From Nitrospirota bacterium (GTDB taxonomy: Bacteria > Nitrospirota > UBA9217), in contig CAWFSF010000005.1 of NCBI GenBank assembly GCA_963818475.1, positions 288,001-352,000 of the forward strand: DNA of 64,000 nucleotides. Direction: 5' to 3'. The notes beneath the pieces are model-generated. The model did not search any database, was not told where the DNA came from, and was given only the letters and a program-made list of their open reading frames with translations. This document shows, one piece after another, positions 1 through 64,000 of this stretch; the first letter of the stretch is position 1; every line of letters begins with the position of its first letter. Both the position numbers and the translations under genes were made by a program.

Positions 1-708
1 ATATAAACTGACGGACTCGGAACTACCAACTGCTAAGGTATTATCATCAAACCATTCAGAATAGTAGCCTTCGCCAACTTTAATTAGATTGTCATTAGAA
101 TTTGTCATATTTTTCAAATAAACATTCCACGCTCCGGAGGCAAAAGAAATTCTTCGGCCATCTGGAGACCACTTGGGAGCTGAATATTGTTTAGGACTGT
201 CTACTGTCAGGTCCTCTTTTCGAAGTGACTTAAGATCAATGAGCCAAAGATGCCTAACCGTTTCTTTGTAAGCTTTGTTAAATGAAGAGGTATGGAATTC
301 TTTAAGAGAATTGCTTATAAAAACAACTTTGTCGTTTGCAGGGGAAATACTCGGATTGCTCATGTCAGTTTCTAAATCAGTTAAATATTTTTCCCTCCAA
401 GTTGCGATGTCCAATTCGTACATCTTTTTGAAATTTCTCACGTAAACTATTTTTGTTAAATCATACGATACACAATAATTAGTTATATCCTTTTTAGCAG
501 TCAATTTCTCTTGGGCCCTTCTAGGCATATCCATAAGCCAGATGTCACCATTTTTCAGATAAAGTAATTTTTTCTGCAATGTTGTTTTAGACGTGCGTAC
601 ATTCTTCGAGCTTTGTATGCTCGCAGCGTAACAGATCGACATGGAACAAATTAAAGCAGTCATAACAGTAACCATTGGCATAAATGTCTTTCGAGTTAAC
701 ATTTTCAT
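1..708 (-). CDS. Secreted TolB-like/PD40 beta-propeller protein, 3' end runs off the window; candidate immunity protein
   Basis: Manually translated from ATG 708 (GGGAGA RBS): MKMLTRKTFMPMVTVMTALICSMSICYA (signal peptide)...NPSISPANDKVVF...YSAPKWSPDGRRISFAS (PD40 repeats). AT-rich; absent from the ORF track because it is open-ended. Confidence 0.8.
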   Translation of the reverse strand, partial: MKMLTRKTFMPMVTVMTALICSMSICYAASIQSSKNVRTSKTTLQKKLLYLKNGDIWLMDMPRRAQEKLTAKKDITNYCVSYDLTKIVYVRNFKKMYELDIATWREKYLTDLETDMSNPSISPANDKVVFISNSLKEFHTSSFNKAYKETVRHLWLIDLKSLRKEDLTVDSPKQYSAPKWSPDGRRISFASGAWNVYLKNMTNSNDNLIKVGEGYYSEWFDDNTLAVGSSESVSLY

Positions 709-727
709 TCTCCCATGAGATGTTGAA

Positions 728-3700
728 CTAAGGATTTCTTATAGTCCCATAACCAACGAATAGTTCACCTGCATAACAGCTTGTACATGGTTTATTTGCA
801 AGTGCTGAATTTAGTCTTTTTCCGGTAAGAGGCGAAATATTTACATTAGGATATTCTGTATTCAAGTATTTAATCCCAACGCCTGAATTACTCGCATCAA
901 TAAATACCACTGTTGCGTCGTCGGTGGTTGATGGCGCAATTACAATTCCCTCATGACTTAATGGATGATTCGGACCTGTGGTATCGTTGAAGAAAACGAT
1001 GTCGCCGACTAAAGGGGCACGATCACCTACACCACCATTTAAGTTTTGTGTAACTGCAATCAAATAATGATAATAGACACCATTACCATTATAAAGTAAG
1101 CCATATTGTTGCATCAGATTATTGCCGCAATTTGCCCACTCATCTAAGCATATACCTGCTGCCCAATATGCTTTCCGCACCAAACCAACACATTGGCCAA
1201 CCTGCTGATAGCCTTGCCCTAAGAGATCTGCGGCTGTCAAAACGATTGGCTCGCCTTCCTCAAGTGATGCGGCTGTAGCAATTGTATTCCTCGTTTGAGG
1301 ATCAATCCCGTCTTTCACCCATCCAAGTGGTTCTTTATGAAGCTGAACAATTTGCATCCCATCTTTTTTATTCGTACTATCACTACCCGCCAGTCCGCCG
1401 CTGATCATATAGGCACCGGCTCCGGTAAGGGTATCCTTGATAATATATCCCGCCCCGCTCCAGTCATTTATCTGCACGTTCGTCTGAGAGATAGTCACAT
1501 TTTTACCGGCGTTGACTGCATTCTGGACGTCTGTTTTGATATCCGAACTTACCTGTAATGTTGGAAGGATCTGGCTGATGTTTGCTGCATTGATGTGCTG
1601 AATCGGAATCCCACTCGTTGCCGCTGTCTGCAACGCTTTGACAGCCGAGACAGATAAGAATGCATCGATCTTCTCATAGATGTCATGCTCGTAGTACGAG
1701 CCTACCAGCCCATGCACATCCATGTATGCCAGCTCTTTATTCGCGTCCCCATCTCGCGCTGATACGATTATTCCGGTCATCGCAACGTCCATGTTTATAC
1801 CGGACGGCATAGCTGATTTCGGCAAGCCAAATACGCTTGAAACTGTAAGGGTGAATGATGTAATTCCCTCGGAAATAGTTCTAGCGATTACCGTGTTGAA
1901 GAGCTTGGCGCCGGACTTCTGGACCTTATCGTTCGCAAGAAAATAGGTCGTGGCAAGGATAAACAGATGCTCTCCAATCAAATCGTCTGTTCCGAGCGTA
2001 CCGGCTGTTTGCGATAAGACGTTAGTATTCAACTGGTATCTTCGCTTTCCGAGCACATTCTCATTGATCCCCTGAAGGTCCAGCCCAATGGCATAGTACG
2101 CTCCAGCGAGCAGTTTTTTGTCTCTGGTTTCGGTATTTCCGTTCGGCTGCGTAAACCGCATGGTCAAGCTCTGATCCGCTCCAAGAGTTGTGGCTTCTCC
2201 GGTTAGCTCGATGACACCCTCTACACGGAGTACTGGTTTGAGATTCAACATATACGCTGGCACATCATAGATAAAACCTCCATAATTCGCTATCAAGGTT
2301 TCGTCAGTAGACGTCGCAGGTATGTATGAAACAGTGATCCGCTTTCCTGCTAGTTCCGGGGTGGAAGCGCTATATGAGACATTTGAGCCTGTTGCAGGAT
2401 TCGTGAGGGTGAATGCAACTGTTGCCGCCATTTTGGCAGTGATGCTGGCAAATTTCGCCCCTTGAACAACTGTTATATAGGGCAAAGTAGATGGCAAAAA
2501 ATGATATGTCTCTTGCGTTATCTCACGATAGCCTTTCACATCCACGATTGAAGTGTCAGGCATGTTAGCGTCAAGATAGTTTTGAATTTGACTTTGATAA
2601 TAATGCACAGCGTTCTGGTTCTGGACTTGACTGAGATATGCGTCCTGGCTGAACGGCACGGCTGCAGTGATATCAAAACCGTTTGTGTAAGTGTATTGTT
2701 TGAAGCTGCCGTCCATGGGTATCCAGGTTTTGAGGCTATCATCCATCATGGTGCCTCGGTAGTTGCCGTAAGGAATGTAGGTTTCCACCCAAAAATGCTC
2801 CAATCGAAGTGATTTTATCATGCCGCCTGAAATGATCACACTAACCGGCACATTTCCGCTTGCGATAAAGTTAGCCGCAGCCCTGGCATCCGTGAAACCA
2901 CCTACCCAATTCATCGCTTTATCAATCGGCACCTCAATCGTTCCATAAGCATACTTTGCGGGTAAGTTTGATGTTCTGAGTAAGGCAATCAACAGCGATG
3001 CAGTGTCGATATCATTACACTGTTTTGACTGGAGGCACATGTCCGCGCCCTGGATGCTGCCGTAGGTAGGGACAAATTCAATATTATTCTGCACCCATTC
3101 AAGTATTTTGGTAGGTTTGTTGTCAAGTTGGGCCGCGAGGTCTATGATATCCTGGGTGAACTGTACTTCGGGGGTCTCGGCGAGGTCGTCAGCTGTTGGC
3201 GCGTTTTGCGTCAGCGCGATGAGGAATGTTGATGAATCGGCGAAGGTGAATTGCGGAATTGCTCCCTCACCCCAGCCCTCTCCTCGGACGGGTAGAGGGA
3301 GACCAAGAGATATATCGCTGTCCGGCCCGTTGAATGCAAGCTGAACAGATTTACTGGCCAATGTGGAATGCGGAATGCGGGCTGCGGAATCTACAATCCG
3401 TGTGAATTCAGGCTCAAGCGTGGCCAAATTCTTTATCTTTTTTCCCTGTGGGAAGTCTCTCTCGAATTCCTCTTTTTTCAGTCTCGGTTCGCGCGCCTTG
3501 GTTGTCTTCCGCGCACTGAAAGGAAGATTATTCGGATCGAGCTTCTGATGCTTTGACGGTGCTTTGACCTTTGCAAGATGCAGCCTTACCTTTTCTACTT
3601 TGGCCCTGCGGTCTGATTTGGTCTTTGCCTGCTCCACACCGTCGAGGTTTGCCCTCAGCTCTTTCAGATTATCTTCATAGTGCTTTACGAATTTATAATG

Positions 3701-4087
3701 CCGATCGAGGATCTCTTTCGGAAGCTTTGCGTCTTTAAGCTTCTTCTCCGTGGCGCTGAATTCTTTTTTGAACTCGACATCCGCTGATTCGATGTCTGCC
3801 CTTTTCGCCTTGATGGCATCCCGTTCCCGCGTATCGTCCTCGCCCCTGTCTTCTTTATCCCTGACCTTGTCAACATTCTCCCGGATCCCGTCGAGGGCTT
3901 TTTCAAACCGTTCCTCGGGCCGTCCTTGCCCCTTGCTACTTGCTACTTGATCCTGACTGATTCCCGACTTGCGCGCCTCCCGCTCCGCCGCATACGCAAC
4001 CGCCTGCCATAACGGCAAAAAACTCCAGCAAAAAAAGAAAAGCGTAATGGCTGAGATGTTTCTTAAGACACGATGGAACGTCCGCAT
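728..4087 (-). CDS. Large secreted transglutaminase-like domain protein with C-terminal NlpC/P60 (CHAP-like) domain
   Basis: Signal peptide and coiled coil; TGase-like core (NIEFVPTYGSIQG...DTASLLIALLR...HFWVE...WIPMDGS); C-terminal QCVGLVRKAY...GDIVFF...HEGIV...FIDAS. GGAGGA RBS before ATG 4087. Confidence 0.85.
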   Translation of the reverse strand: MRTFHRVLRNISAITLFFFCWSFLPLWQAVAYAAEREARKSGISQDQVASSKGQGRPEERFEKALDGIRENVDKVRDKEDRGEDDTRERDAIKAKRADIESADVEFKKEFSATEKKLKDAKLPKEILDRHYKFVKHYEDNLKELRANLDGVEQAKTKSDRRAKVEKVRLHLAKVKAPSKHQKLDPNNLPFSARKTTKAREPRLKKEEFERDFPQGKKIKNLATLEPEFTRIVDSAARIPHSTLASKSVQLAFNGPDSDISLGLPLPVRGEGWGEGAIPQFTFADSSTFLIALTQNAPTADDLAETPEVQFTQDIIDLAAQLDNKPTKILEWVQNNIEFVPTYGSIQGADMCLQSKQCNDIDTASLLIALLRTSNLPAKYAYGTIEVPIDKAMNWVGGFTDARAAANFIASGNVPVSVIISGGMIKSLRLEHFWVETYIPYGNYRGTMMDDSLKTWIPMDGSFKQYTYTNGFDITAAVPFSQDAYLSQVQNQNAVHYYQSQIQNYLDANMPDTSIVDVKGYREITQETYHFLPSTLPYITVVQGAKFASITAKMAATVAFTLTNPATGSNVSYSASTPELAGKRITVSYIPATSTDETLIANYGGFIYDVPAYMLNLKPVLRVEGVIELTGEATTLGADQSLTMRFTQPNGNTETRDKKLLAGAYYAIGLDLQGINENVLGKRRYQLNTNVLSQTAGTLGTDDLIGEHLFILATTYFLANDKVQKSGAKLFNTVIARTISEGITSFTLTVSSVFGLPKSAMPSGINMDVAMTGIIVSARDGDANKELAYMDVHGLVGSYYEHDIYEKIDAFLSVSAVKALQTAATSGIPIQHINAANISQILPTLQVSSDIKTDVQNAVNAGKNVTISQTNVQINDWSGAGYIIKDTLTGAGAYMISGGLAGSDSTNKKDGMQIVQLHKEPLGWVKDGIDPQTRNTIATAASLEEGEPIVLTAADLLGQGYQQVGQCVGLVRKAYWAAGICLDEWANCGNNLMQQYGLLYNGNGVYYHYLIAVTQNLNGGVGDRAPLVGDIVFFNDTTGPNHPLSHEGIVIAPSTTDDATVVFIDASNSGVGIKYLNTEYPNVNISPLTGKRLNSALANKPCTSCYAGELFVGYGTIRNP

Positions 4088-4470
4088 GATTCCTCCACTG
4101 ATAGAGTGCTGCAAAAACACGATAGCGCAACTAAATGCTGAAAATGTGCGTCAGGGTAGCATAGTCTTTGTTACTTGTCACCTGTCAGAAGTGACAGGTG
4201 TGCTGAGCAGTGATAAGGAGGTTCTATGACAGGTGAGACGAAAAAGAAGTGCGCGTTACTTGTATCATGAAGGCGGGTTTAGTGTCAATCACGACGATGG
4301 GGTAATTTCAGACTAATGATAATCACAACTTTAGAAGGCAGTCATGGCATCAATGATCGATACAGGTGAGACACGTCGCGGTGTTTTCTGCCATAAAAAA
4401 ACCTGAGAATCTGTACGACTCTCAGGTTTGCGTTTTTTCTGATCCGCTCACGGCGGACCGGTCAGGTGCC

Positions 4471-4668
4471 TCAGCCGCCGCCCCAGGAATGGCCGCCGCC
4501 GATGCTGCAGCTTGAACCCGAACCGGCTGAAGAGAACTTGGATACGAGTTTTTTTGCCTTCTTCTGCTCGCAATAGGGGCAGACCGTATCTTCTTCCTTT
4601 GCGGTGATCGACTGGAGCAGCACGAAATCCTTGCCGCAGGCGCCGCACAGATATTCATAAAATGGCAT
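4471..4668 (-). CDS. FmdB-family zinc-ribbon protein (possible Sec read-through to 4462)
   Basis: MPFYEYLCGACG...CPYC motif; GGAGG RBS. Confidence 0.85.
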   Translation of the reverse strand: MPFYEYLCGACGKDFVLLQSITAKEEDTVCPYCEQKKAKKLVSKFSSAGSGSSCSIGGGHSWGGG

Positions 4669-4703
4669 ATTCAATCCTCCTTCTGACAAAACTGCACTGA
4701 AAA

Positions 4704-4928
4704 CTAGCATTTACAGCGCTCCCGTGCACCGAAAGCGTAGAGTATAATACTCATGGGACAGAACCCTGTCAAGGCAAAAATCATGAGCATAACGCCCACC
4801 AGGCCCGTAAAGATGAACCATCCCGGGTGTACAAAATACCCCAGGAGCACGCTCCCGAGCACGAAGATCCCGGCCAGCAGCCGGATGAACCGCTCCAGAT
4901 ACCACGTTTTTGTGTCTGCGATGAACAT
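4704..4928 (-). CDS. DUF2892/YgaP-like membrane protein
   Basis: ERFIRLLAG...GFCPMSIIL motif; AGGAGG RBS. Confidence 0.85.
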   Translation of the reverse strand: MFIADTKTWYLERFIRLLAGIFVLGSVLLGYFVHPGWFIFTGLVGVMLMIFALTGFCPMSIILYAFGARERCKC

Positions 4929-5038
4929 GTTGTCACCTCCTGTTGTATTTCGGATTTCGGATTTCGGATTGCGGATCAACTTCAATGCCACAGTTTTTAA
5001 TTCGAACCCTGCTACTCTGACCCCTGTACTCCTGTCTT

Positions 5039-5467
5039 TTAAAGGCATGCGAACGGCGCTTTCCTGTCCTTTGATGCGAATCGAGAATAGTTGGGGGACG
5101 TGAAGATGTCCATCATCATGTGCCTGCTTATCACTCCCACGTACTTTCCGTCCTTCACCACAGCGACTACGGAGCAGCAGCTTTTCAGAAGCAGCGAAAT
5201 GATATCCGGGGTCGGCGTTGTTGCCTCCGCGATGATCGGCGCGGGAACCATGATAGCCGAAGCCTGGATACAGTCCAGGTCCCGATCCTCTCTGATCACG
5301 TCCAGAATGGCATTTTCCGATACAACGCCCAGAAGCTTCCGGTCGGCGTCCACGACCGGCATTGCAGCCAGTCCCGACGATATGATCTTCATCGCCACTT
5401 CACGCGCCGTGGTATCCGGCGCGACGCTGATTTTTTCCCGCATAATATGCCACGCTGCTATTGTCAT
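5039..5467 (-). CDS. CBS-domain pair protein
   Basis: Two CBS repeats (MPVVD...LLGVVSE; VAVVKDGKYVGVISR). Confidence 0.85.
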   Translation of the reverse strand: MTIAAWHIMREKISVAPDTTAREVAMKIISSGLAAMPVVDADRKLLGVVSENAILDVIREDRDLDCIQASAIMVPAPIIAEATTPTPDIISLLLKSCCSVVAVVKDGKYVGVISRHMMMDIFTSPNYSRFASKDRKAPFACL

Positions 5468-5548
5468 GTTCTTTCCTCCTTGAATGCTGGGGTCAGGGTA
5501 TTCCCTGCTACTTGACCACTGGCTACTGTGCTCCTTGACCCTGCCTTG

Positions 5549-6290
5549 TTAAAATCTCTCCCACTGCTTCGTATCAGGATTAAAGGCCTCGCTGAAAGCC
5601 GTGACCTCCTGCTGCAGTCCCACGTCGTAGCCCTCGTTCAGCCCGACAGTTGACCAGCATTTTGATCGAGCGAAGCGAGCTCAAACTGTTTCCGGCGATG
5701 CGAAGAGCAAGTTTGTTCGCCTCTTCGTCGAGCGTCTCGGTCGGAACGACCTTGTTCACCAGCCCGATGCGGAGCGCCTCTTCGGCATCAACGGTCCGGC
5801 CGGTGAACAGCAGTTCCTTTGCCCTGCCGATGCCGACGGTCTTGGCGAGCCGCTGTGACGACCCGAAGATGGGCGGCACGCCGAACTGCGCTTCGGGGAA
5901 CGAAAAGACCGCGTCCGCAGCCGCGATCCTGATGTCCGCGGCAAGCGCAAGACCCAGGCCGGCGCCCGTGGTCTCGCCTTTGACCGCGGCGATCACCGGG
6001 ACATCCAGGTTCTCGATGTGTTTGAGCAGGTTGTAGCCCACTTCGGCAAAATGGCCCGCTTCGTCCTTGGTCATTTTGACGAAGCCTGCATAATCGATCC
6101 CTGCTGAGAAATTCCTGCCCCGGGAGGCGATCAGGACCACGCGAAGGTCTGCCTGGGCAGCGTACACTTCGCTTACGGTCTTGTTCAGCTTCGACAGGAC
6201 CTCCTTGTCCAGATAATTGACCGGCGGGTTATCGATCGTGACCGTGCTGATCCAGTCTTTGCATTCTATGGTGACGCATGTGTTTGACAT
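5549..6290 (-). CDS. Enoyl-CoA hydratase/isomerase (crotonase) family protein; probable indel near the C-terminus
   Basis: PPVN, FSAGID, PVIAAVKG...GAGLGLALAADIR, FPEAQFG motifs. An alternative frame continues GLNEGYDVGLQQEVTAFSEAF to TAA at 5549. Confidence 0.85.
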
Positions 6291-6411
6291 GACGTACCTC
6301 CAAGTGCTCATGGGTGAATCGGTAAAGGGGTGAGTCGGTAAATTGGTGAAGAAGAGGAAGGCTCTTTTCTCCCGATTCACCCATTCACCTATCAACCGCT
6401 TCACCGTCTTT

Positions 6412-9400
6412 CTAAGTCGCTTCCCAATGCTTCTTTTCCACCATGTAGTAGAACAGCGGCACCACCACCAGCGTCAGCGCCGTTGACGCCAGCATCCCGA
6501 AGATGAGCGCCAGGGCCAGGCCCGACCAGACCGGGTCGGTCACGATCACGGCGGAGCCGAGGATCGCGGCCGCGGCAGTGAGCACGATCGGCCTGAAACG
6601 GATGGCGCCTGCCTCGAGCAGCGCCTGCTCCAGCGGCAGGCCTTCCTGCTTCTTGTCCAGGATGAACTCAAGCAGCACGATCGAGTTCCTGACCACGATG
6701 CCCGCCAGGGCGATGACGCCGATCATGGACGTGGCGCTGAAGTAGACGTTCGTCATGGCAAAGCCCGGCATGATGCCGATCATCGAAAGCGGGATCGACG
6801 CCATGATGACCACGGGAATGGTGAACGACCGGAACCTGCCGACCAGCAGCAGATAGATCGCGATCAGGGCCACGCCCATGGCAGCGCCCAGGTCGCGGAA
6901 CACGTCAAGGGTCAGCTTCATCTCGCCGTCCCACTTGATCTTGTAACCGTCAGGCACAGGGTGCTTCCAGAGATAGCGCATCATATCGATCACGGCATAG
7001 ACCTGGCTTCGGTCTCCCATCTCGGCGTACACATAGGTCACGGGTTCAAGGTTCTTGTGATGGACGGCCTTGTCCATCTCTGCGGGCACGATCGTTACGA
7101 GCGACGAGAGCGGCACCTGGCTGCCCTGCGGGTTCGAAAGAAAGACCTTGTCCATGTCCGACAGGCCCGTGCGGTCGCTTTTCGACAGCCTGAGCATGAT
7201 CGCCACGGGGTCCTTTGCTGCCGGCTGGTGCAGGGTCGATACTGCCATGCCGGCTACGGATATCCGCAGGGTCTGGACGATCTGCTCCGTCGAGATGCCC
7301 ATGAGCGCAGCCTTTTCCTTGTTCACGATAAGCTGGTACTTCTCCTGCTTCTCCTTCACGCTGTCGTCGATGTCCACGACCTCGCTGGTCTTTGCAAAGA
7401 GCGTCCTGATGTCCGCGGCGATCTCGCGCTGCTTGTCGTAATCGGGCCCGTAGATCTCGGCCACCACCGTGGCGCGGACCGGAGGGCCCGGAGGGTCTTC
7501 AACCAGCTTGATGTTCGCGCCGTATTCCTGTCCCAGCTTTGTGACGGCGGGCCTGAGCTTCAGCACGAGCTTCTCGCTTGAGGTCGTGCGGTCTTCCTTG
7601 TCGATCAGGTTCACGCGGATATCGGCAAAGTGGCTTGCCTCGCGGAACGCGCCTCCCCGGAGCAGTCCGTTAAAGTCCATGACCGAACCGGTGCCCACAA
7701 AGGTCTCGTAGTCCCTGACCTCGGGAATGCGCTGGAGATGGTCGCCGACAGCACGCGCGACACGGTCCGTGTTCTCGATCACCGTGCCTGCCGGCATATC
7801 GATGGACACCAGGAAGGTGTTCTTGTTCGCCTTGGGCAGCATGCGGAACTTCACCAACTGGAACAGGGGAAAGGTCATGGCGACAACAAAAACCACCATG
7901 ATGATGCCCAGGAATATTTTTCGCTTTTTTGCGTTCACCAGCAGCGGCGCAAGCACCTTTTTGTACAGAAGATAGCTTCTCGTCTCTTCGAGCGGCTGCA
8001 TCTTTTCGCCATGATGATCGGCCTTCATCAGCCGGTAGCTCGCCCAGGGCGTCACCACGAAGGCCACCACGAGCGAGACGATCATCGCCACGGGCACGTT
8101 AAAAGGTATGGGCATCATGTAAGGCCCCATCATTCCCGTCACAAAGGCCATGGGGATGAAGGCGAGCACCACGGTCAGGGTCGCCAGGATCGTGGGCATG
8201 CCGATCTCGTTCACCGCCATGATCGCAGCCTGGAGCCGCGAGTGCTGCTGCAGCTTGTAGTGGCGGTGAATGTTCTCGACCACCACGATGGCGTCATCCA
8301 CCAGAAGCCCCAGAGACAGGATGAGCGCAAAGAGCGTGATCCGGTTGATGGTCTGGCCCGCCACCATGCCGATGGCAAGGGTAAGGAACAGGGTCAGCGG
8401 GATGGCAAGCGCCACAATGGCAGCCTCGCGCCATCCGAGGGTGAAGAACAACAGGACGATCACCACGATGATCGAGACCACCAGATGGAACACGAGCTCG
8501 TTCACGGCATCGTTGGCGGTCTTTGCCGTCATTCCTCGTGACCGTGACACTGATCCCCGCAGGGATACTGGTCTTCTTGAGCTCATCGAGCTTGGTCAGA
8601 ATTTCGCCCGAGATCTGAACGGCGTTCAGCTTCTGCCGTTTCGCTAAGGCCACGGTCACAGCAGGCCGTTCGGCCCCGTTGCCCCCGGCCGCGAGGCCCT
8701 CATGGGCATGCGCGCCAAAGGCGATGCGCGTCAGCTTCACCGTCTCTTCGAAGCCGTCTGAGACATCGGCCACGTCGTTCAGATAGACCGGCTTGTTGTT
8801 CGCCACGCCTACGACCGCGTTCTTCAGTTCGCTCGCACTGCTAAAGAACCCGCCGGTCTCGAGGGTCAGTTTTTTGCTCCCCTGCTCCAGGTCTCCCGAG
8901 AGCAGGTTCGCGTTCGACGCCGTGATGGCGCCGGCGATCTGGAGCACCGACAAGCCGTAGCCTGAAGCGCGCAGGGGATCGAGCGTCACGCGCACCTGAC
9001 GGCTCCGGCCGCCGATCACGACCGTGTTGCCCACTCCCGGCACCTTGCGCAGTTCATCGAGCGCATGATCGGCAACGAGCCGGAGCTGCGCGTCGTCATA
9101 GGTTGATCCGGGCGCGGCCGAGAACGTGATTGCCACGATCGGCACATCGTCCACATCAATCGGTTTCACCAGCGGCTGGGATGCTCCCGGAGGCGCGAAA
9201 TCCATGTTGGACATGAGCTTGTCGTAGAGCTTCACCAGCGACCGCTCCTTGTCCTGGCCCACGAAGAACTTCACCGTGACCATGGCCATGGAGTTCATCG
9301 AGACCGAGTACACGTCCTCGACGCCCGGGATCTCCCAGAGCTTTGCCTCGAGCTTTTTTGAAACCAGCTCCTCGACCTCTTTGGCGCTCGCGCCGGGCAG

Positions 9401-9567
9401 CATGACCATCACGTTCGCCGCAGGAACCACGTTATCTGCGGGTTCTCTTCGCGCGGCGTGAACCAGAGCGCGAACAGCCCCAGGATCGTCGTTGCCGCCA
9501 TGAGCAGCACGGTGAGCTGGGAATTGATGAAGTACTGCGTTATCTTGCCGCTGATGTTGAGTTTCAT
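6412..9567 (-). CDS. RND efflux permease, AcrB/CusA superfamily (split by at least 2 indels)
   Basis: Fragments 8294-9643 and 6412-8586: PREENPQI, GLLVDDAIVVVENI, RFRPIVLTAAA. Start MKLNISG at 9567. Confidence 0.9.
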
Positions 9568-9606
9568 TGTTCACACCTTTATATATACTAAAGCCGAAGC
9601 CAAATC

Positions 9607-9709
9607 TTTTGACACTGATCACGGCGGATTTACTTATGATCAAGGCGGATTAAGATCTTGACGTATCAGTGAAAATCATATTTTTATCCGACCTGATCCG
9701 TGTCAAAGA
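9607..9709. repeat. Member of the TTTGACAC(G/T)GAT...ATC(C/A)GTGTCAAA hairpin family
   Basis: Related copies at about 12984-13060, 26623-26705 and 51557-51649. Confidence 0.65.
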
Positions 9710-9739
9710 TTTTTTATATGAGACGTTTCATCCCGAAAT

Positions 9740-10833
9740 TTATTTCTGCGCACTGACGACTTTCCTGCCATCGAGCCGCGTTTCATGCCTGCTCACGATC
9801 ACCTGGTCGCCGGCCTTCAGACCGGTCACTGCCTCGACGCTGTCGCCGTTCACCTCGCCGAGCTGGACCATCTGAAAGACCGCGCTCCCCTCGGCTGATA
9901 CGATATACACACCTGAAATGCCCGACAGTTCCACGATCGCCGCTCTCGGGACCAGGATGGCCTCGCGCTTGCCGGTGCTGAACAGGGCCTTGCCGTACAT
10001 GCCGGTGATCAGGCTCTTGTCGGACGGGATATCTATCTTTACGATAAATGAATGGGTCCGGACATCCGACGCGGGAACGACCTGCGCCACCGTTGCCTTG
10101 ATATCCCTGCCGGGCAAGGCATCGATCTGCACGATCACGGGCTTGCCCGTCTGGATGTAGCGGAGGTCCTGCTCCCGCACCGTCACTTCGAGCCTCAGGT
10201 TCCGGTTATCCTCGATCTTGATGATCGGCTGGCCCGGCATCGCCATCTCTCCAAGATTGATATGCTTCTCGATGATCTGGCCGGAGATCGGGGCTTCGAT
10301 GATCGTGTAGCTTTCCATTGCCTTTGCACCCTTCAGGCCTGCGTTGGCTGAATCGAGTCCGAGCGTCGCCTGGTCCATTTCCATCTGGGTGGCGGCCTTC
10401 TCGTCAAAGAGCCGCTTGATCCGGTCATACTGAAGTTTGGCGTTATTGTAGGCAGCCTGCGCCTGAAAGACCTGGGCGCTGATCTCTCCGCTCTCGATCC
10501 TGAGCAGCAGTTTGCCCTGCGAAACGTGGTCGCCTTCTTTCGCGTTCAGCGCCACGACCTTGCCCATGATCTTGCTCGACAGCACCGAACTGTTCCTGGA
10601 GCTGAGCGTCCCTACGGCGGCCACCACCGCGTCGATGGTCTTCGGCGCGATCATCACGGACGATACCGGGATCGGCGCCTCGTCCTTCTTCGACGCTTCC
10701 GCATAGCTCGTGTCTTTCCCGAGCAGGCCGTACCCCACACCTAGAATCGGCCAGAGCCAGTATCAAGGAAGCTCCATAGAGCTTTATTCCTGTCGATCGA
10801 TCCGATCTTTTCTTTTATGGTCACGATATTCAT
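9740..10833 (-). CDS. RND efflux periplasmic adaptor (MFP); indel in the N-terminus
   Basis: Lipoyl-like SSKIMGKV...EGDHVSQG, IEAPISG, GMYG motifs. Confidence 0.9.
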
Positions 10834-10889
10834 AATGCTCTCCTCATTCCTAAATCCGACAATCCGCATTCCGCAATCCGCATTGCCGT

Positions 10890-12251
10890 TTATAGCGTTC
10901 CCTTCGCCAGCTTCAGCTCGGCCTGGGAGATATTGTTGTCGTACAGCGCCTGGAGCGCGTTGGTCCGCGCGCGGATGAGCGAACTCTCCGCGCCGAGCAC
11001 ATCAACAAAGGTCGTCATGCCTGATTCGTACCGCTTCTGAACGATCCTGAGGCCTTCCTCGGCTTCCTGTACCGATGAGGAGGTCGCTGCAATGCGGTCC
11101 GTGGACGCCGCAAGATTATAGAACGCCTGCCTGACCTGGAGCTGCTGCCGCCGATCGGGTCTGCTCTTCCAGCGATCCTCATTCTGCTGCTCAATGCGAG
11201 TCGCTTCCTTCACCTTTGCCCTCGTCACGAGCCCGTCAAAGAGGTTCCACTGCAGCACGGCCATGACTGCCCAGCTTTTCGCATCGCTGCCCGCGAGCTG
11301 GTCGCTGTTCCAGTCCATCTGGCCCATGAGGTTCAGGTTCGGCAGATACTCGGTGCGCGCCTGGCTCACGGATTTCTCGGCGTTCTGCCGGTTCAGGCCC
11401 ATCGAGATCAGGTCCGGCCGTTTTGCCGCCGCCTCTTCAATTGCCGCGTTCAGGTCGGCCGGCGCCGGCTGGGCTGCAAGCGTTCCTTCGATCTCGTATT
11501 CCGTTCCCTGCGGCACACCCATGGAAAAAGCCAGGTTCGCTGCGGCAAGCTTGATGCCGTTCTCCGACCGGGTCAGCATCTCCTGCACCTCGGCCAGCTG
11601 CACCCGGGCGCGCAAAAGGTCGGACTGGAGCACGGCGCCCGCATTGAACCGCGCCTCGGCGAGCTTCACGTTCGCCTGGCTCGTCTCCTGCGACTGGAGC
11701 GCCACCTTGTGATATTCCTTTGCAAGCAGCAGCCCGTAGTATGCCTTCACCACGTTGTAGATGGTCTCCTGCCGCGTGCGTTCCCGGTCCTGGACCGATG
11801 CATCCCGTGCGAGCGCTGCCTGCGTTCTGCCGATATATTCCCTGCCGCCGTTGAACACCGGCTGCATCACCGACAGCCTCGTGTTGTAATTGCTGATCGG
11901 CTCGGGGTTGTTCATGATCGCGGGACTGAAATCTGCCGGGGAAACGATCTCCTGGTTCAGCTTGGTGCCGAGCACCATCAGCGGGTTGTCCGACCTGCTC
12001 CAGGTCTCGGAAAGCGTCACCTTCGGAAGAAAGCCCGACGCGGACTTGAGCACGCCTGCATCTGCGGCCTCGATCTGCGCGTCGGCCGCTTTGAGCCCGG
12101 GATTGTTCCTGAGTGCTGTTTCGATCGCCTGCGGAAGCGTGAGGCTTTCCGCTGCATAGCTGTAGATCGCCACTGCCGCCATGAGGAGCAGGAACAGCAT
12201 GGTGCAGGTAATGACGCGCATGGTTTTTCGCAGAAGCCTGTTCATGTTCAT
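10890..12251 (-). CDS. TolC-family outer membrane efflux protein
   Basis: LTLPQAIETALRNNPGL and two OEP repeats. Confidence 0.9.
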   Translation of the reverse strand: MNMNRLLRKTMRVITCTMLFLLLMAAVAIYSYAAESLTLPQAIETALRNNPGLKAADAQIEAADAGVLKSASGFLPKVTLSETWSRSDNPLMVLGTKLNQEIVSPADFSPAIMNNPEPISNYNTRLSVMQPVFNGGREYIGRTQAALARDASVQDRERTRQETIYNVVKAYYGLLLAKEYHKVALQSQETSQANVKLAEARFNAGAVLQSDLLRARVQLAEVQEMLTRSENGIKLAAANLAFSMGVPQGTEYEIEGTLAAQPAPADLNAAIEEAAAKRPDLISMGLNRQNAEKSVSQARTEYLPNLNLMGQMDWNSDQLAGSDAKSWAVMAVLQWNLFDGLVTRAKVKEATRIEQQNEDRWKSRPDRRQQLQVRQAFYNLAASTDRIAATSSSVQEAEEGLRIVQKRYESGMTTFVDVLGAESSLIRARTNALQALYDNNISQAELKLAKGTL

Positions 12252-12601
12252 CACCCTTGCGGTATGGTTGCGCAGGATCCTGCAGCAAACCCGGCGCTGT
12301 TCCAGACAACGATGCCGCCTTCGAGATTTTTAACGTTGTAGCCGAGACGCGCCAGGTGTGCGCTGGCATAAGCGCTCCGGTTGCCGACCCTGCAATAGAC
12401 AACGATCTCTTTATCCTTCGGAAGTTCCCTCACCCGGAACCCCAGTTCCTGCACTGGGATCAGGTAGGACCCCGCTATTGCCTCTGCAGCGTTCTCCTGC
12501 GGAGTCCGCACATCGAGCAGCAGGAAATCCTCCCCTGAGGTGATCTTTCTGTTCAGCTCATCAGGACCTATATTGTCGAATCCATGGGATTGAAAAAACA
12601 T
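12251..12601 (-). CDS. Rhodanese-like sulfurtransferase
   Basis: LLDVRT, YCRVGNRS active loop, NLEGGIVVW. Confidence 0.9.
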   Translation of the reverse strand: MFFQSHGFDNIGPDELNRKITSGEDFLLLDVRTPQENAAEAIAGSYLIPVQELGFRVRELPKDKEIVVYCRVGNRSAYASAHLARLGYNVKNLEGGIVVWNSAGFAAGSCATIPQG

Positions 12602-12677
12602 TGTCTTGTACCTCCGTTACAACACGGGCCATATCTGCACTTATCAATTATAGCGGGGACTTAGCTAAGTATAAGAG

Positions 12678-12759
12678 AAGCTCGAACAATGGACACTGCC
12701 GGGGGGGTTTGCCTTTCGGGGGAAAGGAAGGGGTTTAGCAGCGTCCATTGTTCAAGCTT
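12678..12759 (-). ncRNA. Putative structured 5' leader or sRNA: 22-bp stem with C-rich loop
   Basis: Arms 12678-12699 and 12738-12759. Both mismatches are G-U pairs only on the minus strand. Begins at the predicted sigma54 transcription start. Confidence 0.5.
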
Positions 12760-12772
12760 TGCCTGTTATATT

Positions 12773-12788
12773 ACAATGTGCATGCCAA
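12773..12788 (-). promoter_or_regulatory. Putative sigma54 -24/-12 promoter of the rhodanese-RND operon
   Basis: TTGGCATGCACATTGT (GG-N10-GT). IHF-consensus AATCAACTACTTA lies upstream at 12889-12901. Confidence 0.6.
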
Positions 12789-13172
12789 ATACGTAATAGG
12801 TTGTTTTTATGATGTTTATTTGTAAGAACGAGAAATGTGCGTCAATTTCAGGAAACTATTGTCGAATTAGAACATGGTGGGAGTGCTTTAAGTAGTTGAT
12901 TTTATAATGAACACAGATTAACATGCTTTCGACAATTATTTCCGCATTTATAAAAGCTTTTGGACACGGGTGGGAGCTATTTCTTTTGACACTGATTTTC
13001 ACTGATTGTTTATGATTTATCCGAGGTGATCATAAGCCATCATGTTTTTTCAGTGTCAAAGTTTTTTTCTCCGTGCCTCAGTGGTGAAGCTTCTCCCAGC
13101 GACAAAACATACGGTTGACACAGGCGCAAACACTATGATATGGTTAGGCAAATAACGTTCAAGGAGGCGGCA

Positions 13173-13562
13173 ATGGGAAGGTATAAACCGGTCATTTTCA
13201 TCGCAGTCATGATGCTCTGCATCCTGCCGGGGCTCGGTCATGCAGCAGATGAGCTCTTTGATACGGAAGCCTCAACTGAGCTTGTGAAGAAGGGTATCGA
13301 AGACCTGAGGGCCGGCCGTTATGACGCTGCCATCGAGGCGCTCGAAGAAGCGGTCGGCATCAATCCGGAAGCGCCGGCGTTCTACTATCTCGGCTATGCT
13401 TATTACATGAAGGGCAAAAAGAACGATGGAGAGAACCGCACGAAAGCCATGGAAAATTTTGACAAAGCATATGAACTGGACCCAAACTTCACGCCCATAA
13501 AGATCAAAATCGAAGAACCGGCTGCAGCAGCGCCGGCGCCCGCAGTCCCGCAGCTGAATTAA
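13173..13562 (+). CDS. Secreted TPR protein
   Basis: Signal peptide, TPR helices (AFYYLGYAYY...KAYELDP); AAGGAGG RBS. Confidence 0.8.
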   Translation: MGRYKPVIFIAVMMLCILPGLGHAADELFDTEASTELVKKGIEDLRAGRYDAAIEALEEAVGINPEAPAFYYLGYAYYMKGKKNDGENRTKAMENFDKAYELDPNFTPIKIKIEEPAAAAPAPAVPQLN

Positions 13563-13610
13563 TCTATTCTAATATCTGACAACTCTAATACCTGACAACT
13601 CGATAAAGCA

Positions 13611-13643
13611 AAAAAGACCCGGCTGCACCTGCAGCCGGGTCTT
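13611..13643. terminator. Intrinsic terminator hairpin
   Basis: AAAAAGACCCGGCTGCA-CC-TGCAGCCGGGTCTT between convergent ORFs. Confidence 0.65.
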
Positions 13644-13683
13644 ACCATAACCATCATAGCGTTCAGGCAGCGACCCTTTCCCG

Positions 13684-13863
13684 CTATACCACCACGATCG
13701 CCACCTTCTCGATCGCACTGCCGACCACAAAGACCTTTATATTATTACTGTCGGTGTCAGAGGGCGCCAGAAAGAATCCCGCGTCCTCAGTGCCGTCCGG
13801 TTTGGTGAGGGTAAATCCTTTTTTAAAGGGGACCTCACCGTCGTAACAATCCTTTAGTATCAT
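13684..13863 (-). pseudogene. Small ORF or remnant resembling the C-terminus of the DUF6982 family
   Basis: GFFLAPSDTDSNNIKVFVVGSAI motif, recalled from the family; N-terminal half absent. Confidence 0.35.
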
Positions 13864-13991
13864 TTTTTCAAACTGTTCCGTCCATCTGTTGCACAAAGTG
13901 ATACACAACGTTTCATTGACTCAACAACCAAATTATGCTAATAAGAGGCTGGGTTAAAATCAAGTTTCGGGAGAACGAGCAGAAGGAATTC

Positions 13992-15347
13992 ATGCCGGCA
14001 ACACCCTATACAACACTACGAGCAAAGATCGCGCTGTTCATCATCGTTCTGCTGCTGGTCACTGCCGGCATCTTTTCCTTTCTTACGGTGCAGATCATGA
14101 ACAGCCGCATCACCGATGAGGTCACCAAACGCGCAGAAGCGCTCTGCAAAAGCACAGCAGCGCTGGCGCCGTACAGCATGCTTGCCGGCGACGTTCTCGG
14201 GATGGACAACATCGTTGCCCGGATAAAAGGGGCCAATCCCGACGTTGATTATGTTGCCGTGGCCGACGCCGGCATGCGGACCGTGGCCCATACCCGGGTG
14301 GAAGAGCGGGGCAAAAACCTGGCCCTCTCCCCGGGAGAACTGATCCGGCAGAACAGCGACGGCACCACGATCTACCGGTCGGATAAAACATCGGGCCTTT
14401 TTCTTGAGATAATGACGCCGGTTGTTTACAAGAACATACCGATGGGCAGCGTCGTCATCGGCATTAACGACTCCATGCTGCAGGCTGCCCGGACCGAGAC
14501 ACGCAGAAGGATCCTCGCGGGCTTTGTCATCGTCATTCTGCTCGGCGCGGGATGCATCGTCATCCTGTCGTCCGTAGTGGCGCGGCCCATCAAGGAGCTG
14601 ACGCTTGGTGTTGAGGAGCTCAAAGCAGGACGGTACACAAAGCTCAGGATCTATTCCCATGATGAGCTCGGCAAACTGACCGCGAGCTTTAACCAGATGA
14701 CCGAAAAGATCACCCGGCAGCAGACCAAGCTCAGTGCCTATGCCGCGGAACTGGAAGAGTCTTATGTCTCCACCGTCAAAGTGCTCTCTGCTGCCATCGA
14801 CGCGCGGGACCCTTACACGCTCGGCCATTCCACCCGGGTAGCGATGCTCGCGCGGAAGATCGGGGAGGCTTTAGGGTTCTCCCATGAAGAGCTGGAGGAC
14901 CTCGAGGTCGCCAGCCTGTTCCATGACGTGGGCAAGCTCAAGACGCCGGACGCCCTGCTGCACAAGGACGGCCCGCTGGACGTTCTGGAGCACCGCGAGG
15001 TCGCCAATCACAGCGAGCATGGGGCGGCGATCCTGAGCCGTGCACCGTCACTGCAAAAGTACATCCCCGCGGTTAGGCACCACCATGAATGGTACGACGG
15101 AGAGGGCTATCCCGACCGGCTGCGCGGCGAGGACATCCCGCTGCACGCCGCGATCATCTCGGTTGCAGACGCGTTCGACGCCATGACCTCGGTGCGGCCC
15201 TACAAGCATTCTTTCTCCCGAGCCGACGCGCTTGATGAGCTCGCCCGTTGCTCGGGGACACAGTTCAACCCGCAGGTCGTTAAGGTGTTTCACACGATCT
15301 TTGCCATGGATCCCCTGCCGACAGATCATTTTTCAAGGAGAGCCTGA
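13992..15347 (+). CDS. Membrane HAMP + HD-GYP cyclic-di-GMP phosphodiesterase
   Basis: 2 TM helices, periplasmic sensor, HAMP (DELGKL), HSTRVA, HDVGK, HHEWYDGEGYP, DAFDAMTS. Confidence 0.9.
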   Translation: MPATPYTTLRAKIALFIIVLLLVTAGIFSFLTVQIMNSRITDEVTKRAEALCKSTAALAPYSMLAGDVLGMDNIVARIKGANPDVDYVAVADAGMRTVAHTRVEERGKNLALSPGELIRQNSDGTTIYRSDKTSGLFLEIMTPVVYKNIPMGSVVIGINDSMLQAARTETRRRILAGFVIVILLGAGCIVILSSVVARPIKELTLGVEELKAGRYTKLRIYSHDELGKLTASFNQMTEKITRQQTKLSAYAAELEESYVSTVKVLSAAIDARDPYTLGHSTRVAMLARKIGEALGFSHEELEDLEVASLFHDVGKLKTPDALLHKDGPLDVLEHREVANHSEHGAAILSRAPSLQKYIPAVRHHHEWYDGEGYPDRLRGEDIPLHAAIISVADAFDAMTSVRPYKHSFSRADALDELARCSGTQFNPQVVKVFHTIFAMDPLPTDHFSRRA

Positions 15348-15350
15348 TCC

Positions 15351-15923
15351 ATGCGGATCGCCCGATCGCCCCTGTTGCTGGTGCTCTGCCTTTCGCTGGC
15401 TGCGCTATTGTCTTCCTGCGCCTCTTTCCAGAACAAGCGCCAGACAGTCGAGGAAACCGTGAGGCAGGCCCAGTCGCAGATCGCGCTGGGTGACTACCAA
15501 AAAGCACTCGCCCTTTATGCTGCCGCTGACGACAGAGCAGGGCACCATCCGTCCCTGCATCGTCATTATGTCAGGACGGGTGACCTGATCAGGGCTGCTG
15601 CGGATACGGCATTTGAGCAGAGGAACTTTCAACAAGCCGGCGGGATCTACCATGTCCTGCGGGAGAGCGGCATCACGGAAAGAAGTTTCCAGGAATCCTT
15701 GTCGTTTGATACAGCTTATTTATTGAGCCGGATCGGCTCATGCTCCAATGCGCTTATGGAACTCGGGCTGGTGAAATACCGGGAGGATAATCTCGACGAA
15801 GCGTTCTCGATCTGGAGCAAGGTGCTGGCATTCGACCCCGGGAACAAGACTATCGCGAAAGCCCTGCAGATAACGAACAAGCAGCGGCAGAAGCTGAGGG
15901 ACATCAGCTCGGCAGCAAAGTAA
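15351..15923 (+). CDS. TPR-containing lipoprotein
   Basis: Lipobox LSSC; C-terminal TPR. Confidence 0.75.
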   Translation: MRIARSPLLLVLCLSLAALLSSCASFQNKRQTVEETVRQAQSQIALGDYQKALALYAAADDRAGHHPSLHRHYVRTGDLIRAAADTAFEQRNFQQAGGIYHVLRESGITERSFQESLSFDTAYLLSRIGSCSNALMELGLVKYREDNLDEAFSIWSKVLAFDPGNKTIAKALQITNKQRQKLRDISSAAK

Positions 15924-15950
15924 GCCCTTCCTTCAAACCTTAAAGAACTG

Positions 15951-16140
15951 TTGGACGCGGATGACCAAAAGTAGGCGCTTTTAAGCGACGCAGATTTTCG
16001 CAGATAAAACCCGGCCATTCAGGAGGGAAGGACTTCACTACAAGGCAATGTATCAGGATAGTTATTAAATTTGCCTTCAGTCTTTATCCGCGTTCATCAG
16101 ATTTCGCTTAGAAGCGCCTACTTCTGGTATCCGCGTCCAA
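15951..16140. repeat. Long imperfect inverted repeat (~58-bp arms), MITE-like
   Basis: TTGGACGCGGATGACCAAAAGTAGGCGCTTTTAAGCGA... versus ...TCGCTTAGAAGCGCCTACTTCTGGTATCCGCGTCCAA. Confidence 0.75.
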
Positions 16141-16155
16141 ATGTTCTTTTTAGAT

Positions 16156-16861
16156 CTAAACTTTCCCTTTTAAATAGCGCTGTCTCTTTGCTTCCGGGAA
16201 CCGTTCAATGGCATAGCGCAGCATGGTCCTGGGCATGGCCTGGCAATGCTCTTGTAAAAATCCTTCTTCCGCCCGCAGATCGCGTTTTCCCACTTCTCGC
16301 AGCATCCACCCCACAGCTTTATGGATCAGGTCGTGGTCGTCCTTGATCAGCATCCCTGCGATGGCAAGCGCATCAGAAAAATCATCCTCTTTGATGAACC
16401 GGAACGTGGCAAGGATGGCGATCCGCTTTTTCCAGAGATCGCGCGATCGTGCCAGCGCATAGAGCGGGTTTCTATTCCTGTTCACGAAGATATTCCCCCA
16501 CGATATTCGGCGCTGAAAGGTCCACCAGGTCCCAGTTGTTGATGTAGCGGGTGTTCTTGAGATACTCTCCGTATATGCGCTTTTTTACAGCTTCGCCGCC
16601 CTGTGCATAGGCATGGACAAGCAAAAAGAGCGCGAGCAATCGCTGTTCGTGGACTTCCGATTGCAGGAGCGTTATCGAATCAGCAACCGTGGTATCCCGG
16701 CATTCCTTTGCGAGCTTCCTGAGCAGCGGAACGGTGATGCCGAGGAACACATCGCCCTCGCCGTACTGCCCCGGCCCGGTCTTGAAAAATCCCTGCAGGA
16801 GTTTGGCTTTTTCTTTATTGGCGAGTTTGCGGAGTTTACGCTGAATTGCTGGTATGGTCAT
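16156..16861 (-). CDS. DNA alkylation repair protein (AlkD-like HEAT repeat), one indel
   Basis: FFKTGPGQYGEGDVFLG, NNWDLVD, HKAVGWMLREVGK, MPRTMLRYAIE across two frames. Confidence 0.9.
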
Positions 16862-16889
16862 GATCTTTCCTTTGGTCTTTAGTTCTGTT

Positions 16890-17228
16890 TCAAAGAGGCA
16901 GCATACTTTCTTTCTCGTTTAAATATTTGTCGATCACCGACGGTAGCCTCTTGGGAGACTTAATGCGCAGCTGTTTGTTGACATTGAACCTACCGAACAC
17001 AACCTCAATGTCATTGGCTGTCACGCCAAATTCTTTAGCCAGGAAGCGGACCATGTGATCGGTTGCTCTGCCGGCCACCGGCGTTGCCGTGACACTGACT
17101 TTGAGTTGGTTACCTTTAATTTTGCCAATAGCGTCCTGCTTCGCGCTCGGCTTGCCGAGAATATTCAGCACCAGCGTTTCGCCGTCCCAGACACAGCATG
17201 AATCAGTTTCCAATCCTTTATGCGCCAC
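16890..17228 (-). CDS. DUF167/YggU-family protein
   Basis: LKVSVTATPVAGRAT...LAKEFGV...K motif. Confidence 0.8.
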   Translation of the reverse strand: MAHKGLETDSCCVWDGETLVLNILGKPSAKQDAIGKIKGNQLKVSVTATPVAGRATDHMVRFLAKEFGVTANDIEVVFGRFNVNKQLRIKSPKRLPSVIDKYLNEKESMLPL

Positions 17229-17482
17229 GCTGCCTCCGACAGTATCCTTCGATCAGGTTCTCGTGCATGATTGGCTATTCCGTCCTGTTATTATGCGGCA
17301 TTGGTAAGACATCGACGAACGCAAAACTATTCACAGGTTATGAGTATATTGAAGTTACTCTGAAAGATAAAGAACAAAAATGGGTAGATTCGGGGTATAC
17401 GGAAAAACGGGATTAGGAAGCATGGGATGGGGCTTTGGGTCTATACAATTTATTATCGTCTCGGCAGGGCACGTCGACCACC

Positions 17483-18154
17483 TCACTTCTTGATCGCAGC
17501 CTCGATAAGTGCCTTTACGCCGGGTTCAACGTCGGTGAACTTGATCCCGTACAAAAAGGATTCAGGTGCGGCCGAGACCTTCTTGACCCGTGCGATCTCT
17601 CCATATCCGCTGACGTGTGTTCCATTGGAAAGAAAGAACGAGAAGTAAACGCCATCGCCTTTCGCAAGCGGCTCCTCCGCGCTGATGAGCATCCCGCTTG
17701 CGCTGATATTCTCCGTCCGGAACGACAGCGGAATGTTCTTGAATTTTCCTGAAATAGCGACGGCAAGAGCGGCCCGGTAGGATTTTCTCGGCGCAATATT
17801 CAGGAATTGCTGCATCTTCATGTGCAGAGGCACCGGTTTGACCGGCATGGTAAAGAACGCATTGGGCTTGCATTGGCTGACGCGTTCCCGCTGCGCGAGG
17901 GTGTCCTTGCAGATAATGATCGTGGACACCTCACGCAATTCCTGGCCTTCCCTGATCAGCCTGAAAAGCTCCTCGCACTTCATGCCGGGCAGGTCGAGTT
18001 TAGTGACAATGAGGTCGACCTTTTCCTTCTTGTGGACCTTCAGGATATCATCGTTCGTGGTCGCAGTAAATACAGCAACTCCGGCCCGCTCGAGAAAACC
18101 GCTCTTCTCCGTGATCTGCTTTTTCAGTTCATGTGCCAGCAGCACTTTTTTCAT
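17483..18154 (-). CDS. Degenerate receiver domain + PilZ domain protein
   Basis: PilZ RxxxR (RKSYR) and NISASG; receiver-like N-terminus lacking the acidic pocket. Confidence 0.8.
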   Translation of the reverse strand: MKKVLLAHELKKQITEKSGFLERAGVAVFTATTNDDILKVHKKEKVDLIVTKLDLPGMKCEELFRLIREGQELREVSTIIICKDTLAQRERVSQCKPNAFFTMPVKPVPLHMKMQQFLNIAPRKSYRAALAVAISGKFKNIPLSFRTENISASGMLISAEEPLAKGDGVYFSFFLSNGTHVSGYGEIARVKKVSAAPESFLYGIKFTDVEPGVKALIEAAIKK

Positions 18155-18420
18155 CGGTCTCTCTCATCAGTCCTGAATCAACAGCTTCAGGTTGCAGGTC
18201 AACAGCATATGAAGGAAGCATTACTTATTGACATACTATACCACAACTTTCTGCATAGGGTCCACCGGTCTTGTGACAACCGGGTCTATCGCGAAGCTCG
18301 ATTTTTTAAGCAAGACTTTGCCCTTTTGTTTTCATCCGCCTTTATAAGAAGTACTCTAAAACAACACGGGCGCAGACCGAGAGAAGATCTGCGCCCGCCT
18401 GCGTTACTTATAGTGAGATG

Positions 18421-19232
18421 TTACTTCTTAAAGATCTCCTTCAAGAACATCGTCATATCAGCCCACGACTCCTTGTCAGCCTTTGCATTGTAGGCCAGCG
18501 GGAGCTTAAACTTCAGCCCGTTTTTTGTCGCATCGGGATTCGTGAAGGAGTGAACAGCGCCGGGATAGGAAAAAAACTTGAAATCGGCCTTGGCGTCCGT
18601 CATTTCCTTTTTGAACGCTTCAACTCCCTCAGGGGTGGTAAACTTGTCGTCACCGCCGTGATAGACCCTGATCTTCGCCTTTACGCCGCCGGGCACTGCC
18701 GGCTGAAGCGCTGCAAGGGGGGCGTGGAAACTGGCGGCGCCTTTGAGGTCTGCGCCCTGCCGCGCCATGTTCAGGACCACAGCGCCGCCGAAGCAGTAGC
18801 CGATGGCCGCAATATTGTCAGGATCGACGGTTGGCTGCTTCATTAAAAATTCCTGAGCAGCAAGGAACCGCGGTTTGCCATATTCGTTGAAATGATTCAT
18901 GACCTCGGATGAGAGTTTCCCCGCTTCATCGGGATGTGGGGCCAGCTTGCCGTCGCCGTACATATCCACGGCCAGGGCGGTATAGCCGAGCTGTGCCAGC
19001 ATGCGTGCGCGCTTGCGTGCATATTCGTTCTGCCCCCACCATTCATGAACCACGAGCACTCCGGGCCGCTTGCCCGTGACGTTCTCGTCATAGGCCAGAT
19101 AGCCCTTCAGGACCGTGCTGCCCGTGGTGTATTCCACCGGCTCCCCTTTGATCTTCTGGGCAGCGTTCGCGCCAAGCCAGCCACAAGCAATACGCTTACC
19201 ATACTGATGATTGCCAGCAGCAGCTTATTCAT
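18421..19232 (-). CDS. Dienelactone hydrolase family protein, secreted (indel in the N-terminus)
   Basis: HEWWG, GYCFGG, YPGAVHSF. Signal peptide MNKLLLAIIS starts at 19232 in another frame. Confidence 0.9.
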
Positions 19233-19437
19233 GACGTCCTCCTTTTTGGGGGAACAGGATGTATCAAAAGCGTGCTTTTCTCCCCTGTCGGTATTGATGA
19301 TCCCGTAACAAGTCTTTTAATCCGCGGAGACGCAGAGACTCATTATTTTCCATATGCTCTTCTCGGCGTCTCAGAAGACAGCTGCCTCTCACTTCTATAG
19401 TTTAGCACGATAAAAAAGTGGATGGGGGGTGGGAGGG

Positions 19438-19906
19438 TTACGCGGTTCCGGTCCTTCATGACGCGCTCTATTTCCCGCTTGGATTCCTTTTCCTTGATCG
19501 TGTCCCGTTTGTCAAAGGCCTTCTTGCCTTTTGCGAGGCCAATCAGCACTTTGGCCTTGCCGCGCACGAAATAGATCTTGAGCGGGATGAGCGTGAAGCC
19601 CTTCTGCGTCATTTTCCAGGTTAGCTTGCGGATCTCTTCCTTATGCAGCAGAAGCTTGCGCGTCCGGAGCGGGTCGTGGTTCGCCAGATTGCCCTGGGGA
19701 TAGTGGCTGATATTCCCGTTCAGCAGGAACATCTCCTCGTTCTTCACGATGGCGTAGCTGTCGGTCAGGTTCGCAAGCCCCAGACGCAGGGACTTCACTT
19801 CCGTGCCCAGGAGCGCGATACCTGCTTCAACGGTCTCTTCGATGAAGTAGTCGTGGTGGGCTTTGCGGTTCGTGGCTACTGCGGTATCATGTTTCTTTTC
19901 AGTCAT
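19438..19906 (-). CDS. smpB: SsrA-binding protein SmpB
   Basis: NRKAHHDY, GTEVKSLR, RKLLLHK, KGKKAFDKR. Native stop probably lost to a 1-bp insertion near 19441. Confidence 0.95.
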
Positions 19907-20018
19907 TGGATTGCCTATTGTTTATCGTATTTGCTGATGAGCCGGTACGTTTCCTCGTAGATCCGGTCCCGGAGGCGGGTCGAATGAACTTCGTTCAGGT
20001 CAACCAGAATAGTGACCA

Positions 20019-20047
20019 ATGATACCATTCGGAGCTCTCGACGTCAA
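20019..20047 (-). promoter_or_regulatory. Putative sigma70 promoter upstream of smpB
   Basis: TTGACG-N17-TATCAT with extended TG. Confidence 0.55.
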
Positions 20048-20128
20048 GCAATGGGACGTACAGCAATGCATTTGGAGAAATGGGGAAGTGACAGGCGAAA
20101 GGGTGAAAGAACTCTGGAAAAAGCAACT

Positions 20129-20494
20129 TCAAGCCTTGTCCAGCTCTACTCTTCGCACATCAAGTTTATAAGTTCAAAAATTGATCAGAAGTCCTACAGG
20201 TCGCCGTAAGGCTTTCAGATATGATCTTACTTGGGCATAATGCTTTTTATTGAGTTCGTCCACTGTCTTAAGTTCTAATACAATCTCGTTTTCAATAACC
20301 AGGTCAATTTTATGAACACCGACAGGAGAGCCATCGTAAGAGATAATAACTTCTTTTTCAGACTCGAAGACAATGCCCTGCTTCTTCATTTCGATCAACA
20401 ATGCATTATGGTAAATATTTTCCAGGAAACCGGGCCCTAATTCTTTATGGACAAAGGTACAGGCATTTATGATCTTATTCGGTAAGCTCTGCAT
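20129..20494 (-). CDS. GxxExxY protein (PD-(D/E)XK-like); indel near the C-terminus
   Basis: LGPGFLENIYHNAL, DLVIENEIVLELK, QVRSYL, GLLINF. Tail YKLDVRRVELDKA lies in the shifted frame. AT-rich. Confidence 0.9.
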
Positions 20495-20552
20495 TCCCCC
20501 ATTTCTCCATTCTTTTTCTCCCTTTCCCCTTAAAAGGTTTTATGCTTTTCAA

Positions 20553-22725
20553 TTACATCAAATTCACCGGGTCCACATCCACGAGCACCCGGCACTTCCT
20601 GCCGAACTTCTCCTCGACCGCGTTCCTTCCCTCGGCAGCGAGCATCCGGATCTTCTCCCGTTTGGTCGACAGCAGGAGCAGCTGGAAGCGGTACTGGCCG
20701 CGGACCCGCGCGATCGGTGCCGGGGCCGGGCCGAGCAGCGTAGTTTCCTTGCCGCGCATCAGGAAGCGGATGCGGTCCCGGGCGACCTGTGCGGCCTCTG
20801 CGGCGCGGGCCTCGTCGGGGCTTTTCACTTCGAGTTTGATGAACCGGCCCACGGGAGGATAACCGAGTTGGATGCGGTAGGCGATCTCTTCGTTGTAGAA
20901 TCCTTCGTAGTCGTGGGTCCTGCTGTGGATGATGGAGTAGTGGGCCGGGTTCATGGTCTGGATCACCACCTCGCCCGCGGCCTCGCCCCGCCCCGCCCTG
21001 CCCGCGGCCTGGGTGATGAGCTGGAAGGTCTTTTCGGCTGCCCGGAAATCGGGAAAGTTCAGCCCCACGTCGGCGTCCACCACGCCGACCAGCGTCACGG
21101 CCGGGAAGTCGTGGCCTTTGGCGATCATTTGCGTACCGAGCAGGATATCCACTTCGCGCCGGTCCACCTGCTGCAGCAGCTGCTCATAGGCGTCGCGGCC
21201 CTTGACCGAATCGCTGTCCATGCGCCGCATCCTTGCTGCGGGGAACAATGCCTGCAGCTCCTCCTCGACCTTCTGCGTTCCCGAGCCGAGCGGTTTGAGG
21301 TCCACGCCGCTGCAGGAAGCACATTTGTCAGGCGGCCGCGTGAAAAAGCCGCAGTAGTGGCATTTCAGGTTCCCCTCGTTCTTATGGAACGTGAGCGACA
21401 CGCTGCAGCTCGGGCATTTGATCACGACCCCGCATTCCTGGCAGATGATCACCGATGAAAAGCCCCGGCGGTTCAGGAGCAGAAGCGTCTGCTCGTTCTT
21501 CTCAAGCCGCTTTGTGATCCCTGCAAGAAGCTGGGGAGCATAGAGGGTCTGCTTCGGCAGGCTCTTGACATCAATGATCGCGACGTCCGGCATGGGACGG
21601 TTGTCAACGCGCTGCGCCAGACGGAGATGCCGGTACTTGCCGTTCTTTGCGTTGTAAAAGCTTTCGAGCGAAGGCGTTGCCGAACCGAGCACCGCAACGG
21701 CGTTCTGGAACTTCGCCCGCATGACCGCCACGTCCCGCGCATGGTAGCGGAGCCCTTCGTCCTGTTTGTAGGAGTTCTCGTGCTCCTCGTCGACGATGAT
21801 GAGTCCGACGCGGTCAAAGGGGGCGAACACGGCAGAGCGCGCGCCCACGGCGACATCGACCTGGCCTGCCTGAATGCGCCGGTATTCGTCGGCCCGCTCG
21901 CGATCAGTAAGCCCGCTGTGCAGCACGGCCACGCGGCTGCCGAAGCGGCGCTGGAACCTGCCCAGAAGCTGGGGCGTCAGCGCGATCTCGGGAACGAGCA
22001 CGATGGTTCCCCTGCCCAGGTCCGCCTGCTGCTTGATCGAATGGAGATAGACCTCGGTCTTGCCGCTGCCCGTAACGCCGTGCAGCAGGAATACGCCGAA
22101 CTGAGACAGCGCCGCTGCCTCGCTGATGCTGCGCACCGCATCGGCCTGCTCCGGCATCAACAGGGGCGGCATGCACGGCACGAACGCCTCAGGCATTTCA
22201 GTCCTTTCTGCAGCCTTCTCGATGATAGTCGCCATCCCGGCTTCGCACAAAGCCTTGATCGTTGCAGGAGAAAAGGCCTTCAACTCTTCCAGGCTTACGA
22301 TCTGGCGTTCGCACAAAAGCAGCAGCAGTTCTTTCTGCTTCGGCCCGCGGACAGCATCCATATCGTGGTTGCCGTCAGCAAGCGTGAGATACTTTTTCTT
22401 TTTGGGTTTTGCACGGGATACGGCTTTGGGCACCATGGACTCGATGGTCAGTCCCAGGGGATAGAGGTAGTAGTCGGCCATCCAGTGCGCCAGGGCAAGG
22501 AGATCCGGCGTCAACGGGCTGTCCGATGATCTCAATGATGGACTTGAGGCCGATGGCGTCGTTCTTGTCCGGAAAGCCAAGCACCGTGCCGGTCATGGTC
22601 CGGCTGCCGAAGGGCACCAGTACGCGCGATCCTTCCACAAGACGCTCCTGCAGCGCTTCCGGGGCGCTGTAGTGGAACGTTTTGTTGACGGAAACACCGA
22701 CAGCTATGTCAACGATTAGATTCAT
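20553..22725 (-). CDS. priA: Primosomal protein N' helicase (one indel)
   Basis: GVTGSGKTEVY, VPEIALTPQ, DEEH, Cys-rich region, GTQMIAKGHDF, VDVDP. N-terminus is in ORF 22375-22725. Confidence 0.95.
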
Positions 22726-22873
22726 TTCGGATTTCGTATTGCGGATTTCGGATTAACAGCTCGAGTCGCTACCATGGAGTGGTGCTAATAACGTCAGGTA
22801 CATACTTCCGAGGGGTGAGAGGATTGGTTGTTTGGACTGTTAAAATCCGCAATCCGAAATCCGCAATCCGCAA
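22726..22873. repeat. Inverted heptamer-repeat hairpin (TTTCGGA/TCCGCAA) between nrdR and priA
   Basis: ATTTCGGATTTCGTATTGCGGATTTCGGATT ... AATCCGCAATCCGAAATCCGCAATCCGCAAT. Related tracts at 4948-4977, 10852-10882 and 23365-23476. Confidence 0.7.
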
Positions 22874-23356
22874 TTAAACGTTGTCTTTCAGCGCTTTCAT
22901 TTCCTTGCTGCCCAGAATGTCCTTGAGCTCGCTCATGAACTCGTTGATGTCCTTGAAGGAACGGTAGACCGAAGCGAACCGGACATAGGCAACCTCGTCC
23001 AGTTTGTGCAGCCGCTCCATCACCTCTTCGCCCACGACCGTGCTCGGGATCTCCTTGAGCCCCTTTTCCTGGAGCGACTTCTCGATCTCTTCCACGGTCT
23101 TTTCGAGCATCTCCATGCTGATGGGGCGCTTTTCGCAGGCTTTTTTGAGGCCGCTCAGGATCTTCATCCGGTCAAAGGGTTCGCGCCGGGAATCTTTTTT
23201 AATGACCAGCGGCAGCATTTCCTCGACCCGTTCGTAGGTCGTGAACCGCCCCTCGCACTTGAGGCATTCCCGTCTCCTGCGGATGGATTCGCCTTCCTTC
23301 CCCATCCGGGAGTCCACCACTTTATTGTCGAGGCTGGTGCAATAGGGGCAGCGCAT
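22874..23356 (-). CDS. nrdR: Transcriptional repressor NrdR
   Basis: MRCPYC...[12 protein letters not shown] cone, AYVRFASVY. Confidence 0.97.
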
Positions 23357-23476
23357 TTGTGACAAACTCCAAGCACGAATTTCGAAGCTCCAAACAATCT
23401 CAAAATTGAAATGTTTGAAGCCTTGCAATTTTTATATTCGATATTATTTCGAATTTAGAGATTCGAATTTCGGATT

Positions 23477-23938
23477 TTATATCTGCCTTTTATACTGCGT
23501 TATCTTAATGCCCGATTCCTTCAGCATCTCCGCAGCCAGCGCATCCGGATAGCCGTCCTCGAAGATGATGTGCTTGACGCCGGAGTTAATGATCATTTTT
23601 GCGCAAATGCCGCAGGGCTGGTTCGTGCAGTAGAGCGTTGCGCCGTCGATGTTCGTTCCGTGCTTGGCTGCCTGGATGATCGCGTTCTGTTCGGCATGGA
23701 GCCCCCTGCAGATCTCGTGGCGCTCTCCCGAAGGGATGCCCATCTGCTCGCGCAGACAGCCGCGGTCAAGACAATGCTCAATGCCCGACGGCGTGCCGTT
23801 GTACCCGGTGGCGAGGATGTTCTTGTCCTTGACGAGGACAGCTCCGACCTGGCGGCGGAGGCAGGTTGCGCGCCTCTTCACCAGGTGCGCGATCTCCATG
23901 AAATATTCGTCCCAAGAGGGGCGGACATGCTTAGACAT
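23477..23938 (-). CDS. dCMP/cytidine deaminase (ComEB family)
   Basis: [20 protein letters not shown]. Confidence 0.93.
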
Positions 23939-25184
23939 TCGCTTTTTCCATCGCGAACAGAGGGAACTTGCTGCAGAACGCGCTGGTCCGCTCCTTGATC
24001 GCTTCGAGCTTCTCGGGCGACTTGCCGTTGGCCAGCACTTCGCAGATAAGGTCGCCGATGATCTTCATTTCCGGCTCGCGCATGCCGCGCGTGGTCACGA
24101 TCGGCGTGCCGAGGCGGATGCCGCTGGTCACCACCGGCGGTTTCTGGTCGTAGGGGATGCTGTTCTTGTTGCAGGTGATGCCCGCCGCATCGAGCGCCTT
24201 CTCGGCCTCGTTGCCCGTGATGCCCTTGGGGGTGAGGTCCACGAGCATCAGGTGGTTGTCCGTGCCGCCCGAAACGATGCGGAAGCCGTCCGCCACGAGC
24301 ACCTCGGAAAGCGCCTGGGCGTTCTTCACCACCTGGCGCTGATAGTCCTTGAACTCCGGCTGGAGCGCTTCCTTGAACGAGACGGCCTTGGCCGCGATCA
24401 CATGCACCAGCGGGCCGCCCTGGATGCCGGGGAAAATGACCTTGTCCACGGCCTTGCCGAACTGCTCTTTGCACATGATCATGCCGCCGCGCGGTCCGCG
24501 CAGTGTTTTGTGCGTCGTGGTCGTAACGAAATCGGCATAGGGCACCGGGCTCGGGTGCACACCGGCTGCGATGAGCCCGGCGATGTGGGCGATGTCGACC
24601 ATGAGCAGGGCGCCGACCTTGTCCGCGATCTTCCGGAACCGCGCGAAATCGAGGATGCGGGAATAGGCGCTGTAGCCGGCCACGATCATCTTCGGCTTAT
24701 GCTCGACCGCGAGCCGCTCCACTTCGTCATAGTCGATCAGTTCTGTTTTCTTATCCACCCCGTAGGAGAAGGATTTATAGAGCTGGCCGGAGAAGCTGAC
24801 CGACGCGCCGTGCGTGAGATGCCCGCCGTGCGGCAGCGCCATTCCAAGGATCGTGTCGCCAGGCTTGAGCACGCTGAAGTACACGGCCATGTTCGCCGTG
24901 GACCCGGAATGAGGCTGGACGTTCACATGCTCGGCGCCGAAGAGCTGCTTCGCCCGTTCGATCGCCAGCGTCTCCACGGCATCGGCAAACTCGCACCCGC
25001 CGTAGTAGCGGCGATTGGGGTATCCTTCCGCATACTTGTTCGTGAAGACCGAGCCCTGCGCTTCGAGCACGGCCTGGCTCACATAATTCTCGGAGGCAAT
25101 GAGAACGATCTTGGAAAGCTCGCGTTCTTCCTCTCCTTGAATCGCATTGTACACATCGATATCTGCAGCTTTGAGTTCTGACAT
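23931..25184 (-). CDS. glyA: Serine hydroxymethyltransferase
   Basis: [28 protein letters not shown]. Confidence 0.98.
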
Positions 25185-25259
25185 GATTCGTTCCTTATAG
25201 AATAATAGGGTCAAGGATCAAGCAGCAAGGAAGCCCACACCTTGCCACTTGCTACTTCG

Positions 25260-25710
25260 CTACTTGCTACCCGTTGCTATCTGGTCTATCTTGTTGAGCC
25301 GCAGCTGATGCCTGCCGCCGGCAAATTCCGTTTCCAGCCAGGTTTTCACGATCTCAAGAGCGACGCCTTTGCCGATAACTCGCTCGCCCATGACCAGGAT
25401 GTTGGCATCATTGTGCTCGCGGCTCATCTGTGCCGTGAAATGGTCATGGCAAAGCGCTGCGCGGACCTTTGGGAACCGGTTCGCGACGATCGACATGCCG
25501 ATGCCCGTGCCGCAGATCAGGATGCCGCGGTCCATCGCGCCCCGGGCCACGGCCTCCGACACCTTGGCCCCGTAGTCCGGATAGTCGACGGAATCCTTGC
25601 TCCCCACTCCGAAGTCAGAAACCTCGACATTCTTAACCGTCTTGATATATTTGAGGATTTCTTCCTTCAGTTCGAAAGCCGCCGTGGTCGCAGCCAATCG
25701 CCAATTTCAT
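25260..25710 (-). CDS. rpiB: Ribose-5-phosphate isomerase B (indel in the N-terminus)
   Basis: MKLAIGCDHGG in the shifted frame; DYPD, CGTGIGMSI, HNDAN, FAGGRH. Confidence 0.95.
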
Positions 25711-25737
25711 GAAAAACCCTGCCTTTCGTAGAGGGTG

Positions 25738-25767
25738 ATATTAACATCTCAGCTGTTTTTGTGTCAA
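25738..25767 (-). promoter_or_regulatory. Putative sigma70 promoter of the rpiB-glyA operon
   Basis: TTGACA-N18-TAATAT with TG. Confidence 0.45.
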
Positions 25768-25847
25768 GGAAAATACCTCATCCGGCCCGTCAGGAGGGCG
25801 CGCAAACAGAACAAGACTCTTCGTGGTGGATGCGACAGGGGGGCGAG

Positions 25848-26579
25848 TTACCGGAATTCGTAGCCGATCATGGAGAGGACGGCAATGGCCGCGGTCTCGG
25901 TGCGCAGGATATTCGGCCCGAGGCTCACAGCATGGAAGCCCTTTTCCCGCGCCAATGACGCTTCACCAGACGAGAACCCGCCTTCGGGCCCGATGAGAAC
26001 GATGATATGCATGGCCGGCGTGCGCTTGAGAACTTCCTTCAGGGGCTGCGTCCCTTCCTCCCACGGAAGGAGAAGCAGTGTGCCGGGGCCGGGGTTCAGG
26101 GAGGATATAAAATCGCGCAAGGACCGGATTGTTTCGACCTGCGGGATGTCGGGTCGGTTGCTCTGCATGGCCGCTTCCCGGCAGATCTTCTGCCACCGGC
26201 CGATGCGCTTTTCTTCGTCTCTGATCTTCACGATCGTTCGCTCCGTCACCAGGGGGACGATATTCGTCACCCCGAGTTCCGTGGCTTTCTGCACGATCCA
26301 GTCCATCTTGTCGAACTTTGGCAGTCCCTGGCAGAGCGTGATGCGGGGAGCGGTGGTCTCCCGGTGCCTCTGGCTCACGATTTCGGTCTGGATCGCCGAC
26401 TTGCTGATCTCGGAGATGGTCACCTGATACTCAGCGCCCCGGCCGTCGCACAGAAGGAGCGCATCGCCGGTCTTCATGCGCAGCACCGCAGCAATATGGC
26501 GCACATCTTCGTCCGTGATGCTGATCCGGGAGCCGGAGACCTGGGAGGGGGCTATGAAAAACCGAGGGGGTCGTGACAT
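25848..26579 (-). CDS. rsmE: 16S rRNA m3U1498 methyltransferase
   Basis: QKATELGV, EAAMQS, IGPEGG, LGPNILRTETA. Confidence 0.95.
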   Translation of the reverse strand: MSRPPRFFIAPSQVSGSRISITDEDVRHIAAVLRMKTGDALLLCDGRGAEYQVTISEISKSAIQTEIVSQRHRETTAPRITLCQGLPKFDKMDWIVQKATELGVTNIVPLVTERTIVKIRDEEKRIGRWQKICREAAMQSNRPDIPQVETIRSLRDFISSLNPGPGTLLLLPWEEGTQPLKEVLKRTPAMHIIVLIGPEGGFSSGEASLAREKGFHAVSLGPNILRTETAAIAVLSMIGYEFR

Positions 26580-26699
26580 AGAAGCCTGATCCTGATTTAG
26601 AGTTAACAGTTCGGATCCGCATCTTTGACACGGATAGGAGCGGATGAAAAGCTATAAAGAATCATGATTTTTCATAGCCGTTGTCAGATGTTATCAGTA

Positions 26700-28175
26700 T
26701 CAAAGAGGTTGACTGGGTTTCGGCTTCGGGGCCTGTCCTTCATTTCTGCCTCGGCCGCCCCGTCTCCGCCTGCGCCGCTTTGGCTGTGCTTTTTTCTCGA
26801 CGATCTTCTGTATTTCCTTTTCCTCGCCAGGCGCGAGCGGGTGGGCCTTGATGAACTCTTTCCACCAGGCGCGGATCTCTTTTTTCTCGCCCGTGGTCTC
26901 GCTCGTAAAGCGCAGGTATTCGAAGGCGTCGGCAAATCCGGGCCTGCGCAGGAAAAAGCGCGGGTGCCTGCCTTCCCGCTTCTCGAAGCGCTGCTGGTTC
27001 CAGTACATATCGCGCATGATCAGCCCGATCTTTTTCGGTATCTGGACCCGCTGGGCCTGGTCAATAAGGACCTCGGACACTGCTCTGGTCATGGCATCGA
27101 GCGCATTGGCTCCCGAGGAACGGTACTGCGCGGCTTTTTCTTCCATATACTGCCCGAACATAAGCCCGAAGAGGATGTGGGGCGGCACCTGCCTGCCGGC
27201 CAGAACACAGGCATCCACCCACTCCAGCGCCTTGCCGATCCAGATATGCGGGAAACCGTCCCGTTCCGTGTCCACCCATCGGTCGAGCTTCGGAAAGATC
27301 ACGCCGAACATTCCGGTCTTGCGAAGCAGCTGATAGGTCTTCTCTCCCTCACCGAGCAGGAAGAGCTTCAGCACTTCCTCGTACATGCGGGCAGGAGATG
27401 CCAGGGCAACCTGGTCCTTGAGTTCGAGGAGGGCTTGGTAGGTTTTTGCCTCGATCTCGAACCCGAGCAGCGCTGCAAAACGGACGGCGCGCACCATGCG
27501 CACCGGGTCCTCGGTGAATCGGACCAGGGGATCGCCGATGATCCGTATGAGCCCGCTCCTGAGGTCCTGCATGCCGCCCACGTAGTCGATGACCGAGTAA
27601 TCGGCGATGTTGTAAAAAAGCGCGTTCACCGTGAAATCCCGCCGGAGGGCGTCCTCCTCGGGCGTGCCGAAGACGTTATCGCGCAGGATCATGCCGCCTT
27701 CGGTCTTAAGCATGCGCGGCGGTTTGGGCTTTGCCTCCGGGGACGCTGAGACGACCTCAGTGACTGGCGGAGCCGCCTCTTCGCGAGCGGGTAATTCCGG
27801 TTCAACAAGATCCATTACCTGCCCGTTCACCGGAGCCGCCTCTATGACCTCAGGTTCATCGGACACCATGGACCGGAAGGTCGCGACCTCGACAATATCG
27901 TTATGGAAGTGAATATGGGCGAGACGGAACCTGCGGCCGATGAGCCTGCAGTTGCGAAAGACCTTTTTGACCTCGTTGGGCGTGGCGTCCGTAGCAATAT
28001 CGAAGTCCTTGGGTTCACGGCCGAGCAACAGGTCGCGTACACCGCCGCCCACAAGATAGGCGTAGTATCCGTGCTCCTTCAGTTTGTACAGCACGCGGAC
28101 TGCGTTGGGGCTGATCCACTTGCGGGAGACACTGTGTTCCTTGCGAGGAATGATGGTAGGTTTAATAGGCGTCAC
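26700..28175 (-). CDS. pcnB: Poly(A) polymerase I
   Basis: LVGGGVRDLLLG..PKDFD, PAP signature LIGRRFRLAHI, RRDFTVNAL, EDPVRM, basic tail. Confidence 0.92.
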   Translation of the reverse strand: MTPIKPTIIPRKEHSVSRKWISPNAVRVLYKLKEHGYYAYLVGGGVRDLLLGREPKDFDIATDATPNEVKKVFRNCRLIGRRFRLAHIHFHNDIVEVATFRSMVSDEPEVIEAAPVNGQVMDLVEPELPAREEAAPPVTEVVSASPEAKPKPPRMLKTEGGMILRDNVFGTPEEDALRRDFTVNALFYNIADYSVIDYVGGMQDLRSGLIRIIGDPLVRFTEDPVRMVRAVRFAALLGFEIEAKTYQALLELKDQVALASPARMYEEVLKLFLLGEGEKTYQLLRKTGMFGVIFPKLDRWVDTERDGFPHIWIGKALEWVDACVLAGRQVPPHILFGLMFGQYMEEKAAQYRSSGANALDAMTRAVSEVLIDQAQRVQIPKKIGLIMRDMYWNQQRFEKREGRHPRFFLRRPGFADAFEYLRFTSETTGEKKEIRAWWKEFIKAHPLAPGEEKEIQKIVEKKAQPKRRRRRRGGRGRNEGQAPKPKPSQPL

Positions 28176-28320
28176 GGATTGGTATATTAACACATTCTCG
28201 CGGGAAAGGTAAAGCAGGAAGTTGCGAAGCAGGCCGCCGGCGAGGAAGCGCTACATGCCGAAGAAAAAAGGGAGGGCAATGCCGTCCCTCCACCATGACC
28301 CGAAGGCATCTGGTTGTCGT

Positions 28321-28638
28321 CTATTTCCCGTAAACGTGGACCGTATACTGGTTCCACAGGCGAAAAATGCTCAGCGTTTCAAGATCGGCAAAGTACACTT
28401 CCTGCAACCCCTGTTTTTTAGCGATGTCGCCGATGGCAGCGCTGTCCCAGGCAACAAGCTGATAGGAGCCGGTCAGCGGCGGGAAGGTGATCAGCTTCAG
28501 GCTGCCCGATTTTTCCACAGCAGCAACGGGCGTACGGTCCATGTTGAGCGTCAGCGGCTGCACGGTATGAACATACACACAGCCCGGGAGCAGGAGGAAA
28601 AGCGTCAAAACCAGGAACAACAAACAATAGGGCTTCAT
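28321..28638 (-). CDS. TRL-like family lipoprotein
   Basis: Lipobox LPGC; AIGDIAKKQGL...D...TVHVYG pattern. Confidence 0.7.
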   Translation of the reverse strand: MKPYCLLFLVLTLFLLLPGCVYVHTVQPLTLNMDRTPVAAVEKSGSLKLITFPPLTGSYQLVAWDSAAIGDIAKKQGLQEVYFADLETLSIFRLWNQYTVHVYGK

Positions 28639-28647
28639 GGACACCTC

Positions 28648-28945
28648 CTACTCGCCATACACGATCGTCGTCGTCTCGGTGTAGATGCCGAAGAAGACGC
28701 TGTAAATCTCCCTATCCATATGGTTCACCGTGGTGATGCCGCCGTTCTTGGCCGCGGCCGCCGTGCCCGCGTCACCCCAGGCGGCTGCCCACAGCACCGA
28801 ATAGGACGCGGCTTTGCCCGTTTTCTGGCCGAGCACTGTCTTGTCGAGCGTTGGTGTCCAGAGGGGTCAGCACGTGAGCGTAGAAACATCCCGACAGCAG
28901 AACCGCGGAAACGAGAGCTGTTGCTATCATCCTTATTGATCTCAT
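28648..28945 (-). CDS. TRL-like family lipoprotein (one indel)
   Basis: MRSIRMIATALVSAVLLSGC... then WGDAGTAAAAKNGGITTVNHMD...TTIVYGE. Confidence 0.75.
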
Positions 28946-29003
28946 AGCCATTCTCCTTGCTCCTGGGATTTTTCGAACAGAATGGTATTAGTATAGCACG
29001 GTT

Positions 29004-30071
29004 TTACAGGGCGACGGCTTCAATACCTGCCAGGAGTTTGAACTGCACGCGCGCCCGATGCAGATTATGCAAAGGGTAGGCTACCTTGAAATAGGTGTCT
29101 CCACTCAGATAGTCCGTGAGAAAACGCAGCCCCAGTTCGAACGTGATAACACGTACGGAGAGCGGGAGCAGGTCCGTCTCCTTCCGGGTGAGGAACGATG
29201 ACGCCTCGCTCAAATATCCGCGCGTCACCGCTTGAAAGAGTTGAAGATCGAAGATTACCCGGTCCAGGTCCCCGTCCTCCCCTGCCGGGTTCGCAACGGA
29301 GCGCACGCAGTCGCCGAAGTCAAAGTGCACGATCCCCGGTTTCACCGTATCCAGATCCAGCATGCAAAGGGCTTTTCCGGTGACCCGGTGAATCATGACG
29401 TTGTTCACCTTGGGGTCGTTGTGCACCACGCGGAGCGGCAGCTGACCGGAATCCATCAGCTCCGTCAACATCGGCGCCAGGGACCTCCTGCGGGCAACGA
29501 ATTCTAATTCTACCGCGGCCTCGGCCGCCCGGCCCCCAGCGTTCCTGGCGACCGAGTCGTCATACGCTTCGAGATAGCGCGGGGTGTTATGGAACCCCGG
29601 GATCGTATCATGGAGACGGGAAGGCGCGAGGTCCGAGACGAGCGACTGAAACCTGCCGAGCCCCCTGCCGATCTCATAGGCATGATGAACATCCTTGACC
29701 TGGTCGAAAACCGTCCCGTCCTCGATAAAATGAAATACCCGCCAGCAACTGCCGGAGCCGTCAACATGGTGAGAACGGCCGCTCTGTGCGTGGATCAGCG
29801 CCGGAGTGACGGTGTAAGGATCAACCACCCCCTGTGCACGCAGCCTGGCAGCGATATGTTGCGTCACCAACTCTACGTTCTCCATCACGTCGACCGGGCG
29901 TTTGAAAACCGCGACATTGATGCGCTGGAGCACATACTTGCGGATCTCATTGCCGTCCCTGAACGTGCAGAGGTAGGTATCATTGATCAGTCCGGAGCCG
30001 AACTTTTCGATCGTCGCGAGCGCGCCGGGAAGCGGGAAGTTGAGGATAATGTCTTCGGGCCTGTGAACCAT
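29004..30071 (-). CDS. Aminoglycoside phosphotransferase / N-acetylhexosamine kinase-like protein
   Basis: GLINDTY, LQRIN, HNDPKVNN, LDLDT, DFGD. Confidence 0.85.
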   Translation of the reverse strand: MVHRPEDIILNFPLPGALATIEKFGSGLINDTYLCTFRDGNEIRKYVLQRINVAVFKRPVDVMENVELVTQHIAARLRAQGVVDPYTVTPALIHAQSGRSHHVDGSGSCWRVFHFIEDGTVFDQVKDVHHAYEIGRGLGRFQSLVSDLAPSRLHDTIPGFHNTPRYLEAYDDSVARNAGGRAAEAAVELEFVARRRSLAPMLTELMDSGQLPLRVVHNDPKVNNVMIHRVTGKALCMLDLDTVKPGIVHFDFGDCVRSVANPAGEDGDLDRVIFDLQLFQAVTRGYLSEASSFLTRKETDLLPLSVRVITFELGLRFLTDYLSGDTYFKVAYPLHNLHRARVQFKLLAGIEAVAL

Positions 30072-30230
30072 GCAGAATTATAGCATTTCCTCCGATTGAA
30101 TCCATGATTATTCAGGGCGAGAAAAAAAATAGACGCACATGACTTTTTCATGCAATTAAATGATATACTGTGTCAGAAACGCTCATTACTATGGTTTGGT
30201 TCACTCATTTCTATGATGGCGGGGGCACCT

Positions 30231-32750
30231 ATGGATGATCGGCAATCTTACCGGAGCAACTCATGGAAGCTGCTGCTGATCGGGGTCGTACTCGGCCTTC
30301 TGGCGTGGAACCTGGACGTTAGCCTGGATGCTGCCGTTGGCAAGTTTTCCGGTTTTCTGACAGAACTGCGCACTCCTTTCTCCATGAACTTTCTGAGCCA
30401 TCTCTTGCTCCTGGCGGCGTTCATCCTCTTCGGTGCATACGGCGCCCGGCTCCTTGCCCGGACCAGGCGTTCGGAAAAAAGATTCCGGGCCGCAGAGGCA
30501 CAATACCGGAACCTCGTGGAAAGCGCCTGGGACATCACCTACTCTATCTCAAACAACGGCACGATCTCCGCGATCAGCCCCTCCTGCCAGGCTGCCACAG
30601 GCTGGACCCCTGAGGAGCTTTCCGGAAAACACTTTCTCTCGATCATCCACCCCGATGACGTGCAGCAGGCAACCGAAATGTTTCACGCGGTATTGAGCGG
30701 CGGGCAGAGCGACCGGTCAATGAAGGAACTGCGGGTACGGGCGCGGTCAGGCGATTACCGCATCGAGGAGTTCCGGTCCACGCAAGTACTGCAGGACGGA
30801 AAGGTGATCGGGATCTTCGGAGCGGTGCGCGACATCACGGAGCGCAGGCGGATGGAGAAGGAGCTTCTGGAAAGTGAGGTCAGATACCGGGACCTGTTCG
30901 AGAATGCCAATGACCTGATCCTGAGCGTGGACATGGACGGCCGGTTTCTGTACGTCAACCGTGCCTGGTTCAGGACGCTGGGCTACAACGAAGAGGAGGT
31001 CGCCGGCCTCACCCTGGCAATGATCATTCACCCGGATTACGAAATGCAGTGCGCTGCGGCGTTCGAGAAAGCACGATCGGGCGAAGACATCGGACGCATC
31101 GAGGCCGGATTCGTGGCAAGGGACGGAAATACCGTCATTGTCGAGGGCAGTGTCAGCTGCCAGCTGCAGCAGGGAAAGCCTGTGGCGCTCCGCTGCATCT
31201 TCTCGAACATCACCGGGCGCCGTTCGGCCGAAGAGTTCAACAAGAAAATCCTCGAGAGCGTTGACGAAGGCTTCATTGTCGTGACCCCTGACTACCGCAT
31301 CACGCTGGCGAACAAGGCCTTCTGCGCAGGGGTCAAAATACACCCCAAGGAGGTCGTTGGCAAACACTGCTTCGAGGTCTCCCACCACACAAGCCGCCCC
31401 TGCTTCGAAGAAGGCGAGGCCTGCGCTGTCCGGGAGGTCTTCAGGACCGGCGAAGTTCATACGGCGACCCACATGCACTTCGACAGCAGGGGGAACCCCA
31501 TCTACATGGAGATCAAGGCTTACCCCATGCGCGACTCCCTCGGCAAGGTCGTTTCCGCCATCGAGGTCCACAACGATATCTCAGAGCGAAAACAGCTTGA
31601 GGAACAGCTCCGGCATTCCCAGAAGATGGAAGCCATCGGGACGCTGGCCGGGGGTGTTGCCCACGATTTTAACAATATTCTGACTGCCATTATCGGATAC
31701 GGCAGCCTGCTCCAGATGAGGATCGATCCCGCAAGCCCGCTGCGGTCCAGTGTGGACCAGATCCTCGCATCGACCGAGCGGGCGTCGAACCTGACCCGGC
31801 GGCTCCTTACGTTCAGCAGAAAACAGAACGCCGTGCTGAAACCTGTTGACCTGAACACCATCGTCGGGCGGGTCAACAACCTCCTGGGCATGCTGATCGG
31901 CGAGGACATCGAGATCAAGCTCCAGCTGCACCCGACGGGACTGGGCATGCAGGCCGATGCCGGACAGATCGAGCAGGTGCTGATGAATCTCGTCACCAAT
32001 GCCCGGGACGCCATGCCGCGCGGCGGCGTGCTGTCGGTCATCACCGAGAGCATCATGATCGACGAGAGTTTCATAAGGGCCCACGGGTACGGGAAAGTGG
32101 GGCACTATGTCCTGATCTCGGTCTCGGACACGGGGCAGGGCATGGACCGGGAAATACAGAAACGGATCTTCGATCCCTTCTTTACGACCAAGGAGGTCGG
32201 CAAGGGAACCGGCCTCGGCCTCGCCATCGTTTATGGCATCATCAAGCAGCACAACGGATTCATCAACGTGTACAGCGAACCGGATGCAGGAACGACCTTC
32301 AAACTGTACTTCCCGCTGCTCGGCGCGGCTGTTGAGGAACCGGCCAACCTGACGCACCATGAATCCAGGAACGGTTCGGCTATGATCCTTGTTGCGGAGG
32401 ATGATGCGGACGTGCGGCAGCTGACGCGGACGGTCCTGGAAAATTTCGGCTATACCGTCATAGAGGCCATGGATGGAGACGATGCCGTTCAGCAGTTCAC
32501 CAGCCATCAGGACATGATCCAGCTCCTGCTGCTGGACGTTATCATGCCCCGAAAGAACGGCAAGGAAGTCTGCGAAGAGATCAGAAAGATCAAACCCGAT
32601 GTTAAAGTGATCTTCACCAGCGGATATCCCTCCGACGTGATCCGCCAAAAAGGTGTGCTCGACGAAACGGATCTATTCCTGTTCAAGCCGGCCTCGCCCC
32701 GTGAGACCTTGCGCATGGTGCAGGACGCGCTGCTTCCCGCCCACTGCTGA
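30231..32750 (+). CDS. Hybrid sensor histidine kinase (2 TM, 3 PAS, HisKA, HATPase, REC)
   Basis: [40 protein letters not shown]. Confidence 0.95.
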
Positions 32751-32869
32751 TCACCTTCCCGACGAGCGCCCACAAGGGGGAATAAGACCGAGGTTGCTTT
32801 TACCCTCGAGATTCAGAGCTATTTTCTGTTATCACTATGTGAAGATTTTTGTAATACGAATCCGACGTG

Positions 32870-33502
32870 CTACTTCACGGCGATGATCAGAAAGACCGGG
32901 AAGGACCTGCTGCCACCTCCCGCGACCTCCCTCTTCATAGTTGCTGCAGTGGTATCACGAATGGAAGTAAATCCCGCATTCCTGAGCAGTCCCCCGAGAT
33001 ACTGCCGGTCAAAACCCAAATGGCGGACGCCGGTATTATCTCCATGAAATGAGCCGTCCTCAGTATCGAGGTCGGCCACTGCCAGCACTCCTCCCGGCAG
33101 CAACAATTCATGCCATTGCTTGAAAAGCCGCGCCGTATCCTGCACATGGTGAAGCGTCATGCTGCTCACGACCAGGTGGAACTTCCCCTCCACTGCTCCG
33201 CCCTGCTCAAGGTCCAGCAGACGGGTCTGCACGTTCGTGAGATGCTGCCTTACGGTCTTTGCTTGGAGCATGCCGAGCATCCCTGACGAACTGTCCGCTC
33301 CGATAATGGTCCTGACCAGCGGCTGGAGCCGGAGCGTCACCAGGCCGGTCCCGCATCCATAATCAAGGGCGTCCATCGCGGACGAAGGCCGCACCTCCCT
33401 GATGATCGCATCAACCACATCATTGGCAAGCTTGACCCGCCCCGGATTCTCGTCCCAGGCAGCCGCCTCTTTATCGAAATCTTTTTTTTCTTCAGCTTTC
33501 AC
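32870..33502 (-). CDS. Class I SAM-dependent methyltransferase
   Basis: LDYGCGTG, SSMTLHH, DLDTEDGSFH. Confidence 0.9.
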   Translation of the reverse strand: MKAEEKKDFDKEAAAWDENPGRVKLANDVVDAIIREVRPSSAMDALDYGCGTGLVTLRLQPLVRTIIGADSSSGMLGMLQAKTVRQHLTNVQTRLLDLEQGGAVEGKFHLVVSSMTLHHVQDTARLFKQWHELLLPGGVLAVADLDTEDGSFHGDNTGVRHLGFDRQYLGGLLRNAGFTSIRDTTAATMKREVAGGGSRSFPVFLIIAVK

Positions 33503-33554
33503 GATGACCTCATCTTTCTTTGACTGCCGCGGGTTTTATCCTATGACTAGGTCC

Positions 33555-34208
33555 TCATTTGCTGTCGCTCCCTGGTTTCCCGGAGACGAGCGCTTTGCGA
33601 AGCGTCATCTTGGCACCGAATTTTTTCCGGAAAGCTGCGGCCTCTTTTTCATATTCGTCCAGGATCTGGATCCTGCTCACCTCAAAAAATTCATCGCGGT
33701 AATACGTGATGGTGCCGAGATATACGGCCTTGTCGCTTTTCCGGATATCGACCTTGTACCCGGACGGCAATATCGCCTTCTCCATACCGCTTCGGTGAAG
33801 GTCCATCATAATCTCGGACCTGTTCACATAGACAGGCCCGTCATTCTTGATACGCGCGTAGAACGTCTCTCCTATGGGTGCTTCAATTCTTCCCCGGTAA
33901 TCGCTGATTTTAGGATCATTTATGGTTTGCAGCTTCTTACCGGTCAGCAGAACAACCTTGTCCTTGTAACGACTCGCTGAGGGATTGACCATGAGGCCGC
34001 CGGAAGTTGCTTTTACCGTTTTCAAAGACTGCTCGATATCATCCAGAGGCGGTGAAATAACGATTTTGCAGACCACGATCGTTTCACCGGGTTCGACCGA
34101 GCTCGCGCGAGTAGCAAGGGGCTGCGATCGTCCCATGCATCCAGCAAAAAAGGAGAATAACGTTAAAAACAGGACAAGCCGCAGGGGAGCGCCAGATGGA
34201 TTTTTCAT
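33555..34208 (-). CDS. Hypothetical lipoprotein
   Basis: Lipobox FAGC; overlaps the stop of the upstream gene. Confidence 0.7.
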   Translation of the reverse strand: MKNPSGAPLRLVLFLTLFSFFAGCMGRSQPLATRASSVEPGETIVVCKIVISPPLDDIEQSLKTVKATSGGLMVNPSASRYKDKVVLLTGKKLQTINDPKISDYRGRIEAPIGETFYARIKNDGPVYVNRSEIMMDLHRSGMEKAILPSGYKVDIRKSDKAVYLGTITYYRDEFFEVSRIQILDEYEKEAAAFRKKFGAKMTLRKALVSGKPGSDSK

Positions 34209-34744
34209 TTTAGCGCCTCAATTCTTTTTTTGATCAGCGTTTCCCACTGCGTGCCTGTACTGTAGGGAAGAAGCCTCGTCAGGACCTCTTTTTCCGTCGG
34301 TTCCTTGATCTGCTCTATGGTAAAGGACGGTTTCCAGAAGGTGCCGGTCTCCACATACTTGTATGCCCCCATGTAATACAGGCCCGCCTTCGTGATGACC
34401 ATGGCCGTTTCGTTTTTTGAGAAATCCGGAAGGTTGTAATTGGCCGACATGTTCTTCCAGTAACTGTGGCCTCCGAAGCCGACCAACTGATATGAACCGG
34501 GTATAAGCTGGTCGAACCAGAACATATTATCGACGCCTTTAGCCGTGTGGTAAGGGTTGTCCCCCTTGGGCTTTGGTTTATACTGCCTGATATTGACGTA
34601 ATCCGCATTTGTCGGTGCGTCATCCATGTCAAAGTAGCCATACACAAGAGATCCTTTCACATCTGCAGGATTGCGCATATGCGCGCCGCAGCCTGAGAGA
34701 AAAAGGACGCCGACAAACGCAACAAACCAGAGACTTCTTTTCAT
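34205..34744 (-). CDS. Hypothetical lipoprotein
   Basis: Lipobox LSGC; G-rich RBS. Confidence 0.7.
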   Translation of the reverse strand: MKRSLWFVAFVGVLFLSGCGAHMRNPADVKGSLVYGYFDMDDAPTNADYVNIRQYKPKPKGDNPYHTAKGVDNMFWFDQLIPGSYQLVGFGGHSYWKNMSANYNLPDFSKNETAMVITKAGLYYMGAYKYVETGTFWKPSFTIEQIKEPTEKEVLTRLLPYSTGTQWETLIKKRIEALK

Positions 34745-35171
34745 AATTGTCCCCCCCTTTTGTTTTGATAAACCACATGATTTTCAATTCCGTGCATTGA
34801 TCCGTATGATAAATGTTTTCAAGCGAAATAGATCAAGCAGGACCTCAGTGCGTTGGGCTGCGGAAAGCATGACTGTTAGATTATATTCATTTAGGAAAGC
34901 ATGCGTTACAAGGAAGAGAATACTAAAAAGCGGATTTCATAGCAAGAAAATAAACGGGAAAGACTCTAAATAGGCGCGCGTACGCACCCCAAACTTCTTC
35001 TCAATGCGGATTGACACCTCAAAATTGTTTTTTTTCATGGCCAAATATTGACCATGGTGTAAAAATGCTTACCAACAGAGCTGTTCGGCAGCATACGAAG
35101 AGAAGGGCTGGCACAGCGCAATTAAGGATATGAGCATGCCGATCATGACTCGAATTCGATAACTCACGACA

Positions 35172-35813
35172 TCACCTCCTTGACTGCCCCTCTACCGTCT
35201 CCGAGTGCAGAAGGCCTTCGATCTGCCGGTCCTGTTCTCTCGACAGCCCGAGCATGGCAACGACAGATCCAATAAAGCACATGAACATGTCCCATTGCGT
35301 GTCCCAGGAATCACCCTGCGTACCCAGGAAGTCATCAGCTTTCTGGCCCAGGGCCACGGCAGCGGCCCATTCGATCAACTCGTACCAGGCGCTGACTGCC
35401 AGGGCAAAGCAAATCGCCAGGAAAGAGGCCATGCGCCGGTTTGATACATACCCGAGGCGAAGAAGAAGTTCCCGCGCAAGGAGCGATGGCACAAGTCCTT
35501 GAAAAAAGTGTCCGAGCCGGTCATAGTGGTTACGGCTAAGATGAAACAAGTCTGCAAACCAGAACCCGAGAGGTACGCGCGCATAGGTGTATGCCCCGCC
35601 CGTGATCAGTATAATTGCGTGAAGAAAAATGAAAAAGTAAATGAGCGGCGTCAGGGTAAGTCGACGATACGTGAGGACCAGAATAGGTACGACAATCAGG
35701 ATCGGCGCCACTTCCATGAACCAGGTGGCTCGATCGTATGGATGAACTGCAGTGGCAATGAGTAAGCCACAGAGGATTACGAGAAAAATCATTTGGGTTC
35801 GTTCACGAGGCAT
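35172..35813 (-). CDS. DUF2238 (YjdF-like) membrane protein
   Basis: YTYARVPLG, RNHYDRLGH, FLGTQGDSWDTQWDM. Confidence 0.9.
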   Translation of the reverse strand: MPRERTQMIFLVILCGLLIATAVHPYDRATWFMEVAPILIVVPILVLTYRRLTLTPLIYFFIFLHAIILITGGAYTYARVPLGFWFADLFHLSRNHYDRLGHFFQGLVPSLLARELLLRLGYVSNRRMASFLAICFALAVSAWYELIEWAAAVALGQKADDFLGTQGDSWDTQWDMFMCFIGSVVAMLGLSREQDRQIEGLLHSETVEGQSRR

Positions 35814-35886
35814 TGTTATTAATTCCTTTCATAAGAACCGCAGCTCACGCTATAACCTCAGGCAATCTCATTTTTTTATCGGCGAA

Positions 35887-36489
35887 TTACTTCGACGAGT
35901 AATTCTGAGAGAGCATCGCGCCCGGAGATACTACCGCCTCCTCGAATGGTACCTTGTTGCCGTATCGTTCTTGCATTTTGGCTTTCACATTTGGATCCGT
36001 AAGATCAAATTCTCGAAGTTTTTGAAGTCTTCCTATCTGGATTCCGAGGGCGTTGTAATAGATCTTCCATACCAATTCAGAACAGTAAATGCGGTCATCA
36101 GCCCACTCAAAGGTGAGATCGTAAGGTTTGCCCTCATACTTTATAGCTGCGCGTACAAGCCTCGTCACGGCGTCAAGTGTTAATAATCGGTCCGCATTCC
36201 GCAAGCGTTTGACTACATAATGCCCATCTTCGCCGCGAGCAATCCACTTTTTTAATGGGGTGTACCGCACCGTTTTGACGGCTTCGTACACATATGGGCT
36301 GCCATCCCGAATAAAGATGATGCCCATGTGGCTGTACTTCGAGTTCGTTGCCTTCTGAATAGTGATACTTTGAGCGGATTTTGAAGTATGAAAGACAATA
36401 TCGCCATCTCGAAGCCGTTCTCCCATCGAGTTTTGACACCCTAATGCCACAAGAAGAATAATTGGCACGAACAAAAGTATTTTCCGCAT
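35887..36489 (-). CDS. YiiX/YebB permuted papain-like (NlpC/P60) enzyme
   Basis: GDIVFH...SHMGI...GKPYD...YCSELVWKIY (His before Cys). Confidence 0.88.
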   Translation of the reverse strand: MRKILLFVPIILLVALGCQNSMGERLRDGDIVFHTSKSAQSITIQKATNSKYSHMGIIFIRDGSPYVYEAVKTVRYTPLKKWIARGEDGHYVVKRLRNADRLLTLDAVTRLVRAAIKYEGKPYDLTFEWADDRIYCSELVWKIYYNALGIQIGRLQKLREFDLTDPNVKAKMQERYGNKVPFEEAVVSPGAMLSQNYSSK

Positions 36490-36550
36490 TAATTCCCCGT
36501 TAAATTTGGAGATGTCCTCGTGTCCATTTGGCAAGGTTTCCATGATATTT

Positions 36551-37366
36551 TCATCGTCCGGCTGAGTCACTGTTTCCTTGAATGAAGTCCGTGATCTCTT
36601 TCCACCAAGCCAAGGTCACCATCCCTTGCCAATCGTTATGACCTGCGCCTTTTATTATGTACATTTTTGCGGTTACCGGCAGTGATCGGAATAGTGCCTG
36701 TGCGTGCGGTATCGGGATCACCTCGTCCCGCTCAGCTCCAATTATTGCAATTCGTCCCTGATACTTTTTAAGGTTTCCTATTGAGTCATATTTATCCCGT
36801 AAAAATATTCGCACCGGGACCCAGGGAAGTTTTTCACTGGCTACAGAAAGAAGCGTATCCCAGGGAGTGATAAGTATGATTCCATCGATCTTAACGGGCG
36901 AATCCTTTGCAGCTGCAGCTGCAACGCCGCAGCCGAGAGATTCTCCAAAAATAAATATCGGGCCTCCGAATTTCTCTGAAACTAAGCGCAGGGTTTCCTT
37001 CGCGTCGTGCACAAACGTCTCTTCTCCCAGCTCTCCCTTCCGCCCTCCATAACCGGGATATTCCGCGAGTATCACGCGGTAGCCGAGATTGGTTAATGCT
37101 CTCACATAATATGCCCTGTCCGAGGCAGTGCCTGCATTTCCATGGAAAATTATGATCGTTCCTTTTGCCTCATTGGCTGCGGGATTACCAATGAAGCCAC
37201 GATAATCGTTTGGGTCAGTAGGCCAGAATTGCATGTTGTAAGATGAAAGGAAAGTTTGTGAGGGCAAATAGGTACTCGGGTAATAAAGCATGTTTCTTTG
37301 GAGATTACAACCGTAAAGGGTCAGAACTAAAAGTAAGAGAATTATGCGAGTGATGGTTTTGGACAT
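36551..37366 (-). CDS. Alpha/beta hydrolase lipoprotein
   Basis: FHGNAG, GESLG, DEVIP, GAGHND. Confidence 0.9.
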   Translation of the reverse strand: MSKTITRIILLLLVLTLYGCNLQRNMLYYPSTYLPSQTFLSSYNMQFWPTDPNDYRGFIGNPAANEAKGTIIIFHGNAGTASDRAYYVRALTNLGYRVILAEYPGYGGRKGELGEETFVHDAKETLRLVSEKFGGPIFIFGESLGCGVAAAAAKDSPVKIDGIILITPWDTLLSVASEKLPWVPVRIFLRDKYDSIGNLKKYQGRIAIIGAERDEVIPIPHAQALFRSLPVTAKMYIIKGAGHNDWQGMVTLAWWKEITDFIQGNSDSAGR

Positions 37367-37375
37367 ATGCTCCTT

Positions 37376-37422
37376 ACAAAACGAGTTGAGCGGTTTTTAT
37401 CGGGTCGAGCGGCCCGTTAGCG
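37376..37422 (-). mobile_element. Short, degenerate attC-like site
   Basis: CGCTAAC GGGCCGCTCGACCCG...CCGCTCAACTC GTTTTGT, directly upstream of the next gene's RBS. Confidence 0.4.
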
Positions 37423-37739
37423 TCGATCGAGTCTTCTCTAAAAAAGCTGCCGTTTCAACAACGTGGGACATGGCGAGTAAATGGCCAGCATTGCTAACAA
37501 TATCACAGCCGTTCACCGGACACAAGAGCCACCATGCCGCCAAGCGAAGAGCCGCCAACAACATCGTTTTCGTTTATTGAATTATCTGATATAACTCGCC
37601 GGGCTACTTCTGCATAGGTTTTTTCGCCACGATAGTCAGGCCAATTGATGAAGCTAATCTCGAACCCAACCGTGTGCCGAAGCGCGTTGTACATTGATGC
37701 CGATGCGCCCATTCCGGGGAGGATAATCCATTTGCTCAT
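37395..37739 (-). pseudogene. Internally deleted alpha/beta hydrolase
   Basis: PGMGA...GGSSLGGMVAL joined, with a frame change, directly to the C-terminal AGHLLAMSH. Confidence 0.6.
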
Positions 37740-37758
37740 CGATTAGGCTCACTTTCAA

Positions 37759-37817
37759 AAATAACACGCGGGTGAGCCGCGTGCTCCTTAGCGACGGATT
37801 CGACGCACCTGTTAAAT
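37759..37817 (-). mobile_element. attC integron cassette recombination site
   Basis: ATTTAAC...ACGCGGCTCACCCGCGT GTTATTT; 59 bp, imperfect palindrome. Confidence 0.7.
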
Positions 37818-37876
37818 TCTACCAAAGACTAGCTCCACAGTCCTTAGGAGTTGGCAACCTTTCGTGTGATTTTCAT

Positions 37877-38755
37877 TTATGGGGCGCTTGGCCGAATGCC
37901 TACAACCCTTGGTTCAAATAGTTTACCATAATAAAGCCTAATTTTGTACGAGGGCTCATCTTTATGCGTATCTGAGGATGAATATACTGTAGTTACGCGA
38001 TGTCCGGCCTTTGTAATGATGTCTTCCAGTTCGGTGCTCATCGGTATCGGAACGTGCACTTCAGAAATTAGGATTTCGTTGATGTACCCTTCAAGCTTAG
38101 GCAATCCTTTATTATCACTGCCATATGGCTTGGCAAACTGAAGCCTGACCTTCGCGGCCATGATGATGAAATGACTGCGGTCTGGATATTGTAGCCGAAG
38201 TTTTACAGGATCCTTGCCCACGTCAACAGCGAATAATCGTGAACGGGTTTTCAGCATGCGCTCATATTCTTCTTTGGCTTCTTTCAAATCCTTATCAGTG
38301 GCAGTGCCATTCTTATGTCTTTCTGCTACGGCCGAAAGGCTGAGCCGTTCCTGCTTGACCAGTTCATCCCATGTTTTTCCATCATACTCCAGCACTACAT
38401 ATGCTTTCCGTGGCAGCAACTTTTCATAATGAATCGCTGCATTAGTATCTGCAAGCGGCACAGAACAATCAAAGCCTGCTTCCTCGAGTTTAGCTTTATC
38501 GAACCAGTCATACTGAGACTCACCGCTCTTTCCCAGGAGGAATCTTCCATAAAAAGGATATTGATTCCAGATCAACCTCAACGAAATCCCGGTATTTTCT
38601 CTTTTTTCCTGATAGACGTCGAGCGGCAATTCCCGCTCGGTAAGTTCGACGACGGCATCAGGTTCGCCCGAACGATTGAGTATTACGCTTGCAAGGACAA
38701 TGATATTAACCAGCACAAGCAGAGCGATAGCGATATAAAGTCCGTACTTTCTCAT
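37877..38755 (-). CDS. DUF4824-family protein
   Basis: NRSGEPDAVVELTEREL, WFDKAKLEEAGF, SRLFAVDVG, LYYGKLFEP. Confidence 0.75.
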   Translation of the reverse strand: MRKYGLYIAIALLVLVNIIVLASVILNRSGEPDAVVELTERELPLDVYQEKRENTGISLRLIWNQYPFYGRFLLGKSGESQYDWFDKAKLEEAGFDCSVPLADTNAAIHYEKLLPRKAYVVLEYDGKTWDELVKQERLSLSAVAERHKNGTATDKDLKEAKEEYERMLKTRSRLFAVDVGKDPVKLRLQYPDRSHFIIMAAKVRLQFAKPYGSDNKGLPKLEGYINEILISEVHVPIPMSTELEDIITKAGHRVTTVYSSSDTHKDEPSYKIRLYYGKLFEPRVVGIRPSAP

Positions 38756-39807
38756 GCTGCCACCTCCCGGTTGAGCGTCCGCAGCCGCTTCAGCATGATC
38801 AGGAGCAGGATGGCAACAAGTCCGATAAGGAGAAAGAAAAGATATTTCGGCATCCATTCCCACCACCAGTCATAGAATTTAGTATAGAGAAATATCGCAA
38901 AAAAAGTGCTGCCCAGGTTCGTGAGTCCCGTCCATTGGCGCGCAATACCCAGCCAGATAACGAGCCCGGAGGTAATGAAGCCCGCGATCTGGTAAAGGTA
39001 CTGCACGTGTTTGTGCGAAAGTGATAAGTAACTAATGTGGCCCCAGTTCGCGAGAATGAGCATTGAGATGAAGACTGCCAGTAAACCAAATACTCGATAG
39101 TGCGGCGGGAATTCATAAAAGGAGCGATGAGGGATGAAAGATATGGCGAAGAGAATAAGACCGGCTGCGATAAAATTCTCAGGCCGCTCGCCAAAATTTA
39201 ACCAATAACAACCGCTCCAGGTCCCGACAGTCGCCGATAGATACCCGGTAAGTGCAATGATTCCTGCCACGAGTAGTATTCTAAGACCATAGGTGTATGC
39301 CAGGATAAAAGCAAATAGCGCCCATGCAAGAAAGGCATTCTGTGACGGTGTGATGTTGAATATTTGGCCCAGCACACTCAGATTCAATACAAAGCAAGCG
39401 AACGCCACAAGGCCAATAATTGCGGAGAAGTAGAGGGTCTTCTCCTTTCGCGCTGCGACTTCAACGCCGAGTGCGGCAATCATGGGCGCGATGACGAGGA
39501 TAGCGACCTGAGATGGCGTGGAAATGAACCCCCAGATACGGTAAAAGAAGAAAAACATTGCCGCTGATATGGCTGCGGCGCCTAGAAATGAAATGATCCG
39601 CATACCCATAGACACCTGCCTCTGGGCGCTCGTTGTATCTATGTCGAATTGTCCAGCTAGCAAGCGGAGCATGTCATCGTGGTATTCGAAGAGATGACGC
39701 CGCTGGTCCTGGGGCAGAGAGAGGATTTTTTCCTTTTCCAGCGTTGTTAATTCAGCCTGAAAAGCACGAATGCGATCAGCCCGTTGCTGCGCTTGTTCCT
39801 TATGCAT
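38752..39807 (-). CDS. DUF2157-domain membrane protein
   Basis: AQQRADRIRAF, LGQIFNI, KFYDWWWEWMPKY; translationally coupled to the DUF4824 gene. Confidence 0.78.
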   Translation of the reverse strand: MHKEQAQQRADRIRAFQAELTTLEKEKILSLPQDQRRHLFEYHDDMLRLLAGQFDIDTTSAQRQVSMGMRIISFLGAAAISAAMFFFFYRIWGFISTPSQVAILVIAPMIAALGVEVAARKEKTLYFSAIIGLVAFACFVLNLSVLGQIFNITPSQNAFLAWALFAFILAYTYGLRILLVAGIIALTGYLSATVGTWSGCYWLNFGERPENFIAAGLILFAISFIPHRSFYEFPPHYRVFGLLAVFISMLILANWGHISYLSLSHKHVQYLYQIAGFITSGLVIWLGIARQWTGLTNLGSTFFAIFLYTKFYDWWWEWMPKYLFFLLIGLVAILLLIMLKRLRTLNREVAA

Positions 39808-39913
39808 AATCCTCCTGTGGCCCATCTCACGATATTGATATACTGCTTATTTCTGCTTTACCAACCACCTGCGATTTTACTTTTCGAAACGCCTGGTAAG
39901 CAGGAACGATGCG

Positions 39914-41122
39914 TCAGTCCGCGCTTACTCTTTGACGGCTTCGATGAACCATAATGCCCATTGCTGACGCCAGAATTATAAGACCAAAACCCACTACCGA
40001 ACGAGTAATGGGGACCCCTGAGGCATTCGCCAGAGAGTATCCGCCGAGGAACAGCAGCATGGCAAGGTTCTCCAAAAAGTTTTGAACTGCCAGAGCATTA
40101 CCCGCACCCACGGATTTATGTCCCGTTTCCTGCAGCAGGGCGTTGAGCGGAACCACGAACACGCCGCCGCAGAATCCGACCAGGACCATCAGGAGAGCGG
40201 CAGTCGTTAGATCGTTCACCGATGCCAGCGCAAAGATAACCGGGCCCAGAAGCACGCCGCCGATCAGCGCCCGGTTCGTGGTTTCCAGAGAGATCCAGAT
40301 TCCGGCGGCAGCGGCCCCGAGAACGATTCCGAGAGATACGATGCCCATCAAGCTCGCCGGCATCTGCGTATTTGTCACCGATAATGCTACCGGTACCCAG
40401 GCAAACAACAGCAGGCGCAATGTTACGCCACTACCCCAAAAGAGACTTGTGCCGAACAGGCTGAAGCGGGCATCCGGATCAGAAAACAGGGTCCTCAAAG
40501 AAGTAATAAAGTTCGGGATCAGCAGATGCGGACGAAAAGCGGTCATTGGCCGCTCCGAATCCAGACGCGGAATAAACAAGTTCGCACCTGCAGCCAGAGT
40601 ATAGGAAGCGATCACGCCCAGGAACGCCAGGTGTAGTGAATGATCGGTCAGCCAGCCGCCCAAAAGGACTCCCAGAAGAATGGCCACGATCGTGGAACCT
40701 TCCAGCATACCATTGGCCCGAACCAGGCGGCCGTGACTTACCAGTTGCGACAGGATGCCATACTTCGCCGGTGAATAAATCGTAGCGCCTATTCCGATCA
40801 AACTGTAAGCAATGAAGGGGTTGGGCACCGTTGCCATGACCAGAGCTCCCGTCAGCTTCAGCAAATTGGCAAACAGCATTACCCTCCCCTTCGGGTATCC
40901 GTCGGCGATAGGACCGGCAAATGGCGCCAGCAATATGAAAGGGAACACGAAGGCTGCCTGCAGGAAAGGTATCTGGTGGCCGTCGCCATTGGACCTGACC
41001 AAAGCAATGGCGAGAATCAGTACCGCGTTGTCCGCAAGGGCGGAAAAGAACTGGGCTGAAAGTACTGCCAGCATTCCAGGCGAAAGCAGTGAATGGTCCT
41101 GTTTTCCCGTGGTCGTTGTCAT
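39914..41122 (-). CDS. lplT: Lysophospholipid transporter (MFS)
   Basis: AQFFSALADN, PKGRVM, YSPAKYGIL, VPLNALLQ, AVQNFLEN; directly after aas. Confidence 0.9.
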   Translation of the reverse strand: MTTTTGKQDHSLLSPGMLAVLSAQFFSALADNAVLILAIALVRSNGDGHQIPFLQAAFVFPFILLAPFAGPIADGYPKGRVMLFANLLKLTGALVMATVPNPFIAYSLIGIGATIYSPAKYGILSQLVSHGRLVRANGMLEGSTIVAILLGVLLGGWLTDHSLHLAFLGVIASYTLAAGANLFIPRLDSERPMTAFRPHLLIPNFITSLRTLFSDPDARFSLFGTSLFWGSGVTLRLLLFAWVPVALSVTNTQMPASLMGIVSLGIVLGAAAAGIWISLETTNRALIGGVLLGPVIFALASVNDLTTAALLMVLVGFCGGVFVVPLNALLQETGHKSVGAGNALAVQNFLENLAMLLFLGGYSLANASGVPITRSVVGFGLIILASAMGIMVHRSRQRVSAD

Positions 41123-43260
41123 ATGGCCTCCGCCAGCAGCTTTAAGGTAACATAATCCACTTTGCCGGTTCCCAGGAGCGGCAGCGAGTCCACCCTATGT
41201 ATTTTCCGGGGAACCGCAAGCTCCGGCACTCCGAGCTTACGGACCGATTCGACAAGTGCTTCGCGGGTGAGCGCGACGGCGGTAGTAAACAGCACGATCG
41301 CCTCGCCTCGTGCGCCGTCCGGTTGTGTAGATACACCATGCATTGCTCCGGGTGCAGCCAGGTTTGCCGCCCGTTCGACGACTTCCAAGGATACCATTTC
41401 GCCTGCCACTTTGGCAAAGCGTTTTACGCGGCCAACGATGGAGAGGTACCCCTCGTTGTCGACGGTAACGATGTCGCCGGTCTCGTACCAACCATCGCCT
41501 GCTTTTGTAGCCGTAGGCTCAAGCTTGCCTGGTGCCTCGTACCGGTAGTAACCCGACATCAGGTTTGGTCCGCGCACGGACAGCATGCCGCCCGTTGTGA
41601 TCCCCGGGACCGGCTCCAGACGGTATTCGACGGCAGGCAGGAACTGTCCAACTGTGTCCGTTCTGTAGGCCATGGGTGTGTTGACGGCCAGAACCGGCGC
41701 AGTCTCCGTTGCCCCGTACCCTTCCAGGATGCGAATACCGAATTTCTCGAACCAATGCGTGCGTACTGACTCGGACAGTTTTTCTGCGCCGGCGACCACA
41801 TACCGGAGCCGATAAAAATCGTAAGGGTGTGCATACTTGGCGTAATTCGACAAAAACGTACCCGTGCCGAAGAGAATGCTGCACCCACGATCATAAGCGA
41901 TCTCGGGGATCACCCGGTAATGCAGGGGGGATGGGTAGAGAAAAAGGTTCATTCCCGTCATGATGGGCAAAAGCGCACCTGCGGTCAGGCCGAAGGAGTG
42001 AAAGATCGGCAGCGCGTTCAGCACCTTGTCATCGCTTGAGAAATCGATGACCGAACGGATCTGCGCGATATTGGCCAGCAGGGCTCTGTGGGAAAGTACG
42101 ACGCCCTTGGGCCTTCCTTCCGATCCGGACGTGAACAGAACGACAGCCGCGCTCTCGGGGTCTCCGTTTTTTTCGACCGCTCCCGGCAGCAGCATGCTTT
42201 TCAGTATCCAAAGTTTGTCACCCAGACCGATCTCCTGCTTGAGATCCTCAACGTACAAGATAGAAACATCCTGCAACGCTGCAATATCCCCTCCGATCTT
42301 TGCCTGCTCGATGAAGGCCCTTGATGCGAATATCGTTTTGATTCGGGCTGCTATGCAGGCATCCCGCATTCCCGAAGCTCCGGCCTTGTAATTCAGCATC
42401 GCAGGGACGCGGCCCAGGGCACTGGCGCCGATAAGCATGCCGACCGTTGCGGCAAGGTTCGGCATCAGGATCCCGACACACTCGCCGGGGGCACTGCGTT
42501 TTGCTATGAGACGTCCCAGGGCAAGGGTCATCTTGAGCAGGTCCGCGTAAGAATACTCGACTTGTTTCAGGTCCTCCACGATACGGCGGCGACGACCATG
42601 GATCGACATGGCGTTCAGCAGTCCTGCATAGAGAGTCTGCTTCGGCCGGGATTCGCAAAGCATCTTCTGCATGACGCGGCGCATTGCCTCTCCAGCCATG
42701 TGCCTCCGAGACCGTGCCGTGCCGCCTTCGGTCATCGTAAGCTTGGTCGGTGCCTGTATAGAAAGCGTGACTCGGGGAAAGAGTCTGCGCGGCTGCTGTT
42801 TCGAAAGACGGCTGAACCAGGACCGTGCAGGACCGTCGAGCCGCACCGGAAGGATCGTAGCACCTGTTTTCGCGGCCACGAATGCGGGGCCATCATAGAC
42901 CTTCATTAAGGACCCGGTCACGGTGATCCTGCCCTCGGGGAAAATCACAACGGGTCGTCCCTCTTCTATCAGTTTAATCACCTTCTTCACGGCCATGGGA
43001 TTGGTGGGATCCACGGCGAGATGGTCAACCTGGCTTAGCACCATCCGGAAGAATCGGTTGCGCGTTATGCCGGTATGCACCACGAAAACGGGATCAAAAG
43101 GGAGATAGAGTCCAAGGAAAAGACCATCCAGGAAGGATTCGTGGTTTGCGATGATCATCAAACGCGAAGAATCCACCTTGCCGGAAAACCCCTCGACTCT
43201 TACCCGAAAGAGTACCCGGAACAGCCATGAGAGTGTCCAACGAACTAATTTTCTTACCAT
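41119..43260 (-). CDS. aas: Bifunctional 2-acyl-GPE acyltransferase / acyl-ACP synthetase
   Basis: NHESFLD, FPEGR, FTSGSEGRPKGV, EGYGATE, GTGKVDY. Confidence 0.93.
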   Translation of the reverse strand: MVRKLVRWTLSWLFRVLFRVRVEGFSGKVDSSRLMIIANHESFLDGLFLGLYLPFDPVFVVHTGITRNRFFRMVLSQVDHLAVDPTNPMAVKKVIKLIEEGRPVVIFPEGRITVTGSLMKVYDGPAFVAAKTGATILPVRLDGPARSWFSRLSKQQPRRLFPRVTLSIQAPTKLTMTEGGTARSRRHMAGEAMRRVMQKMLCESRPKQTLYAGLLNAMSIHGRRRRIVEDLKQVEYSYADLLKMTLALGRLIAKRSAPGECVGILMPNLAATVGMLIGASALGRVPAMLNYKAGASGMRDACIAARIKTIFASRAFIEQAKIGGDIAALQDVSILYVEDLKQEIGLGDKLWILKSMLLPGAVEKNGDPESAAVVLFTSGSEGRPKGVVLSHRALLANIAQIRSVIDFSSDDKVLNALPIFHSFGLTAGALLPIMTGMNLFLYPSPLHYRVIPEIAYDRGCSILFGTGTFLSNYAKYAHPYDFYRLRYVVAGAEKLSESVRTHWFEKFGIRILEGYGATETAPVLAVNTPMAYRTDTVGQFLPAVEYRLEPVPGITTGGMLSVRGPNLMSGYYRYEAPGKLEPTATKAGDGWYETGDIVTVDNEGYLSIVGRVKRFAKVAGEMVSLEVVERAANLAAPGAMHGVSTQPDGARGEAIVLFTTAVALTREALVESVRKLGVPELAVPRKIHRVDSLPLLGTGKVDYVTLKLLAEAI

Positions 43261-43327
43261 GTTTCCTCCTGGTCGGGATAATGTACGTGATCTTTAATTC
43301 GTGAGACCCGACCGAAAATCAAATGTC

Positions 43328-44431
43328 TTAATAGGTGGCGATGGGTTCCTGGTCATGAATGCTACTATGCGATTTATGAGACGCTAAACATCCTGCTGCA
43401 CTGGTAAAGATCTCCGGTGTCACACCTAATGCTTTCTTGAGCGCCACATCACGGTCCCAGGGATTGGTAATCCGTGCGATAGTGATCATCTGCCGGAACG
43501 AAAGCAGGAACGGAAAGGCAAAAGAAGATACGATGCCGGTGTTGATAAGCGGCATATCAGTGCCGTAAAGAAGGCGGCCCTTCAGCTCTTGCTGCTTCAG
43601 AACACGCTGCAGTCGGCCGAGCCGGTTGATCTGCGTAAGGGAAGAGATATCGCCGTAGAGGTTGGGGTACTCGCGGCATAGACGGATAAAGCGATCATAA
43701 TTCGATTCCCCGTGACTGTGGCCGCTGCATGCGCTATGGGCTGCGATCACGGTCACTCCCAGGCTAAGGGGAAGGCGCAGCAGTTCCGGATCTCCCAACT
43801 CATCCTTCGACCTGGTAAAGGTCCGCTCCTCTCCCGTATGCGTAAGGAGCGGCAGGCCAAGGTCCTTGAGCCTCAGATAGAACGCAATGAGCCGTGGATC
43901 TGAGGGATCGATATTCTGGATCGGCGGCAACCATTTGACTAACACGGCCCCGTCTCGTGCCGCTTTCTCCAGGCGCTGGATAGCGTCCTTGCGATAGGGA
44001 TTGATGCTTGCACCGAAGAGGAGATTAGGATATTTCCGGATCTCTGTTGCAACAAAGTCGTTCGGGATGTACAGTTCCGTTTGCTGTAAATCGAGTTCGC
44101 CATTTTCTCCCACTACGCCGTCAATCGCTAAAACTACAGCAGAGGAAACAGACTGGGATCTAGAAAGGCTCTCTGATAGGCGTTTCAGGATCAAACCATC
44201 CCCTTCGCGAAGGAGGTCCTTCTCGGTAACGCCGAAGGACTTCAAGAATAGACGATACTTCCAACTACGCCGGATCGGTTCTGAGACAAAGCAGCCGCTC
44301 CCCCCTGCGCCGATACCGGCTACATGACAGTGCATGTCGATGACGCTTTGGCTTGCGTCAACAGTCGAGCAGAACCCGGCCAATGTTAGAACTAAACTTG
44401 AAATAGTAAATTTCCTCATTAAGATCCTCAT
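43328..44431 (-). CDS. Secreted amidohydrolase-2 family metalloenzyme
   Basis: IDMHCH, LLTHTG, IAAH, YGTDMP. Confidence 0.85.
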   Translation of the reverse strand: MRILMRKFTISSLVLTLAGFCSTVDASQSVIDMHCHVAGIGAGGSGCFVSEPIRRSWKYRLFLKSFGVTEKDLLREGDGLILKRLSESLSRSQSVSSAVVLAIDGVVGENGELDLQQTELYIPNDFVATEIRKYPNLLFGASINPYRKDAIQRLEKAARDGAVLVKWLPPIQNIDPSDPRLIAFYLRLKDLGLPLLTHTGEERTFTRSKDELGDPELLRLPLSLGVTVIAAHSACSGHSHGESNYDRFIRLCREYPNLYGDISSLTQINRLGRLQRVLKQQELKGRLLYGTDMPLINTGIVSSFAFPFLLSFRQMITIARITNPWDRDVALKKALGVTPEIFTSAAGCLASHKSHSSIHDQEPIATY

Positions 44432-44454
44432 GTTTACGTCAGTCCCCTAATCTA

Positions 44455-44472
44455 TTTCAAGTTGTGTGCCAG
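44455..44472 (-). promoter_or_regulatory. Putative sigma54 promoter of the amidohydrolase-aas-lplT operon
   Basis: CTGGCACACAACTTGA (TGGCAC-N5-TTGA), divergent from a GAFTGA activator gene. Confidence 0.65.
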
Positions 44473-44553
44473 CGACGAGCCACCAGCTATCATCATGAAA
44501 TGCTGTGCTTTTATTGTTGTCCACCGGCGTTGGTACAGGTTTAGATATTTAAA

Positions 44554-44583
44554 TTGACATAAATTGCACACATCATATACAAT
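44554..44583 (+). promoter_or_regulatory. Putative sigma70 promoter giving a leaderless mRNA for the activator
   Basis: TTGACA-N18-TACAAT, ending 7 nt before ATG 44590; no Shine-Dalgarno. Confidence 0.5.
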
Positions 44584-44589
44584 AAATGC

Positions 44590-46080
44590 ATGAAAGATAT
44601 CCAGCCAATATCCAAAGAAGAATGGACCTTTTTCGAGACTGTCGCCAGCGCCGCTTTTGCCAATCCCTTTGGCGAAAGACGTGACAGCTTGGACCGCAGC
44701 ATCGGAGGCGTTGGTGTCGATTCAACGGGCACGGAAATTATTCAGGCTGTAGTGGACCGCGTAGCGGCCCGCATGAAAGAGATAACAAGGAAAGGAAAGG
44801 CCGACCTGCGACAGTACGAGGGCAGTCGCCGCGAGCTGATTCGCCGTGTATTCTTATTCCACGTTTTCCACAGCTACACTGATCAGTTCGATGAGTTGAT
44901 TCAAGTCCAGGTGAAGAACGGTGACGTGCCCTGCCGCGTTGAGTTTTCTGACAAGGCATTGAGCGAGCTGCGTGCATTCGGGTTTTCAGAAGCAGATAGT
45001 CTGCGCTACTTTGCGGTGTTCTACCAGTTGCGCAGGGCGTATTACTTCATACGGAACGGCCTTGTCGGCAATTCTCCCTCCATGAAAGCTTTGCGGAAAC
45101 ACCTCTGGAACTGCGTCTTTACCCATGACATGAGCTGGTTCGAGGCGCGGCTCTGGAACCGGATGGAGGATTTCTCCATATTACTTCTGGGGGAGACAGG
45201 GACAGGCAAGGGTTCTGCTGCTGCGGCCATAGGACGGTCCGGATTCATTCCCTTCGATACGGGGAAAAAATGCTTCACCGAAACCATCAACCGAAACTTC
45301 GTCGCCATTAACCTTTCCCAATATTCGGAAGGCGTGCTGGAATCGGAACTGTTCGGCCACAAGAAAGGGGCATTCACCGGGGCTGTGGACAACCACGAAG
45401 GATTATTTAGCCGGTGCGCTCCCCATGGTACGATCTTCCTGGACGAGATCGGCGATGCGAGCATCCCGGTACAGATCAAGCTGCTTCAGGTGCTGCAAGA
45501 GCGGGTGTTTTTCCCCGTCGGGAACCACGAGGCACGGCGGTTTAGCGGCAGGATCATTGCAGCAACTAACAGGCAGTTGGATAAACTCCGGCGGGACGGC
45601 AAGTTCCGGGATGACCTCTACTTTCGCCTCTGCTCAGATGAGGTCGTTCTCCCGACCTTGCGGCAACGGTTCCAGGAGGATCCGCGCGAACTGGACCTCC
45701 TGCTCGAGAGCATTCTCTCTCGCCTCTACGGGGAGACGTCATCATCGAGAGTCGAGTCGCTGCAACATATCCTGCTACGCGACGTCGGAGCCGATTACCA
45801 GTGGCCGGGAAATGTGCGGGAATTGCAGCAGGCGGTAAAGAGGATTATCCTTACGGGAAGATACCAGGGGGAACAGGACCAGAGAAAAAGAGATGCAGCT
45901 GTGGCTAACAGTTTGACCGCTGGAATAACTGATTGCTCGTTCGACGCAGAGACACTTCTGGCTGAGTACTGCGCTTCGATTTACGAACGGTATGAGACCT
46001 ACGAGGAGGTTGCCAGAATAACGAAGCTGGACAGACGCACTGCTAAGAAATACGTCCAGATGGGATTTAAAAAGCCATAG
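44590..46080 (+). CDS. Sigma54-dependent enhancer-binding protein with unrecognised N-terminal domain
   Basis: GETGTGK, ESELFGHKKGAFTGA, FLDEIGD, FRDDLYFRL, WPGNVREL, C-terminal HTH. Confidence 0.93.
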   Translation: MKDIQPISKEEWTFFETVASAAFANPFGERRDSLDRSIGGVGVDSTGTEIIQAVVDRVAARMKEITRKGKADLRQYEGSRRELIRRVFLFHVFHSYTDQFDELIQVQVKNGDVPCRVEFSDKALSELRAFGFSEADSLRYFAVFYQLRRAYYFIRNGLVGNSPSMKALRKHLWNCVFTHDMSWFEARLWNRMEDFSILLLGETGTGKGSAAAAIGRSGFIPFDTGKKCFTETINRNFVAINLSQYSEGVLESELFGHKKGAFTGAVDNHEGLFSRCAPHGTIFLDEIGDASIPVQIKLLQVLQERVFFPVGNHEARRFSGRIIAATNRQLDKLRRDGKFRDDLYFRLCSDEVVLPTLRQRFQEDPRELDLLLESILSRLYGETSSSRVESLQHILLRDVGADYQWPGNVRELQQAVKRIILTGRYQGEQDQRKRDAAVANSLTAGITDCSFDAETLLAEYCASIYERYETYEEVARITKLDRRTAKKYVQMGFKKP

Positions 46081-46107
46081 CAAGTTTTGTCGGTAGAGCT
46101 ATAAATA

Positions 46108-46255
46108 TGTCGTATCAAGAAACAATTAAGTCGCTTGAAATATAGTATATAACCTATTGATTTTTGGCTCTCCAAAAAAACGCTTAAAAGCGCGAAGTCA
46201 CCGGCTTTCCCGACTACAAACAATAAAGTCGTCAAAATCGCAAACAATTAAGTCG
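46108..46255 (+). repeat. Left end: three spaced transposase-binding repeats plus an IHF box
   Basis: AAACAATTAAGTCG 46120-46133, AAACAATAAAGTCG 46218-46231, AAACAATTAAGTCG 46242-46255. Reverse-complement AATCAATAGGTTA at 46150-46162. Confidence 0.75.
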
Positions 46256-46369
46256 GCCCTTTTTTTGCTTTGGACGAAGCTCGCAATAAGAACAACCTCG
46301 TCGACTTCACCTACAAACCCGCATTTCCAGACAGACGAAACACTTGTCGAATTCTGTTTATAGCTTGCA

Positions 46370-46448
46370 CATGAACGCCTAAAGGTACGGCGTGGTTGAA
46401 ATCATCATGTTGGGTTTCGCCGTGATCTACGCGGCCTATTTGTTTTGC
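46370..46448 (-). mobile_element. Degenerate attC site
   Basis: GCAAAAC...ACGGCG...CGCCGT...GGC GTTCATG, starting 3 bp after the methyltransferase stop. Confidence 0.5.
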
Positions 46449-46451
46449 GGC

Positions 46452-47123
46452 TCACTTATGGGCTACAAATAAGGCATAGCTTCCGACTACGTCCACAGAA
46501 TATGTCGCAAAATTGGCGGCTAATATCCTTTCTAGATCATCAGCGTTATCTTGCAGATTGCTGAAAACCGAAAGCTTATTATATAGGGGATTGGCGTGCC
46601 GGAAGAGAAAACCAGCATCAACCCCCTGGCCGAGAACGGTAGCGCCAAAAAATACTCCGCCTTTATTCAGGAAACGATTAAGGTTCCTAAAAACGATTTC
46701 CTTGCCCAGCATACTGCCGGGAAGACAGTGGAGGAAATTCGCGGCGCCGATAGAATTGAAGATCGGCATATCCCCAGGATAGGGTTCCAGCACGTTCCAG
46801 TGGTGGGCGACGGAATGGTATCTGCTGATTCGGCCGGATGCTTTTTTCAGAGAATTGGTATTCAGGTCCATCAGGTGGACGATCGGATGGGCGACCGGGA
46901 ATCGGCACTTATCAAGAAAATAACCGGAGCCGACGCCTACATCGAGATGCATATCCGAGACATGCTTATTGTAAAGATCGAGTATTTTTTTAGCGGAACA
47001 TTTAAAAATGCACTGCATTTCTAAAATCAGGACTTCCCAATCATAGATAGACAAAAGGAAATTAGAGTATACGGCGGCGCCTGCAATTGCCTCCTTTGAT
47101 GCTGGAATGTCTTTTTGGACCAT
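46452..47123 (-). CDS. Class I SAM-dependent methyltransferase (cassette gene)
   Basis: HLDVGVGSGYFL, MDLN, FLHCLPG, FGATVLG. Confidence 0.85.
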   Translation of the reverse strand: MVQKDIPASKEAIAGAAVYSNFLLSIYDWEVLILEMQCIFKCSAKKILDLYNKHVSDMHLDVGVGSGYFLDKCRFPVAHPIVHLMDLNTNSLKKASGRISRYHSVAHHWNVLEPYPGDMPIFNSIGAANFLHCLPGSMLGKEIVFRNLNRFLNKGGVFFGATVLGQGVDAGFLFRHANPLYNKLSVFSNLQDNADDLERILAANFATYSVDVVGSYALFVAHK

Positions 47124-47147
47124 CACTTCTCCTTTGCAGCTATATGG

Positions 47148-47205
47148 TTTCAACACGCGAGTGAGCCGCGTGTTTTTCGCGGCCTACTCTAACCGCTTGT
47201 TGGAT
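47148..47205 (-). mobile_element. attC site
   Basis: ATCCAAC AAGCGGTTAGAG...ACGCGGCTCACTCGCGT GTTGAAA; 58 bp. Confidence 0.72.
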
Positions 47206-47254
47206 CATGCCGTCTATTTTCAGCTTTTATGAGACGGCCATGATAACAACTTCA

Positions 47255-48526
47255 TCAGGAAAAGAATCGCTTCTCTATCAGTTCGATAGCTTTTATAATT
47301 CCATTTTCCTTTTGCATCATCGCGCTGAGTTCTTCAGCTCTCTTTTTCATATTAGGATCGTCAAGAACTGTTCTTATGGCCTGGCCCAACTTGCGTGCCG
47401 TTATCTTTCTTCTGTGAAGCACATTTGTGGCAACACCCAGGCGCTGTAATTCGTTTGCATAAAAAGTCTGATCTCCAAAATGTTCAATGACAACCGATGG
47501 ACAGCCGTGAAGCAGTGCAGAATGAGTCGTACCCGCACCGCCGTGATGAACTACCGCGGAACAATAGGGAAAAATATATTGATGAGGCACGTTCTGGATC
47601 TTATATATATCGGGATAGTTGGGAAAGTCACGAAGTTCGTCCCACCGGGATTGGACAATGGCCCGGCATCCCGCAGACAATGCGCCCTGAACCAGGATTT
47701 TAGTAGTTATGTCCGGCGATGCGTCGAGAGAAAACATGCTGCCCAACGTTATAAAAACCGGTGGAGCGCCTGCTTCCAGAAACTGCTTCAAATTGCCAGG
47801 CATGGTCCATTTTTCAGCTGTGTTCGGGACAGTGAATACGCCACAAACATGATGATAGTCGGGCCAGTCCGGCTGTTTACGTCCGATTGCAGAAGTTTCG
47901 GCAACAAGGTTCAATTCTCTTGATATCCACACGGTATCTGCAATTTTCGAGGCTGGCGACAACCCAATCCTTTTTCTCAATTTATTCACTTCTAAACCGA
48001 TTGTACGATCTACTAAGTAATTAAACAATTTCCACCAAAAAGGGTTCATCCATTTCCCGAAATTGGGAACCCCAAAAATTGGGGTGTGCTTTGAATAGAT
48101 CCCGGCGTGGTTAAGCATCACGCTTGCGTAAGGCCTGTGCGCTTTTTCAGCAGCAGCTTGCACAGGGTAGTGGAGGAAGTGCCCAATGATTACGTCATTT
48201 TCGAGACAAAGCCGCTCTGCTGCGTCAAACATTTCCAATATAAGAGGATTAAAATAATACTCCAAGATAAGTTCAATTTGCTTGAGGGAATTAGGTGCTC
48301 CGATTATTTTGTCTTGAAAAAGACGAATTGTTTTATCATCATAGGTCAGCTTACCGATGTGTGATAAGGCAAAATTCATTTCTCTTCCGTAAGAGCTGTA
48401 ATCCTTGTTATCCACGCTCGTTACGACCATCGAAACGTCATGACCTCTGGTACGTAAGCCGCCTGCCAACGCAAGCAACGGGCGGATGTCACCATCACTG
48501 CCCCACGTTTGCAATCCGATCTTCAT
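47255..48526 (-). CDS. GT-B glycosyltransferase, GT1/sterol-glucosyltransferase-like (cassette gene)
   Basis: GSDGDIRP, VFITLGS, VPH..IFP, HHGGAGTT, FGDQ. Confidence 0.9.
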   Translation of the reverse strand: MKIGLQTWGSDGDIRPLLALAGGLRTRGHDVSMVVTSVDNKDYSSYGREMNFALSHIGKLTYDDKTIRLFQDKIIGAPNSLKQIELILEYYFNPLILEMFDAAERLCLENDVIIGHFLHYPVQAAAEKAHRPYASVMLNHAGIYSKHTPIFGVPNFGKWMNPFWWKLFNYLVDRTIGLEVNKLRKRIGLSPASKIADTVWISRELNLVAETSAIGRKQPDWPDYHHVCGVFTVPNTAEKWTMPGNLKQFLEAGAPPVFITLGSMFSLDASPDITTKILVQGALSAGCRAIVQSRWDELRDFPNYPDIYKIQNVPHQYIFPYCSAVVHHGGAGTTHSALLHGCPSVVIEHFGDQTFYANELQRLGVATNVLHRRKITARKLGQAIRTVLDDPNMKKRAEELSAMMQKENGIIKAIELIEKRFFS

Positions 48527-48535
48527 CTTTTTCTC

Positions 48536-48596
48536 CTGTAACGCGCGGATAAGACGCGATACCTCTCCGCGTCGTCCTCGATCCGCATCGTTAGAA
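48536..48596 (-). mobile_element. attC site
   Basis: TTCTAAC GATGCGGATCGAGGACGACGCG...CGCGTCTTATCCGCGC GTTACAG; 61 bp, right after the DUF4386 stop. Confidence 0.8.
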
Positions 48597-48599
48597 TCA

Positions 48600-49325
48600 T
48601 CATGAGGATTCACTTCGTTCTATCCGACCTGCCGACTTGGAAGCGATTGCAGTAGGATTGAATCCTTTAACGATCAGCCATATTGACATAACCAGTTCTT
48701 GCAAGCCTATTGGAGGCGCAAAATAAGCCATGGCCTTCATCAATGGCATAGCACCGAATATATCGAACATGTGTAACAATGCACCTATTGATAAAAGAAC
48801 AGCTGCCAAAAACCCCCAACCTGATAGCCAACGAGGAATAAGCTTGGATTTAAATAGTAAATAGTAAAACAGAATAGCGCCTAAAGTATAAACGATTATA
48901 TAAAGCAGCGTGGCCCATTCTGTTCTTGCGTGAATTGAATTACCCAATACTTGGAAATATGAATCAGGCGGAGCTCCTGAGTGTAAATAGTCCTGACTTA
49001 AACTGATAAGTGACAGTGAGTTGATAGTGAGAAAAATATGGAGAACGCCCTCGAGGAGCCTGAAAACAACATACCCAAGCGCTATTCTTTCATTAAATAT
49101 TTTAAACAGGGGAAACAACATGATTGGAATCAGAATCATGGCAGGAGCACAAATGAAATCAAGTAGTATTCCTATTTTCACCGGAATTTTATTTGGATAT
49201 ACATTAACAATATAGTCCGGAGCATTGAGAATGGGTCGATAAATATTTGAAGCCACAATATTAAAGACAAGCGCAATTAGAAATAATACTCCTACACTTA
49301 TTGCGGTTTTTCTGTATGAATTCAT
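48600..49325 (-). CDS. DUF4386-family membrane protein (cassette gene)
   Basis: RKTAISVGVLF, LGYVVFRLLEG, SKLIPRWLSGWG, ELVMSIWLIVKGF. Confidence 0.85.
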   Translation of the reverse strand: MNSYRKTAISVGVLFLIALVFNIVASNIYRPILNAPDYIVNVYPNKIPVKIGILLDFICAPAMILIPIMLFPLFKIFNERIALGYVVFRLLEGVLHIFLTINSLSLISLSQDYLHSGAPPDSYFQVLGNSIHARTEWATLLYIIVYTLGAILFYYLLFKSKLIPRWLSGWGFLAAVLLSIGALLHMFDIFGAMPLMKAMAYFAPPIGLQELVMSIWLIVKGFNPTAIASKSAGRIERSESS

Positions 49326-49347
49326 TATTTCTCCTTTTTGTTCTTAC

Positions 49348-49467
49348 GTATAATCTCGGCGGTAAGCAGCCAGCCCCTGCAGGGGCGATCCGGCCGTCGG
49401 AACGCGAAGCGCTGAGGGAACCTGCAAGCCCAGCTTGCAGTTGGTCCGGTTGACCGAGAGATTAGGC
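49348..49467 (-). mobile_element. Long attC-like site with non-canonical AAT/ATT core
   Basis: GCCTAATCTCTCGGTCAACCGGACC...TGCAAGC-TGG-GCTTGCA...GCTTACCGCCGAGATTATAC; 120 bp. Confidence 0.65.
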
Positions 49468-49737
49468 CACGACACCAGGGGCATTAACGACACTCAGCAA
49501 CCACTGGCCTTGCGTGCCAGCGAGGTACTCGTTCCGATATTGGCAAAAGGCCGGATCCAGCGTCGATAGGGACGCCGCCGACCTTCCATAAGCAACTGAT
49601 GGATCTATGCTTTGAACCTTGGTATCCACCCGGAATGCGGGACACTTTTCGTTCCAAATGAAGCGCGTTCCAGGAGTCACGAATATGCCGGTTAAGTAGG
49701 AGAGACTCCGATCAGCCTGCGGCTCTTTCCAACGTGC
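49462..49737 (-). pseudogene. 5'-truncated cassette ORF
   Basis: Open frame ARWKEPQADRSLSYLTGIFVTPGTRF...GVVA; its TAA lies in the attC R'' box and it is cut at the element's right end. Confidence 0.5.
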
Positions 49738-49746
49738 TTAATTTGG

Positions 49747-49855
49747 AACTTAATTGTTTGTCTAAAATAAACTAGAGGGAGTTTTTAGATGACTTAATTG
49801 TTTAACGATGACTTAATTGTCTAAGTTACGACTTAATTGTTTCTCCATAGAGGCA
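49747..49855 (-). repeat. Right end: four transposase-binding repeats, three of them contiguous
   Basis: (G/A)ACTTAATTGT at 49747, 49791, 49810 and 49830; terminal CA at 49854-49855. Confidence 0.78.
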
Positions 49856-49861
49856 AAATCC

Positions 49862-51498
49862 TCAGCTCTCGCACGCAAGCTTCGCAAGCTCCTCCGAAAA
49901 CATCTCGAAATTGACCGAATAATCTACCGGGCATTCGATCACGACGAGCTTCTTCAGGGCAAAAGCGTCCCGCAGGACCTTCGTAAGATCGTCCCCTTCG
50001 CGCACCTTCACCCCCACCGCGCCGAAGCTCTCGGCGTATTTCGCAAAATCGGGATTCCGGTAATCGAGGCCGAAGGCCGGGAATCCCTTGGCCTGCTGCT
50101 CCCACTTGATGAACCCGAAAGCATTGTCGTTCAGGATAAGCACGACCAGCGGGATGTCATATCGGAGGGCTGTTTCCAGTTCCTGCGAATTCATCATGAA
50201 ACCGCCGTCGCCCACCACGGCAAGCACCTTCCGGTCCGGCCGGAGCATTTTCGCGGCGATGCCGGAAGGCAGCCCTGCGCCCATGGTCGCCAGGGCGTTG
50301 TCCAGCAGGAAGGTGTTGGGCTTGTACGTGCGGTACAGCCGCGAGAACCAGAGCTTGTAGATGCCGTTGTCCAGGGTCAGGATGTCCTCGTGCGCCAGGA
50401 CCTCGCGAACGTGCCGGACGATATCCTGCGGCGTCAGTGGGTATTGTTTGTTGAATTCGATCGAAAGTTTTCTGTCCAGGAATTCACGGACCTCCCGGAA
50501 GGTCTTGTCGCTCTTCCGGTCGGCCACCAGTTCTCCCAGCTGCTGCAGCGAGCAGGAGATATCGCCGATGACCTCGATGTCCGGGTTGTAGTACGTGTCC
50601 ACATCAGCGCCGCTGAAATCGATATTGATGATCTTCTTGTCGAGATTTCTGTTCCAGACGTAGGGCGGATATTCAACGATGTTATACCCGATGGTGATGA
50701 TCAGGTCGGCCCGGTCGATGCCGCAGTTGACGTAATCGCGCCGGTGGATCCCGGCTGCGAAGAGGCTGTAGTCCGATGCATCGCTCAGCACGCCTTTTCC
50801 CATCTGCGTGTGCACCACATGGATGCCGGTCTTGTCGATGAACTGCATGAGCTGCTTCGTGATCAGGTTGCGGTTCGCGCCTGACGACAGGATGATGAGC
50901 GGGTGCTTCGCTTTGTTGATCAGGTCGGCGGCGCGCAGGATCGCCTTGCGGTCAGGCGCGGGCCTCCGCACATAGACCCCGTTTCTGGATCTTTGCATTC
51001 GGTCTCGCTTTCGGCCACGTCCTCGGGCAGTTCGATGTGGACCGCGCCCGGACGCTCCGCCTGGGCAAGCTTGAACGCGTTCCGCAGCACCGTGGGGATC
51101 TCGCCCGGATCGATGATGGAAACGGCATCCTTGGTGAGCGGCCGCATGACGCTGACGATATCGATGAGCTGGAAGCGGGCCTGACGGTTCTCGCGCAGCG
51201 CCTTCTGGCCCGAGATGGAAATGAAGGGCGCGCCGATCAGCTGCGCATGGGCGACGCCGGTCACGAGGTTCGTCGCGCCCGGTCCGAGCGTGGAGAAGCA
51301 GACGCCGGCCTTGCCGGTCAGCCTTCCGTAGGTGGCTGCCATGAAAGCGGCTGCCTGTTCATGCCGGGTGATGACGACCTTGATGGACGACGTGCGAAGC
51401 GATTCGAGCAGATCGAGGTTCTCCTCGCCCGGCAGGCCGAAAATATATTCCACTCCTTCTTCTTCAAGCTGCCGCACGAACAGGTCTGATGCTTTCAT
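49862..51498 (-). CDS. Acetolactate synthase large-subunit-like TPP enzyme (one indel)
   Basis: FGLPGEEN, RHEQAAAFMA, TLGPGATN, GDGGFMM...LNDN. Confidence 0.92.
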
Positions 51499-51668
51499 GA
51501 ACACTCCTGAAAATAAAAGTTACCGCCGAGACACGGAGAAAGGCGAATGGCAACACCTTTGACACGGATCAGCACGGAGAACAGCTATGATAACGGCGGA
51601 TTGAATCCGCATCTATCATATTTAAAATCCGCCCTTATCCGTGTCAAAGAATTTGTGCTTCTTTCGAT

Positions 51669-53174
51669 CTATTCCCTCACCACGATCGTCTTCACGTTCA
51701 CGAACTCCTTCAGCCCGTGGTGCGACAGCTCCCTCCCGATGCCGGACTTCTTCACGCCGCCGAAGGGCAGCCGCGGGTCCGACTTCACCATGTCGTTGAT
51801 CGTGACGGTCCCCGCCTCGATCCGCGCGGCAAGCCGCTCCGCCCGGCCGATGTTCCTGCTCCAGATCGAAGCGCCGAGGCCGTATTCGGTCCTGTTCGCA
51901 ACCGCGATTGCCTCGTCCTCGTTCTTAACCACGACGATCGGCGCGATGGGGCCGAAGACCTCTTCGGTCAGGACCTTCATGTCCGGCTTCGTATTGATCA
52001 CCGCGCAGGGAGTAAAGAACAAGCCCTTTGGTGAAGGTCTGTCCCGCCATGAGCACCCGGGCCCCTTTCGCCTTCGCGTCGCGCAGCTGCTCTTTCAGGG
52101 CGTCGAGGATGTCCTTCCTGGCAACGGTGCCGATGTCCGTAGACTCGTCCATGGGATCGCCGAGCTTCATCTCCTTGAGCCGCACCATGAAATGCTTCAT
52201 GAACTCGTCAGCCACCTTGTCCATGACGATGAAGCGCTTTGCCGCGATGCAGCTCTGGCCGGTGTTGATCATGCGCGCATTGGCCGCCGTCCTGCCGGCC
52301 TTCTCCACGTCGGCGTCGTCCAGCACGATGTAGGGGTCAGAACCGCCCAGTTCGAGCACGACCTTCTTGATCCTCCTGCCTGCATGAGCGCCGATCTCCT
52401 CGCCTGCCCGGTTGCTGCCGGTAAGCGACACGGCGTCCACCAGGTCGTCGTCAATGAGCCTCAGCGTTTCCTGCACATCGATCAGCACCGTCCTGAACAC
52501 GTTCTCCGGGAAGCCCGCCTTGGTGAATGCCTCCTCGATCGCCAGCGCCGTCTGCGGCACGTTCGACGCGTGCTTCAGCAGCACCACGTTCCCGGCGGTG
52601 ATCGCCGGAACGCCGAAGCGGAAGGCCTGCCAGAACGGGAAGTTCCAGGGCATGACCGCCAGCACCACGCCGAGGGGCTGGAACGTGACGTAGCTCTTCT
52701 TTGCCTCGGTCTTGATCTCCTCCGGGCAGCAGGAACGAAGCGGCGTTTTCGGCATAATAGTCCGCGAGCACGGCGCATTTCTCCACTTCCGCAAGCGCCT
52801 CTTTGATGGGCTTCCCCATCTCCGTGGTGATGAGCTCCGCATAGCGCCGCTTCTCCGCGCGAAGCACCTCAGCCAAGCTTCTTCAGCAACGCCGCCCGGT
52901 CCGCGACGGGCATCTCCCGCCATTTCTGAAAAGCCTCGCGGGACCGGCCCACCTGTCCGTTCAACTCCACCGTGCTCATGACCGGGTACTTTTTCATCAC
53001 CTCTTCGGTGTAGGGATTGATCGACAGGATCTTCGTCGGTCTTTGTTGTGTTTTTGATTTCGCCAGGGTTGCTTTCATCTTTTTCACCCCCTGTTTCGGA
53101 GGGACGAGATTTTTCGATCTGGAACGCAGTGTTCCATACTTCCTGTTCTCAACGCTTTCTTTCTTCCCAGCCAT
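51669..53174 (-). CDS. NAD(P)-dependent succinate-semialdehyde dehydrogenase-like aldehyde dehydrogenase (several indels)
   Basis: MPWNFP, LELGGSDP, GQSCIAAKR, EEVFGP, PFGGVKKSG. Confidence 0.9.
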
Positions 53175-53240
53175 TCCCGTCCTCCAGTTTTTCGTTGCTG
53201 CCTTTAACTCCAAACGACGAACTCCGAACTCCACAACGCA

Positions 53241-54472
53241 TCACGCTCTCTTCTCCATCGGTTCATACACGCACCCGGTCTTTCCGCAGTAGTTCCCGGT
53301 ATAATCCGACGAAGGCCGGTACAGCGCCGGTTTTCCCTGGGCTTCGCCGAACTTCTCCTCGATGATATGCGCGGTCCAGCCTGCGATGCGGGACACGGCA
53401 AAGATCGGCGTCATGAGATCTGCGGGGATGCCCATCAGGTGATAGACCGGCGCGCTGTAGAAGTCCACATTGGGCTTGATCGTGGTCTTGCCCCGCTTCT
53501 CAAACTCGGCGACCGCCGTTTCTTCGATCTGCGTGGAGAGCCGGTGCCACTGTTCCTGGCCGAGCTTCTTGCCGAGCTGTTCTCCCATCTGCTTCAGGAA
53601 TTTCGCACGGGGGTCCGTGGTCTTGTACACCGCATGGCCCATGCCCATGATCTTTTTGACCGCTGTCGAGCTGCTGCCGCACCCACCCGGCGACGTTCTG
53701 TCTCGTTCTGCAGCTCCTGCAGCATCTTCATGACCCGGGCATTGGCGCCGCCGTGCAGGCTCCCGGAAAGGGCCCCCACGCCCGCGGCAACGCCGGCATA
53801 CATGTGCGCCTGCGTTGACACCACCTCGCGGCAGGCAAAGGTCGAGGCATTGAAGGAGTGGTCTGCGTGGAGCACCAGCGCCGTGTCCAGGTCGCGCGAC
53901 CATGTCCGGATCGGGCTTTTCACCCGTGAGCTGCCACAGGAAATTGCCTGCATGGGACAGCGCATTGTCCGGCGGCAGCGGTTCGCGGTCATGCCGTATC
54001 CGCTGCCATGCCGCAACAACAGCGGCGACTCCGGCGATGAGCCGGATCGCCTTCGCGTCATTGGCTTCCCGCGACTCGTCCTGAAGCTCGGGATCGGCCA
54101 TGGCCAGGAGCGGGATCGGCTGCCTGCAGCACATCCATGGGATTTGCGCCATGCGGCAGGTCCTCGCAGCGTTTGCAGAATGAAGCTCGGCAGCGGCCGC
54201 GCCTTCTCCAGCCGCTGCGTAAAGTCCTTGAGCTGCTCTTCGGCAGGCAGCTCGTCATGCAGAAGCAGATAGGCCGTCTCCTCAAAGGTCGAGTTTTCCG
54301 CCAGTTCTTCGATGCGGTATCCCCGGTAGATGAGGATCCCGTTCTCGCCGTCCACGTCGGAGATCCTCGTGTCCGCCACGGTCACGCCGCGCAGGCCGAT
54401 GTTCTTTGTCGCGATGATCCCGGTCCCCGGTTTTTTTAATGCAGGCCTTCTTGATTGAGATTTTGTAGCCAT
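53241..54472 (-). CDS. gltA: Citrate synthase (several indels)
   Basis: GLRGVTVADT, YRGY, LHADHSFNAST, GSLHGGAN, GMGHAVYK..DPRA, PNVDFY, SRIAGW. Confidence 0.88.
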
Positions 54473-54486
54473 AAATGCCTTCTTTC

Positions 54487-54514
54487 GTACGGGCGGGTAT
54501 AACCCCGCCCCTAC
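54487..54514 (-). repeat. GTAG-type REP-like palindrome
   Basis: GTAGGGGCGGGGTTATACCCGCCCGTAC between the aconitase and citrate synthase genes. Confidence 0.55.
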
Positions 54515-56476
54515 CGGTTTATATACCGCCTCCACCGCTGTAACTGATCCTTCACATAATTCAACGTCCCGCCCGCCAGCAGATGCTTCCGCTGACGGTC
54601 GGACACGTCCAGTATCGTACAGGATCGTCTGCCCGTCAACCTCCACCGGGATCTCCCGTGTCTCCCTGTTCAATGCGCTTCCGCACCTCCGGAAACCGCA
54701 CCTGCATTCCCTTTTCAATGCGGCTCGTAATCCGCCGGGTTCTTGAAGATCAGCGGCAGGATGCCGAAGTTGCAGAGGTTCGACTTGTGGATGCGGGCAA
54801 AGCTCTTGACGATCTTGGCACGCACCCCGAGATAGCCGGGGCGCAAGCGCCGCATGCTCTCTGCTCGACCCCTGGCCGTAGTTCTCGCCGCCGATGATCA
54901 CAACGGAGCCGGCCGCCCTGCACTCTTTCGCGAAATCCGGGTCGATCTGCGAGAACACGAATTCGCTGATCGCCTCGATGTTCGACCGGAGCGGCAGCAC
55001 CCTGTTCCCGGCAGGCATGATGGCGTCCGTGGAGATATCGTCCCCCACCTTCAGCACCACCTCGGCGCTCAGCGTTTCCGGCAGTGCGTCGAGCTTCGGC
55101 AGCGGTTTGATGTTCGGGCCGCGGACCACCTCGGTCTTCCGGAACTCATCGGACGGGAAAGATCACGGACCGGTCGTCGATCATATAGGCCGCCGGGTCC
55201 GCGATCGTCGGATAGGGCATCATTTTCGCCAGGTCCCGCGGGTCGGTGATCACGCCGGTAAGCGCGGCTGCCGTCGCGGTCTCGGGAGAACAGAGATAGA
55301 CCTTGTCGTCCCTGGTGCCGGACCGGCCGGGGAAATTGCGCGGGAAGGTGCGCAGGCTCACCTCGCCGGTGCCCGGCGCCTGCCCCATGCCGATGCATCC
55401 CTGGCATCCCGGCTCATGCACGCGCGCGCCGGCGGTGAAGAACGTCAGCAGGCCGCCCTGCTGCGCAACATTCTCGATCACCTCGCGGCTTCCGGGATTC
55501 ACGTGGAAGCTGGTGTCCGGATGCACGCGGCGGTCCTTCAAGCATCTTTGCCGATACCATCAGGTCGCGAAAGGATGAGTTCACGCTGCTCCCCACAATG
55601 GCCTGGTCGACCTTGATGCCCGCCACGTCCCGCACCGGCACGACATTCCCCGGCGATGACGGCTTGGCGATCAGCGGTTCGAGCTTCGACAGGTCGATCT
55701 CGTCGTTCTCGTCGTACTCGGCCCCTTCGTCGGCCGCGAGCGGGACCCAGGCATGGCCCCGGCCCTGGGCAACAAGATAGTCCCGCGTCCGTTCATCGGA
55801 GGGAAAGATCGACGTCGTTGCTCCGGTCTCGGTGCCCATGTTGCCGATGGTCTCGCGGTCCGTTGCGGAAAGCGTCTGCACCCCCGGTCCGTAGTACTCG
55901 ATGATCTTGCCCACACAGCCTTTGACGTCGTAGCGTCGCAGCATCTCCAGGACCACGTCCTTGGCGCTCACCCAGTCGGGCAGCCTGCCGATGAGCCTGA
56001 CGCCCAGCACCTTCGGGCAGGGCAGATGATAGGGATACCCCGCCATGGCCAGAGCAACGTCCAGTCCGCCCGCTCCGATGCCGAGCATGGACACGCCGGC
56101 AGCTCCCGGCGTATGGCTGTCCGAGCCGAGCAGCGTCTTGCCCGGGACGCCGAAGCGCTCCATATGCACCTGGTGGGAAACACCGTTGCCCGGCTTGCTG
56201 AAATGGATGCCGTATCGCGCAGCGGCCGTCTGGAGGAACTTGTGGTCGTCGGCGTTCTTGTTGTCGGTCTGCAGCAGGTTGTGGTCGACATACTGGGCAG
56301 CAAGCTCCACCTTGACCCGGTCAAGCCCCAGGGCCTCGAACTCGAGCATGGCAAGCGTGCCCGTTGCATCCTGCAGCAGGGTGTGGTCGATCCTGATGCC
56401 GATCTCTTTGCCGGGAACCAGTTCGCCCTCCAGCCAGGTGGGCTGCCAGTATTTTGTGCGTCAGGTTCTGTTTCAT
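54511..56476 (-). CDS. Aconitate hydratase, Aquifex-type (several indels)
   Basis: [62 protein letters not shown]. Confidence 0.9.
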
Positions 56477-56755
56477 GCCATTTCCTTGTTAATCGGGACA
56501 ACAAAACTCCGCTTTTTCAGGCACATCATTTGTGCGCTGCACGAGATACCATGAACAGTAGAAACCTTTTCCAATTCAATTGTATCACGGAGGGGCAACA
56601 TGTCAACGAGATTTAGCGGGGCTGTCAGCGTCAAGGAATGCGTGGGTGAGTGTGGACCTTCCGGAAGGTAAACAATAGATAAAATAACAGGCGCAGAAAG
56701 AGCGAGCAATCTCTCTGCGGCCATCCCGGTCATCGAAGCGTCGTCACAAAGGATC

Positions 56756-57292
56756 TCAGCGCGGATCAGTTTTTTGCTCCATCATCATCTTCATGCGCTT
56801 CATCTTTCTTTTCTCCCTGATCGCCCTCGTGTCATCGTACATATCTTCATAGGCCATCTTCATCGCCTCTTCAAAGGAGGCCATGATCCCCTGGTTTACC
56901 TTTATGAAGTTCTCGGCATCGCTTTTGCTCTCAAAGGCCCACTTTCCTCGTTTTGACATGACCCCCTGTTTGCTCCCGCCAACCACCCAGAAGGCCTTCT
57001 CCGCATCGATAAGATTTTTACTGTTGAAATCTCCCACCTTAATCGACTTCGGCGATTTGTCGATCTTGTTCGCGAGGTCCACGGCAGCACAGTGAATACC
57101 GCAAAAAGGCACTACCGTTCCATCCTCATATTCGATCAGCATCCGCGAGTAGTCGTAGGTCCCTCTGTCCATCCCGCAGTACACGCAGGCTTTATGAACA
57201 GCAATGTCCTCCTTTGCCTGCTGAGCATAGGCGAGCCCGCCCAGCACGAAACATACGGCGACTACCAGGTTCACGAAACGATCCTTCTTCAT
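56756..57292 (-). CDS. NosL-family metal-binding protein
   Basis: CVYCGM, FCGIHC, AFWVVG...GVM...AFESKSDAENF. Confidence 0.85.
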   Translation of the reverse strand: MKKDRFVNLVVAVCFVLGGLAYAQQAKEDIAVHKACVYCGMDRGTYDYSRMLIEYEDGTVVPFCGIHCAAVDLANKIDKSPKSIKVGDFNSKNLIDAEKAFWVVGGSKQGVMSKRGKWAFESKSDAENFIKVNQGIMASFEEAMKMAYEDMYDDTRAIREKRKMKRMKMMMEQKTDPR

Positions 57293-57436
57293 TGCACGCC
57301 TCCTTATATGAGTTGGTCTGTTGTGCGGCGCTGGCGCCGCCTGTCAAGCTGCAGCATGTTTTGCGCCCTTGAATGAAAAAACAAGGAGAGGATCGTTCCT
57401 CTCCTTGTGCCGGTCCTGCTGCATATTTCACCAGCA

Positions 57437-57862
57437 TCACCGGTGACGTTTCTGCATATGTTCTTCAATGTGCTTGACAAGTTTCTCACGCTGTTCCGGT
57501 GTGAGCATGTCGTGGATCTCCGTGAACTTGGCAGTGATAAAGCTGATCATGTCGTTCGCCTGTGCCTGGTTCTTTTCGGTCAGGGCATTCAGCCTGGTTT
57601 TGTCGATCTCCGCACTTCGCATGAGCTCATTTGCTTCTTTCACGGTCTCTTCGCGCAGTTTTGGCATTTCAGCGCGCTTGGCAAGGAATTCGTTCTTGAT
57701 CTTTTCAAGCTGGGCCTTCTGCACCTCATTCAGGCTGAGCTCCGCTGACATGCGCTTCACCAGGTACTCCGCCCGCTGTTCCGGGGTATGGTGGTAACAT
57801 GCGGCAAGGAACAGGGCAGTCAGCGCTGCCATTACGATCAGGATGATAGAATTCTTCTTCAT
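57437..57862 (-). CDS. Spy/CpxP-family lipoprotein
   Basis: Lipobox LAAC; LSLNEVQ and LTPEQR motifs. Confidence 0.82.
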   Translation of the reverse strand: MKKNSIILIVMAALTALFLAACYHHTPEQRAEYLVKRMSAELSLNEVQKAQLEKIKNEFLAKRAEMPKLREETVKEANELMRSAEIDKTRLNALTEKNQAQANDMISFITAKFTEIHDMLTPEQREKLVKHIEEHMQKRHR

Positions 57863-57971
57863 GGCTCTCCCTCCTTTTTTGTATTGATCCATAAGATAAG
57901 ACAGAATCTGATATATCCTGCCTGTATCAATTGTAACACAGCTCGGGAATCGATCAGGTTCCTGGCCTTGT

Positions 57972-58703
57972 CTACTGCATCTTCCGAATCCTGACCTCTA
58001 TGCCGGTGTCGTTCTTGAGCAATTCAATAAGCCGGGCGGTGTCCGTATCGCCAAAATGATAGGGGTAGAGCACCCTGGGTTTGAACGCTTTTGCCGCATC
58101 AGCGACCATTTCGGGCGTCATGGTATACGGCAGGTTCATCGGCAGAAATGCGTAGTCGATGTTCCGAAGCGCCTTCATCTCGGGAGTATTCTCCGTATCG
58201 CCGGCAATATAGACCCGGGTGCTGCCGAAGGTCAGCACATAACCGTTGCCCTGCCCTTTGGGGTGGTACGGCTGGCCGTTCTCGCGTTTGTGCACCAGAT
58301 TATAAGCCGGCACTGCCTCGACCATGATCCCCAGGACCTGCCGAACATCGCCATTCTTCATGGTGATGCCGCCAGGCACCTTCTCCGCAGATGCCGCCAT
58401 GAGCACGACCGTGGTTTCCTTTGTGCGTATGGCCTGGAGCGCTCCGGGATCGAGATGGTCCCGATGCTCATGGGTGATCAGGATCGCATCTGCCTTCGGC
58501 AGCATCGCATAATCGGTCAGCTTGCTGAACGGATCGACATAAATGATCTTGCTGCCGAACTTCATCATGAGCGACGCATGGCCGATGAACGTTATCTCCA
58601 GGTCACCGGAAGCTGTTTTGATCACATCTTTTTCAAAGGGCTCCCCGGCCATGGCGGGTGCCGCGCATACCATCAGCAACAGTGCTGCGAGCATGATCTT
58701 CAT
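57972..58703 (-). CDS. MBL-fold metallo-hydrolase
   Basis: GHAS, THEHRDH, AGDT, YPYH. Confidence 0.9.
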   Translation of the reverse strand: MKIMLAALLLMVCAAPAMAGEPFEKDVIKTASGDLEITFIGHASLMMKFGSKIIYVDPFSKLTDYAMLPKADAILITHEHRDHLDPGALQAIRTKETTVVLMAASAEKVPGGITMKNGDVRQVLGIMVEAVPAYNLVHKRENGQPYHPKGQGNGYVLTFGSTRVYIAGDTENTPEMKALRNIDYAFLPMNLPYTMTPEMVADAAKAFKPRVLYPYHFGDTDTARLIELLKNDTGIEVRIRKMQ

Positions 58704-58884
58704 AGTTTCTCCTCGTTCATGTGTCCCTCGGGTCATCGCCCTCGTTCCTTATCGAACATACAGACAAGTTAATTTTATTATAGCATGAGGACAATGCCGG
58801 GCCTGCCGGTCATCCCAAAGGAGTACTGTAATGGGACGAGGTGCGGTATTGTACACAATAAACCGGGCCGGCCCCTGATCTTCC

Positions 58885-58912
58885 TTGACACCTGCGGTGA
58901 ACGAGCTATACT
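58885..58912 (+). promoter_or_regulatory. Putative sigma70 promoter
   Basis: TTGACA-N16-TATACT. Confidence 0.55.
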
Positions 58913-58980
58913 TTAATCAGAAAGAGGAGTTGTTTTGTCCTGTTAATCGATTCAGTAAAGATTCACCAAGGAGGAACGCC

Positions 58981-59307
58981 ATGGCAACCGCAATTGAACT
59001 AAAAGAGAAGGTTTACTTCGATGCAGTGTATACCGCGCTCGAAGAGATCAAGATGAAACTATTCGTACTACGGGAGGAACTTGCAAAAACGTACGGAAAG
59101 GACAGCAAGATGTTTCTGGAGCATGAGCGGCATCTGATCGATATGGCAGAGTATATCGACTGGAAGCGTAATGTGCTTGAAAAAGGAACGTCCTTTGACT
59201 GGAAAATTGCGAAAGGGGACAGACCGGACATTGAGAGCGATGTTTCAGTACGGCCACCCGAGAACCGTACGGGACCGGATTTTTCCGGCGGGTATATCGG
59301 TGGGTGA
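58981..59307 (+). CDS. Hypothetical protein
   Basis: AAGGAGG RBS, upstream promoter and downstream terminator. Confidence 0.75.
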   Translation: MATAIELKEKVYFDAVYTALEEIKMKLFVLREELAKTYGKDSKMFLEHERHLIDMAEYIDWKRNVLEKGTSFDWKIAKGDRPDIESDVSVRPPENRTGPDFSGGYIGG

Positions 59308-59332
59308 TAGATGAGCAACTATCGCGTGTTCA

Positions 59333-59364
59333 AGGCCGGCGGCGAAGATACCGCCGGTTTTTTT
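59333..59364 (+). terminator. Intrinsic terminator
   Basis: GCCGGCGG...CCGCCGGT followed by a T-tract. Confidence 0.65.
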
Positions 59365-59445
59365 ATGTGGGTCCGGTCGGATCAGGTGACGGAAAAGCGT
59401 GATGATAAGCATAGATCCGCCCGGAACGGTTTATGGGGACGTGAG

Positions 59446-59628
59446 ATGACTCAGAATCCTGCCGGGGAATGCCCGGTATGCAAGCTGCCGCTTAAAGAGT
59501 GCCTCTGTTGTCCTGAGTGAGGCCATGTCTGCCCCCTGGACGAGGGGGAAAGTTACTGCCCGATCTGCTCTCCCGATCCGGCATCGCCGGTACGGCCGGA
59601 TCAGGTGGTCAATCCCGACGGCGGGTAG
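59446..59628 (+). CDS. Candidate small Cys-rich selenoprotein (Sec at codon 25)
   Basis: MTQNPAGECPVCKLPLKECLCCPE-UGA-GHVCPLDEGESYCPICS...; SECIS-like hairpin at 59532-59548. Confidence 0.6.
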
Positions 59629-59688
59629 TGCTCATTTTTTGGATAACAAAACAGGAGCTGTTTCAGGTTGCTGCTTTTGACATGAACT

Positions 59689-59952
59689 TTAGAGCTCAAG
59701 TGCTTCCCGGACTTTTTGAGCGACTTCGTCGTCCTGAAGATAGGCAATCGCCTCAATGAAGTCGGCGGGAGCTGCCTTTTTTTTCATATCAGCGGTCAGC
59801 GTATTTATTAACGACTTGCGCTGGGAAAGCGGCAAGGCAAGAATGGCTTTCAGTGTCTCATTCATCGCTGCATTTTCCCGGGCGGCAAGGATCATGGTTA
59901 CAAAACTGGCATTGCCTCCTACTGACCCCGGCTGATTACGAGATGACTTCAT
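59689..59952 (-). CDS. Hypothetical protein
   Basis: 87-aa helical ORF with plausible composition. Confidence 0.55.
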   Translation of the reverse strand: MKSSRNQPGSVGGNASFVTMILAARENAAMNETLKAILALPLSQRKSLINTLTADMKKKAAPADFIEAIAYLQDDEVAQKVREALEL

Positions 59953-60062
59953 AGTATTCTCTTAGAACACACAGGTGAGAAACTCTGCTTTTCGCATCAT
60001 TCTCAACGCAGTTCTTTTCTTTCTTAATTCGGAAATCCATACGTAAAGCAAACTGACCTATT

Positions 60063-60398
60063 TCAAGGTTCAAATACACTACCCGTCGCGGTCTCGTTCA
60101 CCCAGTCCAGGTACTCCTTCGAGCCCGCGACGATCGGCAGCGCGATGATCTCGGGAACGCTATAGGAGTGGAGCTGTTTCACCCGGTCGATGATCCGGTC
60201 CATGAGCAAGGACCGGCTTTTGCAGATCATGAGCGTTTCCTGCTCGTCCCGGGTCTTGCCGTCCCAGAAGAAGAGGGACCGGACGCCTCCGACGATGTTC
60301 GCGCAGGCGACGAGATGCTCTTCCACGAGCGCCCGGCCGATCTTCGCGGCCTCATCAGCCGAACTCGTTGTGATCATGACAACCACCTCGTCTCCCAT
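60063..60398 (-). CDS. cutA: Divalent cation tolerance protein CutA
   Basis: LVACANI, SLFFWDG, HSYSVPEIIALP. Confidence 0.95.
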   Translation of the reverse strand: MGDEVVVMITTSSADEAAKIGRALVEEHLVACANIVGGVRSLFFWDGKTRDEQETLMICKSRSLLMDRIIDRVKQLHSYSVPEIIALPIVAGSKEYLDWVNETATGSVFEP

Positions 60399-60416
60399 GG
60401 CATCCTCCCTGCTGTG

Positions 60417-62489
60417 CTACAGCAGCTTCATATCACCCAGGCCCTTGAGATCCAGGGTCATCATGTACTGTGTCTCGCCGGGCCGTTTGATGTACGAGAC
60501 GCCGAATCCCCAGCACTGCGACGCATAATGCGCACCGTATTCCTGCTGTGTTGTTTTCTTGTTTTCCAGATCGCGCCAGAGCTGCGTATTGAAATGCCAC
60601 TGGTCGACCGTGAAGCCGGCGCCACCGATCAGAAATTCGGTCCGGAGGTTGCCGGGTACCTGACCCACCGGCGTTGCCTTCAGATACCGGTGGGTCACAT
60701 CAAAATTCATCCCCTCGGTGGTCACTCCGAAGCTCAGGTTCGACGACGTAAGGCTGTTCGTGTAGGTATTGTACGTGCCGTTGGCGGAGACGCTCAGCAG
60801 CTTCGGGGTCCTCCAGAAGAGCTCGCCCGTGATCTCGGAGCGGGATTGGGAGGAGGAAATGGTTCCCGCTGACTTCAGTTCATAGGACTGGGCCAAACGG
60901 AAGACCATCATGTCATAGGTGCGGAATCCTGACGCATCCTTATAATGGGCAGTCAGCCGGTTGACCAGCACGGCGGTGACCCTGTTCTGCTTCGTCACCG
61001 TGTCCACGGCATCGAACTGGCGGATATTCGGAAGTCCGGTCGCCGGATCCGTTTGCTCGACCTGCGGTATATAGGAGTACGAGAGGGTCGGTTCGACCGA
61101 GTGCCGTATCCGTCCGATCCCGGACTCGGCATCCTGGCCGTAGACCCGCGAGATGCGGGCATTCAGGTCCGCACCGGCAAAGGAGTAGGTTCGGCTCACG
61201 GGCTCGGCGGCCAGCGCTCCTGCACCTCTGCTGTAGTAGGTCGTCCTCACGCCGGCCCGCGGGGTAAATCCGAGGCCGCCGCCGCCGAATGCCGCGGTGA
61301 GCTGCGGCCCGATATCCACGCGCCGCACGCCGTCGCCCTCCGCCACCGAAAAATTGACTGCCGACCCGTCAAGGCTGAGATGAAGGGGCCCGGCGATCTT
61401 TTCCTGAAATATGGTATAGCGAAGTTCGGGCAGCTTCTGAGGTGTTTCCCTGTTGTCCTGCGTGAGATTGACGGAGTACTGTCCGAGCAGGTACAGGGAG
61501 GCCGTGTCCCAGCGCTCGACATAGAACGCGTTCGAATCAAGATAGGGCAGGGACCGCAGTTCGAGCTTGCGCTCAAGATCACGATAGTAGAACTCGTCGC
61601 TCACGAGCTTGATATCGGCGCGCATCGAAAGGTCTTCGGCGATCTCCTCGTCGTGCTCGAACTTGAACTCCCACCGCGAGGCGGAAGAATGAATGGTGTC
61701 GAAAATAGTTGTAAGAGATGAGGCCCTGGGAGTCCCGGGAATTCACATAGCGGTACTCGATGCCCGTGCCATGGCCGTGCTGGGATCGATAATCGGACGT
61801 AAACGTCATGTCCTGATAATCCGATATGGCCCAGAACAGGGTAATTCTTCATCAGGAAGCCTTCACTGCTGCTGTAGCCGAGCATCGGGCATGAGCAGGC
61901 CGCTCTGCCGCCGCACCGGGAACAGGAGATAGGGCGTATAGAATACGGGCAGCCCGGCCATGTTGAACGAGACGCCGTTCGCCGTGGCATAGCGTTCCAG
62001 GTCGACGTCGATCCGGTCGGCTTTCAGGTACCACTCCTCCTTGTCGCACGTCGAGAACGTTCCGTTCTCGATCCGGTAGACGGTCTCGGAGTCCCGCTCG
62101 ATCTTCTCTCCCTTCAGATGATAGTTGTCCTTCTCCAGAAAGAGATCGCCCTGGGTGATGCTGGCTGCGCCGGTATTGATGTTGACCGTAATATGCTCAG
62201 CGCTGATGACGTCTCCCAGCTGGTTAAGAAACACCTTGCCTTCGGCCACGGCCTCGCCTGTCTTGTTGTTCAGCACGATACGGTCGGCCTGGAGCAGCAT
62301 CCCTTCCTGCTCGATCCTCACGTTGCCGACCGCGGTATAGACATCGCTTGTGCGGTCATAATCGAGCTTGTCCGCATTCACCTTGACCGGAATTTTCTTC
62401 GGTTCCTCGGCGCAGGCATGGCGGGAGAGGCCGGTCAGGATGCCGGTGCTCAGGAGAACGAATACTATGCACATGGTCGCGAACTTCAT
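60417..62489 (-). CDS. lptD: LPS assembly protein LptD (several indels)
   Basis: OstA N-terminal domain (NADKLDY, FSTC, PVFYTPY...RQSGLLMP); beta-barrel with QCWG and terminal LDLKGLG. Confidence 0.88.
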
Positions 62490-62730
62490 ATCAGGTTCAT
62501 CCTAAAAAACTCAACTATGCAGGTGTTGAGGCTGAAGACTGAAGGTTCTTCAAAAAATTCAACTGCGATACCTGGTAACCCAATTCAAGGGTCCTTATTC
62601 TGTAACTATATCAGGTTGAATGTTGTAAGGCTAAAGGCGGCAAAATGGGATGCCCGACCTTTCTGGTTCGGATTTTCTCATGTGTTTGAACTCACTCTTC
62701 GGCCTTCAGTCTATCCACCTGAATAGTAAC

Positions 62731-64000
62731 CTATCCTTTGAGCCCCTGCAGCGCGGGCGCATCAGGGTCCGGGCCCTGGAATACGGCACGGGCGTCGCCG
62801 ACCACATAGAGCGATCCCGTGATCAGGACCAGATCTTCCGGCGCAGCCCGATGACGGGCAAGCGCGATCGCCGCAGCGACGGTTTCCGCCGTTTCAACAG
62901 ACCCGTGCTGCTGCCGGATCCCCGTTGCCAGCGCTTCGACGTCCATGGCCCGGGAATAGTTCGGCTTCGTAACGATCACCAGGTCGGCCAGCGGCACGAG
63001 CTGCGACAGGATCCCTGCATGGTCCTTGTCGCCCAGGATCCCGATGACCAGCACCAGCCGCCGGTAGGACGGCTTCATATTCCTGACCGCTGCGGCCAGC
63101 TGCGCAGCCGAGGCCGGGTTGTGCGCCCCGTCCAGAAAGATATCGGGCCGCTCGGCGACACGTTCAAGACGTCCTTCCCACCGGGTCTGCGCCAGACCGC
63201 GGCGCATGGCCGCCTCGTCGACGACAACACCAGCCTCCTGCAGAACCTCCATCGCAGCCATGGCCAGGCAGGCGTTGTCGATCTGATAGCGGCCGATCAT
63301 CCCGATCTCAAGACCGGGAAAGAAGCTCTTGCGGCCGCGATAGCCGAATACCTGCGGCTGTCCGGCCACGATCTCTTCCGGAACAAAGTCCTTCCCCAGC
63401 CGGTAGAGCGGTGCCTGCACTGCCGCCGCCTCGCGCTCCAGGACCGCAGACCACTTCGGGCTGGACAACGCCCGTCACCACCGGCACCCCCTGCTTGATA
63501 ATGCCCGCCTTTTCCGCGGCGATCAGTTCGAGCGTCGTGCCGAGAAATTCCGTATGCTCCAGATCGATGTTCGTTATGACCGACAGGAGCGGCGTGATCA
63601 CGTTCGTGGCATCGAGCCGGCCGCCCATGCCGACCTCGATCACGGCCAGGTCCACCTGCTCCTCGGCGAACCAGGTGAATGCCATGGCGGTCGTGACCTC
63701 AAAGAACGTGGGAGCGGCGGGTCCGGCGCCGGGAACAGGGCGGGACGCGCACTCCCGCACACGCTCTGCGAGCGCTACGACCTGAGCTTCCGTGATCTGC
63801 ACGCCGTTGATGCGCATCCGCTCGGTGAAACTGACCAGATGCGGCGAGGTATAGAGCCCCACGCGGTAACCGGCTGCCTGCAGCATGCCGGTGATGAAAG
63901 CGGCGGTCGAACCCTTGCCGTTCGTTCCGGCAATATGCACCGAGCGAAAAGAGCGGTGCGGAGCGCCCATAAGCTCCAGCAGCCTGATGCTGTTCGAAAG
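62731..64000 (-). CDS. folC: Folylpolyglutamate synthase/dihydrofolate synthase (5' partial, one indel)
   Basis: HIAGTNGKGS, YTSPHL, EVGMGGRLDATN, WEGRLE, LDGAHNP, TGSLY. Confidence 0.95.

Follow-up and report, generated by a model that had tools for sequence, protein, structure and literature searches.

A candidate RHS-less polymorphic toxin with a Cys-less transglutaminase-like domain and exchangeable tails in a Nitrospirota genome

At one end of the window, the 64,000-nucleotide stretch of Nitrospirota DNA analysed here, a long gene for a Sec-type protein that combines a transglutaminase-like domain with an NlpC/P60-type tail is followed directly by a gene for a beta-propeller protein. This raises the question of whether the two genes encode a toxin and its immunity protein, or serve the envelope of the producer in another way. 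Taken together, tail exchange, neighbouring genes and relatives of the protein indicate that the locus probably encodes a toxin with its immunity protein and belongs to a large family of Sec-dependent polymorphic toxins.

Domain organisation of the window protein

Residue numbers refer to the database form of the protein (P0001, 1119 aa), which starts at the ATG at 4087 (MRTFHRV...). The reading frame, 728..4120 on the minus strand, is also open from an alternative in-frame upstream start, a GTG at 4120, giving 1130 aa. A preliminary description of the locus had proposed a secreted protein of about 1120 aa; this agrees with the 1119-aa ORF and its Sec-type N-terminus. The features are as follows, with positions counted from the first letter of the window.

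731..4087, minus strand: scaffold-plus-toxin protein, 1119 aa (stop codon 728-730)
3986..4087, minus strand: residues 1-34, N-terminal segment with a basic stretch, a hydrophobic helix and an AYA/AE site
3566..3919, minus strand: residues 57-174, four long helices in the predicted model (pLDDT 82-90)
3203-3550, minus strand: residues 180-295, low-confidence linker in the predicted model
2678..3190, minus strand: residues 300-470, Cys-less transglutaminase-like domain
3011-3013, minus strand: codon of D359, at the Cys column of the family profile alignment to 3isr
1448..2665, minus strand: residues 475-880, middle region, conserved and modelled as alpha/beta (pLDDT 85.4)
1394..1447, minus strand: residues 881-898, YIIKDTLTGAGAYMISGG, the junction motif that the best homologues retain
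1394-1423, minus strand: residues 889-898, GAGAYMISGG
1253..1393, minus strand: residues 899-945, helical linker LAGSDSTNK...DPQTRNTIATAA, common to NlpC/P60-type tails
731..1252, minus strand: residues 946-1119, NlpC/P60-type domain (GC 0.42)
1190-1192, minus strand: codon of Cys966, predicted catalytic triad
953-955, minus strand: codon of His1045, predicted catalytic triad
896-898, minus strand: codon of Asp1064, predicted catalytic triad
1..708, minus strand: candidate immunity gene, first 236 codons of a 303-aa beta-propeller (GC 0.36)

Residues 1-34 are predicted to form either a Sec signal peptide or a signal anchor, and this N-terminal helix is unusually conserved across the scaffold family (at least 90% for F19 and A33). 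The helical bundle behind it gave weak cytochrome b562-like matches in profile comparison.

The transglutaminase-like domain was clearly recognised by Pfam (Transglut_core, E 7.3e-10, 39.5 bits vs a cut-off of 23). Alignment of the family profile with PDB 3isr puts D359, the third residue of C-N-D-I-D, in the column occupied there by the catalytic Cys of GVCRDF. The same column in 199 family sequences (195 residues and 4 gaps) contained A in 89, D in 87, S in 18, G in one and C in none, while H431 was kept in 190/199 and D459 in 198/199. The replacement of the catalytic Cys by Asp, with His and Asp retained, had already been noticed in the preliminary description, and the absence of Cys extends to all 195 relatives with a residue at this position. 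N358 and D361 (each 195/195) belong, with E430, W455 and D459, to the invariant residues of the family, which suggests that a binding pocket is retained. The domain thus appears catalytically dead and may bind peptides or the cell wall.

A retained pocket would also suit an adhesin or matrix protein, in which a surface polymer is bound by the dead domain together with the middle region, while the tails do no more than fix the protein in different envelopes and vary by neutral drift of ends under low constraint; an anchor role through peptide binding has indeed been proposed for the inactive transglutaminase domains of toxins (Zhang et al. 2012, PMC3482391). We consider this extremely unlikely, since drift would not be expected to produce identity breaks from 95% to random exactly at the junction motif, intact catalytic triads in the tails, or neighbouring genes matched to the tails, all of which are described below.

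For the middle region we found no clear solved relative, and its fold was not recognisable in comparison with solved structures; the conserved scaffold thus offers a region without a recognisable fold. Its last ~110 residues (from ~789) form a homology block common to orphan cassettes. Directly N-terminal of the exchangeable tail lies the junction pattern YxxxDPxTGAGAYMISGG.

The tail of the window protein was proposed earlier to be a Cys-His NlpC/P60-like domain. By itself, the window protein scores under the Pfam cut-offs both for CHAP (PF05257; E 1.4e-3, 19.6 bits, cut-off 26) and for NLPC_P60 (PF00877; E 0.063, 13.7 bits, cut-off 23), and related tails exceed the cut-off (e.g., 37.7 bits at locus L001). 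The family profile matched the solved NlpC/P60 hydrolases 9ubf, 4fdy and 4hpe at E values from 1.3e-4 to 4e-4, pairing its Cys and His with theirs, and Foldseek aligned the tail to 9ubf with a probability of 0.98 and a TM score of 0.60 on the target. Cys966 and His1045 are conserved in 28/28 window-type tails, the third triad position being D (10) or H (18), so that the earlier assignment holds. A search for the window-type tail on other delivery scaffolds found none; it was seen only inside this scaffold family.

Exchangeable tails and tail-matched neighbouring genes

To judge whether the C-termini vary behind the GAGAY.ISGG motif, as the preliminary description had suggested checking, we examined the best homologues among the 960 database proteins that match residues 300-930 at E<=1e-3. 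The junction was retained in 120/120 best homologues, and the 116 tails of at least 60 aa among these fell into 35 unrelated BLAST clusters, whereas the cores they sit on share 40-85% identity. Forty-eight of the 116 tails are NlpC/P60-like, seven are SLT-like (ES...GxMQI) and the other 61 form 33 clusters, 57 of them with at least two hydrophobic segments. These multi-TM tails could be membrane anchors instead of toxins.

Identity falls abruptly past the core. The relative P0002 is 80-95% identical to the window protein over residues 300-900, 45% at 921 and 25-35% past 980. Conversely, the best tail matches (47-49%) carry cores just 54-56% identical, and the closest cores (81-84%) are absent from the 25 best tail matches. 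Orphan fragments that begin near residue 789 were found downstream of full genes at five loci (L001, L011, L035, L053 and L069). At L011 (95%) and L035 (80%) the orphan resembles the main gene as far as the junction and no further; among paralogous cassettes, identity stops there or ~45 residues further on.

Base composition changes along the same genes. The DNA was said to turn AT-rich after the Gly-rich linker, and tail and next gene of the window are indeed AT-richer than the core (GC 0.42 and 0.36 vs 0.48; genome 0.54-0.56), but the fall begins near window position 1180, ~70 codons past the Gly-rich junction and not at the junction itself. Across the family, GC was lower in the tail than in the core in 51/54 pairs and lower in the downstream gene than in the core in 53/54 (medians: core 0.485, tail 0.398, downstream gene 0.331).

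Several tails belong to families already known as toxins: Pfam assigned NLPC_P60/CHAP to 11 of 64 tails, SLT to one (weak) and Tox-ART-HYD1 to two (below cut-off), the last being followed by genes without signal peptide (HEAT, ARM, propeller). Phospholipase A2 was matched, again below cut-off, in one orphan tail. As 46/64 tails and most neighbours are without a Pfam family, the clean junction should be useful for finding new toxin and immunity domains.

The next ORF lies on the same strand in 71/73 cases and starts within -100 to +110 nt in 58/61 usable pairs. Its type follows that of the tail: behind multi-TM tails the ORF is itself multi-TM in 33/38 cases, and behind other tails it has 0-1 TM in 18/23 (odds ratio 24). 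A similar downstream gene accompanied 11 of the 54 tail-similar pairs vs 9 of the 1776 remaining pairs, although these association statistics overstate the case because the relatives are not independent. In 43/54 tail-similar pairs, the downstream genes had no detectable similarity; the SLT-like tails of L004 and L006, for example, are 53% identical and stand before downstream genes without detectable similarity. The neighbouring gene thus changes with the tail, as polymorphic immunity genes do and as had been anticipated, and a protective function is predicted for it. Constant N-terminus and swappable C-terminus, the polymorphic-toxin layout originally proposed, are supported by the tail clusters, the orphan cassettes, the compositional break and relatives fused to RHS repeats (see below).

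The candidate immunity gene and comparison with known systems

The complete propeller gene spans 287797-288708 of contig C5 (303 aa), of which 287797-288000 precede the window start. It begins either at ATG 708, 19 nt past the stop of the scaffold gene, or at ATG 702, 25 nt past it; the latter is better placed, behind GGGAG. Earlier, this gene was placed 20 bp on: adjacency and strand are as stated, and the spacing measures 19 or 25 nt depending on the start. The product has a signal-peptide-like N-terminus, matches Pfam DPPIV_N (E 5e-7, 29.1 bits, cut-off 22) and, in a PDB profile search, TolB-type propellers (E 1e-9 to 1e-5). Its nearest solved relatives by sequence are Atu1656 (1e-9) and TolB (1e-7). 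We therefore assign it, by sequence, as a predicted periplasmic beta-propeller of the PD40/TolB/DPP-IV type, in keeping with the signal-peptide propeller first described. It is not the sole propeller gene, however, as a second one, a truncated NHL-type propeller, follows downstream and looks like a relic of another immunity gene; apart from this truncated gene, we saw no orphan cassette in the window's own locus. Among the family loci, relatives of the window propeller occur only at L002 (41%) and L029 (36%), both behind window-type tails.

NlpC/P60 and SLT domains are common among housekeeping hydrolases, and secretion genes were not seen nearby. The Sec-type N-terminus and the kinship of the propeller with TolB and Atu1656 would likewise fit a membrane-anchored periplasmic hydrolase with which the producer remodels its own wall, the propeller being a TolB-like regulator or partner and the variable ends anchors, as multi-TM tails could be, or wall binders. 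Such a role is very unlikely given that 35 unrelated tail clusters sit on related cores, that orphan cassettes break at the junction, and that AT-rich tails come with tail-matched neighbours. ART-like or PLA2-like tails in some relatives and the RHS-fused proteins also speak against it, as does the patchy, multi-copy occurrence of the family: 12/41 related genomes have matches, several with 4-7, and only 2/5 other genomes of the same genus have matches, at <=51% identity.

We thus return to a toxin-immunity module, for which several known systems offer comparison. In CdiA proteins, the VENN motif marks the border between constant region and toxin. The window family resembles CdiA/CdiI and Rhs systems in having a conserved border motif comparable to VENN, downstream orphan toxin-immunity cassettes that share the end of the constant region, and an immunity gene (here a candidate) directly downstream. 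Unlike CdiA/CdiI, it has no TpsA secretion domain, CdiB-like gene or filamentous haemagglutinin repeats, and export of the window protein appears to be Sec-dependent. The MafB toxins of Neisseria have alternative C-terminal cassettes with immunity genes and a conserved accessory gene in the locus. The window family shares with them a signal peptide alone, a family-specific N-terminal domain, alternative cassettes and a conserved accessory gene, but the N-terminal domains are unrelated and the accessory gene here encodes a giant MG2/TED-like protein downstream. Table 1 of PMC3482391 has a T5SS row for CdiA-type toxins and places the MAFB-N domain under T2SS/Sec.

The closest kind was described in 2012: Sec-dependent polymorphic toxins with an N-terminal inactive transglutaminase module followed by RHS repeats (Zhang et al. 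2012, Biol Direct 7:18; PMC3482391, section 19). Several of our family members connect the two. At three loci (L021, L060 and L030), the scaffold (residues 4-897, ~880 aa) runs into PKD-PASTA-DUF6531-RHS repeats with 12-23 RHS repeat matches. Such fusions occur in Geobacterales, and RHS-bearing proteins sharing the scaffold belong to Geobacteraceae, Geomonas and Smithella; the family is therefore tied to the inactive-transglutaminase polymorphic toxins. Pfam found no RHS repeats in the window protein. In common with the toxins as presented in PMC3482391, the window family has a Sec-type N-terminus, a transglutaminase-like domain that lost a catalytic residue, and variable C-terminal toxins with immunity genes, here both predicted. 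It differs from them in that the window protein and most relatives are without RHS, PKD and PASTA, the toxin following directly after DPxTGAGAYMISGG, and in that a helical bundle and a ~115-residue linker separate the signal peptide from the transglutaminase domain. Neither the junction nor the MG2/TED-like neighbour is named in that paper's section 19 and Table 1 passages on these toxins. The window family is thus an RHS-less variant, so that "little-described", as the class was first called, applies to the variant and not to the kind.

The pairing with Tse1-Tsi1 drawn in the preliminary description is apt: according to PMC3391265, Tsi1 has the fold of an incomplete beta-propeller whose nearest counterpart is that of DPP-IV, and the window neighbour matches DPPIV_N. 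Both systems place an NlpC/P60-type hydrolase beside a periplasmic DPP-IV-like propeller, the window pairing being read from the genes. Tse1 is a free-standing T6SS effector, whereas the window hydrolase forms the C-terminal part of a Sec protein of 1119 aa, and the T6SS sheath gene TssC (PF05943) had no match in this 91%-complete genome. The window propeller showed no sequence similarity to Tsi1 when its profile was searched against the PDB.

Proposed mechanism, the giant neighbour and distribution

In the mechanism that we favour, a conserved body made of signal or anchor helix, helical bundle, flexible linker, Cys-less transglutaminase-like domain and ~400-residue alpha/beta region ends in DPxTGAGAYMISGG, and the C-terminal toxin past this junction would be swapped by recombination. 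In the window, the toxin would act on peptidoglycan as a peptidase or amidase of NlpC/P60 type, its Cys966-His1045-Asp1064 triad being intact. After predicted exit from the producer and entry into the target, its predicted toxicity would consist in cutting the target cell's wall from the periplasmic side. The propeller would provide cognate immunity by blocking this toxin within the producer and its kin, as Tsi1 blocks Tse1. Against this mechanism speak the scores of the window tail under the Pfam cut-offs, the confinement of the window-type tail to this scaffold family, the many tail-similar pairs with dissimilar downstream genes, and the surroundings of the scaffold gene, in which no dedicated export or delivery gene was recognised.

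A large, conserved neighbour lies downstream: a giant MG2/TED/CarboxypepD_reg-type gene is on the same strand in 40/71 family loci, and this genome has it at two. This alpha-macroglobulin-like protein has no role in a simple toxin-immunity picture, and its conserved partnership with the scaffold is one of the things that the family offers for study. Scaffold and giant could together guard the producer's envelope against predatory or epibiotic bacteria or foreign proteases, with tails acting in or at its own periplasm and the neighbour protecting the producer. The anchor-like conservation of the N-terminal helix would agree with this, as would the neighbours inspected, among which no dedicated export or delivery genes were recognised beside the scaffold gene. 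We nevertheless consider it quite unlikely: no CGEQ-type thioester motif was seen by eye in the TED-like pieces inspected, the giant gene is missing from many loci (many of them short), and RHS-fused relatives and orphan cassettes suit classical inter-bacterial toxins.

The toxin-immunity reading can be extended, speculatively and with low probability, to a weapon that Nitrospirota and Desulfobacterota would encode in the conserved order scaffold-toxin, immunity, giant secreted protein, complete in itself and independent of a T6SS. Here, the giant protein might display the toxin or aim it from the cell surface, the middle region with its orphan fold might carry the tail across the target outer membrane, and the dozens of unrelated multi-TM tails might form a large store of new toxins that attack membranes and are countered by small membrane immunity proteins.

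Polymorphic toxins with defined secretion systems are known chiefly from Proteobacteria, Firmicutes and Bacteroidota. The present family is large, little studied and, as far as visible, needs just a Sec signal. We confirmed 602 stretches among species-representative genomes; most carriers are Nitrospirota, Geobacterales, Syntrophales-like bacteria and further anaerobes of sediment or groundwater, and this genome has three copies. Geobacter argillaceus, Citrifermentans bremense, Geomonas anaerohicana and Methylobacter luteus are culturable carriers, which renders the toxin-immunity proposal testable.

Architecture and the cysteine-less transglutaminase domain

Window positions 728..4120 form a single open frame on the minus strand. 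The encoded protein likely starts at the ATG at 4087, which gives the 1119-aa form in the protein collection (P0001); residues are numbered by this form throughout. The N-terminal stretch, MRTFHRVLRNISAITLFFFCWSFLPLWQAVAYA|AE, resembles a signal peptide or signal anchor of the Sec pathway, and the protein would be exported by this route. These signal-peptide-like residues 1-34 (window 3986-4087) are unusually well conserved family-wide (consensus ...ITLFFFCWTYxPLY..AYAA), with F19 and A33 reaching at least 90%. Such conservation points to a function in sorting or anchoring on top of simple Sec targeting.

An AlphaFold2 model built with 72 relatives (mean pLDDT 80.6) divides the protein as follows.

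Residues 57-174: four long helices
Residues 180-295: low-confidence linker
Residues 300 to about 900: compact, confident block
After the confident block: helical linker
C-terminal, after the helical linker: alpha/beta domain

Pfam returned Transglut_core above the cut-off, and CHAP and NLPC_P60 at the C-terminus below it. With the full-length model, the Foldseek matches were all weak: transglutaminases came up at E ~0.02 with rmsd >20 A, the transglutaminase-like structure 3isr at probability 1.0, and the NlpC/P60 hydrolase 9ubf on the C-terminus at probability 0.98. Modelled separately, the middle region (residues 475-880; model m005ccf3afc34, pLDDT 85.4) had no Foldseek match in the PDB at E<=0.001. 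In a wide VIA-align comparison the top Z was 6.6 and no chain reached Z>=8; the rows were unrelated helical or KH-like chains. The modelled region thus has no convincing solved relative and its fold is unassigned, which does not make the fold new. An ESM Atlas look-up of residues 475-900 (best score 0.85, to unnamed clusters) was uninformative.

The preliminary description had read the motif CNDID as a transglutaminase core that has lost its catalytic cysteine. This is correct: when the family profile was aligned to 3isr, the catalytic Cys of GVCRDF fell on D359, and the loss is family-wide.

Conservation of transglutaminase-domain positions in 199 family sequences
Column 359 (Cys column): A 89, D 87, S 18, G 1, gap 4; Cys never
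N358: conserved in 195/195
D361: conserved in 195/195
H431: conserved in 190/199
D459: conserved in 198/199
C357, two residues before the Cys column: Cys 115, Gly 80, gap 4
C351: Cys 124, Thr 71, gap 4

A shift of the nucleophile to C357 was considered and rejected, given Cys in 115 and Gly in 80 of 195 sequences; partially conserved as they are, C357 and C351 are better explained by an optional disulfide than by a role in catalysis. That the Cys-less domain keeps its polar residues suggests a retained pocket. For inactive transglutaminase domains in toxins, Zhang et al. (PMC3482391, section 19) suggested that they bind peptides and serve as anchors, which such a pocket would fit; together with the middle region the dead domain may hold or present the protein at the envelope.

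Tail exchange at the junction

Between scaffold and tail lies a conserved junction (residues 881-898, including GAGAYMISGG at 889-898). A search with residues 300-930 found 960 proteins at E<=1e-3, and the best 120 of these all kept Y[IV][IV]xDPxTG[AS]GAYMISGG (120/120). Behind this constant motif the C-termini vary, as expected of a polymorphic toxin: the 116 post-motif tails of at least 60 aa fell into 35 BLAST clusters. NlpC/P60-like tails of several subtypes accounted for 48 of the 116 and lytic-transglycosylase-like tails for seven; the remaining 61 formed 33 clusters and carried at least two hydrophobic segments in 57 cases. Pfam assigned NLPC_P60/CHAP to 11 of 64 tails. It also gave one weak SLT match, which has propeller neighbours, two sub-threshold Tox-ART-HYD1 matches within a cluster of six tails and one sub-threshold phospholipase A2 match in an orphan tail; for 46 of the 64 tails no Pfam family was found.

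Core identity and tail identity are uncoupled. Compared with its nearest relative, the window protein is 80-95% identical over residues 300-900, 45% at 921 and 25-35% beyond 980. A metagenome scan for close relatives returned a sole 84% relative (locus L073), which stops at residue 761, at a contig end before the junction. Orphan fragments in five loci start near residue 789, keep the last ~110 constant residues and the junction, and continue into a different tail followed by its own small gene. Two of them, in L011 and L035, match the main gene at 95% and 80% identity as far as the junction and bear no relation to it from there on. In the L001 orphan the break lies ~45 residues past the junction, at the end of a linker common to NlpC/P60-type tails, and the window protein departs from its relatives at the same point. 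Tails were AT-richer than cores in 51 of 54 cases and neighbouring genes in 53 of 54; for the window locus GC is 0.48 in the core, 0.42 in the tail and 0.36 in the neighbour (genome 0.54-0.56). The composition of tails and neighbours is foreign.

The window's own tail matched the solved NlpC/P60 hydrolases 9ubf, 4fdy and 4hpe by family profile (E 1.3e-4 to 4e-4), with the Cys of QCxGLV and the His of tHxGIV in register. All 28 tails of the window subtype keep these residues, Cys966 and His1045; the third triad position (Asp1064 here) is Asp in 10 and His in 18. The subtype is rare: of 1.84 billion representatives 78 match at E<=1e-3, and the stricter limit of E<=1e-10 leaves 15. Ten of the 78 were inspected, including eight of the fifteen strongest, and eight of these ten carried the family junction or post-junction linker. 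The other two were P0126, in which neither was clear, and P0138, an ordinary NlpC/P60 lipoprotein; none of the ten placed the tail on another delivery scaffold. The tail would enter the periplasm of a neighbouring cell and cut peptidoglycan stem peptides.

Downstream genes

The next ORF ran in the same direction in 71 of 73 cases, and of the 61 usable pairs 58 had its start between -100 and +110 nt. Its type varied with the tail, in line with the polymorphic-toxin reading of the preliminary description: multi-TM tails were followed by a small multi-TM ORF in 33/38 cases, and other tails by a larger ORF with no or one hydrophobic segment in 18/23. Neighbours were similar in 11 of 54 tail-similar pairs versus 9 of 1776 other pairs, counts that are descriptive only because the loci are kin; the 43 tail-similar pairs with dissimilar neighbours include the SLT pair L004/L006. 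Next to NLPC_P60/CHAP tails we found beta-propellers in five cases (NHL, SBBP, PD40, DPPIV_N, six-bladed), a sixth propeller in L009 through similarity to the neighbour of L050, and YARHG proteins in two cases. The neighbours of the Tox-ART-HYD1 cluster (HEAT, ARM, propellers) lack signal peptides, as expected if the target is cytoplasmic.

The window's own neighbour encodes a 303-aa propeller with a signal-peptide-like start, a DPPIV_N match above the cut-off and TolB-type propellers as PDB matches. Its family is tiny (13 proteins), and its only relatives in the fetched loci (L002, L029) follow window-type tails. As candidate immunity protein, the propeller would shield the producer and related cells by blocking the tail. 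A complex prediction for tail residues 925-1119 with the mature propeller, run without controls, gave scores of 0.00 and 0.01, the mark being 0.32, and bears neither way on binding. Two further genes follow.

Contig C5 287041-287706 (L072, the window's locus, 13041-13706), minus strand: 221-aa NHL/SBBP-repeat ORF, 90 nt after the propeller gene
Contig C5 279258-287054 (L072 5258-13054), before the window start: MG2/TED-like giant gene, ~7.8 kb, in five frame pieces

The 221-aa ORF has no signal peptide, and from its residue 9 it aligns to residue 43 onward of neighbours in L003, L002 and L001, which are full-length, carry signal peptides and stand beside other NlpC/P60-tailed toxins. These alignments make it a probable remnant of another immunity gene, truncated and orphaned. 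The giant gene combines TED/terpenoid-cyclase-like, CarboxypepD_reg, MG2, CARDB and fn3/Ig-type parts; 40 of 71 loci have a homologue in the same orientation, usually right after the toxin-immunity pair, and another lies at the second family copy in the own genome. An AcrB-like transporter gene (window 6412-9643) is likewise broken, here into ORFs 6412-8586 and 8294-9643, which overlap. For both broken genes, assembly indels are as likely an explanation as real pseudogenes; the genome is 91% complete with 6% contamination.

Relation to known toxins and distribution

In three loci (L021, L060, L030), scaffold residues 4-897 continue into PKD, PASTA, DUF6531 and 12-23 RHS repeat matches. This is the architecture of signal peptide, inactive transglutaminase and RHS described for polymorphic toxins in 2012 (PMC3482391). 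Because it has this scaffold in common with them, the window protein belongs with bona fide polymorphic toxins as a short relative that lacks RHS repeats. The genome that encodes it contains 98 RHS-repeat matches in several regions of contigs C5, C1 and C6, and TssC (PF05943) gave no match in this 91% complete assembly; the organism's RHS toxins also seem to use secretion-system-independent or unknown routes.

The preliminary interpretation of a toxin-delivery class is thus supported overall by the exchangeable tails and tail-matched neighbours; its novelty was somewhat overstated, as polymorphic toxins with an inactive transglutaminase module are already known from the 2012 work. In the literature outside subscription journals and supplements we found no paper on the RHS-less family; Figure 5D of PMC3482391 may include relatives. 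Supplements and figures aside, the papers searched describe neither the RHS-less form nor its junction motif, and they do not mention the predominance of multi-TM tails, the neighbouring propeller and YARHG genes or the conserved MG2/TED-like partner.

Scanning one genome per species, we confirmed 602 of 618 pattern matches and obtained 71 loci, mostly from Nitrospirota, Geobacterales, Syntrophaceae/Smithella and other Thermodesulfobacteriota, with single records from Nitrospinota, Deferribacteres, Methylobacter and alpha- and betaproteobacteria. Many loci hold tandem paralogues. Among the carriers that can be cultured are Geobacter argillaceus ATCC BAA-1139 (L026), Citrifermentans bremense R1 (L059), Methylobacter luteus IMV-B-3098 (L067) and Geomonas anaerohicana Red421 (L060). 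The family was present in 12 of 41 related genomes, several of them multi-copy, and same-genus copies were at most 51% identical.

The own genome holds two more members, on contig C6 (1638471-1641573) and contig C2 (about 554875-560398). The C6 copy is interrupted by stops. Its tail is of canonical NlpC/P60 type, its neighbour is YARHG-like (364 aa, GC 0.38), and it is accompanied by a separate MG2/TED-like gene that is partly identical to the one on C5. The C6 copy is 72-89% identical to the window protein over the first ~220 residues versus 37-47% in the core, a contrast that marks the gene as a mosaic. The C2 copy is distant (30-38%), with a long tail that includes an NlpC/P60 motif.

An Rfam scan of window 1-6000 gave no match, GEMM-I included. 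Elsewhere, two of 12 Geobacterales loci scanned have a c-di-GMP-I riboswitch aptamer (GEMM-I, RF01051; cut-off 35) immediately before the scaffold-toxin gene, namely those of Geomonas anaerohicana (L060, RHS form; 5760-5846, 61.6 bits) and Geobacter argillaceus (L026; 5835-5915, 60.8 bits). Among the genes that Weinberg et al. (2007; PMC1950547) associate with GEMM is a 'transglutaminase-like cysteine protease'. Group II intron domain matches were found near the scaffold-toxin loci of two Geobacteraceae (L026 10691-10764, 57.1 bits; L017 1076-1150, 41.9 bits), and the stretch just ahead of the L060 gene carries four tRNA genes (4653-5056).

What the first reader, a model, noticed from the sequence alone, without database searches (positions are those of the whole stretch)
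46108..49855. Non-autonomous Tn7-like mini-transposon whose entire cargo is an integron cassette array
Seen: the ends share AGAAACAATTAAGTCG in inverted orientation and terminate TG...CA. The left end has 3 spaced copies of AACAATWAAGTC (46120, 46218, 46242). The right end has 4 inverted copies (49747, 49791, 49810, 49830), three of them at a 19-20 bp period. The 5-bp flanks are AAATA and AAATC. Inside are four co-oriented ORFs, each followed by an attC, with no transposase or integrase gene. Known: Tn7 has 3 spaced TnsB sites at its left end and 4 clustered at its right, a similar core (GACAATAAAGTC) and a 5-bp target duplication; Tn7 and Tn402 carry class 2 and class 1 integrons. Inference: this is a minimal cassette shuttle, mobilised in trans, that moves integrase-less arrays between loci.
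Basis: partly seen in the sequence, partly recalled or inferred. Interest (0 to 1): 0.88.

Follow-up and report, generated by a model that had tools for sequence, protein, structure and literature searches.

The report
Gene-less Tn7-type transposon carrying integron cassettes
A 3.7-kb stretch is a stripped-down relative of transposon Tn7 that has lost its own transposition genes, sits at its family's docking site just after an acetolactate synthase gene, and carries only integron gene cassettes, so cassette arrays without an integrase could in principle be moved as a block.

Summary
The repeats are real: seven copies of AACAATTAAGTC, three spaced on the left and four clustered on the right.

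- **Transposon family:** a relative in another genus (G014) has the same end architecture at the same place. There it flanks tnsA, tnsB, tnsC and two tnsD genes close to prototypic Tn7.
- **Docking site:** five right-end termini (L071, L095, G014, a G003 relic and this window) lie 11-12 nt after the acetolactate synthase stop codon.
- **No helper genes:** the element and the assembled genome (91% complete) have no tns homologue.
- **Cargo:** two of the four claimed attC sites score about 45 bits with a model trained only on sites next to integron integrases of relatives. The third is an internally deleted remnant and the fourth is unconfirmed. The same cassettes occur in other orders elsewhere.
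- **Corrections:** The AAATA/AAATC flanks are not a target duplication.
- **Not shown:** movement in trans. This genome also has 27 other attC loci.

Verdict: a new variant of a known kind, of moderate interest.

The parts
46113..46255 (+). Left end of the element. It starts TAT, and the first TnsB-type repeat core begins after 9 nt. The three repeats are at 46121-46132, 46219-46230 and 46243-46254.
   Evidence: The 98/24 spacing is the same as in the G014 left end. The X1 contig joint starts at 46113.
49747..49849 (-). Right end. The four repeats are at 49747-49758, 49791-49802, 49810-49821 and 49830-49841, and the terminus ...ATA is at 49849.
   Evidence: It is 80% identical to the G014 right end over 105 nt. 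The 9-nt rule comes from 19 loci. X1 and X2 contigs stop at 49848 and 49847.
49462..49680 (-). Small 72-aa ORF, hypothetical and possibly non-coding. It is the first unit of the array.
   Evidence: It has no Pfam, NCBIfam or Atlas match. In run X1 the same unit follows letters that I read as the 3' end of an attC, with the break at 49677.
49349..49468 (-). Imperfect 120-nt palindrome in the place where the first unit's attC should be. It is not confirmed as an attC.
   Evidence: It has AAT/ATT in place of AAC/GTT, no hit with R1 or R2 and fold z -1.15 on the coding strand.
48600..49325 (-). DUF4386 membrane protein cassette.
   Evidence: Pfam PF14329, E 1.3e-35. A 90% identical copy lies next to the methyltransferase cassette in G010.
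48534..48598 (-). Canonical attC of the DUF4386 cassette.
   Evidence: R1 68.5 bits (it was a training site). The independent model R2 gives 45.2 bits, E 2.4e-10. Contigs of X2, X3 and X4 break at 48544-48547.
47255..48526 (-). GT1-family glycosyltransferase cassette. The likely start is the ATG at 48526.
   Evidence: Pfam EryCIII-like_C and UDPGT. NCBIfam macrolide and rifamycin glycosyltransferase models match only far below their cut-offs. This cassette is absent between the two neighbouring cassettes in G010.
47146..47207 (-). Canonical attC of the glycosyltransferase cassette.
   Evidence: R1 64.2 bits (training site). R2 gives 44.1 bits, E 4.9e-10. DNA fold z -4.0.
46452..47123 (-). SAM-dependent methyltransferase cassette. 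The likely start is the ATG at 47123.
   Evidence: Pfam Methyltransf_12. It is 91% identical in G010. In run X4 it lies upstream of the glycosyltransferase cassette, with 80 letters between them.
46368..46403 (-). Internally deleted attC remnant. The R'' and R' boxes are kept and the L boxes are lost. A scrap of a DUF4386 gene end precedes it.
   Evidence: Compared by eye with the full site in G056 and with the G010 junction. R2 gives 8.9 bits, E 9.3, which is not significant.
46303..46377 (-). A 75-nt unit that starts at the GTT of the last attC. It recurs after an attC in other genomes and its function is unknown.
   Evidence: Homologous to G012:C54:41-115 and G007:C9:62520-62584. A similar unit follows an attC in G056.
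49862..51504 (-). Acetolactate synthase large-subunit gene, whose 3' end is the attachment site. The stop codon lies 12 nt from the right terminus. Here the gene is split by one extra base near 50975.
   Evidence: Pfam TPP_enzyme_N/M/C on two ORFs. The G014 orthologue matches NF006187 at 799.5 bits against a cut-off of 509.

Best explanation
Window 46113-49849 is a non-autonomous member of the prototypic-Tn7 clade. It keeps a complete left end (three TnsB-type sites over about 140 bp) and a complete right end (four sites over about 100 bp) but has no tnsABCD genes. It sits with its right end 12 nt after the stop codon of an acetolactate synthase gene. Autonomous and other relatives use the same site in the same orientation, presumably through a TnsD-type selector that reads the 3' end of that gene. 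Its cargo is a short integron cassette array without an integrase (a CALIN): a small unit of unknown coding status, then DUF4386, glycosyltransferase and methyltransferase cassettes, all reading from the right end towards the left end.

Shown: the end anatomy, the shared attachment site, an autonomous relative with matching ends, the lack of a helper in this assembly, and that at least two sites are true attC of the type used by this bacterial family's integrons.

Inferred: a helper's TnsA and TnsB could cut it out, and TnsC with TnsD could place it at another acetolactate synthase 3' end. An integrase acting in trans could add, remove or reorder its cassettes.

Open: whether it ever moved in this stripped form, or lost its genes where it sits.
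For: Ends:
- Seven repeats against 0.27 expected by chance.
- The only cluster in the genome.

Autonomous relative G014, same family but another genus:
- Right-end repeats with the same 19-20 spacing lie 11 nt after the acetolactate synthase stop.
- Left-end repeats have the same 98/24 spacing.
- Between them are TnsA (PF08722), TnsB, TnsC (TniB/AAA_22) and two TnsD/TniQ proteins.
- TnsB matches PDB 7pik Tn7 TnsB at E 8e-95, and TnsC matches 8glu Tn7 TnsC at E 9.1e-68.
- The right ends are 80% identical.

Attachment site:
- Termini lie 11-12 nt after the stop in the window, G014, L071, L095 and the G003 relic. Single repeats follow the stop in G016 and G023.
- An X2 contig shows the same arrangement, about 10 nt by my reading of its loose end.

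No helper:
- TniQ gives 0 matches.
- tblastn with the five G014 Tns proteins gives no hit at 1e-3.

Family mobility: an X1 contig joins a right end (49848) to a left end (46113) with 6 letters between them, which means tandem copies.

Cassettes:
- A1 aligns 10 sites. AAC and GTT are invariant and 6 of 18 pairs show compensatory change.
- Model R1 finds 17 co-oriented sites at E up to 1e-4 in 100 kb next to five integrase genes. It finds 1 new site in 160 kb and 1 in 133 kb of other loci.
- Model R2 was trained only on those 17 sites. It scores the two window sites at 45.2 and 44.1 bits.

Cassette order differs elsewhere:
- G010 has DUF4386 then the methyltransferase, without the glycosyltransferase.
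- X4 has the methyltransferase before the glycosyltransferase.
Against: - There is no target-site duplication. With the corrected termini the flanks TGTCG and GAGGC match at 0 of 5 positions.
- The termini read TAT...ATA rather than the TGT...ACA seen in L071, L095, L073 and the G003 relic. Changing TGT/ACA to ACT/TGA immobilises a mini-Tn6022 (PMC11014353, passages read). However, the G014 inner left end and its right end also read TAT/ATA.
- No second copy of this mini-element was found in the genome, in 64 genomes of the family or in two collection scans.
- No empty site was found. DNA to the left of the element has no counterpart in five genomes of the same genus.
- Only 2 of the 4 attC sites are verified.
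- attC sites are scattered over 27 loci of this genome, so cassettes may have entered the element where it sits.
- Orphan end clusters exist. G061 has a four-site right end with no tns gene among the 10 ORFs I scanned in the 12 kb inside it.
Confidence: 0.85

Rival explanations
1. It is an immobile fossil. An autonomous Tn7-type element inserted after the acetolactate synthase gene long ago, lost its tns genes and most of its cargo by internal deletion, and has never moved in its present form. Its ends may no longer be cut.
For: - There is no target duplication, and the termini are TAT/ATA.
- No second copy was found anywhere searched.
- G003, of the same genus, keeps a 14-nt relic of the right terminus at the same place. 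That fits an old insertion decaying in the genus.
- Synteny breaks exactly at the right end.
- Relics and orphan ends are common: G016, G023, G061 and G056.
Against: - All seven repeats are intact, with 0-1 mismatch to the consensus, and the spacing is preserved.
- The spacer between the stop codon and the terminus is poorly alignable between the window and G003, although the gene is 92% identical. That fits separate insertions better than one old one.
- TAT/ATA also bounds the tns-bearing unit in G014, with 4 of 5 matching flanks, CAAGG and GAAGG.
- Run X1 holds the cassettes at 95-99% identity together with a tandem right-left joint of the same ends.
Confidence: 0.35
2. The cassettes are not travelling cargo. 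An integrase acting in trans inserted them into an already resident, nearly empty mini-element, as it did at many other places in this chromosome.
For: - There are 47 attC matches in 27 loci of the genome: 11 co-oriented clusters and 16 singles. One single lies 8 kb to the left, at window 37757-37819.
- The attC type is the one used by this bacterial family's own integrons.
- An integrase-like fragment lies next to one cluster on contig C6.
Against: This does not conflict with the identification; it only changes the order of events. In G056 a similar terminal module (a DUF4386 gene scrap, an attC and the 75-nt unit) lies about 450 bp from relics of the same end repeats. That hints the module and the ends have travelled together.
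Confidence: 0.3
3. The ends belong to a Tn402/Tn5053-type (TniABQ) element, the family that carries class 1 integrons, rather than to Tn7.
For: That family also has arrayed repeats at its ends and makes 5-bp duplications (recalled, not tested). The left flank begins TGTCG, as I recall those ends do.
Against: - The relative with the same repeats has a TnsA endonuclease and two TnsD proteins.
- Its TnsB and TnsC match Tn7 proteins at E 8e-95 and 9e-68.
- TGTCG lies outside the conserved end.
Confidence: 0.02

Closest known systems
Tn7 and Tn7-like transposons with a TnsABC core and a TnsD target selector
   Same: - The ends are asymmetric, with three spaced sites on the left and four clustered sites on the right.
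- The first repeat core starts 9 nt from the terminus. An Escherichia coli plasmid Tn7-like element shows the same (TGT, 9 nt, then repeats at a 20-bp period about 60 bp before tnsA).
- It inserts just downstream of a conserved gene, with the right end nearest the gene.
- The autonomous relative's TnsB and TnsC are close to those of Tn7.
- Dual tniQ/tnsD genes, as in G014, are common: 1,048 of the loci surveyed in PMC10293859 (passage read).
   Different: - This element has no tns genes.
- Its termini are TAT/ATA and it has no duplication.
- Its attachment gene is an acetolactate synthase. 'Acetolactate' does not occur in the main texts of PMC8649781 or PMC10293859. A search for Tn7, TnsD, attachment site and acetolactate synthase found 0 papers. 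Supplements were closed, so the site may be listed there.
Integron cargo of Tn7-like transposons (the class 2 integron of Tn7; survey in PMC8649781)
   Same: The paper states that 10% of 6,549 Tn7-like transposons hold an intact or partial integron, with 2,334 cassettes in all (passage read). Cassette arrays inside Tn7-type elements are therefore known.
   Different: - By its description, that survey delineated transposons that encode the transposase, so stripped elements like this one would not be counted.
- Here there is no integrase, no attI and no resistance cassette that reaches a curated cut-off.
- From recall, the array reads towards the left end, opposite to the class 2 integron in Tn7.
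CALIN (cluster of attC sites lacking an integron integrase), as defined for IntegronFinder
   Same: - Two verified co-oriented attC sites lie 1.3 kb apart.
- No integrase is nearby or in the assembly.
- The ORFs are co-oriented, and each has its attC at the 3' end.
   Different: It is bounded by transposon ends. IntegronFinder itself could not be run, and the definition is recalled.
Laboratory mini-Tn7 and mini-Tn6022 elements
   Same: They consist of the ends plus a payload and are moved by proteins supplied in trans. About 150 bp of each end is sufficient (PMC11014353, passages read).
   Different: Those are engineered. This one is natural, and its mobility has not been tested.

Membership tests
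Tn7 family transposon | Arrays of TnsB-binding repeats: few and spaced at the left end, more and clustered at the right end. | tested here: met
   Three left and four right repeats with conserved spacing. The architecture is the same in G014.
Tn7 family transposon | Cognate tnsA, tnsB, tnsC and tniQ/tnsD genes. | tested here: not met
   They are absent from the element and from the 91%-complete genome, so the element is non-autonomous. They are present between the same ends in G014.
Tn7 family transposon | Terminal TGT...ACA. | tested here: not met
   The window has TAT...ATA at 46113 and 49849. TGT/ACA is seen in L071, L095, L073 and the G003 relic. TAT/ATA is also seen in the G014 inner unit.
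Tn7 family transposon | 5-bp target-site duplication. | tested here: not met
The flanks TGTCG and GAGGC match at 0 of 5 positions. G014 flanks match at 4 of 5.
Tn7 family transposon | Site- and orientation-specific insertion downstream of a conserved gene. | tested here: met
   The right terminus lies 11-12 nt after the acetolactate synthase stop in the window, G014, L071, L095 and G003. An X2 contig shows the same, at about 10 nt by my reading.
Tn7 family transposon | TnsB binds the repeats and the element transposes. | not testable with these tools
   This needs EMSA and a mating-out assay.
Integron cassette array / CALIN | attC with paired R''/R' boxes (AAC...GTT), an unpaired spacer, an L box with a bulged base, and a variable stem. 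| tested here: met
   Met for 2 of the 4 claimed sites. In A2, 11 of 18 pairs show compensatory change and AAC/GTT is present in 17 of 17 sites (A2 was fitted to the model).
Integron cassette array / CALIN | The sites belong to the class recombined by integron integrases. | tested here: met
   The model built from window-like sites finds co-oriented arrays next to 5 of 5 integrase genes sampled. The reverse model, trained only on those arrays, finds the window sites. Recombination itself was not tested.
Integron cassette array / CALIN | Cassettes occur as separable units in other contexts, with breakpoints at attC. | tested here: met
   G010 has a different arrangement. X4 has a permuted order, and X2, X3 and X4 contigs break at 48544-48547.
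Integron cassette array / CALIN | No integron integrase nearby. | tested here: met
   TIGR02249 has no match over its cut-off in the genome. Within genus g1 the count is 0 of 6 genomes, this one included. Across the family it is 28 of 64.
Tn402/Tn5053 family | A TniA, TniB, TniQ (and TniR) module without TnsA. | tested here: not met
   The relative with these ends has TnsA and proteins of the Tn7 clade.

The most novel reading that the evidence does not exclude
The element is a working two-tier vehicle. Integrases shuffle single cassettes in and out of it. A helper Tn7-type element in the same cell then moves the whole integrase-less array, in trans, to the acetolactate synthase site of new genomes. 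Stripped Tn7 elements would then be one route by which cassette clusters without integrases arise and spread. While resident, the element could also use target immunity to block the docking site against full-size relatives.
Probability: 0.2. Interest if true: 0.65.

Novelty: new variant of a known kind. Interest (0 to 1): 0.5.

Why it matters
Cassette arrays without an integrase are common, but how they arise and move is unclear. Here one such array is framed by complete transposon ends at that transposon family's own docking site. That gives a concrete and testable route for moving a whole array without any integrase.

The work also brings out a Tn7-clade lineage that docks 11-12 nt after an acetolactate synthase gene. 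My searches did not find this attachment site in print. A new, precise TnsD-type target could interest people who use Tn7 systems for insertion.

Two things limit the interest. Integrons inside Tn7-like elements are already documented at scale. And in this genome cassettes are scattered over many loci, so the link between transposon and cassettes may be incidental.

Tried and rejected
- **Empty allele.** No genome among 40 relatives has the activator gene next to the acetolactate synthase gene. Window 33.5-46.1 kb has no counterpart in five genomes of the same genus, so the site before insertion could not be rebuilt.
- **Other copies of the ends in this genome.** None were found.
- **Helper genes in this genome.**
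  - The rve matches are 8 places. I read only L001, which I judged to be an IS-type HTH-rve protein and not TnsB.
  - The PF08722 search found nothing, but its control rang in no genome, so it counts for little. I rely on tblastn instead.
- **BLAST of the four candidate attC sites against integrase-adjacent arrays.** This gave only weak hits, so I switched to covariance models.
- **Promoter for the array inside the right end.** The scan found no site there, and overall no more sites than in shuffles (7 against 7.0).
- **The 72-aa ORF.** It matched no family and gave no usable Atlas hit.
- **Sequencing runs.** No run held more than 0.16 of the sampled words. No contig spans the whole element and no contig joins across it, so no empty site was seen. 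Parts without cover mean nothing.
- **G061.** I expected an autonomous element. It is a right-end cluster beside ordinary genes.
- **Prototypic Tn7 for a tested comparison.** The plasmid hit I opened (L096) is a Tn7-like element, not Tn7 itself. The end sequence and gene order of Tn7 in this report are recalled.
- **The search of earlier findings.** It was closed.
- **Supplementary files.** These were closed. Lists of attachment sites in PMC8649781 and PMC10293859 may bear on whether the acetolactate synthase site is new.

Full report
**1. What is in the sequence**

The region 46108-49855 has a lower G+C content (about 0.38-0.50) than its flanks (0.55-0.65).

The motif AACAATWAAGTC, with up to one mismatch, occurs 8 times in the 64-kb window. 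Chance would give 0.27, and none of 100 shuffles reach 8.
- Three copies are on the plus strand at 46121, 46219 and 46243.
- Four copies are on the minus strand at 49747, 49791, 49810 and 49830.
- One stray copy with a mismatch is at 49206.
- The terminal inverted repeat runs 46113-46133 / 49829-49849, is 21 nt long and is 90% complementary.
- In the whole 4.66-Mb assembly (7 contigs, 91% complete) this is the only cluster. The other 24 matches with up to one mismatch are scattered singles.

Between the ends lie four minus-strand ORFs:
- a 72-aa ORF with no family match;
- a DUF4386 membrane protein;
- a GT1 glycosyltransferase (EryCIII-like_C and UDPGT);
- a SAM-dependent methyltransferase.

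None is a transposase or an integrase. To the left is a sigma-54 activator gene. To the right, ending 12 nt from the repeat end, is a thiamine-diphosphate enzyme gene. Its G014 orthologue matches the NCBIfam acetolactate synthase large-subunit model NF006187 at 799.5 bits, against a cut-off of 509.

**2. It is a Tn7-family element at its family's docking site**

A DNA search of 40 relatives showed that the synthase gene is conserved. In G014, which is the same family but another genus, the match runs on into the right-end repeats.

G014 has the following features.
- Right-end repeats with the same 19-20 spacing lie 11 nt after the synthase stop.
- About 33 kb away there is a left end with three repeats at the same 98 and 24 spacing.
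- Between the two ends are TnsA (PF08722), a 651-aa TnsB, a TnsC (TniB/AAA_22) and two TnsD/TniQ proteins, along with defence-type cargo.
- TnsB matches Tn7 TnsB in the PDB at E 8e-95, and TnsC matches Tn7 TnsC at E 9.1e-68.
- A second, inner left end abuts a block of four different repeats, so several elements appear to be stacked there.
- The window's right end is 80% identical to G014's over 105 nt. The left ends are about 67% identical.

The same end motif pair is found in 19 stretches of a species-wide genome collection. These are labelled Nitrospirota, Paraburkholderia, Rhodocyclaceae, Bacteroidota, Acidobacteriota and others. It is also found in 2 metagenome contigs and in 4 of the 64 genomes of this bacterial family.

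Right ends next to the synthase stop codon occur in L071, L095, G014 and the window. G003 has a 14-nt relic there, and G016 and G023 each have a single repeat. Five of the nine relatives inspected (G005, G001, G004, G019, G024) have nothing there.

**3. Where the ends really are**

Across those loci, the terminus lies 9 nt beyond the outermost repeat core and usually reads ...ACA. An E. coli plasmid Tn7-like element annotated with TnsA, TnsB, TnsC and TnsD shows the same rule: TGT, 9 nt, then repeats.

Applied to the window, this rule gives termini at 46113 and 49849. Three observations agree with that.
- The inverted repeat stops exactly there.
- A contig of run X1 joins 49848 to 46113 with six other letters between them. 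This is a right end abutting a left end, as in tandem copies.
- A contig of run X2 leaves the window at 49847 and continues into another synthase 3' end.

The corrected flanks, TGTCG and GAGGC, do not match at all.

The window's termini read TAT...ATA. That differs from TGT...ACA at one position. The inner unit of G014, which holds the tns genes, also has TAT/ATA, with flanks matching at 4 of 5 positions. Whether such ends can be cut is unknown. A paper on Tn6022 made a mini-element immobile by changing TGT/ACA to ACT/TGA (PMC11014353, passages read).

**4. It is non-autonomous**

- TniQ gives no match in the genome.
- The TnsA domain search found nothing, but its control was silent everywhere, so it carries little weight.
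- tblastn with the five G014 proteins finds nothing at 1e-3.
- Of the 8 rve matches, the one I read is an IS-type protein.
- The assembly is 91% complete, so a helper could sit in the missing part.

**5. The cargo is integron cassettes, but not four clean ones**

Short matches showed that the two intergenic sequences at 48534-48598 and 47146-47207 recur in many relatives. I aligned these two with eight homologous sites to make alignment A1.
- AAC and GTT are invariant.
- The predicted fold has an R box, an unpaired spacer, an L box with a bulged base, and a variable stem.
- 6 of 18 pairs show compensatory change.

Integron integrases (TIGR02249 over its cut-off) occur in 28 of the 64 genomes of the family. 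None occurs in the 6 genomes of this genus, the window's own included.

The model built from A1 (R1) was run on 100 kb next to five integrase genes that were not used in training.
- It found 17 sites at E up to 1e-4.
- All lie on the strand expected for an array leading away from the integrase. Ten of them form one array.
- In 160 kb and 133 kb of other loci it found one new site each.

A second model (R2) was trained only on those 17 sites. In that alignment 11 of 18 pairs show compensatory change, although the alignment had been fitted to the model. R2 scores the two window sites at 45.2 and 44.1 bits. This is the independent test, and the two sites pass it.

The site after the methyltransferase is a remnant. 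It keeps the R'' and R' boxes but lacks the middle, and a scrap of a DUF4386 gene end precedes it. R2 gives it 8.9 bits, which is not significant.

The 120-nt palindrome after the small ORF has AAT/ATT where AAC/GTT should be. Neither model hits it.

**6. The cassettes behave as separate units**

- In G010 the DUF4386 cassette (90% identical) is followed directly by the methyltransferase cassette (91% identical) through one attC. The glycosyltransferase cassette is absent from that position, and a 78% homologue lies elsewhere in that genome.
- In run X4 a contig places the methyltransferase cassette upstream of the glycosyltransferase cassette, with 80 letters between them.
- Contigs of X2, X3 and X4 all leave the window at 48544-48547, within a few bases of the GTT of the attC.
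- In X1 the small first unit follows letters that I read as the 3' end of an attC.

**7. Context that lowers the surprise**

- R1 finds 47 sites at E up to 0.001 in this genome. They fall into 27 loci: 11 co-oriented clusters and 16 singles. One single is at window 37757-37819.
- An integrase-like fragment lies beside one of the clusters.
- Cassette DNA is therefore scattered through a genome that has no intact integrase, and the transposon holds just one of the clusters.
- The literature already reports that 10% of 6,549 Tn7-like transposons carry an intact or partial integron (PMC8649781, passages read).
- I found no paper describing a natural gene-less Tn7-type element with cassette-only cargo. 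I searched 'Tn7-like' with 'attC' and 'integron', and 'Tn7-like' with 'non-autonomous' (listings and one passage read).
- I also found no paper naming an acetolactate synthase attachment site. Supplements were closed.

**8. Verdict**

The identification as a non-autonomous Tn7-clade element with an integrase-less cassette array, sitting at a family-specific site, is well supported (confidence 0.85).

Whether it has ever moved in this form is open. For movement:
- all seven repeats are intact;
- tandem joints of the same ends occur in another sample;
- the spacers between the stop codon and the terminus differ between genomes.

Against movement:
- there is no duplication;
- the termini are unusual;
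- no second copy was found;
- relics and orphan ends occur in relatives.

It is a new variant of a known kind and of moderate interest.

Noticed in passing
window 37757-37819 (-): A lone canonical attC (R1 43.2 bits, R2 38.1 bits) lies just downstream of a DUF4824 gene, 8 kb left of the element and outside any transposon ends.
   Followed up: partly
G000 whole genome, e.g. C6:1941802-1951974 and C6:1745976-1748620: There are 47 attC matches in 27 loci (11 co-oriented clusters and 16 singles), although no integron integrase reaches its cut-off. An integrase-like fragment at C6:1772162-1772398 (-) lies beside a plus-strand attC cluster that starts at C6:1773752. This looks like a decayed chromosomal integron.
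   Followed up: partly
window about 50975 (gene 49862-51504, -): The acetolactate synthase gene is split into two overlapping ORFs by one extra base relative to G003. This is either a frameshift or an assembly error. The orthologue in G014 is one 555-aa ORF.
   Followed up: partly
L025:7585-7680 (G014:C11): Four copies of a different 17-nt repeat, arranged like another Tn7-type end, abut the inner left end. Elements of two families appear to be stacked at one site.
   Followed up: no
window 46303-46377 (-); L067:41-115; L066:221-285; L092 about 555-630: A 75-nt unit starts at the GTT of an attC and ends with a shared motif. It recurs in four genomes followed by unrelated DNA. It could be the flank of the original insertion site or a small non-coding unit.
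   Followed up: partly
L081:6410-6890 (MAG labelled Christensenella): About 480 bp carry three forward and at least three reverse copies of the same repeat motif with almost nothing between them. This is a possible miniature, cargo-less derivative of the family.
   Followed up: no
L093:12429-12535 (G061:C9): A complete four-site right end with the same spacing sits between a pseudouridine synthase gene and an MFS transporter gene. None of the 10 ORFs I scanned in the 12 kb inside it is a tns gene. It is an orphan end.
   Followed up: partly
L092:3775-3860 (G056:C1): Another Tn7-type right end, with a different repeat, abuts a sequence that looks like a tRNA gene. I did not run the tRNA finder on it. 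About 450 bp from relics of the window-type repeats lies a DUF4386 gene scrap followed by an attC (30.8 bits).
   Followed up: partly
window 33500-46107: About 12.6 kb to the left of the element (MFS transporter, acyltransferase/acyl-ACP synthetase, DUF2157/DUF4824, hydrolases, the activator) has no counterpart in five genomes of the same genus. Synteny with G003 resumes only to the right of the element.
   Followed up: partly
window 46150-46162; L025 about 340-352 and about 7735-7747: A short motif (AACCYATTGA) between the first and second left-end repeats is conserved in all three left ends compared. It might be a host-factor site or an extra binding site.
   Followed up: no

Follow-up and report, generated by a model that had tools for sequence, protein, structure and literature searches.

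The segment 59446-59628 on the forward strand of the window (the whole 64,000-nucleotide stretch of Nitrospirota DNA that was analysed) is very likely a genuine selenoprotein gene, in which the in-frame UGA at 59518-59520 is decoded as selenocysteine (Sec) by way of a bacterial-type SECIS element, and we take it, with marginally greater confidence still, to represent a true selenoprotein family that the lists have so far missed and whose SECIS is of canonical type. We observed the gene itself, the alternation of Sec and Cys at the critical codon, conservation of the reading frame on both sides of it, a SECIS signature and a link to selB across the lineage. Decoding of the UGA would be carried out by SelB and tRNA-Sec, steered by a hairpin that lies within the coding sequence 11 nt further 3'. 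The family is widespread in Thermodesulfovibrionia, an anaerobic class of Nitrospirota, and is a lineage-wide addition to the selenoproteome of these bacteria. Annotation routinely cuts selenoprotein genes short, and protein databases show nothing of this family save for rare Cys forms that are named only 'hypothetical protein'.

Gene, homologues and the frame across the UGA

The gene and its surroundings in the window are as follows.

58885-59307, forward strand: 140-residue ORF, upstream neighbour (translation read)
59332-59368, forward strand: intrinsic-terminator-like hairpin (59332-59361; 11-bp stem, 7 GC pairs) and T-run, ending the upstream gene
59435-59439, forward strand: putative ribosome-binding site GGGGA, 6 nt 5' of the ATG, inferred from the sequence
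59446-59628, forward strand: very probable selenoprotein gene, 60 codons plus TAG stop, with homologues in 74 + 6 species loci
59446-59448 and 59626-59628, forward strand: ATG start and TAG stop, as read from the sequence
59518-59520, forward strand: in-frame UGA, very probably Sec, residue 25 in the motif C22-P-E-U25-G; TGA in 74 of 80 loci
59689-59952, reverse strand: 87-residue ORF, convergent neighbour (translation read)
60063-60398, reverse strand: CutA-like ORF, neighbour (translation read)
60417-61625, reverse strand: LptD-like ORF, neighbour (translation read)

Translation with the TGA read as U yields MTQNPAGECPVCKLPLKECLCCPEUGHVCPLDEGESYCPICSPDPASPVRPDQVVNPDGG, exactly the 60-residue read-through peptide that the first-pass annotation had quoted, with 8 Cys and 1 Sec. 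The terminator-like hairpin that follows the upstream ORF sets the small gene apart as a unit of its own; no sigma-70-like promoter was found for it, and several homologues carry GGAGG-like sites 5' of their ATG. The window neighbours are, by reading of their translations only, functionally unrelated to the small gene.

Using the read-through protein as query against the 61 nearest genomes, we found 19 matching places in 17 genomes (E<=7e-8), at which the aligned codon is TGA in 17 and Cys in 2 (G056 and G011, both TGC). A scan of one genome per species returned 116 pattern matches, 102 of them encoding relatives, and the 80 species-representative loci that were kept carry TGA (74), TGC (5) or TGT (1) at the critical codon; nearly all are labelled as Nitrospirota or Thermodesulfovibrionales MAGs, one as Deltaproteobacteria and two as 'uncultured bacterium'. 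When metagenomes were scanned with the Cys forms, 316 pattern matches gave 96 relatives, of which 80 were kept and reduced to 64 unique Cys-form segments. Homologues with either TGA or Cys at codon 25, as the first-pass annotation anticipated for such a gene, therefore exist in number (74 TGA, 5 TGC and 1 TGT among the 80 loci, plus the 64 metagenome Cys forms). In an even sample of the phylum, the gene was present in 67 of 301 genomes at E<=1e-6.

Protein databases hold few of these relatives. Searched with a profile, 1.84 billion representative proteins yielded no more than 32 matches at E<=1e-3, and among the 28 of these that were listed, 25 are Cys forms of 50-94 residues, the others being a deaminase fusion (P0021, 195 aa), a fragment (P0032, 35 aa) and a repeat protein (P0033, 148 aa). 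Ten database relatives were looked up and one had a name, 'hypothetical protein', while a word-indexed protein search found 1 relative only. Two database relatives have Arg (P0002, CCPERGH) or Trp (P0012, CCPGWGH) at the Sec position, residues that are odd for an essential ligand and that may come from point variants (CGA or TGG) or from genes called with a different code.

Members of the family are proteins of 40-90 residues with the pattern C-x2-C-x6-C-x-C-C-x2-[U/C]-G-H-x-C-x8-C-P-x-C, and their core, conserved before and after the UGA alike, reads C-x2-C-x6-C-x-C-C-x2-[U/C]-G-H-x-C-[PL]-[LR]-D-x-G-E-x-[YF]-C-P-x-C-x-P. Downstream of the UGA, C29, C38 and C41 are invariant and G26, H27, D32, G34, E35 and P39 nearly so, and the sequence GHVC[PL]LD.GE.[YF]CP[VI]C.P that follows the UGA is near-invariant as a whole. 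Across the 74 unique TGA forms the column entropy at the first, second and third codon positions is 0.06/0.22/1.20 upstream and 0.27/0.38/1.18 downstream of the UGA, and this three-base pattern, which persists past the UGA, is the mark of coding in the same frame. The sequence after the UGA is thus conserved as protein, by motif and by codon-position entropy alike, and conservation in frame together with Cys codons in homologues makes this a classical Sec/Cys pair. As to the reads, independent contigs of close relatives, at 97-98% identity for the two DNA runs and 93-94% for the two metatranscriptome runs, are unchanged at 59518-59520, which bears out the TGA. For transcription in close relatives the RNA-library contigs are weak evidence, since they could stem from DNA carry-over.

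Could the TGA nevertheless be an ordinary stop or a sequencing error, with the downstream likeness arising from a second ORF or an RNA element? Standard ORF calling does split the gene, as the first-pass annotation had noted (the ORF list breaks 59446-59628 into 59311-59520 and later pieces), and the hairpin taken alone is statistically ordinary. The TGA is, however, kept in 74 species assemblies and 4 read-derived contig sets, 6 + 64 homologues have a Cys codon within one continuous ORF, and the three-base variation pattern goes on in frame, so that we consider this explanation barely credible. The source genome has a second, paralogous copy that likewise contains Sec (G000:C2:632738-632881, outside the window); it encodes the 47-residue MNENAGNLCGICDLPPKECVCFCGUSHVCPLDQGEAYCPICLPEPEH and has the same hairpin. 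In the paralogous subfamily to which it belongs (also L066, L113 and L119), C22 is replaced and the motif reads C-x-C-F-C-x-U.

The hairpin downstream of the UGA

The first-pass annotation had pointed to a hairpin CCCCCU-GGACG-AGGGGG with G first in its loop; it is present 11 nt 3' of the UGA, its apical loop begins 17 nt 3' of the UGA, and it is part of a larger predicted fold.

59532-59548, forward strand: predicted SECIS upper hairpin, 6-bp stem (59532-59537 with 59543-59548), loop GGACG (59538-59542)
59518-59562, forward strand: extended predicted SECIS that starts at the UGA and takes in the outer stem; UGA + 48 nt has an MFE of -17.3 kcal/mol

The bSECIS model, as given in the Fig. 2 legend of PMC13188914, has a loop of 3-9 nt and a stem of 4-16 bp, a G within the first two loop positions, a UGA-loop spacing of 16-37 nt and an MFE <= -7.5 kcal/mol; the window element (6-bp stem, GGACG loop, spacing 17 nt, MFE -17.3 kcal/mol) falls within all four constraints. 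The lower stem is a prediction to which covariation gives no backing. As a single sequence the fold is unremarkable (66-nt segment, z = -0.07 versus shuffles), and the hairpin goes beyond chance only through its relatives, in that TGA, downstream frame and hairpin occur in 74 of 80 related species.

We scored the model on the MFE structure of the UGA + 48 nt and found that it fits 68 of 74 unique TGA forms versus 21 of 69 unique Cys forms, the latter partly because the codons for Cys-Pro...Gly-Glu favour C and G runs. This test superseded a stricter one of the hairpin only, which demanded a contiguous stem and which 37/74 Sec forms versus 7/69 Cys forms pass. The mean MFE of the 28-nt hairpin is -9.87 in TGA forms (n=74) versus -5.85 in Cys forms (n=69; Mann-Whitney p=1e-11), and it is -9.82 (n=73) versus -6.67 (n=41; p=7e-8) when only sequences with the same amino-acid motif are compared. 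The third base of codon 31 (Leu/Arg) is G in 73/73 TGA forms versus 11/41 Cys forms, and that of codon 30 is a pyrimidine in 73/73 versus 21/41. Over residues 29-35 there are 8 amino-acid variants in TGA forms and 38 in Cys forms. Third-position entropy is 0.69 in hairpin codons versus 1.47 elsewhere, and upon synonymous recoding the mean z is -1.43, with 34 of 75 sequences equalling or exceeding 95% of their own recodes in stability. The synonymous sites of the hairpin are frozen only in TGA forms. All of these statistics overstate independence, since the TGA forms belong to a single class and the Cys forms are drawn more widely.

Covariation in a fixed register is not significant. The observed pairing is attained by 453 of 500 shuffles, and RNAalifold retains 4 pairs only, with no compensatory change; the lack of significance follows from the slipping of a stem made of a C-run and a G-run between registers. 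The differential constraint between Sec and Cys forms was therefore taken as the decisive evidence. Compensated stem variants can be seen by eye in three loci (L083, L057, L117), and Rfam returned nothing relevant.

Like the canonical bacterial SECIS (the bSECISearch consensus, as described in PMC13188914), the hairpin lies in the coding sequence just 3' of the UGA and respects the constraints, but it differs in having a short upper stem (5-6 bp) composed of a C-run and a G-run that occurs in three registers among species. The loop motif GGA is invariant in the family, and we regard the hairpin as a predicted SECIS of canonical type. In all, the earlier proposal of a selenoprotein with an in-frame UGA gains support from Sec/Cys alternation, frame conservation and a hairpin constraint specific to TGA forms. 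Four TGT Cys forms (L146, L190, L191 and L189) keep the full Sec-type hairpin and its codon choices and look like very recent TGA-to-TGT conversions; natural Sec/Cys pairs, including the conversions L146, L190 and L191, offer a clean system for the constraint that a SECIS places on coding sequence.

Selenocysteine machinery in the source genome and the phylum

Matches to each component named in the first-pass annotation (selA, selB, selC and selD) occur in the source genome, although selA and selB are scattered over different frames in this assembly. tRNA-Sec (63 bits; called as SeC with anticodon tca by ARAGORN), selD (323 bits) and a frameshifted selA (358 bits) score over their cut-offs, and selB was recovered only as pieces. 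Together, selA and selB contain about nine frame switches across ~3.5 kb, and when the flanking metallophosphoesterase-like gene is included (G000:C6:1735500-1739600, outside the window) there are about eleven in all. By comparison, rpoB is a single open frame of 1345 residues. As the unrelated adjoining gene is broken likewise and rpoB is intact, the breaks more probably stem from a locally poor stretch of assembly than from real decay.

Were the breaks real, the gene would be a relic in the source genome, the UGA would terminate translation and a 24-residue peptide, or nothing, would be made. The recovery of selA and selB only in pieces in different frames, and likewise of selB only in pieces in a genome of the same genus (G003), speaks for such a relic. 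We nonetheless judge it improbable, given that frame switches also affect EF-G and the flanking unrelated gene while rpoB is intact, that the breaks fit local consensus errors in a 7-contig assembly, that frame and hairpin are flawless in the two copies of the small gene, and that tRNA-Sec and selD are present.

To relate the gene to selB, two genome listings of the phylum sample were cross-read by hand. The 67 gene-positive genomes comprise 53 with TGA in the match, 13 without and 1 (G139) with only TAA, and selB was detected at E<=1e-65 in 47 of the 53 TGA-form genomes; it is intact in the TGA-form relatives G014, G021 and G048. Among the six exceptions, G000 (the source genome) and G003 have selB pieces only, and G004, G007, G220 and G223 (74-89% complete) gave no selB match even at E<=1e-5. 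Conversely, the six families without selB (133 genomes) contain one match to the gene only, the Cys form of G067.

In the source genome, selD itself (G000:C6:2120012-2120939, outside the window) has in-frame TGA codons, two being reported, with its C-terminal part in another frame, and because of these codons it is probably a selenoprotein too.

Known families and the candidate metal site

The protein resists assignment to a family, as the first-pass annotation had stated: among Pfam and NCBIfam models, none matched the window protein above its cut-off, and zinc-ribbon families gave no match to it at E<=0.1. Neither does any of the 119 families and subfamilies in Table 1 of PMC13188914 (a 2026 review) correspond to the family described here. 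It was likewise not found in the accessible text of the deep-Sep, BSepDB and MccSep papers and the Haft preprint, whose supplementary tables may hold an unnamed entry, and a literature search for the family or its motif brought up nothing relevant.

Three of the listed families, NF041239 (CC/Se motif), NF041197 (dual CXXC small protein) and TIGR02605 (FmdB), are likewise short and Cys-rich with Sec in or near CxxC-type motifs, and were predicted as selenoproteins from Sec/Cys pairs and SECIS elements (Table 1, PMC13188914). These three models and TIGR04081 gave no match to the window protein at E<=10 and none to 96 family members at E<=0.1, and a search of the whole source genome with NF041239 gave no match at the small-gene locus. 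TIGR04081 is the selenobacteriocin family in PMC13188914, and in being small, Cys-rich and Sec-containing the protein resembles such a RiPP precursor peptide, be it a selenobacteriocin or SCIFF-like. Since the protein matches neither TIGR04081 nor any RiPP model, no radical-SAM enzyme or other maturase is conserved nearby, and the core is uniformly conserved with no split into leader and core, we give this origin very little credence.

A further likeness is to tiny proteins that consist of nearly nothing but CPxC knuckles, namely the CPxCG zinc-finger micro-proteins (HVO_2753-like, PF07754) and a 'putative metallothionein' group. The ESM Atlas clusters nearest to one Cys homologue (P0004) belong to these groups, with scores of 0.86-0.90 that serve as leads only, and HMMs of the CPxCG micro-protein families match neither the window protein nor the members. 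Neither the HVO_2753-like/PF07754 nor the 'putative metallothionein' families are known to contain Sec.

Zinc-ribbon and rubredoxin-like domains (PF13240, PF21349, PDB 4qiw_B) share with the family a CPxCG knuckle and, 12 residues further on, a CPxC. Recurrent matches at E<=0.1 among the 96 members were to Zn_Ribbon_1 (19) and RUBY_RBDX (14), followed by Zn_Ribbon_TF (8), Zn_ribbon_3 (8) and DZR (5), all of them weak, with scores of 13-19 bits against gathering cut-offs of 25-29 that none reach. In P0016, P0020, P0011 and L070, Zn_Ribbon_1 and RUBY_RBDX span the same stretch, which is CPEC-GH...CPVC where informative. The best PDB profile match was the zinc ribbon of archaeal RNA polymerase B (E=0.0016), whose CxxCGH...CPVC falls on C22-U25...C38-C41. 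Two CxxC knuckles that could supply four ligand positions are thus present in the sequence pattern (C22xxU25-x12-C38xxC41). The family is set off from these domains in that it scores below every curated cut-off, has Sec at one ligand position in most members, is free-standing at 40-90 residues and adds conserved, interleaved C9, C12, C19, C21, C29 and H27.

From these patterns we consider it reasonably probable that the protein binds metal through its CPxC knuckles. Because the profile alignments place C22-U25...C38-C41 on ligands, these weak matches suggest that, within a CPxCG knuckle of zinc-ribbon or rubredoxin type, Sec is the second ligand. That selenium is a direct ligand of such a metal site is our leading mechanism, put forward tentatively, in which C22, U25, C38 and C41 would form a tetrahedral site of zinc-ribbon or rubredoxin type, a further site would be made up of C9, C12, C19/C21 and C29, and the protein would serve as a small redox-active or redox-sensing metalloprotein. 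An AlphaFold2 model was poor (pLDDT 62.4), and Foldseek with this low-confidence model found no fold match in the PDB.

In known families, Sec usually stands in place of a catalytic Cys, and the same gene might encode a protein whose Sec attacks substrates as part of a redox-active C22-x2-U25 pair instead of binding a metal, the other Cys residues serving structural zinc or disulfides. A redox CxxU is a recurrent motif in Table 1 of PMC13188914 (SelW-like, GrdA and AhpD-like proteins), and most uncharacterised selenoproteins are probably redox proteins according to that review. Against this, neither a thioredoxin-like fold nor any other fold or family of oxidoreductases was detected, CPxCG followed by CPxC 12 residues on is the zinc-ribbon/rubredoxin pattern, and the paralogous subfamily that lacks C22 (C-x-C-F-C-x-U) has lost the CxxU spacing. 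On balance we regard the redox reading as rather unlikely.

The window protein also fits CxxCxxCxxxCP exactly, so that C19-x2-C22-x2-U25-x3-C29-P could be a [4Fe-4S] motif of ferredoxin type in which Sec is one of the cluster ligands; there are weak matches to PsaC profiles (E 0.013-1), and one member matches NuoI (E=0.016). The motif is, however, variable within the family: 43 of 74 TGA forms have Leu as residue 30, C19 is absent in several members (L067, L100, P0008) and C22 in the paralogous subfamily. With no Fer4 Pfam match among the 96 members at E<=0.1 either, a cluster ligand seems a poor prospect.

Should the preferred reading of Sec as a ligand in a knuckle be right, this would possibly be the first natural family with Sec as a direct metal ligand, in an M(Cys)3(Sec) site of zinc-ribbon or rubredoxin type present in at least 74 Thermodesulfovibrionia species, a suggestion that we advance with the same reserve as the mechanism. 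The protein would then be a 'seleno-knuckle' mini-metalloprotein whose Cys form would have been recruited in another clade as the N-terminal domain of TadA, and that fusion would hint at a redox-sensing module associated with nucleic acids or enzymes. At 40-60 residues the protein is a tractable model for the role of selenium in a tetrahedral metal knuckle as compared with a redox site of thioredoxin fold.

The fusion was seen in 9 of 78 metagenome Cys-form loci (L131, L133, L134, L136, L141, L149, L155, L159 and L171; also in P0021), where the Cys module lies ahead of a deaminase domain in ORFs of ~195-215 residues and makes up the N-terminal ~50. By its HAE...PCxxC motifs the deaminase part looks like a TadA-type tRNA adenosine deaminase in 8 loci, and in the ninth, L171, it looks dCMP-deaminase-like. 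No Sec-type locus has a deaminase neighbour. There is no conserved neighbour partner either, the top neighbour cluster occurring in 15 of 81 loci and appearing YajQ-like by sequence reading.

A Cys-cluster protein (…CPxCxxVCC…) that looks YkgJ-like when its sequence is read is encoded on the same strand ~1 kb upstream in 6 of 81 loci (L063, L056 and four others), too few for linkage. At L029/L049 (G014:C14:520114-520269), the small ORF follows an O-methyltransferase-like ORF in frame with no stop between them (375-residue open frame) and has its own ATG 3' of the methyltransferase-like ORF, an arrangement that may be a fusion or else two overlapping ORFs. A conserved amphipathic C-terminal tail, for example PKEMLKATIESLKKM, is found in L057, L059, L065, L076, L086, L091-L094, L116, L120 and L125 and is absent from the window protein.
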